NCBI RefSeq assembly: GCF_963921235.1
Contig: NC_086097.1
Coordinates: 6,882,001 to 6,946,000, forward strand
Direction of reading: 5' to 3'
From: Mobula hypostoma
Lineage: Eukaryota
DNA length: 64,000 nt
Shown piece after piece: positions 1-64,000 of this stretch. The position numbers and the translations under genes were made by a program. Position 1 is the stretch's first letter; each line of letters begins with the position of its first letter. A model generated the notes under the pieces. It searched no databases, was not told where the DNA came from, and was given only the letters and a program-made list of their open reading frames with translations.

Positions 1-881
1 GCATGCGCCACCCACCCTTGAATAGATACCCAAGTCAGAGAAAACATCAACTCAATATCTGTTCTGTCAAGTTCTATAAGTTTCAATGAGACCTAATGCT
101 TATAAACTCAAATATATGTTTAATATGTAATCCCAGTCTTGTTAATTTCTCTAAGATAGCAAAACTCTGCCCCAGAAATCAATATGATAAACCTTCGCTG
201 CTCCACCTTGACAAAACTGCCATTGAACCGAATTACTGAATACTTTTTCTGTGCAGTTTCTGTAAGTGATGACCAACAGAATAGTTCAGAAGGGGGAAGA
301 ATAAAAAAAGCAAAGCAAACTACAACTATAACTCATGTTCTCAATATTTGTTGCTTATCTATTTATTATTATTACTCCTTTTTTTCTCTTTTTGTATTTG
401 CACAGTCAGTAGTCTTTTGCACACTGATGTTCATCAGTCTTTGTCGTGTGTGGTTTTTCATTGGTTCTGTAGTCTTCCCTTGCAGTTACTGTGAATGCCC
501 ACAGGAAAATAAATCTCAGAGTTGTACATGTATGTATTTGATGGTAAATTTACTTTGAACGTTGATCTTTCAAGCTGTGTAAGCTGAAGGCTAAGGCTGG
601 TGGGGAGGTGGGATTATTTTGTTTGATATCGCTGTTAAATTAATTACCAATAGCTTCCCAAATGTGATTTTCTTAGCATTTCTCTATTTTGTTAGTGCTG
701 TTAATAAATAAATTTTGAAACTTTCATTCATAGCAAAAAAGGGCACAGGTACCTCTACTCACTGAGGAATCTAAAGAAATTCAGCATAGTTCCAGGTTGA
801 TTCAGAATTAGAAACAGGTTTAATATCACCAGCATAGGTCGTGAAAGTTATTGTTATATGGCAACAGTACAAAGCAAACAA

Positions 882-2562
882 AATAGAAACCATAGAAAAA
901 CTACAGCACAGAAACAGGACTTTCGGCCCTTCTTGGCTGTGCTGAACCATTTTCTGCCTAGTCCCACTGACCTGCACACGGACCATATCCCTCCATACAC
1001 CTCCCATCCATGTATCTGGTCCAATTTATTCTTAAATGTTAAAAAAGAACCCACATTTACCACCTCGCCTGGCAGCTCATTCTATACTCCCACCACTCTC
1101 TGTGTGAAGAAGCCCCCCCCCAATGTTCCCTTTAAACTTTTCCCCCCTCACCCTTAACCCATGTCCTCTGGTTTTTCTCTCCCCTTGCCTCAGTGGAAAA
1201 AGCCTGCTTGCATTCACTCTAATAATTTTATATACCTCTATCAAATCTCCCCTCATTCTTCTACGCTCCAGGGAATAAAGTCCTAACCTATTCAACCTTT
1301 CTCTGTAACTGAGTTTCTCAAGTCTCGGCAACATCCTTGTAAACTTTCTCTGCACTCTTTCAACCTTATTTATATCCTTCCTTTAATTTGGTGACCAAAA
1401 CTGAACACAATACTCCAGATTCGGCCTCACCAATGCCTTATACAACCTCATCATAACATTCCAGCTCTTATACTCAATACTTTGATTAATAAAGGCAATG
1501 TACCAAAAGCTCTCTTTACGACCCAATCTCCCTGTGACGCCACTTTTAGGGAATTTTGTATCTGTATTCCCAGATCCCTCTGTTCCACTGCACTCCTCAG
1601 TGCCTTACCATTAACCCTGTATGTTCTACGTTGGTTTGTCCTTCCAACGTGCAATACCTCACACTTGTCTGTATTAATCTCCATCTGCCATTTTTCAGCC
1701 CATTTTTCCAGCTGGTCCAAGTCCCTCTGCAGGCTCTGAAAACCTTCCTCACTGTCTACTACACCTCCAATCTTTGTATCATCAGCAAATTTGCTGATCC
1801 AATTTACCACATTATCATCCAGATCATTGATATAGATGACAAATAACAATGGACCCAGCACTGATCCCTGTGGCACACCACTAGTCACAGGCCTCCACTC
1901 AGAGAAGCAATTCTCTACCACCACTCTTTGGCTTCTTCCATTGAGCCAATGTCTAATCCAATTTACCACCTCTCCATGTATACCTAGCCACTGAATTTTC
2001 CTAACTAACCTCCCATGCGGGACCTTGTCAAAGCCCTTACTGAAGTCCATGTAGACAATATCCACTGCCTTCCTTTCATCCACTTTCCTGGTAACCTCCT
2101 CGAAAAACTCCAACAGATTGGTCAAACATGACCTACCACGCACAAAGCCATGTTGACTCTCCCTAATAAGTCCCTGTCTATCCAAATGCTTGTAGATTCT
2201 GTCTCTTAGTACTCCCTCCAATAACTTACCTACTACCGATGTGAAACTTACCGGCCTATAATTTCCCGGATTACTTTTCGATCCTTTTTTTAAACAATGG
2301 AACAACATGAGCCACTCTCCAATCCTCTGGCACCTCACCTGTAGACAGCGACATTTTAAATATTTCTGCCAGGGCATTGCAATTTCAACACTAGTCTCCT
2401 TCAAGGTCCGAGGGAACACCCTGTCAGGTCCCGGGGATTTATCCACTTTAATTTTCCTCAAGACAGCAAGCACCTCCTCCTTTTCGATCTGTACAGTTTC
2501 CATGATCTCGCTACTTGTTTCCCTTAATTCCATAGACTTCATGCCAGTTTCCTTAGTAAATA
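882..2562 (-). mobile_element. CR1 LINE, 5'-truncated (ORF2 RT and 3' tail), frameshifted
   Basis: ORF 1451..2542 has KSPGPD, NYRPVS, QHGF, GVPQGSVLGP and KFADD. ORF 1077..1355 is the CR1 C-terminus (RRRMRGDLIEVYK). Tail reads atagaaaccatagaaa on +. Inserted in a Rex1-tail-like repeat (808-880 / 2563-2690). Confidence 0.95.
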
Positions 2563-3424
2563 ACAGAAAAAAAAACCCATGAATTACAGGAAATATTCAC
2601 TGTATATATAGTAAATAGATAAATTAAATAAGTAGCTCAAAAATAGAATTAAAAAGGTAGTGAGGTTGTGTTCACGGGTTAGAAATCAGATTCTCACTAA
2701 TTTTTATAGATGCACCTTTGAAAGTCACATCTCCATTCGGAGGCATTGAGCCATAATATAGTTACTGACACAACACACTTTGTATTTCAATGTATTTATT
2801 ACTTTAGTAACTTACTAAAATAAAATGACAAGCATTATTACAGTTTCCTTGTTCAGAAAAATGTTTTCAAATTCCAGGAGTATAAGAAATGTCATTTGCA
2901 ATGTGCTATACAAGCAACTGGTTAAAACCTCCAGTGAATATTTTTGAAAAAACAGAATTTTTCTCAGGTGACTTCTTTTGTAAAATGTGAAATGCAATGC
3001 ACGGCGCTGTGTGTCCATTCTCCCCCCTTGCAGTAACTGAAGATGGCACTGTGTCCCAGGCTATACTATTTACATATGGTAATGGCAGCTCTTATTTGTG
3101 AGGATCTGAACACAGTTGCAGGGAAACTTCAGTGTCACTGGGCACACAGATCTACTGCAACGTGTGACATTTAAAATCATGACAATGAATTTTAATGTGC
3201 AAGAATTATCAGAAAGTATGAACTAGTTCAATTCTAATGTTATGTATACAAGGCTGAGATTTAATGCTGCATAGTTACAAGCATTTGCTCTCTTCTCTGT
3301 GTAGTTCTGGACTTAATGTCTGGCACTGGGTAAGAAAATGATTTGCAGTACCATGGTGATTTGAATGGAGTTTACAGAACACAAACAGGGCATTTGGCCC
3401 AAATTATCTTTCCTGGATCTTATG

Positions 3425-3505
3425 CTTCCTCTGAACCTTCAGCTAAATTCTTCCTCTAAGTTCTTCATCTAAATTCTTCAGCTGAATTCCACTTCTAAAT
3501 TCTTC
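3425..3505. repeat. 13-bp minisatellite, about 6 degenerate units (CTTCA/CxCTAAATT)
   Basis: Consecutive units cttcagctaaatt / cttcctctaagtt / cttcatctaaatt / cttcagctgaatt / ccacttctaaatt. Confidence 0.75.
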
Positions 3506-3671
3506 TTCTTTCTCCTCTGCAAATGTATCTTAATCACCTCAGCCTTTCAATTCTATAGCAACTCAGAAAGAGTTCTAATCAGAAAGAGGAAACTTTGATT
3601 CACATGTGCCATTGGCATCCATTTTACAAGCCTGCGTTTTTCTAAAAGGAGCTAAATTAATCAAAAATTTT

Positions 3672-3905
3672 TAAATCTGCAGATGCTGGAGATCTGAAAC
3701 AAAAACAGGAAAATGCTAGGAAAACTCAGCAAGTCAAGCAACATCTGTGGAAAGAGAAACATTTAATGTTCAGCAAACCTTTGTCAGAACTAACTCTCCC
3801 TAAATGCATGAAGCAACACAATGCATGTTTAGTGACTTTATTTTTACAGATGGTGGCGTGGTTTTTGATTTTTTTTTCCAGCATTTTCTGGTTTTGTTTC
3901 AGCTC
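3672..3905. mobile_element. Old PLE pseudo-LTR derivative with a short inverted arm
   Basis: aatctgcagatgctggagatctgaaacaaaaacaggaaaatgct resembles the PLE 3' tail seen elsewhere in the window. An inverted copy (ccagcattttctggttttgtttcag) lies at about 3878-3902. Confidence 0.55.
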
Positions 3906-4009
3906 AGTTAATTCCATTTTCATCTTCCTTTCGTAATTTTCTCTTCTGAAAATTTTGTTATATGCACATCATCAAAATCCACAACATTGCAATATGTTTC
4001 CTGTAGTGC

Positions 4010-4087
4010 TGAGGCTCCCAATCTTTTTATGCCATGGAGGCCTACTATTAACTGAGGGATCCATGGACCCAATATTGGGAACCCCTG
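4010..4087. mobile_element. ~80-bp hAT-like MITE (cagggg(t)tcccaa...ttgggaacccctg)
   Basis: Terminal inverted repeats and a shared core (atgccatgga...ccatggaccc). Related copies at 12125-12221, 9483-10070 (interrupted) and 49265-49310. Confidence 0.6.
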
Positions 4088-4089
4088 CT

Positions 4090-4410
4090 ATTGTGGGGGA
4101 GTCTAGGACCAGAGGGCACAGCCTTAGAATAGAGCGATATCTCTTTAGAACAGTAGATGAGGAGTAACTTCTTTAGACAGAGGGTAATGAATCTACCACA
4201 TTGCCACAGACGACTGTGGAAGCCAAATCATTGAGTACATTTAAGGGAGAGGTTGACAGGTTCTTGATTAACGGGGTGTAAAAGGCAATGGAGGGAAGGC
4301 AGGAGTACGAGGTTGAGAAGGATAATGAATCAGCCATGATGAAATGGCAGAGCAGACTCTATAAGCAGAATGGCCTAATTCTGCTCCCATGTCATATGGT
4401 CTTATGGTTT
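4090..4410 (+). mobile_element. CR1 3' fragment
   Basis: Translates GESRTRGHSLRIE. The 3' UTR ends in tcatatggtcttatgg. Confidence 0.85.
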
Positions 4411-4551
4411 TATGATCTGTGAGCTTGGGAGTGAATGGCTATTTGACTCTATGTTTCTTCCAATCTATTTCCACTCCTGTCCACAGATATCCATAGGGAA
4501 CTGAATGGGTAATCATCCATAGCAGCAAGGTATGTGGCACTTTATTAGCTA

Positions 4552-4800
4552 ATAATAATAAAAATAATTTATTTATAAAGCACCTTTCACACCAACAATG
4601 TAGTTCAAACTGTTTTACAATGGGATAAAGTGTAAAGATGAAAATAAAAGACAAAAAATGTGACTTAAGAGCAAGGTTAAATAAATAGGCTTTGATCTGG
4701 TGTTTAAAAGTGTCAGTCAAGTCTGCATCCCTTATAGCTTTAGGTATTGAATTCCATAGTATAGAAGCATAGTTCAAAAAAGCTGAGCTTTTGAAGCCTA
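4552..4800 (-). mobile_element. L2 LINE 3' end
   Basis: ORF 4439..4984 contains SAFLNYASILWNSIPKAIRDA...FKHQIKAYLF, a typical L2 ORF2 C-terminus, followed by a short tail with (TTA)n. Confidence 0.75.
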
Positions 4801-4940
4801 TCTTCTGTGGGTCCATCCAAAGAGATGAATGGAAAATGTCCGAATCAGGTTTAAAATTACAGGGATATGTTATGAAATTTGTTGTTATGTAGTACAGTAC
4901 ATTGTAATATTTAATAAAAACTGTAATTCTGTATGTGTGC

Positions 4941-4944
<4 letters not shown>

Positions 4945-4977
<33 letters not shown>
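4945..4977. repeat. (TA)n microsatellite
   Basis: Pure TA run abutting the CR1 3' end. Confidence 0.95.
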
Positions 4978-4981
<4 letters not shown>

Positions 4982-6905
4982 CATAGAACACTACAGCACA
5001 GAAAACAGGCCATTCGGCCCTTCTAGTCTGTGCCAAAACATTATTCCGCTAGTCCCATTGATCTGCATCCAGTCCATGACCCTCCAGACCTCTCCCATTC
5101 ATGTACCTATCCAATTTATTCTTAAAACTTAAGAGTGAGCCCGCATTTACCACATCAGATGACAGCTTGTTCCACACTCCCACCACTCTCTCAGTGAAGA
5201 AGCTCCTCCTAATGTTCCCCCTAAACCTTTCCCCTTTCACCCTAAAGCTATGTCACCTCGTATTTATCTCTCCTAATCTAAGTGGAAAGAGCCTATTCAC
5301 ATTTACTCTGTCTATACCCCTCATAATTTTGTAAACCTCTTATCAAATCTCCCCTCATTCTTCTACGCTCCAAGGAATAAAGTCCTAACCTATTCAATCT
5401 TTCCCTGTAACTCAACTCCTGAAGACCTGGAAACACCCTAGTAAATCCTCTCAGCACTCTTTCAATCTTACTGATATCCTTCCTATGGTTAGGTGACTAG
5501 AACTGTACGCAATACTCCAAATTTGGCCTCACCAATGTCTTATATAATCTCCCCATAACATCCCAACTCCTATACTCAATACTTTGATTTATGAATGCCA
5601 GGATGCCAAAAGCCTTCTTTACAACCCTGTCTACCTGTGACATCACTTTCAGGGAATTATGTATCTGAACTCGCAGGTTTCTTTGTTCCACTGCACTCCT
5701 CAGTGCCCTACCATTTAGTGTGTATGTCCTACCTTGATTTGTCCTTCCAAAACGCAACACCTCACACTTGTCTGCATTAAGTTCCATCTGCCACTTTCTG
5801 GTCCACCCCTCCAGTTGGTCTAGCTCCCTCTGCAAGCTTTCAAAGCCTTCCTTGCTGTCCACAACGCCTCCAATCTAAGTGTCATCAGCAAACTTGCTGA
5901 TACAGTTTACCACATTATTATACACATCATTAATAGAGACAACAAACAACAATGGTCTCACCACAGATCCTTGAGGCACACCACCAGTTACAGGCCTCCA
6001 GTCTCATAAGCAATCATCCACCACCACTCTCTGTCTTCTCCCACACAGCCAATTTTGAATCCAGTTTACAACCTCTCCATAGATACCTAGTGTCTGAACC
6101 TTCTGAACTAACCTCCCATGTGGGACCTTGTCAAAGGACTTACTACAGTGCATATAGACAACATCCACAGCCTTTCCTTCGTCTACTTTCTTGGTAACTC
6201 TGCAAGATTCATTAAACACGATCTACTACACACAAAGCCATGCTGAATATCCTTAATCAGCCCTTGGCTATCCAAATACTTGTATATCCGATCTCTCAGA
6301 ACACCTTCCAATAATTTACCTACTACTGATGTCAGGCTCACGGGCCTGTAATTACCTGGTTTACTTTTGGAGCCTTTTTTAAACAACGGAACAACATGAG
6401 CTACCCTCTAATCCTCTGGCATCATACCCGTGGCTCAGGACATTTTAAATATGGCCATGGTCTCTGCAATTTCTACACTAGTCTCTCTCAAGGTCCGAGG
6501 AAATATCATGTCAGGCCCGATGGATTTATCTACCTTTATTCGCTGTAAGGCAGCAAGCACCTCCTCCTCTTTAATCTCTGTATGTTCCATGACACTGCTG
6601 CTTGTTTCCCTTCCTTCCATATACACTCTGCCAGTTTCCTGAGTAAATACAGATGCAAAAAATTGTTTAAGATCTCCCCATCTTGCAAGGCTCCACACAT
6701 AGACGACCACTTTGATCTTCTAGGGGACCAATTTTGTCCCTTACTATCCTTTTACTCTTAATATACTTGCAGAAACCGTTCGGGTTTACCTTCACATTAT
6801 CTGCCAAAGCAACCTCATGTCTTCTTTTTGCCTTCCTGATTTCCTTCTTTAGTATTTTCTTACATTTTCTATACTCTTCAAGTACCTCATTTGTTCCTTG
6901 TTGCC
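4974..6905 (-). mobile_element. CR1 LINE, 5'-truncated, disrupted
   Basis: ORFs 5049..5240, 5497..5862, 6004..6219, 6183..6386 and 6435..6710 are collinear CR1 ORF2 pieces. Confidence 0.95.
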
Positions 6906-7534
6906 ATATATAACTATATATATGAAGTTAAACTAAGTAAGTAGTGCAAAAACAGAAGAAAAGTTGTGAGGTAGTGTTCATGGATTCATTGCCCATTCAG
7001 AAATCTGATGGCAGAGGGAAGAAGTAATTCCTGAACCATTGCGTGTGCTTCTTCAGGCTCCTTTATTTCCTTGATGGTAGCAATTAGAAGAGGGAATGTC
7101 CTGGGTGATTTTTGTACGAAGTCTGTTGTACAGATAACATTTTAACTAAGGCTCAATAAAATAGTTTATCATGCTTAATCCTGCCAAGGAAGGCCTATCC
7201 AGCCTAATCCTACAAACCAGCTCTCCACCTAACTTTCATCCAAAGATTTTTTTAACTGGAGGTCATATACCTGAAGCAACCATTTAATGCAATGCTCTGC
7301 TTAATGAGCAGAACACACTGTTGAAAGTAATCATTTAACATTTTTCTCGCATACAGTGACTGCTCTCCTTAACAAAGAAGAATTTGGGAATTTTGTTAGT
7401 TCCTATATCCCAGTACAGCTGAAATACCGAGCCAACTCAACCTTCTGTGGGACAGACTTGTAAAACCAGTGCTTGAGTAAGAGATTCCTATGGTGTTTGG
7501 GATGTCATTAAAGGACATCTAGCTTTAAGATTTA

Positions 7535-9161
7535 CAGTCGCAATAAAATGTATTCACCCCACCCCATTGGAAGTTTTCATGTTTTATTGTTTTATAACAT
7601 TGAATAACAGTGGATTTCAGTTGGCTTTTTTTAACACTGATCAACTGAAAAAGACTCATTCATGTCAAAGTGAAAACAGATCTCTACAATGTGATGTAAA
7701 TTAATTATGAATATAAAACACAAAATAACTGATTGCAGAAGTATTCACCCCCTTTATCGTGACACATCAAATCATCACTGGTGCAGTTAATTGGTTTTAG
7801 AAGTCAAATAATTAGTTAAATGGAAATCACCTGTGTGCAGTCAAGGGGATTCAATTGATTGTAGTGAAAATATACCTGTATCCAGAAGGTCCAATTGCTG
7901 GTGACTTCTGTCAAAAACTATGCCATGAAGACAAAAGAATACTCCAAGCAAAAAGTCATTGAAAAACACAAGTCAGGAGATGGATACAAGATAACTTTCA
8001 AGTCACTAAATACTCCTTGGAGTACAACTAAGTCAATCATCAAAAAATGAAGAGATTATGGCACAGCTGTAAATGACCAAGAACAGGCCATCCTCAAAAA
8101 CTGAGTGACTGTGCAAGAAGGGGACTAGTGAGGGAGGCCACCAAGAGAACCATGACAACTCTGGAGAAGTTACAAGCTTCAGCAGCTGAGATAGGAGAGG
8201 CCGTGCAAGCAGCTACTATCCGGGTGCTTCACCAGTCGCAGCTTTATGGGCAAGTGGCAAAGAGAAAGCCACTGTTGGAGAAAAAAACTCACATGAAATA
8301 TTGGCTAGAGTTTGGCTGAAGGCATGTGAAGGCATGAAGGCATTCTGAAGTCAGCTGGAAGAAGGTTCCATCATCTGATGAAACCAACATTGAGCTTTTT
8401 GGCCAACAGACTAAGCGCTATGTTTGGCATAAGCTAAACAATACATATAATCAAAAACACACCACCCCTACTGTGAAGCATGGTGGCGGCTATGTCATGC
8501 TGTGGGGATACTTCACTGCAACAGGCCCTGGAAGGCTTGTGAAGGTAGAGGGCAAAATGAATGCAACAAAATACAGGGATATCCTGGAGGAAAACCTAAT
8601 GCAATCTGCAAGAGAACTGCGACTTGGGAAACAATTTTTCTTCCAACAAGACAATGACCCCAAGCATAAACCAAAGCTACCTAGGAATGGCTTTAAAACA
8701 ACAAAGTTAAAGTCCTGGAGTGGCCAAGTCGATCTATATCTCAATCCAACCAAGAATTTGTAACTGGACTTGAAAAGGGCAGCTCACTTATGGTCACCAT
8801 GCAATGTGACAGGTCTCGAGCAGTTTTGTAAAGAAGAATGGGGAAAAATTGCAGTGTCCAGATGGGCAAAGCTGATAGAGACCTACACACACAGACTCAA
8901 GGCTGTAGTTGCTGCCAAAGGTGCATCTACTTAATACTGACTTGAAGGGGGTGAATACTTACGCAATCAATTATTTTGTATTTTATATTTGAAATTAATT
9001 TAGATCACTTTGTAGACATCTGTTTTCACTTTGACACAAAAGAGTCCTTTTCTGCTGATCAGCGTCAAAACAATGCAAATAAAGTCCACAGTGATTCAAT
9101 GTTGTAAAACAATAAAACATGAAAACTTCCAAGATAGATGAATACATTTTTATTGGCATTG
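7535..9161 (+). mobile_element. Tc1/mariner DNA transposon, Passport-like, IR/DR type, full length
   Basis: Begins TA|cagtcgcaataaaatgtattcacccc and ends tgaatacatttttattggcattg. Inverted repeats are about 220 bp (7535-7754 and 8942-9161) with an inner tattcacccc direct repeat. Confidence 0.93.
7925..8940 (+). pseudogene. Disrupted Tc1-type DDE transposase
   Basis: Reads MKTKEYSKQ..., SDETNIELFG, TVKHGGGYVMLWG, FQQDNDPKH, ...AVVAAKGAST, with several stops and frameshifts. Confidence 0.9.
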
Positions 9162-10229
9162 TTTATCGAAACTGTTGCATATGGTCTTGTGGGTGAAAGT
9201 ATAATTTTTAATCACTTAGTTGAAACTAATGGTCCTATGATGGTACCACCCAGATAACCCACAGAAACTTTCCTTGTGCTCAGTGGCAATAACGTGTACT
9301 GTTTTGGATTGTTAGGTTCTAGATTAGTAAGTTTGCAGGAGAAAACTTACTAATCAAAGGTTTGGGGGAGAAAGCAGAAAAATGGGGTTGAAACGAAATA
9401 TAAATGAGCCAAGATCAAATGGCAGAACAGACTTGACCGGTTGAATGACCGAGTTCTGCTCCTATGTCTTATGGTCGAAATCACAGGACCCCAACCTTTT
9501 TCAGATTTATTACCACCAGCATGTGTCGTGAAATTTGTTAACATAGTAGCAGCAGTTCAATGCAATACATAATACAGAAGTAAAAAAATAATTATAATAA
9601 ATAAGTAAATCAATTACAGTATAAATATATTAAATAGATTCAAAATTGTGCATAAACAAAAATACTGTATATTAAAAAAGTGAGGTAGTGTCCAAGGGCT
9701 CAATGTCCATTTAGGAATTGGATGGCGGAGGGGAAGAAGCTGTTCCTGAATCACTGAGTGTGTGCCTTCAGGCTTCTGTACCTCCTACCTGATGGTAACA
9801 GTCAGAAAAGGGCATGCCCTGGGTGCTGGGGGTCCATAATAATGGATGCTGCCTTTCTGAGACACCGCTCCTTGAAGATGTCCTGGATATTTTGTAGGCT
9901 AGTACTCAAGATGGAGCTGACTAGATTTACAACCCTCTGCAGCTTCTTTTGGTCCTGTGCAGTAGCCCCTCCCCTCCCCCCACCAATACCAGACAGTGCT
10001 GCAGCCTGTCAGAATGTATGCTGCAGGCCAATGCCATTAAGCAAAGGATCTGTGGACCCCAAGTTGGGTACTTATTATCTAAAATCTTCCAGAACCACTT
10101 TCATTTTTTAGCATTTCAGAACTCCAGCATCTATTGTATTTGCTTTTGGATTTTTACTGAAGTTGTCATTCCTTTCTGTCCTGAAATGTCCACCTTAAAG
10201 GAGGTATTCTTCAAGTCAAGTTCAAATTC

Positions 10230-10760
10230 AAGTTTAATTTCATTCAACATGTATTCAGGCAAATGAAATAGTGTTCCTCTGAGGACAAGGTGCAAAACAG
10301 TGTGCCAACAGCCAGACACAGCATTAGCACATAGGGCACATCTCGTTACAATAGCAGAAAAGCATGGAGTCACAAAAAATAATAATAATACCCAAGTGCT
10401 TAAGTGTCATGGCCTGTAGATTGATAATGCATGAGGTCATGTTCTGGAGCCACGTTTCTGCAAGAACAAGCCCGCAGCAGTTATCATCACACTCTAGTGT
10501 GGCCACAGATGGACATAATCCAGTTTGTGAGATGGGCATGATCCACCGAGTGAACACTAGAGAGCAGCATCGACACAAGAGGCCAGACTCAAATCCCACA
10601 CGGACTGCAGCGCACCCACTGCACCTCTGCTCTCTCCCATACCACCTTCGCTGTCTCCTCCCCGGGGCAGCTGCAAGACTCAATGCTGTGGCATGAGGGT
10701 CTGGTCCAGGCACAACTGAGATCAGGCAGGCAGAACCACACCGCCCCCCACCCCCCACCT
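10230..10760 (-). mobile_element. Non-autonomous Rex1-like derivative
   Basis: The tail reads aagttcaaattcaagtttaatt on + and matches the tails of the + strand copies at 20020-20520 and 45680-46105. Confidence 0.5.
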
Positions 10761-11079
10761 CCTTTCTGGCTCATTTTTTTTATTTTACCATGTCTAACTT
10801 CATTGCTTCGTGTTTCCCATTGAGTCACAGAATCAGAGTTGTAGAGTCCAGAAACCGGTCCTCCAGCCCACTCGATCATGCAGAATTCCTTGCTTTTAAC
10901 CAGGTAGCTACCAAAAATAATTTCACATTTAGGATAATGGATCAAGTTGTTTTTTTTTATTTCTGCAGTTGATAGACATAGAAGGCCTTTAAAGTTTAAA
11001 AGAAAATAAACCATTATGAACTTTACTTGAAAAATCAAGAAACTGCAATGTTGATTTTCGGGCCTCTGTTGATTTGGTT

Positions 11080-11875
11080 CGACTGTGGATGTTGCATCCC
11101 AGCTGTCTAGATATGCAAGCCTGGGCAGTACGATATGGAGGGCAAGCTGTTGCCCATGTAGTAAGCTCCCCCTCTCCACTGATCTGACGAGCCCAATAGA
11201 ATGGCGCAGACTGATACCGTTTGTCACCAGTGGGGTCACAGGAGTTTCTAGTCAGTGTTGAATTCACACTTTTTAAAAATTTCCCCATGAGTGGGTTTAG
11301 CTGCAAGGCAGCTGTCATGCCCTTTGAACTCCACAGAGTGTTGCAGATCTGTCTTCCTGGCTGTTGGATCTCACTGTAGATGTCATCCACTCCGTTCACT
11401 GGAGCTGACTTCACATGCTAGTACAGGCATGTATGTCCTTATCTCACTGAATTGCTTTCCTCTGCAACTGCACTAGGGCGAGATGATCAGACTGCAGCGT
11501 GCTGGTTCATGCAGAAACATGGCTTCAGGACAAAGTTCCATGCACCATCAATCTACAGGCCGGGTCAATCAGGGACTTGGGCTACATTTATATCATTTTT
11601 TGTTTCTGTATGAAGCCCGCCAGCTACCTTCATGTTTAACCCGCATGCTGAAGCAATATACGGGGATGTGGCTGCTTTCGCATGCAGACAGCTACTTGGA
11701 GCCACAGGGGAGAGCGGAGTGTCCAGTGGGGACCAAAAGTGAGTGAACTGCCCCAGAATGGACACAACAAGCCCCTTCACCAGAAGTGCCACCCATCCCT
11801 GGACACCCCATAACACGGGTAGACAGATGGGGGAAAAAAACCCAAAGACCACTGCATAGCTCTCACAAGTGGTCA
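11080..11875 (-). mobile_element. RTE-related repeat fragments (degenerate)
   Basis: 11090-11260 is the reverse complement of part of the 53765-54270 repeat (ttgcccatgtagtaagctccccctctccac). 11290-11870 resembles RTE 5' regions as I recall them. Confidence 0.4.
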
Positions 11876-12464
11876 CTGATCTGAAATATTAACAGTGCTT
11901 CTCACTACAGCTACTACCCGACCTATTAAGTACCCCCTGCATTTATGGGAATTGGAACTGATGTATCACTGTCAAATGTACCGAGATACAGTAAAAAGCT
12001 TGTCCTGCAAGCCTTCCATACAGAGCAGATCATTACATTAGTGCATTGAGGTAGAACAAGGTAAAGCAATAACAATACAAAATGAAATGTAACACTTACG
12101 GAGAGAGCATTGTGCATGTAAACCAGGGGTTACATAGAAACATAGAGGGTTCACAATTTCCTTATGCCATGGACCAATACCATTAAGCAAGGGGTCCATG
12201 GCCCCTAGGTTGTGTACCCTGATATAAACATTAAGGTACAAGAACATAACAAAATATATTATGAGGTTAAAAGACCAATTTATTGTACTAGGGAACTAGC
12301 TAGTAGTCTTATAACAGAGGGATAAAAACAGTCTTTGAGCCTGGTGATGTGTGCTTTCCGGCTTTTGTACCTTGTATATTTTCATTCCATGTTTCCATAA
12401 TCTACATTTTCTTTGTTTGCAATATGTTTTATTGTTTTGTATTGTTATATGGATTATATAGTTG

Positions 12465-12722
12465 AAGGGCAATGTAATGGGAAACTTCTTCACTCAAAGG
12501 GTCATCAGAGTGTGGAATGAACTGCCAGCACAAAAAGTGCATGCAAGCTTCATTTCAACGTTATAAGAGAGGTTTGGATAGGTGGATGGATGATAGGGTT
12601 ATGGGCGGCTATGGCCATGGTTCAGGTCGATAGGAGTAGTTGGTTTAAATGGTTTAGCATGGACTAGATGAACCGAAAGGCCCGTTTCTGTGCTGTACTT
12701 TTCTACGACTCTATGACTCTAT
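12465..12722 (+). mobile_element. CR1 3' fragment
   Basis: ggaaacttcttcactcaaagggt...tgtgctgtacttttctacgactctatgactcta tail. Confidence 0.85.
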
Positions 12723-12908
12723 TCATTTATCCAACAAAAAGTGAATATAAATGTTGTCTACAGTTGTTTAAAGTAATTTTATGTTCAAAACTCATGAATA
12801 GAGTTAGATCAATATAGCATAGATGCTATACTTACAATATATGTTCAAAAGCTAAAACATTACTTCATGTCAATGTATAAGCCTGCAACAAATGAGATTT
12901 CAGCAAAT

Positions 12909-13340
12909 GTCCTGAAGAAGGTTCTCAGCTCGAGATGTCAACTGTCTACAAGGCCATAAGACTATAACGTATAGGAGCAGAATGAGACCATTTGGCCCAT
13001 TGCATCTACTCTGTCATTTCATCATGGCTGATCCATTTTCCCTCTCAACACAAATCTCCTGCCTTCTCCCCGTATCCCTTCATGCCCTGACTAATCAAGA
13101 ATCTATCATCTTCTGCTTTAATATATCAAATGACTTGGCCTCCACAGCTGTCTGTGTCAGTGAATTTCACAGATTCACCACTAAAGAAATTCCTCCTGAT
13201 CTCCGTTCTAAAAGGATGCCCCTCTATTCTGAGGCTGTGTCCAATATTCATCTCCATTGATACTGCCTGACCTGCTGAGTTCCTCTGGCATTTTGTGTAC
13301 GTTGCTCTGGATTTCCAGTATCTCCAGAGTTTCTCATGTG
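12909..13340 (+). mobile_element. PLE pseudo-LTR fragment split by a - strand CR1 3' end (about 12950-13240)
   Basis: A degenerate hammerhead (gtcctgaagaagg...tcaactg) is followed by the CR1 tail. The PLE tail resumes at about 13250 (tgctgagttcctctggcattttgtg). Confidence 0.7.
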
Positions 13341-13530
13341 AATAAGTATTTTTTTTTCATTCTTAATTGATTGTCATCTTGAATTCATAATCTCACCCTG
13401 CCAGGGAGCTGTTTTTCAAATATGGTGTTGCAAAGAGTATTAATGCATCTCAAAAACACTGCTGTCATGTAACTGAATGCTAACATTTTAGGAGTCTGAG
13501 AAACAACTTAAGCAAGCATATTGTACATTA

Positions 13531-14127
13531 TCACAAACAAGAGAAAATCTGCAGATGCTGGAAACCTGAGCAATACACAGAAAACGCTGGAGGAGCTCAG
13601 CAGGCCAGGTGACTTCGTTGGAAAAAAGTACAGTCGGAGTTTCGGGTTGAAACCCTTCTGCAGGACTGGAGAGAAAAAGCTGAGGAGTAGATTTGAAAGG
13701 TGGGGAGAGGGGAGAGACAAACACCAGTGAAACCTGGACGGGGATGGATGAAGCGAAGAGCTAGGAAGTTGATTAGTGAAAGAAACATAAGTTATGGAAG
13801 AAAGAAAAAAGGGAGGGGGGAGCACCAGAGGGAGGCGATGGGTGGGCAAAAAGATAACAGGAGAGAGGGAAAAGGGGATGGGAGATGATGAAGGGGTGGT
13901 GTAGGCCAGTAATGCTCCCATTTCATTTCCCATATCCTTTTCCCTCATGTTATCTTCTTGCCCGCCCATTGCCTCTCTCTGGTGCTTCACTCTCCCCTCG
14001 TCCCACCTTTCAAATCTACTCCTCAGCTTTTTTTCTCCAATCCTGCCGCTGGGTTTCAGCCCGAAACATCGACTATGCTTTTTTCCATTGACGTTGCCTG
14101 GCCTACTGAGTTCCTCCAGCATTATGT
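13531..14127. mobile_element. Palindromic PLE insertion (two inverted pseudo-LTRs)
   Basis: The - arm (13531-13885) and + arm (about 13910-14127) are reverse complements. Flanking duplication atattgtac at 13518-13526 and 14128-14136. Confidence 0.85.
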
Positions 14128-14329
14128 ATATTGTACTTCATATTTTTTTAATGACACGGCATCACCCTTCTGTTTGTGAATGGATAATACATTTTTTCAT
14201 ATGTGTCACTTCACCGATATTGTTGGGAAGCAGCCATGCAGTCTTTTATTCGGGATCAGTTGCTTCACTTCATGCAAGATGGAGCACGAGGCTGGCCTTT
14301 TCCAAGGGGACACTGTCATGTGACAAATC

Positions 14330-14720
14330 ATAAACACAAGAGATTCTGCAGATGCTCTGGAAATCCAAAGCAACACACACAAAATGCTGGAGGAACTCAA
14401 CAGGTCAGGCAGCATCGAGGAAAATGAATAAACAGTTGACCTTTCAGGCCGGGACCCTTCATCATCACTGGAAATGAAGGGGGAAGGTTCTAGAATATAT
14501 AGGTGGGGGATGGGGAAGGAAGATACTGGAAGTTGATAGATGAAGCCAGATGGGTAGGGGAAGGAAGATTAAGGAAGAAGCTGGGAGACAACAAGTGGAA
14601 AAGGTAAAGGGCTGAAGAAGAATGAATTTAGTAGGAGAGGAGAGTGGACTACGAGAGGAAGGGAAAGAGGAGAGACACCAAGGAGAGGTGATAGGTACGT
14701 GAAAAGGGGTAAGAGGCCAA
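14330..14720 (-). mobile_element. PLE pseudo-LTR
   Basis: aaacacaagagattctgcagatgc tail, degenerate hammerhead at about 14433-14470, purine-rich body. Confidence 0.8.
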
Positions 14721-14849
14721 CCTATAATTGTTGCTGATGTTGGATGAATGGTAAAATCTGAGGAAGCATATGATCTGAAGAGAATTTGGGAAGCTATTCT
14801 CCTCAATATGAGGACTGCATGGACCTGTTCCCATGTGACAAGATTCAGG

Positions 14850-15650
14850 ATTACAGATTGTTAATGTCATTTACAGTTCACAAGTGTAAAGGAGAACAAA
14901 ATAATTGTTCCTCCGATCTGGTGCTGCACAAAAAACACAATAAATATAAATACATAAGAAAACTTGTATCAGTAGATTGATTGTATGTCCATTGAGTGAC
15001 AATAGATACAAGAGTGTCTGTACCTAAGGTGACTCTCACAGGAAATGATAAGGCTGTGGTGGTTGGGGGTGTAGAGGGGTGGGTTAGTGGGTGGAGGTGT
15101 TGATCAGCCTTACTGTTTGGGTAAAGTAACAGTTTTTGATTCTGGTGTTCCTAGGCAGTCAAGAATCATCAATATTGACATTTCTGGAGCCTCATTTGGG
15201 CCAGACTAGATAAGAATAGCAAATTTTCTTCACAGCATTTTTTTCCCTTTTCCCCTTCTCATGATCTCCTCCAAGATTAATTAATGTCATTTCCAGCACA
15301 CAAGGGTAAAGGAGAATGAAATAATTGTTACTCTGGACCTGATGCAGCACAAAAAAACACAGTAAGTAAAGAACACAATAATAAAAAACACAATAAATAT
15401 AAACACATAAGATAGCTTATATATATAGATTGATTTTATGTCCATAAAATGATGCTAGACACAGGAGTATCTGTTCATAAGGGATCTGACAGGAAATGAT
15501 AAAGTAGTGCTGGTTGGGTTTCGGTGGGATGGGTTAATGGATTGAGGTGTTGATCAGCCTTACTACTTGAGGAAAGTAACTGTTTTTCAGTCTGTTGGTC
15601 CTGGCGTAGATGCTGCATCGCCTCCTCCCTGATGGGAGTGGGGCAGACAG
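14850..15650 (-). repeat. Two adjacent copies of a Rex1-tail-type SINE-like repeat (14850-15150 and 15275-15650)
   Basis: Both begin ttaatgtcattt...aaggagaa...aataattgtt and share gaggtgttgatcagccttact. Confidence 0.7.
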
Positions 15651-15855
15651 TCCATGAGGCCAGTTCATTGGCTATGTTTAAGAGGGAGTTAGATATGGCC
15701 CTTGTGGCTACAGGGGTCAGGGGGTATGGAGGGAAGGCTGGGGCGGAGTTCTGAGTTGGATGATCAGCCATGATCATAATAAATGGCGGTGCAGGCTCGA
15801 AGGGCCGAATGGCCTACTCCTGCACCTATTTTCTATGTTTCTATGTTCCTATGTT
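15651..15855 (+). mobile_element. CR1 3' end, same young subfamily as 29075-30300
   Basis: Near-identical to the reverse complement of 29075-29265, with a (ttctatgt)n tail. Confidence 0.9.
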
Positions 15856-17437
15856 ACTGGCTCTTTTGGAGCACCATTCTATATATATGTCCTTGATGGC
15901 GGATAGGCTAATTTGTAGATGAAAGACCTCCAATTAATTGTTACTAATATGTAGGCAACTGGTTAAAGCTGAAGTGAACTGAAGGGAATATGGGAAAGTA
16001 TCCTCATCAATATGAGGACTTGACGGACCTGTTTCTAATCATAGAGTTATAGCGAAGTACAACACAGAAACAGGTCCATCAGACCATCTAGTCCATAGAG
16101 AAACCATTTAAACTGCCTACTCCCATTGGCGTGCACTGGGACCATAGCTCTGCATATCCCTAATGTCCATATACCTATCCAAACTTCTCTTAAACATTGA
16201 AGTTGACCTTTCATGCACCACATGTGCTGGCAGCTCATTCCATGCTCTCATGACACTTGGAGTGAAGAAGTTTCCCCTCACGTTTCCCTTAAGCTTTTCA
16301 TCATTCACCCTTAACTCATGTCCACTGGTTGTACTCCCACCCAACCTCAGTGGAAAAAGTCTATCTATACCCCTCATAATTTTCTAACCCCCTACCAAAT
16401 CACCTCTCAGTCTTCTACATTGTATAGAACACTGTCCTAACATATTCAAACTTTCCTTATAATTCAGGTCCTCCAGACCAGGCAACATCCTTGTAACTCT
16501 TTCAACCTTATTTACATCTTTCCTATAGGTAGGTGACCAAAACTGCTCACAGTCCTCCAAATTAAGTCTCACCAATATCTGATACCAATTCAACATAACA
16601 TCCTGTCTCCTGTATTCAGTACTTTGATTTATGAAAGCCAATCTGCCAAAGCTTTCCTTATGACCCCATCTAGCTGTGACACTACTTTCAATGAACTATG
16701 GACCTGTATTCCCAGATCTCTTTTTTCTACACACTCCTCAGTGCCCTACCATTCCTTACGTAAGATCTACCCTGATTGGTCCTACTGACTTGCAAAACCT
16801 CGCACTTGTCTGCATTAAATTCCATCTGCCATTTTTCATCCCATTTTTCCAGCTGATGCAGATCCCTCTGCAAGCCATGATAGCCTTCCTCATTGTCCAC
16901 TACACCCTCAATCTTGGTATCATCCACAAATTTGCTGATCCAGTAATCACATTATCATCCGAATCATTGATATCGATGACAAACACCAAAAAACCCAGTG
17001 CCAATCCCTGCAGCACACCACCAGTCACAGGCATCCAGTCAGAGAGGCAGCCCTCTACTACCACTCTCTGGCTTCTCCCACAGAGCCAATGTCTAATCCA
17101 ATTTACTATCTCATCCTGAATGCTAAGTGACTGAATGTTCTTCACTGGCTCCCGTGAGGAATCTTGTCAAATGCCATACTAAAGTTCATGTAGGCGATAT
17201 CCACTGCCTTGCCTTCATCCACTTTCCTGGTAGCTTCCTCAAAAAACTCTGTAGGATTGGTTAGACATGACCTACCATGCACAAAGCCATACTAACTATT
17301 TATAATCAGTCCATTGTTATCAAAATACTTATATTTGGTCCCTTAGAATACCTACTGATAACTTTCCCACTACTGGTGTCAAACTCACCAGTCTATAATT
17401 TCCTGGTTTATGTTTAGAGCCTTTTTTAAACAGCAGG

Positions 17438-18293
17438 TGTTACGTACCCCGTAACTGGGTTGCCAAACCAGCAGAAATGGATCACTCAGTTGGAGTCTGG
17501 AGTACTAGAACTAAGAAAGTTTTATTAAAGAAACAAGCAACACAGTAATCGAAAGGATAATAAATGCAACAGTTCAACAATGATAACCACACATGTGCAC
17601 AGAATTAAGGTAACAGCATCAATCAAGCTCTATCGTTGTCTAGGGGGTAAATGACCAAATTTCAAAATGACTCAAAGTTCAGTCCAGTTCAGTTCGCAGT
17701 AATCGTTGCCATGGCGAGGGACAACGTGGGAGGAGAGAGAGAGAGAACAGGAACAACTGATCATTCAGAACACTGCTTCACTCACAGACCAGCGAGATTG
17801 CTCACAAGCAACTTTTGGGCAGGTCCTTGGTGATGTCACCTGAGGTCACCGACTGTGACCCCTCCTCCAGATGCGGTCGATCCTCTGCAGTGAGCCCGGC
17901 ACCCAGGCAAGGGCGGACACACACTGGGTTCCCGCTGATCGTACCTTTCCACCCTGGCCGTTGTCTGATACTTCTCACCCACTCGTGAGAGGCGCACCGC
18001 TTCCAGGGTCTCGTTACCTCGGGTGGCGTGTGTGTCTGTCTTAGCGAACCCGTCCCTTTTTATCCTCCTGCTGGGGTATCGCCTGTCCATCACTTCAAAC
18101 AGCTCAGGGTTCAAAGGGGGGGGCCGCTCCAGACAGCTCTCTCTCCCACGTCCCTTCATTACACATCTCCAGACGCTGCTCCATTGTTCCTTATCTCTCC
18201 TTCCCCTGAGGGCAGGTGGCAGACCAACTGCTGATGTCACTGATGCTAACCCAGGCCAGCAAACATCTTAATTTTATGTGTATTCTCATAACA
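17438..18293 (-). mobile_element. Solo LTR (856 bp)
   Basis: Ends tgttacg...cataaca, 4-bp TSD cagg (17434-17437 / 18294-18297), AATAAA on the - strand at about 17521. Homologous to 31983-32996. Confidence 0.92.
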
Positions 18294-18768
18294 CAGGACA
18301 CATTGGCTATCGTCCAATCCTCTGGTACCTCTCTTGTAGCTAAGGATGTTTTAAACATCTCTGCTAGAGACCCAGCAAATTCAGTACTTGCCTCTGATAC
18401 GTGTGAGGGAGCACCTTGTCAGGCCCTGGGGAATTTTTCTTCCCTGATGTGCCTCAGTGTAACAAACACCTCTTCCTCTGTAATCTGTATAGGGGCCATG
18501 AAGTTGATGCCACTTAACCTCACCTCTATAGACTATAAATTTAGATAGATACAAAGAATGTATTTAAAATCTCCTCCATCTGTTCTGGCTCTGCACAGTG
18601 AGGTGTTCCACAGGACCAATTTTGTCCTTTGCAATCGTTTTGCTTTTAACATACTGGTAGAATCCCTTAGGATTCTCATTGATCTGGTCTGCGAGAGGAA
18701 TGATGCATTTTTTTAGCCTTCCTGATTTCTTTCTTGTACTCTATAGCACCTCATTTGTTCCTACCTGC

Positions 18769-19299
18769 CTACAGCTCAGATCGCAAGACCCTGCCGCGGA
18801 TATTGAGGTCAGCTGAAAAGATCATCAGAGTCTCTCTTCCCGCCATCACAGACATTTACACCACACGCTGCCTCCATAAAGCAAACAGCATTGTGAAGGA
18901 CCCCACGCACCCGTCATACAAACTCTTCACCCTCCTGCCATCTGGCAAAAGGCACAAAGTATTTGGGCTCTCACAACCAGACTGTGTACCAGTTTCTTCC
19001 CCCAAGTCATCAGACTCCTCAATACCCAGAGTGTGGACTGACACCAACCCACTGCCCTCTACTGTGCCTATTGTCTTGTTTATTATTTATTGTAATGCCT
19101 GCACTGTTTTGTGCACTTTATGCAGTCCTGGGTAGGTCTGTAGTCTAGTGTAGCTTTGTGTTGTTTCACGTAGTTCAGTGTAGTTTTTGTATTGTTCATG
19201 TAGCACAATGGTCCTGAAAAATGTTGTCTCCTTTTTACTGTGTACTGTACCAGCTGTTACGGTCAAAATGACAATAAAAAGTGACTTGACTTGGCTTGA
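18769..19299 (+). mobile_element. Rex1/Babar-like LINE 3' fragment
   Basis: Translates DRKTLPRILRSAEKII...SIVKDPTHPSYKLFTLLPSGKR. Tail (gactt)n. TSD tacctgc at 18762-18768 and 19300-19306. Confidence 0.85.
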
Positions 19300-20019
19300 T
19301 ACCTGCTATCCTCCTCATTTTTTTTTCTTTTAACAAGGGCCTCAATATCTCTTGAAAACCAAGGTTCCCTATACTTGTTAACTTTACTTTTATTCTGATA
19401 GGAACATACAATCTTCGTGCTCTGAAAATTTTGGTTTTGAAGTCCTCTCACTTTCCAAGTACACCTTTTCCAGAAGACAGCCTGCCCAATCCCCAATTAC
19501 CAGATCATTTCTCACACCATCAAAATTGGCCTTTCTCTAATTTAGAATCTGTAAATTTCAGGAAGTATATATCTATCTACCTATAAATATATATGAAATA
19601 TTTAAATTAAGTAAATTGTTCAAAAAAAAGTAGTGAGCCAGTGCTCATGGTTTCAATGCCCATTCAGAAATTTGATGTCAGAAGGGAGGAAGCTGTTCCT
19701 GAAATGTTGAGTGTGTGTCTTCTGGCTCCTGTACCTCCCCCTGATGGAAGCAATGAGAGGAGGGAATGTCCTGTGAGATGGGAGCCCTTAATGATGGATA
19801 CCATCTTTTTGAGGCATCACTCCCTGAAGATGTCCTGCATGCCTCAGAGGCCAGTGCCCACGATGAAGCTGAATGAGTTCACAACTTTCTGCGGCTTCTT
19901 TTGATCCTGTGCATGAGCCCCATACAAGACGGTGATGCAGCCAATTAGAATGCCCTTCACAGTACATTTGTAGAAATTTGCAAGTTGTCTTTGGTAACCT
20001 GGGCTTGTTGATGCAAAGC

Positions 20020-20520
20020 CATTCCACCAGTACTTGTGCTTGTTGATACAAAACGTTCAGAGAAGCAAACGTATTGCAACACTTTACATGGAGTGCCATT
20101 GATCTATAAGGCCTCAGTTATTGCAGGGACCAGACCCCCAGGCCACAGTGTCATCTGTTGCAGCCACCCAGGGAAGGAGATACCAGAGCCAGGGTGGGTA
20201 GAGCTGGAATCCACGCTGGGTTGGGGACTGGCCCCACCCCCACCGGTGCTGCTCTTCAGTGTTCACTCAGTGAAAGATGAGTTGGATTGCATTTATCTGC
20301 ATCTGTACAAGCACATGATGAAGACTATTGGACCACGAATCAACAGGCCATGCCACTCAGCGACATGGGATCAATTTTTTTGTGATGTATGCTTCTCTGC
20401 TATCATAACTCTATGCGCTGTGAGCTGTGCGTGCTTCTGGTATTGTCCAGACGAACGTTATTTCATTTGGCTGTATTCACGCGTATGGTTGACTGACAAT
20501 TAAAACTGAACTTGAGCTTG
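20020..20520 (+). mobile_element. Internally deleted Rex1-like non-autonomous element
   Basis: Contains an endonuclease N-terminal remnant (PPPVLLFSVHSVKDELDCIYL) joined to a gacaattaaaactgaacttga tail. A similar copy lies at 45680-46105. Confidence 0.55.
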
Positions 20521-22321
20521 AGGTTACCTCAGTTCATGAATTTTTTTTAATTATTATATGTATTGAGATACATCACAGAAGAGGCCCTCGTGATCCTTTG
20601 ATCCACACTGCCCAGCAATCCCCCGATCCAATCCTAGCCTAATCACAGGACAATTTACAATGACCAATTAACCTACTAAGCTGTACATATTTGGTATATG
20701 GGAAGAAACTGTAGCACCCATGATGAATCCCACGGGGTCACAGGGAGAACATACAAATGCCTTACAGGCAGCTGCAGGATGCTGCAAATCAAATGCATTG
20801 TAAGGTTTCTGTTGACGAATTGAAGTAATCCCTTTAACTAATGAAGCAGTTTCCTGAACAAGGCTAAAATCACAGAACCTTCAGCAATATATCATTCTTC
20901 GGTAAGGAACTCAAAAGATGTTCCCTTAGCACTATTTAATGTTGTACAAATGCTGCAATTAGTCATCCGATTAGATTTAGACATGAGAAGTTAGTCTGTA
21001 CACATGATGTAATTTGCTAGCTATTTAGAATGTTGTTGCCAATTTCCAGTGAAGATTTCACAGGCTGGATTTTGTGGGAGTTTTCTTACACCTTGTAATA
21101 CTCAATTCCCATCACCCTGTGAACTTGCCCTTTGTCCGCACTGACATCTTGAGGCCGGATACTTCCTATCGGCTTCAGAGACGACCTACCATGGCCATTC
21201 CAAGTTCAAAGTTCAAAATAAATCTATCATCAAACTTCCCCTTCCTGAAGTCCACAATCAATTCCTTGGTCTTATTGATGTTGAGTGCAATGTTGTTGTT
21301 ACGAGATCACTCAACCAGCTGATCTGTCTTACTTGTGTATGTGTCTTCGTCACCATCTGAAACTCTGCCAACAATAGTTGTGTCATTGGCAACTTTATAG
21401 ATGACATTTGAGTTGTGCCTAGTGTGTGGACAAAAGTAGACAATTAATGACCACTAATTTAAAAATAATTAATTAATAACTTTCTTTTAAAATACAATAA
21501 ATTGGCATGAACTTATAAAACATTCTAATTAATTAAAGTAAGTTAAACAAAAGAAGCCTATCTTCACTGAATCACGAAAGATCTGCAGACACTGGAAATC
21601 TTGAACAACACTCACAAAGTGTTGGAGGGACTCGGCATGTCAGGCAGCATCCAGGAGGGGGGAGGGGAATAAACATTTAATATTTCAGTCTGAGACCCTT
21701 CATTAGTACTGGAAAGGAAGTAGGCAGATACCAGAATATGCTAAGAGAAAAGATTATTATCTTCACTTCATCATCTTTGCTTCCAACTTGCATCCTGCTG
21801 TCAAATTTGCTTGGTGAATCTCTGTGATCTCTTTCCCTTTTCTCAATCTCTCTGCTTTCATCTCTGGAGACTGACATCTTTTGGAAACCTACTCACTCTC
21901 TCAGTTATCTTGACTATACTTTTACCAACTCTGGCACTTGTAAAATTGCTATTCCATTGTCTTAGTTCCTCTCTTTTAACCACATCTGTTCACAGGATGA
22001 GACTTTCCATTTTAGAATATCTGAGATGCCCTTTTTTTAAAGAACTGGATTTTGAAGTTGGCTGTTGTGTCTGTGCACAACTACATATTGATTAAATAAA
22101 AGCACACACGCGAGAAGTGATTTAGCTGGTGTATTTACCTTGCAGTGAGAGAGAAAGAACAATGTGCATGCATAGACAACAGATCAATACGTAGCAGTAA
22201 GAGGGAGTCATTGTTGTAAAAGAAATAGACCATAAGACCATAAGACAAAGGAGCAGAAGTAGGCCATTCGGCCCATCGAGTCTGCTCCGCCATTTTATCA
22301 TGAGCCGATCCATTCTCCTAT

Positions 22322-25240
22322 TTAGTCCCACTTCCCCGCCTTCTCACCATAATCTTTGATGCCCTGGCTACTCAGATACCTATCAATCTCTGCCTTAAAT
22401 ACACCCAATGACTTGGCCTCCACTGCTCCCCGTGGCAACAAATTCCATAGATTCACCACCCTCTGACTAAAAAAATTTCTTCGTATTTCTGTTCTGAAAG
22501 GGCGCCCTTCAATCCTTAAGTCATGCCCTCTCGTACTAAACTCCCCCATCATGGGAAACAACTTTGCCACATCCACTCTGTCCACGCCTTTTATCATTCG
22601 AAATGTTTCTATGAGGTCTCCCCTCATTCTTCTACACTCCAAGGAATACAGTCCAATAGCGGACAAATGTTCCTCATATGTTAACCCCCTCATTCCCGGA
22701 ATCATTCTAGTGAATCTTCTCTGTACCCTCTCCAACATCAGCACATCCTTTCTTAAATAAGGAGACCAAAACTGCCCACAGTACTCAAAGTGAGGTCTCA
22801 CCAGCGCCTTATAGATCCTCAACATCACATCCCTGCTCCTATACTCTATTCCTCTAGAAATGAATGCCAGCACTGCATTCGCCTTCTTCACTACCGACTC
22901 AACCTGAAGGTTAACTTTAAGGGTATCCTGTACGAGGACTCCCAAGTCCCGTTGCATCTCAGAACTTTGAATTTTTTCCCCATTTAAATAATAGTCTGCC
23001 TGTTTATTTTTTCTGCCAAAGTGCATAACCATACACTTTCCAACATTGTACTTCATTTACCACTTCTCTGCCCATTCTACCAATCTATCCAAGTCTCTCT
23101 GCAGACTCTCCGTTTCCTCAGCACTACCGGCCCCTCCACCTATCTTCGTATCGTCAGCAAACTTAGCCACAAAGCCATCTATTCCATAATCCAAATCATT
23201 GATGTGCAATGTAAAAAGAAGTGGCCCCAACACAGACCTCTGTGGAACACCACTGGTAACCGGCAGCCAACCAGAATAGGATCCCTTTATTCCCACTCTC
23301 TGTTTCCTGCCAATCAGCCAACGCTCTATCCACGTATGTAACTTTCCTGTAATTCCATGAGCTCTTATCTTGTTAAGTATCCTCATGTGTGGCACCTTGT
23401 CAAAGGCCTTCTGAAAATCCAAATATACAACATCCACTGCATCTCCCTTGTCTAGCCTACTGGTAATTTCCTCAAAAAATTGTAATAGGTTTGTCAGGCA
23501 GGATTTTCCTTTAAGGAATCCATGCTGAGTTCTGCCTATCTTGTCATATGCCTCCAGGTACTCCGTAACCTCATCCTGGACAATCGACTCCAACAACTTC
23601 CCAACCACCGATGTCAAGCTAACAGGTCTATAATTTCCTTTTTGCTTCCTTGTCCACTTCTTAAATAGCAGAGTGACATTTGCAATCTTCCAGTCTTCCG
23701 GAACCATGCCAGAATCTATCGACTTTTGAAAGATCATCGCTAATGCCTCCGCAATCTCCACAGCTACTTTCTTCAGAATACGAGGGTGCATTCCATCTGG
23801 TCCAGGAGATTTATCTACCCTTAGCCTATTCAGCTTCCTGAGTACTTTCTCTGTCGTAATTGTGACTGCGCACACTTCTCTTCCCTGCCATCCTTGAGTG
23901 TCCGGAATACTGCTGATGTCTTCCTCAGTGAAGACTGATGCAAAATACTCGTTCAGTTACTCTGCCATCTCCTTATCTCCCATTACAATTTCTCCAGCAT
24001 CATTTTCTATTGGTCCTATATCTACTCTCACCTGTCTTTTACTCTTTATATACTTGAAAAAGCTTTTAGTATTCTCTTTGATATTATTTGCTAGCTTCCT
24101 TTCATAGTTAATCTTTTCTCTCTTAATGAACTTCTTGGTTTCCTTTTGTAAGGTTTTAAAAACTTCCCAATCCTCTGCCTTCCCACTAATTTTTGCTTCC
24201 TTGTATGCCCTCTCCTTTGCTTTAACTTTGGCTTTGACTTCTCTTGTCAGCCACGGTTGCATCCTTTTTCCATTCGAAAATTTCTTCTTTTTTGGAATAT
24301 ACCTGTCTTGCACCTTTCTCACTTCTCGCATAAACTCCAACCACTGCTGCTCTGCCGTCTTTCCTGCCAGTGTCCCTTTCCAGTCAACTTTGGGCAGTTC
24401 CTCTCTCATGCCACTGTAATTTCCTTTGCTCCACTGAAATACCAACACATCAGATTTCAGCTTCTCTTTTTCAAGTGTCACAGTGAACTCAATCATGTTA
24501 TGATCACTGTCTCCTAAGGGTTCCTTCACCACAATCTCTCTAATCACCTCTGGTTCATTACACAATACCCAATCCAGTACAGCTGATCCCCTAGTGGGCT
24601 CAACAACAAGCTGTTCTAAAAAGCCATCTCGCAGACATTCTACAAATTCTCTCTCTTGAGATCCAGTGCTGACCTGATTTTCCTAATCTACTCGCATGTT
24701 AAAATCCCCCACAATTATCATAACACTGCCCTTCTGACAAGCCTTTTCTATTCCCTGTTGTAATTTGTAGTCCACATCACTGCAGCTGTTTGGAGGCCTA
24801 TAAATAACTGCCATCAGGGTCCTTTAACCCCTGCTATTTCTTAGCTCAACCCATAAAGATTCTGCACCTTCCGATCCTATATCACCTCTTTCTAATGATT
24901 CAATATCATTTCTTACCAATAAAGCCACGCCTCCCCCTCTGACTACCTTCCTATCCTTCCGATACACCGTGTATCCTCAGATGTTCAGCTCTCGGAGACA
25001 TGCATCCTTTAGCCAGGTCTCAGTGATGGCCACAATATCATACATGCCAATCTGTAGCTGTACAACAAGATCATCCACCTTATTCCTTATGTTGCGTGCA
25101 TTTAAGTACAACACCTTAAGACCAGTATTTGATACATTTTGCTTTGATTTCACTGCAACTTTATTGCACTGCAACTCATCCCAATGGCTACAAATTTGCC
25201 CCATCACCTGCCTGTCTTTCCTGACATCTTTACTGCTCAC
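22322..25240 (-). pseudogene. CR1 ORF2 (AP endonuclease and RT), few lesions
   Basis: KVLYLNARNIRNK, AITETWL, GDSDHN, KSPGPDG, KFADD, PYLRKD in ORFs 24977..25240, 23957..24565, 23057..23875 and 22322..23056. Confidence 0.93.
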
Positions 25241-25308
25241 TATCTTAGATTTATTTCTGTTTTCCCCTTCCTCCGCTCTATCATTCCAGTTCCCATCCCC
25301 CTGTCAAA

Positions 25309-26243
25309 TTAGTTTAAACCCTCCCTAACAGCTCTATTAAACCTTCCCACAAGGATATTGGTCCCCTTTGGGTTCAGGTGTAACCTGTCCTTTTTGAACA
25401 GGTCATACTTCCCCCAGAAGAGATCCCAATTGTCCAAGAATCTGAAGCCCTGCCCCCTACACCAGTCTCTCAGCCACGCATTCATCTGCCTGATCCGACT
25501 ACTCTTGCCCTCGCTAGCACGTGGCACAGGTAGCAATCCCGAGATTACTACCCTGGAGGTCCTGCTTCTCGCTTCCTTCCTAACTCCTGGAAATCTCTCT
25601 TCAGGACCTCCTCCTTTGTCCTCTCTATGTCATTGGCACCAACATGTACCAAGACAACTGGCTGCTCGCCCTCCCCCTTTAGAATATTCAGGACCCGATC
25701 CAAGACATCCCGTACCCTGGCACCTGGGAGGCAACACCCCATGCGGGTATCTCTGTCAGGCTCACAGAATCTCCTGTCTGTTCCCCTGACTATAGAATCC
25801 CCTACGACTACTGCATTTCTCTTCTCCCTCCTTCTCTCCCTCACAACAGCGCCAGGCTCAGTGCCAGAGACCCAGTCACCGTCGGCGTCCCCTGTCAGGT
25901 CATCCCCCTCAACAGCATCCAGAACAAAATATTTGTTGCTGAGGGGGACAGCCACAGGTGTGATCTCCACTATCCGGGCATTTCCTTTCCCTCTCTTGAC
26001 AGTGACACAGTTTTCTGACTCCTGTAGCCTAGGGATGACTATCTCCCTGTAGCTCCTGTCTATCACCTCTTCACTTTCCCTGATAAGCAGTAGGTCATCA
26101 AGCTGCAGCTCCAGATCCCTAACACGGTCTCTGAGGAGCTGCAACTCGGTGCACCTGGCGCAGATGTGGCCATCAGGGAGGCTGGAGGTCTCCCAGGATT
26201 CCCACATCTGACACCCTGAACAAAGCACTAACCCTGCAGGCAT
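25309..26243 (-). pseudogene. CR1 ORF1 (Zn finger, coiled coil, SGNH esterase), frameshifted
   Basis: CSGC...CARC, VVVGDSIVRG, HVGANDI, DRLHLN motifs across ORFs 25548..26243 and 25309..25536. Confidence 0.9.
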
Positions 26244-26383
26244 GCTATCTAATTCTACAGGAATGAAACAGGAAAAATAAGTCTACTCATCCACTCACCT
26301 CGCCAAACAGATGAACCTCGCCAAATAGATCCATATGTTACAATTCTTCCCCCTTTACATTAATGCAAAAGAAATCTGTATAT

Positions 26384-27056
26384 TAGATTAGATTATGAGG
26401 ACACGCAGTCCTCTTTTATTGTCATTTAGTAATGCATGCATTAAGAAATGATACAATGTTTCTCCAGAATGATATCACAGAAATACAAGACAAACCGACT
26501 GAAAAACTGACAAAAACCACATAATTATAACATATAGTTACAACAGTGCAAAGCAATACCGTAATTTGATGAAGAACAGACCATGGGCACGGTAAAAAAA
26601 AGTCTCAAAGTCTTTTGAAAGTCCCATCATCTCATGCAGATGGTAGAAGGAAGAAAAAAAACTCTTCCTGCCATGAACCTCCAGCGCTGCAAACTTGCCG
26701 ATGCAGCATCCTGGAAGCACCCGACCACAGCCGACTCTTGAGTCTGCCTGAAAACTCCGACCAGCCCTCTGACACCGAGCGCCGAGCACCATCTCTGCCG
26801 AGCGCTTCAACCCTGGCCCCGGCAACAGGCAATAAGCAAGGCCGAGGATTTGGGGCCTTCCCCTCCGGAGATTCTTGATCGCACAGTAACACCGGCAGCG
26901 AAGCGGGCATTTCAGAAGTTTCTCCCGGTGTTCCTCTGTGCTTCTCACGGCTGTCTCCATCAAATCAGGATTGTGCATGGCATCCTAGTTAACACATATG
27001 ATATCATTTGGAGGGGACGCGCGCGCTGCGATGCTCCACCATCTTCTCCTCCCTCC
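26384..27056 (-). mobile_element. Non-coding SINE-like retroposon (673 bp), full length
   Basis: 9-bp TSD tctgtatat (26375-26383 / 27057-27065). The 3' end has a gaggac..gtcctc hairpin and an (aatct)n tail. The 5' end is ggagggaggagaagatgg. Second copy at 58310-58795. Confidence 0.85.
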
Positions 27057-27730
27057 TCTGTATATGTACAAAACATTCAATTTCCCTTTCATAAACCCAT
27101 ATTCCAAATCAACATGATTTCACAGTAACAGTACATAACTATCTTCACAGTTCTAAAGATTCCGTCTTTTGGGTGGCACTCTGTTTTTTTCAGGGTAGCA
27201 TCTCTGGTCCTCTGGTGTGCCATCAGGTTTAGTAGGTATCTTGTCAAACACAACATTCTTGGTTGCCAGTGTCACGCTGCAGTCAGTGGCATCATAATTA
27301 GTGAGAAGTAAATCCGGTGACTCGAATGTGTCAATCTTGTTGGTTGCAGTTGACTCAGGTGTGTTCTTAAGTTGCATATCCAGTATCGAGTCCACATGAT
27401 GTCTCCATGTCTGATCTCCAACACGCACTGCGTACATCAATGTTCCAGTTCTCATAGTTATCCTACCGGGTGTCCACTTGTCTTCTCAGTAATCACACAC
27501 TAGGACTTCCTGTCCAATCTCGAAGTTCCTTGCTACTTCACTTGGAACTGGCTGAACTGTACTTCTCCACTTCCCTCTTTAGGTCTGGTTTCATGAGGTC
27601 CATGCAAGATCTCAGATTCCTGCAAATGAACAATATTGCAGGTGTTTAATATGTCATTGCATGAACAGAGTTACAATACACAAAAAGTATGTTGTTCACC
27701 TTGTGCTGCAGAGAAATATCCTCCTTGTCC

Positions 27731-28646
27731 ATTTACACCTCGGACTTCAACTACTGCACAGAGTCTTGTCATCTTCAGAAGTTTTCTGATGACTCTGCCA
27801 TGGTTGGATGCATCAGCAAGGGAGATAAGGCTGAGTACAGGGCTACGGTAGGAAACTTTGTCACATGGTGTGAGCAGAATTATCTGCAGCTTAATGTGAA
27901 AAAGACTAAGGAGCTGGTGGTAGATCTGAGGATAGCTAAGGTACCGGCGACCCCTGTTTCCATCCAGGGGGTCAGTGTGGACATGGTGGAGGATTACAAA
28001 TACCTGGGGATACGAATTGACAATAAACTGGACTGGTCAAAGAACACTGAGGCTCTCTACAAGAAGGGTCAGAGCCGTCTCTATTTCCTGAGGAGACTGA
28101 GGTCCTTTAACATCTGTCAGACAATGCTGAAGATGTTCTACGAGTCTGTGGTGGCCAGTGCTATCATGTTTGCTGTTGTGTGCTGGGGCAGCAGGCTGAG
28201 GGTAGCAGACACCAACAGAATCAACAAACTCATTCGTAAGGCCAGTGATGTTGTGGGGATGGAACTGGACTCTCTGACGGTGTCTGAAAAGAGGATGCTG
28301 TCTAAGTTGCATGCCATCTTGGACAATGTCTCCCATCCACTACATAATGTACTGGTTGGGCACAGGAGTACATTCAGCCAGAGGCTCATTCCACCGAGAT
28401 GCAACACAGAGCGTCATAGGAAGTCATTCCTGCCTGTGGCTATCAAACTTTACAACTCCTCCCTTGGAGGGTCAGACACCCTGAGCCAATAGGCTGGTCC
28501 TGGACTTATTTCATAATTTACTGGCATAATTTACATATTACTATTTAACTATTTATGGTTCTATTACTATTTATTATTTATGGTGTAACTGTAATGAAAA
28601 CCAATTTCCCCCGGGATTAATAAAGTATGACTATGATTATGAATAT
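27731..28646 (+). mobile_element. Rex1/Babar LINE, 5'-truncated, with open RT C-terminal half
   Basis: ORF 27689..28492 has YTSDF, QKFSDD, LQLNVKKTKELVVD, YKYLG, RLYFLRRLRSF. Tail (tatgac)n. Confidence 0.92.
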
Positions 28647-28756
28647 GAGTTCAGTTAACAGAATCTGAAAACAAGGGGTATATCTAAATATTTGATAAGA
28701 TGCATATGAAATGATAACTCACTGGCAGCAGAATTATTAATATCAACACAGTAATA

Positions 28757-29050
28757 ATCACAAGAGGTTCTGTAGATGCTGGAAGTCCAGAGGAACACAC
28801 ACAAAATGCTGGAGGACCAAAACAAAAGAAAATCTGCAGTTGCTGGAAATCAAAGTAATACACACAAAATTCTGGAGGAACTCAGATGGCCAGACAGCAT
28901 CTATGTAAGAGAGTGAACAGTCGACGTTTCGTGCCAAGACCCTTCATCAGGATGCAATTCTGGTGGAAATCCATCTGCAACAAGTAGGATTTCCCGATGT
29001 CTCACTATGTTTATTCCAATCCCCATTCCCATTCCGACATGTCCATTGAT
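28757..29050 (-). mobile_element. PLE pseudo-LTR fragments with a doubled tail and a hammerhead core
   Basis: Two tandem tails (28757-28816, 28820-28953). The - strand reads ctgatgaagggtcttggcacgaaacgtcgactg. A short + strand GIY-YIG-region remnant follows. Confidence 0.7.
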
Positions 29051-29073
29051 GTCAATAGGGGCTAGCCTGTCTC

Positions 29074-30300
29074 ATAGAAACATAGAAAATAGGTGCAGGA
29101 GTAGGCCATTCGGCCCTTCGAGCCTGCACCGCCATTTATTATGATCATGGCTGATCCTCCAACTCAGAACCCTGCCCCAGCCTTCCCTCCATACCCCCTG
29201 ACCCCTGTAGCCACAAGGGCCATATCTAACTCCCTTTTAAACATAGCCAATGAACTGGCCTCAACAGTTTCCTGTGGCAGAGAATTCCACAGATTCACCA
29301 CTCTCTGTGTGAAGAAGTTTTTCCTAATCTCGGTCCTAAAAGGCTTCCCCTCTATCCTCAAACTGTGACCCCTCGTTCTGGACTTCCCCAACATCAGGAA
29401 CAATCTTTCTGCATCTAGCCTGTCCAATCCCTTTAGGATCTTATACGTTTCAATCAGATCCCCCCTCAATCTTCTAAATTCCAACGAGTACAAGCCCAGT
29501 TCATCCAGTCTTTCTTCATATGAAAGTCCTGCCATCCCAGGAATCAATCTGGTGAACCTTCTTTGTACTCCCTCTATGGCAAAGATGTCTTTCCTCAGAT
29601 TAGGGGACCAAAACTGCACACAATACTCCAGGTGTGGTCTCACCAAGGCCTTGTACAACTGCAGTAGTACCTCCCTGCTCCTGTACTCGAATCCTCTCGC
29701 TATAAGTGCCAGCATACCATTTGCCTTTTTCACCGCCTGCTGTACCTGCATGCCCACTTTCAATGACTGGTGTATAATGACACCCAGGTCTCGTTGCACC
29801 TCCCCTTTTCCTAATCGGCCACCATTCAGATAATAATCTGTTTTCCTATTTTTGCCACCAAAGTGGATAACTTCACATTTATCCACATTAAATTGCATCT
29901 GCCATGAATTTGCCCACTCACCCAACCTATCCAAGTCACCCTGCATCCTCTTAGCATCCTCCTCACAGCTAACACTGCCACCCAGCTTCGTGTCATCCGC
30001 AGACTTGGAGATGCTGCATTTAATTCCCTCATCCAAGTCATTAATATATATTGTAAACAACTGGGGTCCCAGCACTGAGCCTTGCGGTACCCCACTAGTC
30101 ACCGCCTGCCATTCTGAAAAGGTCCCGTTTATTCCCACTCTTTGCTTCCTGTCTGCTAACCAATTCTCCACCCACACCAATACCTTACCCCCAATACCCC
30201 CAATACCGTGTGCTTTAAGTTTGCACACTAATCTCCTATGTGGGACCTTGTCAAAAGCCTTTTGAAAATCCAAATATACCACATCCACTGGTTCTCCCCT
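29074..30300 (-). mobile_element. Young 5'-truncated CR1 with an uninterrupted 374-aa RT/C-terminal ORF
   Basis: ORF 29164..30288 (DFQKAFDKV, GVPQGSVLGP, SADD) has no internal stop. (ttctatgt)n tail. Confidence 0.95.
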
Positions 30301-32017
30301 AAAAGAAGCTGACTTGAAATGTCTGATGCCATTTTACTTCATGAACAGTTGGAATTATTCTGACGTCTATTACGGTCAATTGTCACTCACATTTTGCTTG
30401 GGTAAGACAGCTCTGATGAAGGTAGTCCTCAGAGCAGAGACAGTATTTGCTGAGGTGGATAACTTCATTGGAATAACCTCCAGCCACTTTGAATGATTAT
30501 CCAAAGCATTCTGAACATGGAGTCCATGAATGGCCCACCAAGCAACATCAATATATACTCTTTGCCATTCTGATGTCGGCCACTCCCACAGGTGCACTTT
30601 GAACTATTTGGCATCCCAAACAGCTTTTAGCCGAGTCTGCAATCTGTCTATCTATTCCCGGCCACCACACAGAGTGGCTCCGGGTGAGATTCTTCAGCTT
30701 GACTGTACGCAGGTGACCTTTATACTGATCTTCTAACACTCTGGTATGCAGTTTAGAGGAAACTTTGACATACCAACTTTTTGTCTCAGCTCGCTGAGAA
30801 CTCTGGAAACATGGAGTTACCTTGAGCTGGCCAGCCTTGCATGGTGATTTCATAGACTTGTGGCAATATCGGGTCATTCCTTATTTCTCTTTGTATTTCG
30901 GAATTTGTTACCAGCAACTAGTCACCAGTACAGTGTAGAAACTTTTGCTGGGTCACAACATTAAGATTTTTCTTCTTCAGTTACCAGCAGTGGAAGGTGT
31001 GACTGGTTATCAGCATTGCTGTGTTGTTTGGTACTTTTGGTACTATATCATAAGAGTGGGCTCCTAGTAATATTGCCCAATGTTATAATCGAATAGTGGT
31101 CATCATTGGAATTCCCTTCCCAGGATTGAAAATTGACACAAGGGGCTGGTGATCTATCACTAGCATAAACTCCTGTCTATAAAGGTAGTGGAGGAACTTC
31201 TTTATTCCCCATTCTAGACCAAGGGCCTCTCAGTTGATCTGTGCAGTGTTGTGTTCTGTGTTCATTAGTGATCTTGAAGAAAATGCAATCAGATGTGTGT
31301 GACAAAATGGGTTCAATGCCATAAGGGGATGCATCAAATGCCAGTGTGATGGGCAAAAATGGGTCATAATGGGTGAGCAGTTCATCTCATGTTATTAGTC
31401 TCTTTGTTTCCTTGAATTGGCTTTCACATCTTTCTGACCATTCCCACTTTGTACCTGTCTGTAACAGTGAGGTCAATGGATGCAGCACTGTGGCAAAGTT
31501 TGGGAGAAACCAGTGGTATTAGTTTAGAAGTATGACCTGAGTTGTGACATCTTCTTTTGTTTGGGTGCCTGAAACACTGCTTCAGTCTTCTCTTGGGACA
31601 TAGGTAAGCCATGCTTGTCAATAACATGTCCACAATATGAGACTTCATTCTTGAAAAGCTCACATTTCTCTCTCTATGCACGCAGACTATACTCACTCAG
31701 CCTGGTAAGCACTTAACCAAGGTTCTGGAGGTGCTCTTCATCATTCTTCCCAGTCACGATGATGTCATCAAGGTAGCACTATATTCCTGAGATATCTTGG
31801 AGTACTTTGTCCTTTGCGCTTTGACAAATTGCTGGAGATGATGTGATGCCAAAGATGAGACAATTATAACGAAACAGTCCCTTGTGAGTGTTCGTTGTGA
31901 GGAACTTCCTGCTTGACTCCTCAATCTCCATTTGCAGATAGGCTTGTGACAAGTCAATCTTTGAAAATTTCCCATTGCCTGCTGTGACAAGAATACACAT
32001 AGATAAGATGTTAGCTG

Positions 32018-32161
32018 CATACATCAAAGTTGCTGGTGAACGCAGCAGGCCAAGCAGCATCTATAGGAAGAGGTGCAGTCGACGTTTCAGGCCGAGACCC
32101 TTCGTCAGGACTAACTGAAGGAAGAGTGAGTAAGGGATTTGAAAGCTGGAGGGGGAGGGGG
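32018..32161 (-). mobile_element. Young PLE pseudo-LTR fragment inside the solo LTR
   Basis: Nearly identical to 49322-49465. Flanked by the 12-bp duplication agatgttagctg (32006-32017 / 32162-32173). Confidence 0.9.
32077..32112 (-). ncRNA. Minimal type I hammerhead ribozyme motif, intact core
   Basis: The - strand reads AGTC CTGACGA AGG gtctcgg CCT GAA ACGT C GACT. Confidence 0.8.
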
Positions 32162-34817
32162 AGATGTTAGCTGTCCTGTGTGATCAGCAGTTGGTCTGTC
32201 ACCTGTCTTCAGGAGAGAGAGAGATAAGGAAAACAATGGAGTAGCATTGGAGATGTGTAATGAAGGGGAAGGAGAGCTGTCAAGAGCCGCTCCCCCTTTG
32301 AACCCTGAACTGTTTGAAGTGATGGACAGGCGATACCCCAGCAGGGGGATAAAAAGGGACAGGTTCGCTAAGGCAGACACACATGACACTCGAGGTAACG
32401 AGACCCTGGAAGCGGTGCGCCTCTCACAAGTCGGTGGGAAGCTTTTGCACGGCTGATCAAGGGATCAAGCCATGAACGCACAGGGTGGAAAGGCACGATC
32501 GGCGGGAACCTGGTGTGTGTCCACCCTTGCCTGGGTGCCAGGTTCAGCGCAGGGAAACGATCGTATCTGGAAACGGAGGGGTCACGGTCGGTGACCTCAG
32601 ATGACATCACAAAGGACTCGCCCGACAGCTGACTGCGAAGGTCTGTGTGTGGAAGCTGTGTTGAATATTCATTCGTTTTGCTCTCTCTCCTCCCCCCCCT
32701 CCCCCCCACTGTCCATCGCCACAGCAATGATTACTGCGAACTGAACTAAATTGAACTGAACTTTGTGTCACTTTGAAACTGGTCATTTGCCCCTAGACAA
32801 CGATAGAGCTTGATTGATCCTGAATTCTGTGTACATGTATGTTTATCATTGCTGAACTGTTGCATTCAGTATCCTTTTGATTAGAGTACTGTGTTGCTTG
32901 TTTCTTTAATAAAACTTTCTTAGTTCTAGTAATCCAGACTCCAACTGAGTGATCCATTTCTGCTGGTTTGGCAACCCAGTTACAGGGTACATAACACTGC
33001 CAAAGATGAAAAAATGTCTTCTATTCATGCCAGGGGATACTGCACAGTACGCAGCACTGGCCTGATGCTTACTTTGAAATCCTCACATATGCAAACGACA
33101 CCAGCCTATTCCTTTCTTGATTACTGGAACAATGGGCATGACCCAATCACTCCACTCAACCTTGGAGAGAATTCAAATGCCTCCAGGTTCTGAAGTTCAG
33201 CATCCACTTTAGGATGTAGTGCATAAGGCAATGGACACACTATATGGAATCTTGATATTGCTGCTTCATCCAGTTCAATTCTGCCCCTCATGCCTTTTAG
33301 TTTGACAATCTTCTTCTCAAACACCTTCTCATTAGCATTAAGCACTTGTGCCTGTCTCCGGTTAATGCGACCATTTGGACTTGTTGCCTGTTGATGCCAC
33401 ACTGAGAACTTTGACTGAGTGCCAGCCTAGTTGGATTTTTCTCAACCATTCACATCCGAAAAGTGCTGGCTCTCCATTTTTCAATATATAAAGCTCTAAC
33501 TGCTTTGTTTGGCCACCATACATCACATTTACTTTCAGATGCCTTTGGGAGACGTTTTTTCACCTGTGTAGATCTATCACATCACTGAGGTCTTCTCTAA
33601 TGGGGGCTTTGAAAACAGTCTGTTGTTGTCAGCCTCTGGAAATGTTGACAAAGCTGACCCTGTATCCAGCTCCATTTTCAGTTTTACAACAGACATATCT
33701 ATTGTGATCCAAATGATTTTGTGATCTGCTTCAGTTATACAATGCAGTTCTAAGTGTGACAGCTCACCCTTGTCAGACTCTGTGTTGTTTGATTCTGTTT
33801 CACATTTGGTCTCTTTATGCATTTGCTTAGTTTTGTGTTTGAAAGTTTTCACTCGGTTGTGTTTTTGTCTGTCTTGCACACTCTCGCTACGTGACCTTGT
33901 CCGTGACACTGTCAGCAAACTTTTCCCTTAAACCAACAGCCATTTACATCATGGGAAGATTTGCCATATTGATAACATTTGAGGGTTTTTGCATCAATCA
34001 GGGACATTTTGTGCATTTCACTTTCTCACCTCTTTTCTGTAGTTCTGTTGCAGTCTCTAACAATATTGCAATGGCCAATGCCCATTCTAAGGTTAGGTCT
34101 TTTTCTGCAGTAAACTCTTTTGAATGCTTTGATTATGTATGCCACATACAAACCTGTCCCTGAATGCATCAGAAAGTCCATCTCTAAACTCACAGTACTG
34201 GGAAAGTTTGTGCAGTTCTACAATGTATTCAGAAATGCTTTCATCCTTTGACTGGTTCCTTTTGTGAAATCTAAATATCTCAACCTTTACCAGCAGTTTA
34301 GGGGGTCAAGTGATTCTGTAAAATTGCAACAATTTCATTGAATGTCTTGCTTGCTGGCTTTTCAGTGGTTACTAAGTTGCATGAAAGACTGATGTCATTG
34401 CACTCATTAAGCTATGAAGTATTGGGGCTTTCTTTTGCTCCTCCACATTGTTTGTGTTACAGTTCAACCCTCTCGATATACAACTCCCAGCCTTCATTAG
34501 TGCTATCAAATTCATCAGCTTTCCCGACTGAAGCCATCATCACATTATTTTCACTTCACATTTTGCTAGTTGCACGTCTTTCACTGTGTATTCTGCTGCA
34601 CTGAAGTGTTCCTTTGTTAGCGTCCGTGATGGATTCATACTGTTTAACTCTTTCCTCCCACTGTTTCGTCCCATAACTGTCGGTGCAGGTCGTGATATTT
34701 TCTGACGTTCAGGTTCATACTTGTTGCCAATTTGCTGTGTGTGTGCACAATGACATATTGATTAAACAAAAGCACACACGTGGGAGATGGCTTTAACTGG
34801 TGTATTCACACTGCAGC

Positions 34818-34843
34818 GAGAGAGAGAGAGAGAGAGAGAGAGA
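34818..34843. repeat. (GA)n microsatellite in the Gypsy 5' LTR
   Basis: Pure GA run, longer than the equivalent run in the 3' LTR. Confidence 0.9.
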
Positions 34844-37104
34844 AAACAACAGGCATGTGTCGAGAACAGACCAATGTGTGTAAACAACAGATCAATACGT
34901 ATGTAGTGATAAGGGGAATCATTACTTTAAAAGGAATAGATCCATTTATTATATTGGACTCACTTGTAACTCCCCCATTTCCCACACATCTTTCCTTACC
35001 CATCCTCCTGTTGCCATAACAGGGATAGAGTTCACCTTGATCGTACCTACTACCCCATGCGCCTCTGTATCCATCACATCATTTTGCATAACCTCCATCA
35101 TCTCCAGTGGGATCCTACAAAAAAGTATGTTTTCCCTTTGCCCCTCTCTCTGCTTCCCATAGGATCATGCTCTATGTGACTCCCTGATCCACTCATTCCT
35201 CCCCACTGATCTCCCTCCCGGCACTTATCCCTGCAAGTGGGACGAGCGCTATACTTGCTCCTACACCTCCTCCCTCATCACCCAAACAGTCCTTCCAGGT
35301 GAGGCAACAGTTCTCCTGCGAGTCTGTCAGGGTCACCTACTCTGTCTGGTGTTCCAGGTGCAGTCTTCTCTGCATCTGTGAGATTCAATGTAGATTGGGG
35401 AAGTGCATTGTCAAATACCTTTGCTGCATCCACTGCAAGAAGCAGGGTCTCCCAGTGGCTACTGACTTCAGTTGGACTTCTTGTTCCCATTCTGAAATGT
35501 TTGGCAATGGACTTCTCTACTGCCACAAAACAACCAAACCCAGGTGGAAGGACCAAACACCTCATATTCTGTTTGGGTAGCTTCCAACCTGATGGCACCA
35601 ACACTGATTTCTCCAGCTTCCGATTATTTCTCCTTCCTCCCCTCTTTATCTATTCTCTATTCTAGTTACTCCCTCACCCTTTCTCTTCTCCTCAGGTACC
35701 CATCACCTCCCTCTGGTTCCCACTTCCTTCCCTTTCTTCCATTGTCCACGTTCCTCAGATTCCTTCTTCTTCAGCCTCTACCACCTCCCAGGTTCTCACT
35801 TCATCTTCCCTGCCCAAACCCACCTACCTTCCACCTCACCTGGACTCACCTATCACTTGCCAGCTTGTTCTCCTTGCCCAACCCCCACTTTCTGTATTAC
35901 ATATTATTATAGACTTACAGTGCAGAAGTCCTTTCAGCCCAATGAACCACACTGCCAAGCCTATTTATCCCTAGTCTAATCAGAGGACAATTTACAATAA
36001 CTAATTCGCCGACTGACAGGTGTGTCTTTGGACACTGGGAGGAAACTAGAGCACCCAGAGGCAACCCGCACAGTCATGGGATGACGTCTATTATTAAGGA
36101 CCCCCATCACCCAGGACATGCCCTCTTCTCATTGCTACCATCAAGAAGGAGGTACAGAAGACCGAAGCAACACACTCAGTGATTCAGGAACAGCTTCTTC
36201 CACACTGCCATCTGATTTGTAAATGGATATTGAACCCATGAGCACTCTCACTGATTTTTATTATTTCTGTTTTGCATTACTATTTTTAATTTAACTAATT
36301 ATTATACATACGTGTACTTACTCTAATTCATTATTTTTTCTATATTTATCATGTATTGCACTGTACTGCTGCTGCTATGTGAACAAATTTCATGACACAT
36401 GCCGGTGATATTAAACCTGATTCTGATTCTTACAGACAGCAGTGAAATTGAACTCCGATCTCCAATGCCCCAAGCTGTAATAGCGCTCTGCTAACTTATT
36501 CTGGCTTCTGCCCCCGTCCTTTCCAGTCCTGATGAAAGGTCTCAGCTGACTGTCTGTAATGCTCCATTGATGCTCCCCGTCTTGCTGAGTTGCGCGAGCA
36601 TTCTGCGTGTGTACCTACCTTTAATGTTTTCGCAAAGAGTATCAGCCTCACTCAAAAAAGAGTGGGACCCCTTGTCTTTCTGAATGCCTGTTAAACATCT
36701 GTTTAAACCGCCTACTGAACATTTAGAACCAATGAACACAGATGTCACTGAAATGCAAATAAAACTCTGACTTAATATACAAATAATTTTCTTTTTTTTC
36801 AGGACCAGTGTTCTGATCCACTAGACCCGGACTTCTGAGATCGTGAGAGTGGAACTGCGCCAGTGCAGTAGCTTTTCTGCTTTAAAAACTCTCCCGCACA
36901 GGTTTCCTGTCTTCAGTGGACACAATGGACGACCACCACTGTTCTGAAGACCAGCCTTCAAATTCCACATAATACTGAATAGATAATAATCCTGATATGT
37001 GGTTAGAAGTTAGAGTCTGCGTGACAAATCTTAGGAACTCATTAGAATGAGACAATACACCAGTCATCATCAGCTCTATATTGCAGTGAGTGCTTTAGGA
37101 TTTA

Positions 37105-37342
37105 CTTATCTGCACATAAATCAGATATCGCCTTAATAATTAAATCATTTAGAGGCAGTGTGTTGCTCAACACGTACTCCTGCACCCTGGAATATGTCAG
37201 TCGGCAGCATTCCTTGACCAACATCCCGATGTTCAGGCAGACCAAAAATCTCTGGGCCAACCAAAGGGTATCTATCACTGAGTTGATGATCTGCCAGCAG
37301 TACTTGATGTCTTTCTCTGTGCGTGTCCCTAGGAACAGCCTG
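37105..37342 (-). mobile_element. L1/Tx1-like LINE C-terminal remnant
   Basis: One - frame reads LFLGTRTEKDIKYCWQIINSVIDTLWLAQRFLV...ECCRLTYSRVQEYVL, which resembles Tx1-clade ORF2 C-termini as I recall them. Confidence 0.65.
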
Positions 37343-37984
37343 TAGGTAGAAATTCATCCATTGTCTAATGCACTAAACTTATACATCTTAGATTTGGGTC
37401 AATCTTACATTTTAGGAATGAAATTCAGTGCAGTTACAACAAAAGTTGAGTTTCTCATCCTTGAATGTATAATGTGAGTTGATGTATTGCATGTATCATG
37501 AACTGCAAACTTAAATTCTGAAGGAATTTCTTCACCAAACCTCAAAGCCTTCATTAAAATAAAAGCTGGTTTGAGCACCGGACGTTTGGTGAAAAAAAAG
37601 TTGTCCTTGATTTTTCCCCTTGCCCCTTTTGAAATGAGAATGAATGTATCACAGTCCTGTCATCCAGCTAAGAAACTCAAGCTATGAAATAGCTGTGCTG
37701 TTACAGGCTGAGATTCACAGTCTGCAAGGAAGGATATTTGCATTGAGGACACACGTGTTAAATTACTGAGAGATATTAATAGCTTAAGCAAATATGAAAA
37801 ACTGTGGTAATTGGATTTCTTTTTAATGAAATGTGAGGTCACATTCCTTGGATGAAGAATTTTCTACATGGTGTAAAGGTTAAAAGTGAACACCAATGAG
37901 ACAGAGGAATTCATGTACCGAGTGAAGACAATGAGATAGTACCTCGCGAGTAAAGCCTTCGAAACTTTAAGCACATCTACATGA

Positions 37985-38420
37985 AATATTATTGTCAGAA
38001 AGCAGTATTCATCATTAGAGATCCCAGCCACCCAGGCCTTGCTCTTTTTTCGTTGCTACCATCACGTAGAAGATACAGGAGCCTCAGGACTCACGCCACC
38101 AGGTTCAAGAACAGTAACTACCCCTCAACCATTCGGCTGTTAAACAAAAGAGGATAACTACACTCACTTGCTCATCCATTGAAATGTTCTCACAACCAAT
38201 GATCTCACTTTACGGTCTCTTTATCTTGTTATGTCATGTTCTCATTATTTATTGCTATTTGTTGTCTTCTGCACTCTGGGTGATCTCTCATTGATCCTGT
38301 TATAGTTACTATTCTATAGATTTGCTGAGTATGCCCACAGGAAAATGAATCTCGGAATTGTAGTTGGTGATATCTACGGCATGTTCTTTGATAATACAAT
38401 TTACTTTGAACTTTGAACAT
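37985..38420 (+). repeat. Rex1-tail-type SINE-like repeat
   Basis: tcattagagatcccagccaccc...caggaaaatgaatctc...atttactttgaactttgaac. Related copies at about 330-560, 36085-36430 and 50300-51930, plus many on the - strand. Confidence 0.7.
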
Positions 38421-38804
38421 AAGGATTCATGTATAGATGGAAGACCGGTGAAATACACAGAGAAGGGTACAGCACAGAAACAGGCCATTCAGCCCACAAT
38501 GCTGTGTCAAACCAGCTAATAAACAACTCAAACACCAATCCCTCCTCCTGACACCATGTCATATCTCTCCATCTTCCTTACATCCATGTGCCTATGCAAA
38601 CATCTCTAAAAAGCCGCTAATGAATTTGCCTCTATCACCATATCAGGCAGTGCATTCCAGGCATCCACAATTCCCTGAGTAAAAAACTTACCCCTTACAT
38701 CCTCCTTAAACTTACCCCCTCACCTCCAATGCCCTCTAGAATTAGACATTTCAACCCTTGGAATCAGATACTGTCTGTCTACTCAATCTATACTTCTCAT
38801 ATAC

Positions 38805-39640
38805 CCAACGTGACTCCCTTGTCCAATCATCCCTCCCCACTGATCTCCCTTTTGGTATTTATCTCTTCAAGCAGAACAAGTGCCATCCGCACATCTCCTC
38901 CCGACAAACATTCAGGGTCCCAAGCAGTCCTTCCAGCTGAGGAGACACTTCCCCTGCGAGGCTGTTGTGGTCACCTCCTGTATCCGGTGCTCCCAATGTG
39001 GCCTTCTGTGAAGCCCGACGTAGATTGGGAGACTACTTCGCAGAAAAAAAGTGGGATCTCCCTTTGGCCACCTATTTCAATTCTACTTCCCATTCCCATT
39101 CCACCATGTTAGTCCATAGCCTCCCCTACTACCACAATGAGGGCACACTCTGGTTGGAAACGCAACACCTTATATTCCGTCTGGGTAGCCTACAATCTGA
39201 TGCCATGAACATCAATTTCTCGAACTTCGAATTGCCCCACCCACCCCCCTCTCCTTCACCATTCCCCATTCCTGTTTCCCTCTCTCACGTTATCTCCTGA
39301 CTTGCCCATCCTCTCCCTCAGGTGCTCCTCCCCCTTCTCTTTCTTCCGCGGTCTTATGTTCTCTCCAATCAGATTCTACCTTGTCTGGCCCTTTACCTCT
39401 TTCACCAGTTTCCCAGCTCTTTACTTCACTCCATCCTCCTCTCCCAGTTTCACCTATCACCTACCACCTTGTACTTCTTCCTCTCCTCCCTCTCAGCTTC
39501 CTACTCTGACTACTCATCTTCCTTTCCATTCCTGATGAAGGGTCTCAGCCGAAATCTCAACTGTTCACTCTTTTCCATCGATGATGCCTGGCAGGCTGAG
39601 TTCCTCTAGCATTTTCTGTGTGATGCTTTGGATTTGCAGA
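38805..39640 (+). mobile_element. PLE 3' portion (GIY-YIG and pseudo-LTR)
   Basis: Translates EARRRLGDYFAE and LETQHLIFRLGSLQSDAMNINFSNF. Degenerate hammerhead at about 39529-39563. Confidence 0.85.
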
Positions 39641-40409
39641 TAAGTCAGTGTGTGTCTCTGCAGCATTACCACAACCACCAGGGGATCTTTGACACAAAGA
39701 GAACTGAGAGTAAAGGGCGTGTGTAAGTAGCTGAAATCTGGCTGCTGCACACATTATTCTGCATACCCCATGCCTCCCTAATGATGTAATGTGCTCAACT
39801 CCAAGCATGCACTATCAAGATGGTACTACACACATTGGCTAATGGAAATGTGCAATTACTCTGTCACATCCTCCTACAAGCTGTTATCCATGACATCAAA
39901 GATCAATAAAATCACTTTTTATTGATTTCCACTAAATAATTCTTAGCTATTGTAACAGCAAATCTTTAAAAACAGATTTCTTGAATAAAATTCCAGACCC
40001 ATATCTTCTCTGAAATCACCTTCATCCTCCAAAAAATCAAGGTCTGTTCAAGCTCAAGTTTATTGTCATTCAACTGTCCGCGTGTATACCACCAAATAAA
40101 GTAACATTCCTCCAGCCAAGGTGCACAGTATTGTACATACTACTCATGCAACACTTGACATAATATTTTCTTCCTGCCCAGTATGCCACTGGTGTTTAGG
40201 GCAGCAATGAAGGGCACACCTCTGGCAGTGTTCAGGGCTTCCTGCATCATGTCAGTCACTTTCTTTCAGTTTTCATTAGTCAATCAGTCAAGTACTGGGG
40301 TGACACTCAGGAAAGCTGTCACACTCAGATGTAGAAGGATTCTTCATTGTTGCTTCCATAACAATTTTGTTTTGCCAGTTAAGGTTGTTAGCCTTGGTAT
40401 ATTAAACTT

Positions 40410-41720
40410 TTATGTGCATACGCAGATTAGGGATAGTCAGCATGGGCTTTGTCAACGGCAGGTTGTGCCTTACGAGCCTGATTGAATTATTTGAGGATGT
40501 AACAAAACACACTGATGAAGGTAGGGTAGTGGAAGCAGTGTATATGGATTTCAGTAAGGCATTTGATAAAGTTCCCCATGTGAGGCTCATTCAGAAAGTA
40601 AGGAGGCATGGGATCCCAGTAGACCTTGCTTTGTGGATCCAGAATTGGTTTACCCACGGAAGGCAAAGGGTGGTTGTAGATGGTTCATATTCTGCATGGA
40701 GATGGGTGACCAGTGGTGTTCTGCAGGGATCTGTTCTGGGATCCCTCCTCTTTGTGATTTTTAAAAATGACCTGGATGAAGAAGTAGAAAGGTGGGTGAG
40801 TAAGTTTTCTGATGACACAAAGGTTGGGGGTGTTGTGGATAGTGTGGAGGGCTGTCAGAGGATATAGTGGAACTTTGATAGGATGCAGAACTGGACTGAG
40901 AAGTGGCAGATGGACTTCAGCCCAGATAAGTGTGAAGTGTTTCATTTTGGTAGGTCCAATTTGAAGACAGAATATAATATAAATGGTAAGACTCTTGGCA
41001 GTGTCGAGAATATGAAAGATCTTGTGGTACGTGTCCATAGGACACTCAGAGCTGCTGTGCAGGTTGACAGTGTTAAGAAAGTGTATGGTGTGTTGGTATT
41101 CATCAACCACGGGAATGAGTTCAAGAACCGTGAGGTAATATTAAAGCTATATTAGACCTTGGTCAGGCCCCACTTGGAGTACTGTGCTCAGTTCTGGTCA
41201 CCTCATTACAGGAAGGATGTGGATACTATAGAGAGAGTGCAGTGGAGATTTACAAGGACGTTGCCTGGATTGGCGGGTGAACCTTACAGGAATAGGTTGG
41301 GTGAACTTGGCCTTTTCTCCTTGGAGTGATAAAAGATGAGAGGTGACCTGATAGAGGTGTATAAGATGATGAGGGTCATTGATCAGGTGGATAGCCAGGG
41401 GCTTTTTCCCAGGGCCAAAATGGCTAATGCGAGGGGCATAGTTTTAAGGTGCTTAGAAGTAGGTACAGGGGGAATATCAGGGGTAAGTTTTCACACACAG
41501 AGTGGTGGGTGCATGGAATGCCCTGCCAGTTGCGGTAGTGGAATGGATACAGTAGGGTCTTTTAAGAGCCTCTCAGATAGGTACATAGACCTTAGAAGAA
41601 AAGAGGGCTATGCACTAGTGAAATTCTAGGCAGTCTCTAGAGTAGTTTACATGGTCGGCACAAATTTATGGGCCGAAGGGCCTGTAATATGCTGTAAATT
41701 TCTATATTCTATGTTTTATT
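40410..41720 (+). mobile_element. CR1 LINE, 5'-truncated, decayed
   Basis: ORF 40412..40867 (DFSKAFDKVPH, KFSDD), plus 40883..41155 and 41336..41629. Confidence 0.93.
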
Positions 41721-42189
41721 TAATATAGCCATTGGCAATAATAGTGAGCAGTTACTTGTATAGAAGTAATTATATAAAATACAAGTAGATAATTAATTGT
41801 TAAACTGTAAAAAATGACAATTAAACAGTCTAATCTGAGAATTAAGCAATCGAATCCGAAGCATTATTCGACACATTTACCCAGCAGTTGCATTCAAACA
41901 CACTCTCACGAGCACTTCACACAAAATGCTGGAAACTCTCAGCAAGCCAGGCAGCATCTAGGAAAAGAGTACAGTTGACGTTTTGGGCCAAAATCATTCG
42001 GCAGGACTTGCTCTTTTGGATCACCAATGCATATTTGGGGATCAAAGGGCTGCCTGTATCAGGAGCCTTGTGTTGGATTTGCAAATGATGTGGCTTCCCC
42101 AAAGGAGTCAATGCTACTGTGACACTGTAATTTCCTTTGGGATCCATGAAGTATTTATCTATCTATCTATCTATCTATCTACTTATCTT

Positions 42190-42895
42190 CTTACTCTTGA
42201 TGTAAGTATAGAATGCCTTTGGATTCACCTTCATCCTACTTGCCAAGGACATTTTATGATCCCCTCCTGGCTTTCCTAATTCCCTTCTTTAGTTCTTTTC
42301 TGGCTTCTTTATACTCCTCATGTGCTTCATTTGATCCTAACTTCCATGTCTTTACATACTTTTCCTTTCTCTTCTTGATTAAATTGTCACCTGTCTGGAC
42401 ATCCAAGGTTATCTTATCTTTCCATCCCTGTCCTTCCTTCTAACAGGAACATACTTTTTCTGTACTCTGTGCAATTGATCTTTGAATACCTTCCACCTGA
42501 TTGATGTGGACTTGCCAGGGAAAATGTGTTCACAATTATCGCTTCTTAGTCCCTGCATAATGGCTTCAATTTGCCCCGCTCCAATTTAAAACTCTCCAAC
42601 GAAGACCATACCTATCCTTATCTATAGCTATCCTGAAAGTGAAGGAGTTGAGGTCACTGGTCACTGAAAGGTTAGTCACCTGGCCAGGCTCGTTACCCAA
42701 CACCAGGTCCAGTACGGTTGCTCTTCTTGTTGGACCATCCACATATTGATTTCAGAAACTTTCCTGAATACACTTAACAAATTCAGCCCCATCTAAACCT
42801 CTTACACTAAGAAGGTTTTCCAGTTTATATTAGAGAAGTTGACAACAACTCTGTTATTCTTACCGATCTCCTTAATCTGATTACATATCTATTCT
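42190..42895 (-). mobile_element. Old CR1 internal fragment (EN-RT linker)
   Basis: Degenerate similarity to the linker regions of other CR1 copies (ccaggctcgttacccaacaccaggtccagt). Confidence 0.6.
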
Positions 42896-43759
42896 TCAAT
42901 GAGCAAGGTTTATTACTTGGGAATGGCAAGTTGACATTACCAGTTGTATATCATCTTTGAATGTTCAAATAGTGGAGACGAGGGTCTCAAACCACTGATC
43001 AATAAAGATGACAAAAATGGTTTAAACTTTGAAGAAGTGTGTTTGAAATTTGAACAATACATTTCCAGCTGGGAAGATATCAGAAATGCTGTATTACTGA
43101 GCTGACAATTTCCCACTTGTTTGTGGAATATATTAATCCTTACCTATATGAAGTTTATATCACTGGCTTTAAAAACATTGTTTGATAACCGAAATATTAT
43201 ATAGTACAATAGATTGATGAGATAGCAAATAAATCTGTTGAATGCATTATAAAGTTGTTGCTTATTTGAGCAAAGAAAATTGAAATAGAAATTTCTATAA
43301 TCAAGGGATATGAATAAATTTATGGTTCAATTTTAAACACACTTTAGCTGCCAGTTTGATTTGAAGAATGAAAGGTGTGTGGGAGTATATTGTGTTTCAA
43401 GGGAAATGTGTGAGTTTGTAATGGTGAGGAAGAGTCTTATATGTACAATTACACTTGAAATGAAACACTGTGGGTATCCTGGAACATCTGCACATCTTTA
43501 CACAGTACCGAAATAATAGCTGGGTTGGATGACTTATCAAAACTCCGAGGCTGTTGATTTTATTTGGTGGATCTTTGCAAGCAATACAACTCCATCTTCA
43601 GGATTTACATCAGCAGATATAACTTTGTAAAATGTGTAACAGAAAACTGGGAAATTATTTGCCTTAATTTCTATCTGCTTTAACTTTAAAATCTACTCCA
43701 TTGTATTTAAAGCTTCATATTATAGGTCAGCAGAATATAATGTATAAAACAGAGTAGGA

Positions 43760-44232
43760 GAGATGTCTAGGCTTTGGAGAGGGTGAAGAAGAGGTTTTCC
43801 AGGATGCTGCCTGGATTAGAGGGCATGTGCTGTAACAAGAAGTTGTACAAACTTGGGTTGTTTTCTCTGGAGTGGCAGTGGCTGAGGGGAGATCCGCTAG
43901 AGGTTTATAAGATTATGAGAGGCAGATGTTGAGTAGACAGAGAGTACCTGTTTCCTAGAGTTGAAATGTTTAATAGCAGAGGGCATGTATTTAAGATGAG
44001 AGGGGCAAGTTTTTTCAGACAGTGATGGATGCCTAGGGTGGTGGTAGAGGCAGATATATTAGAGACTTTTAAGAGACGTTTTGATAGACACATGAATGTG
44101 ATAAAAATGGAATGATATGGACATTGTGCAGGCAGGAGAGATTAGTTTAGTTAGTGATTTGATTACTAAATTAATTGGTTCAGAACAACATTGTAGGTTG
44201 AAGGGTCTGTCCCTGTGCTGTAGTGTTCTGTA
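43760..44232 (+). mobile_element. CR1 3' fragment between ~90-bp direct repeats
   Basis: ttggagagggtgaagaagaggttttccaggatgctgcc...ctgtgctgtagtgttctg. Repeats at 43641-43730 and 44274-44363. Confidence 0.8.
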
Positions 44233-44459
44233 CATGGGGAGATTTGACTTTGTGACAGGGCAAAACGGATAATAGAAAACTGGGAAATTATTTGTCTTAA
44301 TTTCTATCTGCTTTAAATTTAAAATCTACTCCACTGTATTTAAAGCTTCATCTTATAGATCAGAAGCAATGTTAGAATGCATGAGACAGAACAACAGCTC
44401 AATATAAAGGTTGTAATTTATGACTGGGGAATTAGCATTCTTCAAGCATGTACTGAATC

Positions 44460-44768
44460 TGTCAGGAAACATAGAGGAGGTTTGACTCAAAATCCGAGCA
44501 GTGGAGATAATTTAGCAGTAAACAATATTTTATAATAAACTGCAAAATAACAAGACACGAGGGGTCACAAAACAAAACAGGACAGATACTTAAAATGACA
44601 AGGCAACAAGGTAACTGAAGGCTTGGAGCAACTGGTTGAGGCTGGCTGGTTCAACGGGTGAGTAAAGGAGCTGGGTTTAAATAGGCTGCAGGTGATGAGT
44701 TGGAAATGAGTAGCAGATGGCTCCTGTTAGCTGAGTGGAGACTGGGAGGTGCCTGCGTGTGCCTGTCA
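44460..44768 (-). mobile_element. Probable solo LTR of a third family
   Basis: Ends tgtcagg...cctgtca, TATA-like ctatttaaa on the - strand. No clear TSD. Confidence 0.45.
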
Positions 44769-46699
44769 TCAAAGGATCGAATACTATAAGCAGAATTTCC
44801 TCAGTTTTTTTCTCTCAGTAATATTTCAAGGATACAAAAGAGATGCTTCCACTCCAGTTTAGAAGTGCTTCTGGAAATCAGTGCATGTGGGTTAGAGTGT
44901 AAGAGAGGGCACTTGTTCTTCCACTTATAAAAATGGTCTTATGATTCTCAGTTTCATCCCAACTGCTTCTTCTCTATATTGAGTGATTGTGGACCAGGGA
45001 TTCTAAGAAGCTAGCAGAGATGTTGCATTTTTTAATGTGACTACAAGAGCATACCCGGATTTCCCAATATTCAACCCCACGTTCTGCTGCTGTAATGTCA
45101 CGTCCGACCTTGGCACTTAAGCCGCAATAGAAGGGCACTACTTGTATCCCATCTGAGGTCAAGCTCCATGTCACTGGAAAATGAGTTGCAGAACTGACCT
45201 TACACTAAATATTTGCAAAGCAGAAGTTCTCCACCAAAATGCTGCTGCTCTAAAACATATTTATTTAGGGACACAACATAGCAACAGGCCCTTCTGGCCC
45301 AGTGAGCCCATGCTGCCCTGTTACACCCATGTGACCAATTCACCTATACATCATTGGAACCTGGCAGGAAAACCCAGAGTGAACCCATGTGGTCACAGGG
45401 AGAATGTACAAGCTGCTTACAGACAGGGGCGAGAATTGAACCCCTGATGCTGGCACTGTAAAGCGATACACTAACCACTATGCTACCATGCCACACTCCC
45501 ATCTGATGATAAAGTTCCACAACAGGATTCTGAAAATATGAACCATCTCCAATATCTCAGAAGATATTATCGAGTGAATGCCCAGACAACTGGATTTAAG
45601 AACAGCTTCTTCAACACTGCTGATCCAATTATTCTTTCCATATCCCTTTCCCAGTTATGCTGCCACATTCTTGCAGCCACTCAGGAAGGAGAAGTCGGAG
45701 GCAGTTTGGAGAGAGCAGAGGCAAGGCAGGCACCCCGGAATCCATACTGGGTTGGGGTCTGGCCCATCCCCTTGGTACTACACTCTAGTGTTCGCTCAGT
45801 GGAAGTCAACCTGGATTGTGTTCATCTGCAGCTGCACTAGCGCATGATAAGGAACTGCTGTGCACCTGTTCTTGTAGAAACTTAGCTCCAGGACAACATC
45901 CCATACACCATTAATCTTCAGGCTGTGACACTCAGGCTCTCTTTTTTCTTTATTGTAACTGTATGTTTATTGATATCATAATTATATGCACTATGTATTT
46001 CTTGTGCTCTGTGTGAAAGTTGACACTGTGTTTTGCACCTTAACCCTAGAGAATGCTATTTCATTTAGCTGTATTCATGTTGAATGACAATTAAACTTGA
46101 ACTAGATTCTTGGGCTCTTAACTCTACCTCCATTATTAATGCTATTATTGTCACTTTAGTATTTCATTTTGCATTACTTCAGAATGCCCTTCAATCTTTG
46201 TACATGATATAATTGAGCACTTATTGTTGAATGGGAACCAGCTCTCATGTTCCCAACTTAAAAGCAATGTCTTGACTCTCAGGAGAAGAAATCTGCAACA
46301 TTATATGTCCTCATCCCTAAATGCAATTATAAAACCTCCACCTGCAACTGATAAACAATAATGCACATTAGACGTGGTCCCATTCCAGCATGACTGACTT
46401 AACTTCAAACTCAACCATGCTGACTGAAATTCCCGGCTGGGCTGATCCCATTTGTCTGCTTTTGATCCACGTTCCTCTGGATCTGTTCTAAGCATGCACC
46501 TAACAAGGTGGACGAGTTTGAATTGTTTTTTTCTGAAGTGTCAGAGGCTGGGGGATAATATGAAATTATGACAGGCATCAATAGGATAGATTGAGTCTTT
46601 TGTTCCAAGTGTAGAAATGTTAAATCACAGTCAGTTTTATTGTCACTGGCATATATCATGAAACTTGTTGTTTTGTTGCAGCAGTACAAAGCAAGACAT

Positions 46700-46988
46700 G
46701 GGACAGCACTGTACGGTAGTGGTTAACACAATGCTTTACATTACTAGCGACCCAGGTTCAATTCCCACTGCTGTCTGTAAGGACCCTGTAAGGAGTTCTG
46801 TACATTCTCTCCATGACTACATGGGTTTACTTTTGCATGCTCTAGTATCCACCCACAGTCCAAAGACCTGCCATTTGGTAGTTTAATTGTTCATTGTAAA
46901 TTGTCCTGTAGTTAGGCTAGTGTTAATAGATGGGTTGCTGTGTGGTGTTGTTCATTGGGCTGGAAGGGCCTGTTCTACGCTATATCTC
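46700..46988 (+). mobile_element. tRNA-derived V-SINE (HE1-like)
   Basis: A-box-like ggtagtggtt, B-box ggttcaattcc, V-domain-like cccacagtccaaagac...aaattgtcc, CR1-like tail. - strand copies at about 20560-20780, 35900-36495, 45260-45495, 50665-50895, 58870-59065 and 62555-62810. Confidence 0.8.
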
Positions 46989-47569
46989 CAGCAACTAACT
47001 TCAGCAACCAATCTTTAAGACCTGAACATGGACAGTAGATTAAATTTAAAATGCAGCTCTGGACAATAGGTTTCCAGCTGTGAACAGCAGCTAATACAAA
47101 AGCCAGACAATGCTGATTAACATTGATTTTGGGTGTCTGAAGTGTGGGTGGAAGAAGGAGGTGTGAAAGTTATGGTATATGTAATTCAAAGGAAGCATTG
47201 TAGATAAGTTGTAAATAATTGTCCTTTGATCGTTAGCATATAAAATGTCATGTAATATTGGGTAGAATCGGCCTCTTCCTTCAGCTAAATGGCCTACATC
47301 CACTCCTACATCTTATGGTATGTAACATTATTGAGAGCCTGGTTTGGACCATTAAAGTATGTTGTAATGTTCTAACCAGAAAAGGTAGAAAAATCAGAGA
47401 CAAAAACTGAGTTATTTGGTTTTCAACAGATCTCTGGCTTTCACTTTTGTGGATGAGATATTTTGACTGTTTTTTCCTCCTCTCTGTCATAGTTTCTCAT
47501 GGAAATTGTACAATAACTCTCCTCCTTGCTTGAAAGGCTGCTGGTTCTCAATTTGCACAAGCTGTTACC

Positions 47570-48516
47570 AGGTGGAAAGAGAACAATACCTATTTCCCTA
47601 ATGAGCCTCTGCATCCAGCACATCATTCTTCACCACTTCCACAGGATCCAACCAGCAAATTCACTTTTTCCTTTCCCCCCACTTTCTGCTTTCCACATGT
47701 TTCTCTTGTCCATTCTTCCCTCCCGCTCCCAGCACTTATCCTTGCAAGATCAAGCAGTGCTACACCTTCCCATTTACCTTCTCCCTCATCTTCATGCAGG
47801 GTGTTAAACTGTACTTCCAGCTGAGGCAATACTTCACCTTTGAAGCTGTTGGGATCATCGACTCTATCCGGCGAGGCTTCTTCTATAACAGAGGGACTCA
47901 ACGTTGATTGGGGAACCACTTTGTGGAGCACTTTATTGATCCACAGCAAGCAGGACTTCCTGTTGGCTAAGCATTTTATTTCCAGTCCCTGTTCCCATCC
48001 CAACATGTTGGTCCACGGCCTCCTTTACTGCAACAAGAGGCCACTCGCAGGTTGGAGGATCAACACCTCATATTCTGTCTGGATAGACTCCAACCTGATG
48101 GCATAAACATCAATTTCTCCATTTTCTAGTAATTGTTCCCCCTCCCTCTTCCCTCGTTTTCCATGCCCCACTTCAGCTCACCTTCTACCTCTTCTCCTCA
48201 CCTGGCTATCTCCTCTCCCTGGTGCCCATCTTCCTTTTCTTTCTCTCATGGTCCTCTCTCCTCTCCTATCAGATTCCTTATTCTTTAGCCCTTTTCCACC
48301 AGTCACCTCACAGCTTTTCACTTCATCCCTCCTCCCCCACCCACGTGACATCACGTTCTAGCTGGTAATCCTTCCCCTCCCCCCACGTTTCTATTCTAGC
48401 CTCTTCACCCTTTCTTTCCTCTCTTCATAAAGGGTCTCAGCCTGAAATGTCGACTGTTTATTCCCCTCCATAAATACTGCCTGAACTGCTGAGATCCCCC
48501 AGCATTTTGTGTGTGT
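47570..48516 (+). mobile_element. PLE 3' portion (GIY-YIG and pseudo-LTR), decayed
   Basis: Translates SLCIQHIILHHFH...FPFPPLSAF. caacacctcatattctgtctgg. Degenerate hammerhead at about 48421-48456. Confidence 0.8.
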
Positions 48517-49380
48517 TACACCTAACCCCACGAGGCACACGAGGATAACATTCTTCAGTGAACACACATGCATGCTAGGCTCAAATCAAGAAAAACAGAC
48601 AGGTAAACTCAGATCGGTAAACTCAGACAGCAATAAAATAATTTGTGTACAGTAAATTCAGTAGAAAGGTTAAGCAATAAGCTTAAGTGAGAGTTGCACA
48701 CCCAAATGAATCCAAACCAGAATTTGTTTGCATGATTTGTTATTTTTTTTCTGTACATTAGGCATTTGAAGATCTTTTTTTAATGCGTGACATTGGGTTT
48801 CTCTGATTTGTGACTGAATGTAAGGAGACAAAACTCAAGTTTGTATGTAGAATACATACTTTGATGACAAACCTACTTTGACTTAGAATCAGGTTAATAT
48901 CACTGGTATACAGCATGAAATTTGTTGTTTTACTCAGCAGTACAATGCAATACATAATAAAAAAAACTAGAAATTACAAGAAATATATATATAAAATTAA
49001 GTTAAATAAATAGTGCAAAAAGAGAGCAAAAAACTAGTGATGCAGTGTACATGAGTTCACTGTCCATTCAGAAATCTGATGGAGGGAAAAAAGCTGATGT
49101 TAAAATATTGAGTGTGTGTCTTCAGGCTACTGTATCACCTCAGAATCAGAAGAATGCAAATCTCACATGTTTGATATTCATTTATGAGATTCCTGAGTTC
49201 TGGTGAGTTCAGAGAGACTTGATACATATGGTAGGTACCAAGAAAGTCATTAAATTTGATATTTGCTGTTCCCAACATTTAGTCCACAGACCCCAGGTTG
49301 GGAACCTCTGATTTAAACTAACATACATCAAAGTTGCTGGTGAACGCAGCAGGCCAGGCAGCATCTATAGGACGAGGCGC

Positions 49381-49416
49381 AGTCGACGTTTCAGGCCGAG
49401 ACCCTTCGTCAGGACT
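49381..49416 (-). ncRNA. Minimal hammerhead ribozyme motif, intact core
   Basis: The - strand reads AGTC CTGACGA AGG gtctcgg CCT GAA ACGT C GACT. Confidence 0.8.
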
Positions 49417-49987
49417 AACTGAAGGAAGAGTGAGTAAGGGATTTGAAAGCTGGAGGGGGAGGGGGAGATGCAAAATGATAGGAGAAGACAGGAGGGGGAG
49501 GGATGGAGCCGAGAGCTGGACAGGTGATAGGCAGAAGGGGATACGAGAGGATCATGGGACAGGAGGTCCGGGAAGAAAGACGGGGGGGGTGACCCAGAGG
49601 ATGGGCAAGAGGTATATTCAGAGGGACAGAGGGAGAAAAAGGAGAGTGAGAGAAAGAATGTGTGCATTAAAGAGAGTAACAGATGGGGTACGAGGGGGAG
49701 GTGGGGCCTAGCGGAAGTTAGAGAAGTCAATGTTCATGCCATCAGGTTGGAGGCTACCCAGACGGAATATAAGGTGTTGTTCCTCCAACCTGAGTGTGGC
49801 ATCATCTTCACCCCCCCCCCCCGTCTTTCTTCCCGGACCTCCTGTCCCATGATCCTCTCGTATCCCCTTCTGCCTATCACCTGTCCAGCTCTCGGCTCCA
49901 TCCCTCCCCCTCCTGTCTTCTCCTATCATTTTGCATCTCCCCCTCCCCCTCCAGCTTTCAAATCCCTTACTCACTCTTCCTTCAGTT

Positions 49988-50023
49988 AGTCCTGACGAAG
50001 GGTCTCGGCCTGAAACGTCGACT
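49988..50023 (+). ncRNA. Minimal hammerhead ribozyme motif, intact core; predicted cleavage after C50019
   Basis: Stem I AGTC/GACT, core CTGACGA, stem II AGG/CCT, GAA, palindromic stem III ACGT, GUC cleavage triplet. Confidence 0.82.
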
Positions 50024-50937
50024 GTACCTCTTCCTATAGATGCTGCCTAGCCTGCTGCGTTCACCAGCAACTTTGATGTATGTTGCTTGAATTTCCAGCA
50101 TCTGCAGAATTCCTGTTGTTTCTGATTTAAACTATTCAATTTCATATAGTTTCAGTTGTTCGCAAAAAATGTACACTATGAAAGGCATCCCAGTCTACAC
50201 CTGACTTTATTGATGTACAGACAATATATCCTTCAGTTGTGCTACAGTGACTGTGTATCATTCGTTCCTCTTGCAACACTTGGACATTAGGCCTGAACAA
50301 TGAATTGTCTGGGATGGAGAAGCCACTTCAGAGGATCAGAAAAAGCAGCAGAAAGTTACTAACTCAGACAGCTCCGTCATGGGCACTACTTTCTCCAGCA
50401 ATGAGGACATACTCAAAAGTCAAATCCCAAAAAATATGGCATCCACCACCCAGGACATGCCCTCTTAAGAAATATAAGACATATCAGCAAAATTTGGCTT
50501 TTCGGCCTATTGAGTCTGCTCTGCCATTTCGTCACAGCTGATCCAATTCCCTCTCAACTTCATTCTCCTGCCTTCTCCCCATAGACTCTTCTTATCACTA
50601 CCATCAAGGAAGAGGTACAAGAGCCTGAAGACTCAGACTCAGTGTTTCAGGATCAGCTTTTGAATCAGATTTATTTATTGAGATACAGAGTGGCCAACAA
50701 TCCTGATTTAATCCTAGCCTAATTATCAAACAATTTATGATAATAGTTAACCTACCAAATGGTACGTCTTTGGACTGTGGGAAGAAACCAGAACACTCAG
50801 AGGAAACCCATGCAGTCACAAACTCCTTACACGCAGCAGTGGGAATTGAACTCGGCTTGCTGGCAATGTGCTAACCACTATGCTGCCATGCCACGCCTAT
50901 TTCTGAACGGTCAATGAATCCATGTACACTACCTCAC

Positions 50938-51778
50938 AAACAGGAGAAAATTTGCAGATGCTGGAAATCCAAGCAACACACACACAATGCTGGAGGAACT
51001 TAGCAGGCCAGGTAGCATCTATGGAAAAAAGTACAGTTGATGTTTCAGGCCAAGATCCTTTGGCAGGACTGGAAAAAAAAAGATGAGCAGTAGATTTAAA
51101 AGCTGGAGGGAGGGGAGAGAGAAACACCAGGTGATAGGTGAAACTGGGAGGGGGAGGGATGAAGTAAAGAGCTCGGAAGTTGATTGGTGAAAGAAACACA
51201 GGGCTGGAGAAGGGGAAATCTAATATGACAGGACATAAGTCCATGGAAGAAAGGAGAGGGGCATTCCCATTCCAATATGTTAATCCATGGCCTCCTCTAT
51301 TGTCATGATGAGGCCACACTCAGGTTGGAGGAGTGATACCTTATATTCCGTCTGGGTAGCCTCCAACCTGATGGCATGAACGTCGATTTTTCAAACTTCT
51401 GGTAATGGCTCCCCCACCTTCACTATTCCCCATCCCCTTTCCCTCTCTCACTCTATTTCCCTACCTGCCCATTTTCTCTCTCTGGTGCTCTTCCTCCCTC
51501 TTGTTTCTTCCATGGCCTTCTGTTCTCTCCTATTGGATTCCCCTTTCTTCAGCCCTGTATCTCTTTCACCAATCAACTTCCCAGCTCTTTACTTCATCCC
51601 TCCCCCTCCCGGTTTCACCTGTCACCTTGTGTTTCTCTCTCCCCTCCCCCACCTTTTAAATCTACTCCTCAGCTTTTCTCTCCAGTCATGTGAAGGGTTT
51701 CTGCCCGAAACCCCAGCTGTACATTTTTCCACAGATGCTGCCTGACCTGATGAGCTCCTCCAGCATTTTGTGTGTATT
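50938..51778. mobile_element. Palindromic PLE insertion, older
   Basis: - arm 50938-51260 and + arm about 51265-51778, the latter including the GIY-YIG end. TSD acactacctcac / atactatctcac (50926-50937 / 51779-51790). Confidence 0.85.
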
Positions 51779-52707
51779 ATACTATCTCACTATTTTTTGC
51801 TCTCTATTTGCACTACTTAGTTAATTAAATTGTAATTAACTTCATAAATTTTTATGTAATTTATAGTTTTTTATTATTTATTGCATTGTACTGCTGCCAC
51901 AAACATATTTCATGACATATGCCAATTCTGAAATTAATTAATTGATTACAAATTGCATGGAGTAGGACATGATTGTGCTCCTTACTGGTCATCAGGAAAT
52001 CTGACCCCTGACCCCTTTTCTACATGAGATTAGAATTACTCAGATACTGGTAAATAGTTAGGCTACAGGCTAAAATTGTCTGATTTTTACTTCACTGGCT
52101 TGAGTAATGTCAGGTTTTTTATTTATTCACAAAGCAGCCAGGTTTATTCACTTACTTCCCTTGAAGCTGCACTACTTAAAGAGCAAACGTACAAGCAGAA
52201 TTCTCTCTCCTCATCAACGTCTATCACCTCATGTGGTCTCAGGTCTAGCCCCCTCTGTGCACCTTGAGTGATTTGAGATCGTGGCCACTTTCACCAAGGG
52301 GAGCCTCAGGATCTTCTCAGGCTCTTCTTGTCTCTGCCACATCTTTAAATTTGCAGCTTGTTGCTGTACTAGGGGGAATCAGAATCAGGTTTAATATCAC
52401 CGGCATATGTTGTGAAATTTGTTGTCTTTGCAGCAGAAGTACAATGCAATTCACAATAATAGAGAAGAACTGAATTACATTAAGTATATATACATAATAT
52501 ACTATTACGTGTATCCTGAGCGTGAGCCTTCGGGCTTCTGCACCTCCTGCCTGGTGACAGCAAGGAGAACAAGGCACGACCTGTGCGATGAGGGTCCTTA
52601 ATGAGAGGTGTCACCATTTTGAGGCTTGCTCCTTGAAGGTGTTTTGGATGCTACAGAAGCTAGTGCCCATGATGGAGTTGACAAATTTTACAACTCTCTG
52701 CATCTTA

Positions 52708-53335
52708 CAGACATCCCACGCTGCAAAAACTCATTTCAGGGAGCTAGCACCATCAATTTGCGGGAGACTTCCGGGAGAGGTGTGACGTTTGCAATAGAGT
52801 AGCTCCTTAGCAGCTAGCCAGCTAGTTTAAATAACGTTAGCTACGCTGATGAACGAATGACACCTGTTAAACTCACCTCAACATGACTTTTACAGTCTTA
52901 ACCCACCATGGGCAATAGCAGCGAGCAACACTGTCATTATTTTGAGCCCTATTTGACAGGGGTACACTTTAGGGTAGTCTGGGATGACGAAAGTTTTATA
53001 TTTGCAAACACGAGGAAATCGGCAGATGCTGGAAATTCAAGCAACACACATCAAAGTTGTTGGTGAACGCAGCAGGTCAGGCAGCATCTCGAGGAAGAGG
53101 TACAGTCGACGTTTCAGGCCGGGACCCTTCGTCAGGACCCTCTCGCGCTCGCTCTCACTCGCGCTTGCTTTCTTGCTCTTGCGCTCGCTCTCTCACTCTT
53201 TCTCATGCGTTCTCTCACGCTCGCTCTCAAAAAAAAATTCAATTTCCGGGACATTGTATATAATTTGCGGGCATCAGGGAGCCACTATTAATATGCGGGA
53301 GACTCCCGGAAGTTCCGGGAGAGGTGGGATGTCTG
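52708..53335. mobile_element. Non-autonomous hAT-like DNA transposon with a ~6-bp TSD
   Basis: TIR cagacatccca / tgggatgtctg, subterminal gcgggagact(t/c)ccgg motifs, flanks atctta / agctta. Confidence 0.8.
53006..53138 (-). mobile_element. Young PLE pseudo-LTR fragment with an intact hammerhead core (53105-53138)
   Basis: The - strand reads gtc ctgacga agg gtcccgg cct gaa acgt c gac. Nearly identical to the 49321 family. Confidence 0.85.
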
Positions 53336-53759
53336 AGCTTATTTTGATCCTGTACAGTGCCTGTTGTGACAGACTAAACCTGTGCCACACAAAACTTGTA
53401 ACCAGTAACTTGTAAAAATCTTTAGTCACACAGCAAACCCTCAGAAGAGAATCTTGCTCTATGGATACAATATTCTATACACCTGCAACATGAAGATAAC
53501 AATAAAGCTTACAGTTCAATTCAAGTCCAGCAGCTTTCAGTGAACATAAAAAATACCATTAAAAAAGACAGTGACATATATGGTTGACCCCATAGTAGCC
53601 ACTGTGATCGAACGCTCCACCTTCTTTCATCAATTGCTGTAATCACCTATTTGCCTTTAACATTTTGAATATAGTCAGATAAATATACACACTTACATAT
53701 TTATAAACTAGCAGAATCCCTTTGAGTATTCAGATTCCTTAAGGTTGTTATAGTCAAGG

Positions 53760-54275
53760 GTAGTAATGGGAACAAGCTCCCACTACCTACTAAGTGCTCC
53801 TGATGGCGTATGCCTCAAAGAGCCTCTGACATCCAAGTCCGGCTCCTGGCCTTCACTTGCGGCAGAACCTTTTCCACTGACAAGAGAAGGGGCAAAGGTG
53901 GGTTACTGTTGCCTTAAAACCAATTGCTTTGGGCAGATGGGTCTCATCAGCTGTGGTAGGCGGCTCATCTCTGATCTTAAACCTCTGCTGCCTTGCACTC
54001 ATGGAGAAGGCTTCGGGAGTGGACCCCGAGAGAAAAGTCCTGAGCTGGAGTCCCTAATGCAGACCTGTGTTGAGTTCATTGCTGACTAGCAACTCCTGCC
54101 ATGCCGCTGGGACCAAACTGTACTGGTCTCTGCCGTTCCTTTGGGTTCATCAGGTGTGTGGAGAGGGAGAAAGCTTGTTACATGGGCAACAGCTTGCTAT
54201 CCATGTCGTACTGTCCAGGCTTGTGTATCTGGACATCTAGGGCACAATATCCACGGTCAGCTCTGACCGACAGAG
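53760..54275 (+). mobile_element. Probable RTE-related non-autonomous repeat
   Basis: Its 3' part matches 11090-11260 in reverse complement. The family assignment is tentative. Confidence 0.45.
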
Positions 54276-54454
54276 GCCACAGACCTCAGATTCAAGTTTA
54301 TTGTCATCCACCCATATATGAAACAACATTTCTCCAGTGCAATACAGTACATATAACTCACACAGAACTCATAAGGTAATAGTAATACAAGTAAATTAAT
54401 AAATAATAAGGTGCATTTACAACACAAGTTCAAAAATAAACTGTATAATGAATA

Positions 54455-54850
54455 TTGATTTCTCCTTCTGGTAAAAGATAATCCCTCCCCCTCCCATCCT
54501 CTTCTATTCCCCACTCTGGTCTTTTACCCTTTTTCACTTCTTTCTGGATCCCCTCCTACTTCCCTTTCTCCTATAGTCCACTCCCCTCGCTATCAGATTC
54601 CTTCCTCACCAGCCCTTTACCTTTCCCACCCACCTGGCTTCACCTATCACCTTCCAGCGATCCTTCTTCCTCTCCCGCCACCACTTTATTCCAGTGTCTT
54701 CCCCCTTCCTTTCCTGTCCTGAAGAAGGGTCTTGGTCTGAAACGTCAATTGTTTATTCATTTCCACAGATGCTGCCTGACTTTCTGAGTTCCTCCAGCAT
54801 TTTGTCTGTGTTGCATTGGATTTCCAGCGTCTGTATGACGTTTCCAGTAT
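54455..54850 (+). mobile_element. PLE pseudo-LTR
   Basis: Pyrimidine-rich body, hammerhead variant gtcctgaagaagggtcttggtctgaaacgtca at about 54716-54748, typical tail. Confidence 0.85.
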
Positions 54851-55109
54851 ACTGTACTGCCGTTTCATGCATGGTGAGACCTGGGTGGGGGCAAAGCGTT
54901 CAGTAGTCTTATGGCTTGGGGAAGAAGCTATTTCTGATCCTCTCAGTCCTTGTCCTAATGCTACGGCACCTCCTGTGTGATGGTTGGGGGTCAAAGAGAT
55001 TGTTGGACTCAGTACTGGTGTCTGTTCCAAAAATATCTGTGTGCAAACTCCAGACAGCCAAAATATTCCCATTCTGTTACAGTGTTGAAGGACGGCTCCA
55101 CCAATATGC

Positions 55110-57100
55110 AACAAACCAGAAGGTTAAAGGAAACACAGATGGTAGTTTGTCTCATAGGTGCCAGGGTCCAAGGTGTTTCTGAACGTGTTCACAATATCCT
55201 GAAAAGGGAGGGTGAGCAGCCAGAAGTCGTGGTACATATTGGTACCAACAACATAGGTAGAAAAAGGGAGGAAGTCCTGAAAAAAATACAGGGAGTAAGG
55301 AAGGAAGCTGAGAAGCAGGACCTCAATAGTAGTAATCTCGGGATTGTTGCATGTGCCACGCGACAGAGAGTTTAGGAGTAGAATCAGGTGGCAAATAAAT
55401 GTATGGCTGAAGAATTGGAGCAAAGGGCAGGGATACAGTTTTCTGGATCATTGGGACCTCTTCTGGGGCAGGTGTGACCTGTACAAAAGGGATGGGTTGC
55501 ACTTGAATCTGAGGGCGTCCAATATTCTTGCAGGCAGGTTTACCAGAGCTATTGGGAATGGTTTAAACGAATATGCCAGAGGAATGGGATCCAATATGTT
55601 AGAGTTGAGGATGAGCTAGCAGATGATGGGTGTAACATGAAGACATTTTATAAGGTGCCATATATGAGGCTGCTTAACAAGATAAAATCCAAGAAAGATA
55701 CAGCATGAATATAGGAATGGCTGACAGGCAGGAGGCAGTGAGTGGGAATAAAAGGGTCCTTTACTGGCTGGCTGCCAGTGACTAGTGGTGTTCCTCAGGG
55801 GTCAGTATTAGGACAGCTTCTTTTCACATTGTTTGCCAATGATTTAGAAAATGGAATTTTTGGCTCTGTGGTAAAAAGAAACAGGTGGGGGGGGGGGGTA
55901 GGTAGTGCTGAGGAAGCAATGTGATTGCAGCAGGACAGACAAATTGGAAGAATGGGCAAAAAAATGGCAGATGAAATATAGAGTTGGGAAATGTACAATA
56001 ATGCATTTTGGTAAAAGGAACAATAGTGCGGACTATTAACTAAATGGGGAAAAGGTTCAAACATCAGAGGTGCAGAAGGACTTAGGAGTCCTTGTGCAAG
56101 ACTCCCAAAAGGTTAATTTATAGGTTGAGTTTGTAGTAAAGAAGGCAAATACAAAGTTGGCATTTATTTCAAGGGGAATAGAATATAAAAACAAGGAGAT
56201 AATGCTGAGACTTTATAAAAAAAACTAGTCAGGCCACACTTGGAGTATTGTCAACAGTTTTCGGCCCCATAGCTCAGGAAGGGTGTGTTGTCATTTGAAA
56301 GAGACCAGAGGTGGTTCACGAGGAAGATTCAAGGAATTAAGGGGTTAACATAGGAGGAGCATTTGGCAGCCTTGGGCCAGTACTCACTGGAATTTAGAAG
56401 AAAGTGTGGGGATCTTCCATTGAGAGTGGGGAAAATTAGAACAAGAGGACATGAGTTGAGAGTTAAAGGACAAAAGTTTAGGGGTAACATGAGGGGGAAC
56501 TTCTTTACTCAGAGAATGGTAGCTGTGTGGAACGAGTTTCCAGCAGAAGTGGTTGAGGCAGGTTCGATGTTGTCATTTAAAGTTAAATTGGATAGATATA
56601 TGGACAGGAAGGGAATGGAGGGTTATGGACCGAGTGCAGGTTGGTGGGACTAGGAGAGAGTAAGAGTTCGGCACAGACTAGAAGGGCCAAGATGGCCTGT
56701 TTCTGTGCTGTAATGGTTATATAGTTATCTCATTGAAACCTACCAAATGTTGGAAGGACTAGATAAGGTGGTTGTGGAGAGGATGTTTCCTGTGGTGGGG
56801 GTATCCAGAACTATCAGGCACAGGCTCAAAATTGTGGGGTGACCTTTTAGAGCAGAGGCAAGGAGGAATTTTTTTTAGCCAGAGATTAGTGAATCTGTGG
56901 AATACTCTGCCACAGACTGCAGTGGAGGCCAAGTCCACGGGTATATTTAAAGAGGAAGTTGATAGTTTCCTGATTGGTCAGGGCATTAAAGGATATGGTA
57001 CGAAGGGAGGTGTATGGAATTGAGTAGGATCTGGGATCGGCAGAGCAGACACATTGGGCTGAATGGTCTAATTCTGCTCCTTTGTCTTATGGTCTTATGG
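55110..57100 (+). mobile_element. Internally deleted CR1 (ORF1 esterase joined to RT) with a nested CR1 3' end at about 56415-56726
   Basis: ORF1 motifs VVVHIGTNNI and DGLHLN (55140-55570) are followed almost directly by RT (GVPQGSVLG). A second CR1 tail interrupts GD|LIETY. Confidence 0.88.
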
Positions 57101-57267
57101 ACAGGATGTGATTGATAAATCCAGATTTCCTTTAGTTTCAGTCTGGTAGCTGCTACATCGTGAGTTGAGTTTACTGCCAGCTATCAGTGTTTAGTCATTG
57201 TAGAAGTTTGATGTTAGTGTGAAGCTCATATCAGTTTGAACTGATGCTGATATGAACGTTGAGTGTG

Positions 57268-57660
57268 TACACTCAAGTTCGGTGGCCTGGTGGAGGTATG
57301 TTTCTACCAAAGGAGGTGTAAGACGCTCCATCCCTCTGCTAGCCTGCAGGTCACCCTAGGGTAAGGTGTAGGACCTGCTTCACGCCCGCGATCAGGATCA
57401 CATGAAGCCATGGGAGCAGGTGGTGGATGGTCGTATGAGCAGCTGGTGCAGATCACAAGTCCTGGTTATGTTACCACTGACGCCAGGCAGACAAACTCTG
57501 AAGAGTATTGGTAATGGCTGGGCTCTCCCGTCTTATAAGGACACTGCCCAGAGAAGGCAATGGTAAATCTCTTCTGGAAAAAGATTTGCCAAGAGCAAGC
57601 TTGGTCAGAGAAAGACCATAATCATGTCATATGACATGGCACATAACGAACAAACAAATG
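57268..57660 (+). mobile_element. RTE/BovB-dependent SINE-like element
   Basis: gagaaggcaatggtaaatc...ttgccaagag resembles the Bov-A/Sauria-SINE RTE module. Tail ggcacataacgaacaaac. Confidence 0.55.
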
Positions 57661-58309
57661 CACAAGTTGACCCTAAGGTTAATCGTTCAGAATCTTTTCT
57701 ATTCATGGAGCTTCACTCAGCTTCATACCAGCGTCAGTCCAGCCCATAATTTTCAATGTAAATCAGGTGACTACTGAGTTTATCGTTTCCAGGGGAGACT
57801 CACAGGCAGCGCGTGGATGGAAAAATTGAAGGTACTGCAATAATCGTCTTCTGATAAGCCAGCTCACTCTGAGGTAACAATAAGTGAGTAGGAATGGAAG
57901 CTCAAAGACATTGCCATTAATCAGAGGCCTGAGTGCACCTTTTATGACAGTTATTGAAGAGTATGGAAAGGATTTTATTACAGAAAGATCATTAAGGTCT
58001 AATTCACTTCATTATTTCTAATGATTCAAACAAACACCAGCAGTTAGTTCTCCTGTCACATTACCCTGATTTGTTTCTTTCTACAAAATGTAGCCAATAA
58101 GTCTCAGGAAGGAGGAAAATAAGTTTCCAAGACAATGTTTAAAGTCTGATTGAGTCAGAGTTTTTGATTTGTACAGCACAGAAACAGGAGCTATGGCCCA
58201 CCAAAATATGTTGATCTTTCTGCCCATCTAACCACATTCACTCACATTGGGTCCACATCCTTCTAGGCCTTGCAGATCCGAACATCTTTCTAAATATCTC
58301 CTAAAAATA

Positions 58310-58795
58310 GGAGAGAGGAGAAGATGGCGGCGCAACGCAGCACGCACGGCCGCTCAGGTGAATGATATCGGTATTTGTAAGTAGGGGCCGTGCTCAATTC
58401 TGATTTGATGGAGACAGACGTGAGAAGCAGAGGAATATCTGGAGTAACTTCTGAAATGCCCAGTTCGCTGCTGCTGCTACTGTGCAATCGAGAATCTCCA
58501 GAGGGGAAGGCCCCAAATCCCCAGCTTTGCCTGTTGCTGGTAGCCGGGGCTGGGGTCGAAGCGCTCGGCAGAGATGGTGCTTGGTGGTCGGTGCTCGGTG
58601 TCGAAGGGCTGGCTGGAGGCTCGAAGTTTTCAGATGGACTCAGAATCATACTGTGGTCGGGTGCTTCCAGGATGCTGCATTGGAACCTCATAGCAGGGAG
58701 AGATTTCTTCCTTTTACCGTCTGCATGAGATGATGGGACTTTCGAGAGACTTTGAGACTTTTTTTTAACCGTGCCCATGGTCTGTTCTCTATCAA
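58310..58795 (+). mobile_element. Second copy of the 26384-27056 element, 3' part missing
   Basis: ggagagaggagaagatggcggcg...gtgcccatggtctgttct aligns with the reverse complement of 26570-27056. Confidence 0.85.
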
Positions 58796-59314
58796 GTATA
58801 AAAAATATTTTGTCCTCAAATCCACTTTTAAGACTCTTTCCTCTCACCTTAAGCCTATGCTCTATTTATTTATTTATTTTTATTTAAAAATATAATGTGG
58901 AACAGGTTCTTCCAGCCCAATGAGCCTCACCACCCAGCAACCCAATGTACGTCTTTGGAATGTGATAGGAAACCAGAGGAAGTCATACTGGAAGAACACA
59001 AAAATTGTTCAACTCCAAACCCCGAGTTGTAGTGGTGTCACACAACTGCTACAACTGCCGTGATGCCCTTAACACCATGTCTTGGCCCACAGCAATAGAA
59101 CTGAACTAAATTAAACTCTGGAGGCAGGAAATTAGACTCCATGTCTCCATTACACTACTAGGGCTCATCAACAAATATCTTGATTGCTATGGATAATTTG
59201 GATGTAAGGTGGTGCGAGAGAACTCCAGTGATTTACGTATTTGGAGGAGATAATCACCATGCTTATTTGAATCATCAAATGATGCACTGTGACATCATAA
59301 AACATAGAAGAGGT

Positions 59315-59451
59315 CAAAGTTCCCTCAAATATATTTCTCTGAGCCAGAAATTTTTACACTGCCTGAAAACTGTGTGGCAACAACAGCTTGTATGTGGGAG
59401 CATTTCTGTTACTGCGTAACCGCGGACCCACACAGCTTAGAGGGAACATAG
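59315..59451. mobile_element. hAT-like MITE, 137 bp
   Basis: TIR caaagttccctcaaa / ttagagggaacatag. The 8-bp flanks gaagaggt / gaaaagat match at 6 of 8. Confidence 0.6.
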
Positions 59452-60051
59452 GAAAAGATGCTCAGTTACATCAAATAATTAGGAAGACAAATGGCATATT
59501 GACCAACATATAAAGATAGGACAGAACATTAGAGTAAAGAGCCTAGAAATTGCTGAAATGCATTTTTAATGTTGTTAAAAAAACAAACACCTTAAGTTTT
59601 TTTTTGGAATTTGGATAATGATTGAGGTATGTAATCATGAGGTTCACAATACAGATTCATTAGGTTTCCTTGCATAATGTCATACTGTGATCCACTGTAA
59701 TTCATAGCAGCTATTAAAAAGACGTATCATAAGAAACTCCTTTCAAATTGTTACGTAATCAATGGATACTGTGAGGACAGGAGAGGAGAGATGAGGGTGC
59801 ACCAGAGTGCTAGAGAGACCACGTGAGGGCAGGCCTCACAAAAGGTTTCTTCTTTGTGCAAGAAGGGCAGGCCCCTCTCTGATTATCAACACTACGGAAA
59901 AACTTGCAGTATAGGAAAATATCGACTTCTGGCCTGCTTGCTCCTGAGTTAAAGATGAAGCAGATGAATTTCCCTCTCCTGATGTATCTGCAATAACAGA
60001 TTGTTAAAGGCACATTCCTGCCCTCAGGAGAAAAATATGTTATCCCTTAAC

Positions 60052-61093
60052 TATAAGACCATAAGACCATAAGACATCGCAGCAGAATTAGGCCATTCAG
60101 CCCATCGAGTGTGCTCCACCATTCCATCATGGCCGATCCCGGATCCCACTTAACCCCATACTCTGTTCTAAAAGGCCTTCCTTCAATTTTGAGGCTGTGC
60201 CCCCTAGTTCTGACTATCCCCACCATAGGAAATATCCTCTCCACATCCACCTTATCTAGTCCTTTCAACAATTGGCAGATTTCAATTAGATCTCCACATA
60301 TTCTTCTAAATTCCAGTGAGTACAGGCCCAAAGCTGCAAAGCACTCCTCATATGTTAACCCCTTCATTCCCAGAATCATACTCATGAACCTCCTCTGGAC
60401 TCTCTCCAATGACAACACATTCTTTCTGAGATATGGATTCTAAAACTGTTAACAATACTCCAAGTGCAGCCTGACTAGTACATCATAAAGCCTCAGCATT
60501 ATCTCTTTGCTTTTATATTCTATTCCTCTTGAAATAAATGCCAACATTGCATTTGCCTTCTTTACTACAAATTCTACATGTAAATTAACCTTGTAGGAGT
60601 CTGCACTTCTAATGTTTGTATGTTCTCCACATTTAGATAATAGTCCACACTATTGTTATTTTTACCAAAATGCATTATCATACATTTCCCAGCACTGTAT
60701 TCCATCTGCCATTTCTTTTCCCATTCTTCCAATTTGTCTAAGTCCTGCTGCAATCGCATTGCTTCCTCAACACTACCTACCCCTCCACCTATCTTAGTTT
60801 CATCCACAAACTTGGCCACAAAGCCATCAATTCCATTATTTAAATCATTGACAAACAATGTGAGAAGCAGCAGTACCAATGCTGACCCCTGAGGAACACC
60901 TCCAGTCACTGGCAGCCAAACAGAAAAGGCCCTGTTTATTCCCTCTCACTGCATTCTACCTCTGTCCATGCCATTATCATTCCTGTAATGCCATTGGATT
61001 TTATCTCACTGAGCAGCCTCATGTGTGGCACCTTATTAAGTGCTTTCTGAAAATCCATGTAAATGACATCTACTGCCTCTCCTTTGTCCTTTC
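60052..61093 (-). mobile_element. CR1 LINE, 5'-truncated
   Basis: ORFs 60047..60418, 60574..60909 and 60936..61160. (cttatggt)n tail. Confidence 0.92.
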
Positions 61094-61769
61094 TGATGTG
61101 GATATCTAAGGCCTTTAATATTGTCAATAAGGAACATCTTCTGATATTGATTTCTCTCAAGTTTAATGTAATGCAGGGAAAATATAATCGTCATTTCAAC
61201 ACACACAAAATTCAGGCGGAACTCAGCAAATCAGGCAGCACTGATGGAAATGAACAAACAGCTGACATTTCAGGCTGAGATCTTCTTCAGGACGGAAGTA
61301 TACTTATTGTCAAAAGTAATTTGCCTTGTTTATTGTTCAGAAGAATTACATTAAAATGGAACCCATTCGGTTTATATTGCCTTCACTTAACCAAAGTGAC
61401 CAGATATTGTAACAATCTACTTACATACAAGGGATGTATGTAGAAAGTAAGACCGATTGTGTACTGAAACATTTCAAACCATGTTTAGATAACGTAACAT
61501 TACCTTTACCAGCCAATGACCCTTAGTTTAGTTCAGCTTGGCTGAGTTATGAGCAATCTGCAGCATATCAATAAACAATTCAAAACAATAATTGATCTTA
61601 ATTCATCTGTAAGGCAAAGGGTGAGAACTGAAGAAATATGAACCTTTTATTCTAATTTATATTTGAACTATTATTCTTTATTTTTATTTGGTACCTCATG
61701 GTATGTTGACATAACTGGCAACGCATCACCCCCCTTTGATTGCTCTGTGCTGAGGAAGCAGTTGATTTT

Positions 61770-62222
61770 CTACAGAGTTAGGCCATTCAGCCCATCAAGT
61801 CTACTCCACTTTTCTATCATGGCTGATATATTATCCCTCACAAACCCATTCTTCTGCCTCCTCCCTATAACTTGTAATACCATTACTAATCAAGAACCTA
61901 TTAACCTCCACATTAAATATATTGAATGAATTGACTCCACTGCCATCTGTGGCAATGAATTCCACAAATTCACCACCACCTAGCTGAAGGTATTCTTCCC
62001 TATCTCTGTTCTAAATAGATACTCCTTTATTCTGAGGCTGTGTCCTCTGGCCCCAGAATACTCCACTATATAAAACATACTCCCCGCATCCAATCTATCA
62101 AGACGTTTCAATATTCAAGAGGTTTCAGTGAAATCCCCCTTCATTCTTCTAAGGTCCCAGAGACATCGAACACTCCTCATAGGTTAACCCTTCCATTCTT
62201 GGAATAATTCTTATGGACCTCC
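61770..62222 (-). mobile_element. CR1 3' fragment, followed by (TG)n at 62224-62242
   Basis: Similar to the CR1 3' ends at 22230-22720 and 60052-60400. Confidence 0.8.
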
Positions 62223-63367
62223 TTGTGTGTGTGTGTGTGTGTAATTAGATTAATATTGCATGTTGACAGATGATTACAAAGTCCTTCCTTAAACTGCCCT
62301 ATGAATCTCATCAAATAATTTGCTATATGTTTAAGGGGAGTTTTTCCCATTTTGATGTCCTCATCATCTTTCAGGTGTAAACTAGGGTGCTAGCTGTCCC
62401 TAAAGGTGGGCAGCTATAAACACAACAAGGAAGAGACAGGTGTTTGGAAGGTGGAGTGGAGGGCAATATCCTAGCATTTTCTGGGAGAACATCTCTGGGA
62501 AAACACTAGTTAAAGGCACACAATATCTTGGAATGTCATGACTTCTGGAAAATAATTATTTTATTTGTTGACATACAGTGCAGGAGAGGCCTTTCCATAC
62601 CAACAAGCCGCACTGCCCAACAATCCTCCTATTTAACCCCAGCCTAATCAGAGGACAATTTACAATGACCAATGAACCTACTAACCAGTACGACTTTGGA
62701 CTGTGGGAGGAAACTGGGGCAACCAGCGAAAACCCACATGCTCACGGGAAGTGTGTATAAACTGCTTACGGGCGGCAGCAGAACTGAACTCCAATCTCCA
62801 ATGCCCGAGGATCAGAAATAACTAACCTTGGAGATTAATTTTTTTTTCCCAAACTGGGAAGACATGGAAATTATTCACTCTAGTTTTGATTCACACATTG
62901 CTTTGTATTTAATCCCCACTCCTAACTGCCCTTGAGGAGAAAGTGGCAAACTACTTTTTTTTTATATAGCCACTGCAATTTTCTCGTGAAGGTACTCCCA
63001 CAGCGATGCTGAGTAGAGAATTGCAGGATTTAGACCCACCGACAGCAGAGGACATCAGGTTGGTGTGTGATTGCTGCGCTTGATAAATCTCCGAAATCTC
63101 AGTGTGGAGGGGGACGTTTAGTGCCCCCATGCTTGTGCTTTGGTTTTTAATTGAACATCAAATCATCTAAGTGTCACCGTTGGCTGAATAACCATGAATC
63201 TGAAGGTAATGGCTGAAGCCATTCTCCTTGAATAATCCAGGCAGCTATTTCAGTTAAGGGCTCAATTGACCAATAAGACCATGACTGACCTAGTGTTTGT
63301 CTTCAACATTATTTAGCCAGCTTTTTATTCCCCAATGTCAACCTTGAAAATACTTAATCAGAGCATG

Positions 63368-63700
63368 GCCATAGAAAAGTACAGCAAAGAAATAGACCCT
63401 TTGGCCCATCTAGTCCATGTCAAAGCATTTAAATTACCTACTTCCATCGACCTACACCGGCACCATAGCTCTTCACACAGTTGCCATCTATTTACCCATC
63501 GAAACTTTTCTTAAGTGCTGAAATCGAGCTCGCATGCACCACTTGCACTGGCAACTCATTCCACACTCTCACCACCCTCTGAGTGAAGAAGTTTTCCCTC
63601 CTTCCCCTTAAATGTTTCACCTTTCACCCTTAATCCATGACCTCTGGTTGTATTCCAACCAACCTCAGTGGAAAAAGCCTGCTTGCATTTACTCTCTCTA
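63368..63700 (-). mobile_element. CR1 3' fragment
   Basis: catagaaaagtacagc...ctcagtggaaaaagcctgcttgcatttactct matches 890-1220. Confidence 0.85.
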
Positions 63701-64000
63701 TGTTAACTGTTCTGGTTAACAACGGATGGTGCAATCTGGGTCATATTACGATCGAGGAACATGTTTGTAGACTGGATATTGAACTTTTTGCTGTTGGACT
63801 CCGGCCATATTCCACCGAGAAACAACACTGGGCGTCACGGGAGGTTGTTCCTGCCTATGGCCGTCGAACTTTGTAGCTCCTCCCATGGAGGGTCAGACAC
63901 CCTGAGCCAATAGGCTGGTCCTGGACTTATTTCCATCTGGCATAGTTTACATTTTGTTGTTTGATTGTTTGTGGTTTTTGTATTGCTATATTTATGCTCT
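63701..64000 (+). mobile_element. Internally deleted Rex1 (endonuclease piece fused to the 3' end), runs off the window edge
   Basis: VLVNNGWCNLGHITIEEHVCRLDIELFAVGLRPY (Rex1 EN-like) is joined at about 63810 to sequence matching 28388-28510 (ggagggtcagacaccctgagccaataggctgg). Confidence 0.75.

What the first reader, a model, noticed from the sequence alone, without database searches (positions are those of the whole stretch)
49988..50023. Intact minimal hammerhead ribozymes in a young Penelope pseudo-LTR family, with about 18 hammerhead motifs in 64 kb
Seen: AGTC-CTGACGA-AGG(gtctcgg)CCT-GAA-ACGT-C-GACT. This gives stem I, the CUGANGA core, stem II, GAAA, a palindromic ACGT stem III and a GUC cleavage site. 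The same motif occurs at 49381-49416(-) and 32077-32112(-), with a one-base loop variant at 53105-53138(-). More or less decayed copies lie near 12909, 13631, 14040, 14433, 21677, 28918, 36524, 39529, 41972, 48421, 51034, 51683, 54716 and 61259. Established: Penelope-like element pLTRs carry minimal type I hammerheads whose palindromic stem III favours dimeric cleavage. Inference: this genome holds a very large, recently active ribozyme-bearing retroelement family, and its copies could cut any transcript crossing this locus in either direction.
Basis: partly seen in the sequence, partly recalled or inferred. Interest (0 to 1): 0.78.

Follow-up and report, generated by a model that had tools for sequence, protein, structure and literature searches.

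The report
Penelope retroelement hammerhead motifs, known kind
The small self-cutting-RNA (hammerhead) motif is really there, as part of the tail end of a hugely abundant Penelope-like jumping gene; this link is already known, and the copies in this stretch look like inert debris, not cutters of passing transcripts.

Summary
The 36-nt motif is at 49988-50023(+), 49381-49416(-) and 32077-32112(-), with a 2-mismatch copy at 53104-53139(-). Fifteen decayed homologous copies bring the window total to 19.

The carrier is a Penelope-like element (PLE). A single ORF encodes reverse transcriptase followed by a GIY-YIG endonuclease. About 300 nt of 3'UTR follow, then the hammerhead, then about 100 nt that can end in an optional 37-nt "tail".

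The 49.3-50.1 kb pair is one head-to-head insertion (49320-50121) with a 12-bp target-site duplication. The family is very large and young: the exact 32-mer occurs 39,517 times in the 3.48-Gb genome.

Three points go against "intact ribozymes that cut any transcript":
- The dominant variant has U instead of C at position 11.1.
- An older subfamily of at least 1,209 copies has C at core position 6.
- No covariation, Rfam hit or RNA end evidence was obtained. A read-through transcript of the inverted pair is predicted to bury the motif in a long hairpin.

Hammerheads in PLE pLTRs are in print (Cervera and De la Pena 2014). This scan has already noted the same kind in other shark-like genomes. 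Verdict: a correct catch and a new member of a known kind, of low interest.

The parts
49988..50023 (+). Minimal type I hammerhead motif (stem I 5' strand, CUGACGA core, stem II, GAA, ACGU, C17, stem I 3' strand); predicted cut after C50019
   Evidence: letters read directly
49381..49416 (-). Identical hammerhead motif in the other arm of the same insertion
32077..32112 (-). Identical hammerhead motif in a separate 5'-truncated copy (about 32013-32166)
53104..53139 (-). Variant motif (2 mismatches) at the very 5' end of a short copy (52995-53139) that starts with the hammerhead
49320..49814 (-). Longer arm of the head-to-head insertion: end of the endonuclease ORF, 3'UTR, hammerhead and 3' end without tail
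49714..49809 (-). Remnant of the C-terminal GIY-YIG endonuclease coding region (94% aa identity to the L011 ORF)
49815..50121 (+). Shorter inverted arm: 3'UTR part, hammerhead and 3' end with tail; differs from the other arm at 4 of 270 aligned bases
50085..50121 (+). Optional 37-nt PLE 'tail', present on this arm only
   Evidence: PMC11167929 and PMC8557442 describe a 30-40 bp tail
49308..49319 (.). Left copy of the 12-bp target-site duplication
50122..50133 (.). Right copy of the 12-bp target-site duplication
51035..51070 (-). Decayed hammerhead of an older head-to-head pair (partner at about 51684-51717 +); core reads CUGCCAA
51684..51717 (+). Decayed hammerhead, partner of 51035; about 285 nt after the endonuclease remnant 51253-51399
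13632..13667 (-). Decayed hammerhead (CUGCAGA, GGG/CCC stem II) of an old head-to-head pair with 14039
14039..14074 (+). Decayed hammerhead, partner of 13632
12908..12943 (+). Decayed hammerhead copy
14434..14469 (-). Decayed hammerhead copy (C3 lost)
21675..21710 (-). Decayed hammerhead copy
28919..28954 (-). Older copy with all core letters kept but damaged helices I and II; homology starts at the motif
36525..36551 (+). Decayed hammerhead with the GAAAC-GUC part deleted
39527..39560 (+). Decayed hammerhead about 296 nt after the endonuclease remnant 38812-39231
41973..42008 (-). Decayed hammerhead (CUGCCGA type)
48420..48455 (+). Decayed hammerhead about 300 nt after the endonuclease remnant 47601-48120
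54715..54750 (+). Older copy with core letters kept (CUGAAGA) and stem I broken
61259..61294 (-). Decayed hammerhead copy
3756..3791 (-).
35000..35623 (+). Old PLE endonuclease-coding remnant with frame breaks
   Evidence: tblastn, E 1e-42
38812..39231 (+). Old PLE endonuclease-coding remnant
47601..48120 (+). Old PLE endonuclease-coding remnant
51253..51399 (+). PLE endonuclease C-terminal remnant (82% aa identity)

Best explanation
The motifs are the minimal hammerhead module in the 3' terminal region of an endonuclease-positive Penelope-like retroelement.

Unit layout: 5'UTR, then one ORF (N-terminal domain, reverse transcriptase, linker with a CX4CxxC motif, GIY-YIG endonuclease), then about 300 nt of 3'UTR, the 36-nt hammerhead, and about 60 nt or about 97 nt to the end (without or with a 37-nt tail). 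When a truncated copy lies in tandem upstream of a full copy, this same region acts as the pseudo-LTR.

The copies in this window are 5'-truncated insertions made by target-primed reverse transcription. The 49320-50121 pair is one event, primed outward from both sides of one break: two arms head to head, a 12-bp target-site duplication, and a tail on one arm only.

Inferred, not shown: in source elements the RNA motif helps process or mark the element's own RNA, working only as a dimer or with the element's protein. In the dead copies here it does nothing to host transcripts. The sequence block is held by selection in source elements, but strong self-cleavage may not be what is selected.
For: Identity of the carrier:
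- In locus L011 the ORF ends with GIY...YIG, two Cys between them, R, EH, E and N. The 3'UTR, hammerhead and tail follow.
- L028 has an 819-aa open frame with RT motifs right after an upstream partial copy.
- Pfam gives RVT_1 (E 1.5e-5) and GIY-YIG (E 1.9e-4) in the expected order.
- 584 homologues have E<=1e-10. Of the 120 listed, 24 also carry PF01541.

PLE insertion signatures:
- In 16 of 29 loci the 3' module ends at a fixed 443-444 bp before the 5' region, which is a partial tandem (pLTR).
- Head-to-head pairs occur in the window and in many loci.
- Among 72 copies, 33 end at 494-505 and 39 at 522-537, two 3' ends about 36 nt apart.
- The 12-bp target-site duplication is exact.
- In 4 of 5 window copies with an endonuclease remnant, the motif lies 285-300 nt after it.

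Selection on the block: across the 15 older window copies, identity to the young copy is 76% in the motif, 33% just upstream and 48-60% downstream.

Size and youth: 39,517 exact 32-mers. All 41 listed matches to the 5' region (40 candidates scored) are 99-100% identical, out of 2,438 candidates. The two arms differ at 4 of 270 bases.

Literature: PMC4209133 (whole text) describes minimal hammerheads in PLE pLTRs, including pairs 100-700 bp apart on opposite strands. PMC8557442 (passages) describes pLTRs, inverted truncated copies and a one-sided 30-40 bp tail.
Against: - No Rfam hammerhead model matches, even at E<=10 on 91 nt. This is expected for a motif without helix III, but it is still a negative.
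- Both Pfam hits fall just below the curated cut-offs: 25.2 against 29.6 bits, and 22.1 against 22.6 bits.
- Helix pairs in the 19 window copies show no covariation beyond shuffles: 1 pair with a double change, reached in 358 of 500 shuffles.
- The monomer's best predicted fold is not the hammerhead, with z = -0.37. The predicted best dimer is an extended duplex, not the active dimer.
- The dominant variant lacks G10.1-C11.1.
- An older subfamily of at least 1,209 copies has C at core position 6.
- None of 46 internal 5' ends lies at the predicted cut site, plus or minus 2 nt.
- No RNA data could be examined.
Confidence: 0.85

Rival explanations
1. The block is kept for a job other than self-cleavage. 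It could be a binding or folding landmark for the element's RT-endonuclease near the reverse-transcription start, or the start point of the element's RNA. Catalysis would then be dispensable or already weakened.
For: - All 15 upstream pLTR motifs found in ORF-bearing young copies carry U at 11.1: 13 exact and 2 single-base variants. None has C.
- 39,517 copies have U and 6,052 have C.
- An older subfamily spread with C at core position 6. It has 1,209 exact 18-mers, and 20 of 20 fetched copies share its own flanks or consensus.
- Of 46 internal 5' ends, 7 lie on the first or second base of the motif and 14 within 396-405. Three of these are solo copies with target-site duplications.
- The block downstream of the motif is conserved too.
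- PMC11167929 (passages) reports that catalytic mutants of the anole PLE hammerhead did not change insertion in vitro, and that cleavage needed the protein.
Against: - Every core letter is kept in the young family. The layout matches the published PLE consensus, including the unpaired base after A9 and the palindromic 15.2-16.2 pair, which is hard to explain without ribozyme ancestry.
- That changes at position 6 abolish cleavage is recalled from classic mutagenesis, not checked here.
- A G.U pair at 10.1-11.1 may still allow cleavage.
- Most full-length copies have upstream partial copies much longer than a start at the motif would give.
Confidence: 0.3
2. The short copies that consist only of hammerhead plus tail (about 97-135 bp) are a separate non-autonomous element. 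It would be retrozyme-like or SINE-like, mobilised by the PLE, and not random truncations.
For: - 5' ends pile up at the first bases of the motif.
- In 5 window copies (3795, 21710, 28952, 42008, 53138) the homology to the young copy begins at 49984-49990, the motif's 5' edge.
- bioRxiv 10.64898/2026.07.22.740005 (abstract and Results section read) argues that animal retrozymes derive from PLE pLTRs, and finds them in its one cartilaginous fish.
Against: - No head-to-tail array of short units occurs in the window. Same-strand neighbours are at least 800 bp apart.
- The one tandem examined (L005) is a tandem of long partial PLE copies.
- 5' ends are otherwise spread over the whole 3' region, as expected for truncation.
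- No circular or cleaved RNA was seen, because no RNA data were usable.
Confidence: 0.15
3. The resemblance to a hammerhead is a chance feature of a repeat consensus with no ribozyme ancestry.
For: No Rfam hit. No covariation. No significant fold.
Against: - All 11 fixed core letters, H17, the A15.1/U16.1 letters, two helices and the palindrome sit in the published order, at the published place in the published element class.
- The block is the best conserved part of the non-coding region across old lineages.
Confidence: 0.02

Closest known systems
Minimal hammerheads (min-HHR) in the pLTRs of metazoan Penelope-like elements (Cervera and De la Pena 2014, PMC4209133; whole text read)
   Same: - Type I layout with no real helix III and a palindromic 15.2-16.2 pair.
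- Short helix I (4 bp) and an unpaired base after A9.
- Location in the repeated end of a PLE.
- Thousands of mostly solitary copies, with pairs on opposite strands 100-700 bp apart.
   Different: - The dominant variant has U at 11.1, where the paper stresses a highly conserved G10.1-C11.1.
- Helix II is short (3-4 bp) against the 7-8 bp reported for schistosome families.
- The young family is almost uniform, whereas the paper found extreme variability except in D. virilis.
- The copy number (39,517 + 6,052 exact) is several times the roughly 4,000-9,000 reported for coelacanth and Xenopus.
Poseidon element of Anolis carolinensis (PAc) and its protein-assisted hammerhead (PMC11167929; passages read)
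   Same: - RT-GIY-YIG element.
- Two alternative 3' ends that define a 30-40 nt tail.
- Extension from both DNA strands in vitro, which fits head-to-head insertions.
- A hammerhead in the pLTR.
   Different: - In PAc the ORF starts inside the hammerhead. Here the cut site lies about 170 nt before the open frame and about 445 nt before its first in-frame ATG.
- The endonuclease linker here has a CX4CxxC motif, which PMC8557442 assigns to Neptune/Nematis and not to Penelope/Poseidon.
Neptune / Nematis clades of endonuclease-positive PLEs (Craig et al. 2021, PMC8557442; passages read)
   Same: C-terminal GIY-YIG with two Cys between GIY and YIG, an upstream CX2-5CxxC-like motif, pLTRs, inverted truncated copies, and a tail at one end.
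   Different: No tree was built here, so clade placement rests on the motif alone.
Metazoan non-LTR retrozymes (PMC7229834, search listing and abstract only; bioRxiv 10.64898/2026.07.22.740005, abstract and Results)
   Same: Type I hammerhead, PLE-derived sequence, non-autonomous short copies.
   Different: Retrozymes are head-to-tail arrays that give small circular RNAs. No such array is in this window, and no circular RNA evidence was available.

Membership tests
Hammerhead ribozyme, minimal type I (PLE type) | Core letters C3 U4 G5 A6 N7 G8 A9 and G12 A13 A14 | tested here: met
   Present in 4 of 19 window copies and in the 39,517-copy genomic 32-mer. Lost in most old copies.
Hammerhead ribozyme, minimal type I (PLE type) | Cleavage-site triplet with U16.1 and H17 (GUC), and A15.1 able to pair with U16.1 | tested here: met
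   ACGU-C is read directly. The pairing is possible only between two molecules.
Hammerhead ribozyme, minimal type I (PLE type) | Helices I and II base-paired | tested here: met
   Helix I is AGUC/GACU. Helix II is GGGU/GCCU (two wobbles) or AGG/CCU. The predicted monomer fold contains both helices but adds a competing GACG/CGUC helix.
Hammerhead ribozyme, minimal type I (PLE type) | G10.1-C11.1 closing pair of helix II | tested here: not met
   The window's intact copies and the dominant genomic variant have U at 11.1. A 6,052-copy variant and the older GGG/CCC type have C.
Hammerhead ribozyme, minimal type I (PLE type) | Compensatory changes in the helices across copies | tested here: inconclusive
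   1 double change in 8 pairs, no better than shuffles. The copies are too closely related and are decaying neutrally.
Hammerhead ribozyme, minimal type I (PLE type) | Match to a curated covariance model (Rfam hammerhead families) | tested here: not met
   No hammerhead family is listed at gathering score or at E<=10.
Hammerhead ribozyme, minimal type I (PLE type) | Site-specific Mg2+-dependent self-cleavage | not testable with these tools
   This needs in vitro transcription. No RNA reads were available.
Penelope-like element, endonuclease-positive | One ORF with reverse transcriptase followed by a GIY-YIG endonuclease | tested here: met
   The Pfam scores are just under the curated cut-offs. 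24 of 120 listed homologues carry PF01541.
Penelope-like element, endonuclease-positive | CCHH-type motif with two Cys between GIY and YIG; R, H, E, N catalytic residues | tested here: met
   Read in the L011 and L028 translations, by eye only.
Penelope-like element, endonuclease-positive | Partial tandem giving a pseudo-LTR | tested here: met
   16 of 29 loci have an upstream partial copy ending at a fixed distance from the 5' region. Not present in the window itself.
Penelope-like element, endonuclease-positive | Adjacent inverted 5'-truncated copy | tested here: met
   Window pairs at 49320-50121, 51035/51684 and 13632/14039, and many loci.
Penelope-like element, endonuclease-positive | Optional 30-40 nt tail at one end | tested here: met
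   A 37-nt tail on the right arm only. Two 3'-end classes, 33 and 39 of 72 copies.
Metazoan non-LTR retrozyme | Head-to-tail arrays of short hammerhead units yielding circular RNA | tested here: not met
   No such array in the window. Genome-wide arrays and RNA were not examined.

The most novel reading that the evidence does not exclude
The hammerhead block of this family may be kept mainly as a landmark and not as a cutter. The first base of the motif is a preferred 5' end of retrotransposed copies and sits as A+1 of an initiator-like YYANWYY word. The lineage now spreading carries a weakened 10.1-11.1 pair, and an older lineage spread with a changed core base. If so, transcripts would start at the motif, and the roughly 100-135-nt 'hammerhead plus tail' RNA would be the minimal unit that the element's protein recognises and copies. 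Self-cleavage would be optional.
Probability: 0.2. Interest if true: 0.55.

Novelty: new member of a known kind. Interest (0 to 1): 0.25.

Why it matters
This finding mostly serves annotation. The window, and about 45,000 places in this genome, carry a formally complete hammerhead core that motif searches will flag. They should be read as Penelope-like element ends, not as host ribozymes.

The family could still be a good natural test set. It offers three abundant variants of one motif (U11.1, C11.1 and C at core position 6) with known copy numbers, clean head-to-head insertions, two 3' ends, and a sharp 5'-end preference at the motif edge. Comparing their cleavage and mobilisation would address the open question of what hammerheads do for Penelope-like elements.

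Tried and rejected
- **Rfam.** Scans of the whole window at gathering score and at E<=10, and of 91 nt around the motif, list no hammerhead family.
- **Fuzzy regex.** A fuzzy regular-expression scan timed out. I replaced it with an ungapped mismatch scan.
- **Covariation.** The count on the 19 window copies is no better than shuffles.
- **Folding.** The monomer is not significant and the best fold is not the hammerhead. The predicted best dimer is an extended duplex.
- **RNA evidence.** No RNA holder is listed. All 23 runs are kept as contigs, and their RNA status is only a guess. Four runs were laid, but contigs cannot show RNA ends or strand, so nothing on expression or cleavage follows. From that call I take only two weak hints: contigs of several coded organisms hold the family, and a C variant at 50011 is common in them.
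- **Genomic fossils of cleavage.** 0 of 46 internal 5' ends lie at 427-431. A small group at 437-438 (by eye 432-438) is blurred by a GTA/GCG polymorphism in my reference.
- **LINE 3' end idea.** I considered that the motif might belong to a CR1-like LINE, because 28919-28954(-) lies about 210 bp after the LINE ORF 29167-30333(-). I rejected this. That copy is a short form starting at the motif, and longer copies elsewhere run into a GIY-YIG ORF.
- **Not used.** Structure prediction, complex prediction and the protein atlas were not needed.

Full report
**Observation**

The 36-mer recurs exactly at 49381-49416(-) and 32077-32112(-), and with two mismatches at 53104-53139(-); none was expected in 100 shuffles. 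A looser core pattern gives 6 hits against 0 expected. An ungapped scan at up to 11 mismatches gives 14 sites, against 0 in each of 20 shuffles.

They align with the rest. That makes 19 homologous copies in the window, 4 of them with a complete core and both helices.

**What carries the motif**

Self-comparison shows that 49313-49589 and 49815-50091 are inverted arms, 97% complementary, with 225 nt between them. The minus strand of that centre reads as the C-terminal end of a protein.

The window's own genome (3.48 Gb, 200 contigs) holds the 32-mer 39,517 times, against 0 for the reversed control. In stretches fetched around such hits the same region continues upstream into an ORF. That ORF ends with a GIY...YIG endonuclease, with two Cys between the two motifs and R, EH, E and N after them. 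Further upstream lies a reverse transcriptase.

Pfam finds RVT_1 (E 1.5e-5, 25.2 bits against a cut-off of 29.6) and GIY-YIG (E 1.9e-4, 22.1 against 22.6) in that order. A search with the N-terminal and RT part finds 584 proteins at E<=1e-10. Of the 120 listed, 24 also carry PF01541, and the closest named ones come from cartilaginous fishes. RT followed by GIY-YIG in one ORF is the mark of endonuclease-positive Penelope-like elements (PMC8557442, passages; PMC4209133). The linker has a CX4CxxC motif, which that paper assigns to Neptune/Nematis and not to Penelope/Poseidon. I built no tree.

**Insertion anatomy**

In 16 of 29 loci found with the element's 5' region, a partial copy ends at a fixed 443-444 bp upstream of it. 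The starts of these partial copies vary. This is the partial tandem that makes a pseudo-LTR, and the hammerhead lies in it.

The window pair is a single event spanning 49320-50121:
- A longer minus-strand copy reaches into the endonuclease coding end.
- A shorter plus-strand copy is joined to it head to head.
- An exact 12-bp duplication flanks the pair at 49308-49319 and 50122-50133.
- A 37-nt extension is present on the right arm only.
- The arms differ at 4 of 270 bases.

In an unbiased sample of 72 copies picked by a tail anchor, 33 end at 494-505 and 39 at 522-537 of my reference. These are two ends about 36 nt apart. They match the optional 30-40 nt tail and the two reverse-transcription start sites reported for PLEs (PMC11167929, PMC8557442, passages). 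Two older head-to-head pairs are at 51035/51684 and 13632/14039. In 4 of 5 window copies that keep an endonuclease remnant, the motif lies 285-300 nt after it.

**Is the motif a working ribozyme?**

The layout fits the published minimal PLE hammerhead. Helix I has 4 bp. The core is CUGACGA, followed by an unpaired A, a short helix II and GAA. ACGU forms a palindrome that can make helix III only between two molecules, and C17 follows (PMC4209133). Several results argue for caution:

- **Position 11.1.** The paper stresses a conserved G10.1-C11.1. The C variant exists in 6,052 exact copies, and older copies have GGG/CCC. However, all 15 upstream pLTR motifs found in ORF-bearing young copies have U (13 exact, 2 single-base variants).
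- **Core position 6.** An older subfamily has C at this position, reading CUGCCGA. It has 1,209 exact 18-mers against 1,461 for the A form in the same context. The 20 fetched copies share their own consensus. That changes at position 6 abolish cleavage is my recollection of classic mutagenesis, not a result here.
- **No covariation.** Helix pairs across the 19 window copies show no covariation beyond shuffles. This is expected for neutral decay of close relatives and says little either way.
- **No Rfam match.** No Rfam hammerhead model matches.
- **Folding.** Prediction does not favour the hammerhead in the monomer (z -0.37) or in the dimer.
- **No cleavage fossils.** None of 46 internal 5' ends lies at the predicted cut site, plus or minus 2 nt.
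- **No usable RNA data**.

On the other side, the 36-nt block is the best conserved part of the non-coding region. Across the 15 older window copies, identity to the young copy is 76% in the motif (83% outside CpG), 33% just upstream and 48-60% downstream. Source elements therefore keep it under selection.

**Effect on host transcripts**

- Single minimal motifs showed no detectable cleavage, and dimers only low activity (PMC4209133).
- The anole PLE motif needed its protein, and no reads ended at its site (PMC11167929).
- A read-through RNA of the inverted pair is predicted to form one long hairpin in which all 36 motif bases pair with the other arm.
- Same-strand intact copies in the window are kilobases apart.

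**Comparison and novelty**

Hammerheads in PLE pLTRs, their massive numbers, opposite-strand pairs, tails and inverted copies are all in print. A 2026 preprint reports PLEs and PLE-derived retrozymes in its one cartilaginous fish. This scan has already noted the same kind in other shark-like genomes (e1-7788964, e1-7788970, e1-7788743).

Three things are particular here:
- the copy number, at least 45,569 exact motifs of two variants;
- the near-uniform young family with U at 11.1;
- the older core-variant subfamily.

**Side observation**

5' ends of copies pile up on the first or second base of the motif. This holds for 7 of 46 internal ends, with 14 within 396-405. Three of these are solo copies with clear target-site duplications, and several type-B copies do the same. 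The bases around that point (TTAGTCC, CCAGTCC) fit an initiator-like YYANWYY word. Whether that marks an RNA start is untested, and most full-length copies do not start there.

Noticed in passing
G000 loci L049-L108 (ref positions 396-405 of L028:564-1100); window 53139, 28954, 21710, 42008: Many truncated copies begin exactly at the first or second base of the hammerhead: 7 of 46 internal 5' ends, with 14 within 10 nt. Three are solo copies with target-site duplications (L065, L080, L094). The surrounding letters fit an initiator-like YYANWYY word. This is not the ribozyme cut site.
   Followed up: partly
window 13632-13667(-), 14039-14074(+), 41973-42008(-), 51035-51070(-); loci L109-L128: An older PLE subfamily carries C instead of A at hammerhead core position 6, with a GGG/CCC helix II. 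The genome holds 1,209 exact 18-mers. So a lineage spread with a core change that is expected to hurt catalysis.
   Followed up: partly
window 13801-14006: Sub-threshold Rfam plant microRNA-precursor matches (MIR1858 at 68 bits against a 137 cut-off, and others) are simply the long hairpin formed by an old head-to-head PLE pair. They are not a microRNA gene.
   Followed up: partly
window 50025-50026 against 49378-49379: Two of the four differences between the arms of the single insertion are an adjacent GTA/GCG difference that is also a common polymorphism of the family. The two arms may have been copied from two different template RNAs.
   Followed up: no
window 29167-30333(-), 1454-2596(-), 23060-23956(-), 40406-40864(+), 27665-28489(+): Other retroelement ORFs with RVT_1 hits. 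The one at 29167-30333 has a C-terminal stretch that I recall as typical of CR1-like LINEs. 27665-28489 hits ALKBH8_N (PF09004). None is part of the PLE family.
   Followed up: partly
L011 (G000:C1:519600-524900) 1692-3929(-) and 3812-5081(+): One PLE copy has its 5' part inverted relative to its 3' part, with about 118 bp of overlap. This resembles a twin-priming inversion. It also has an extra 87-bp tandem duplication in the 5' region that the 29 other loci fetched with that region lack.
   Followed up: no
window 4921-4985: A (TA)n/(TG)n microsatellite gives weak mir-297-like Rfam matches that are low-complexity artefacts.
   Followed up: no
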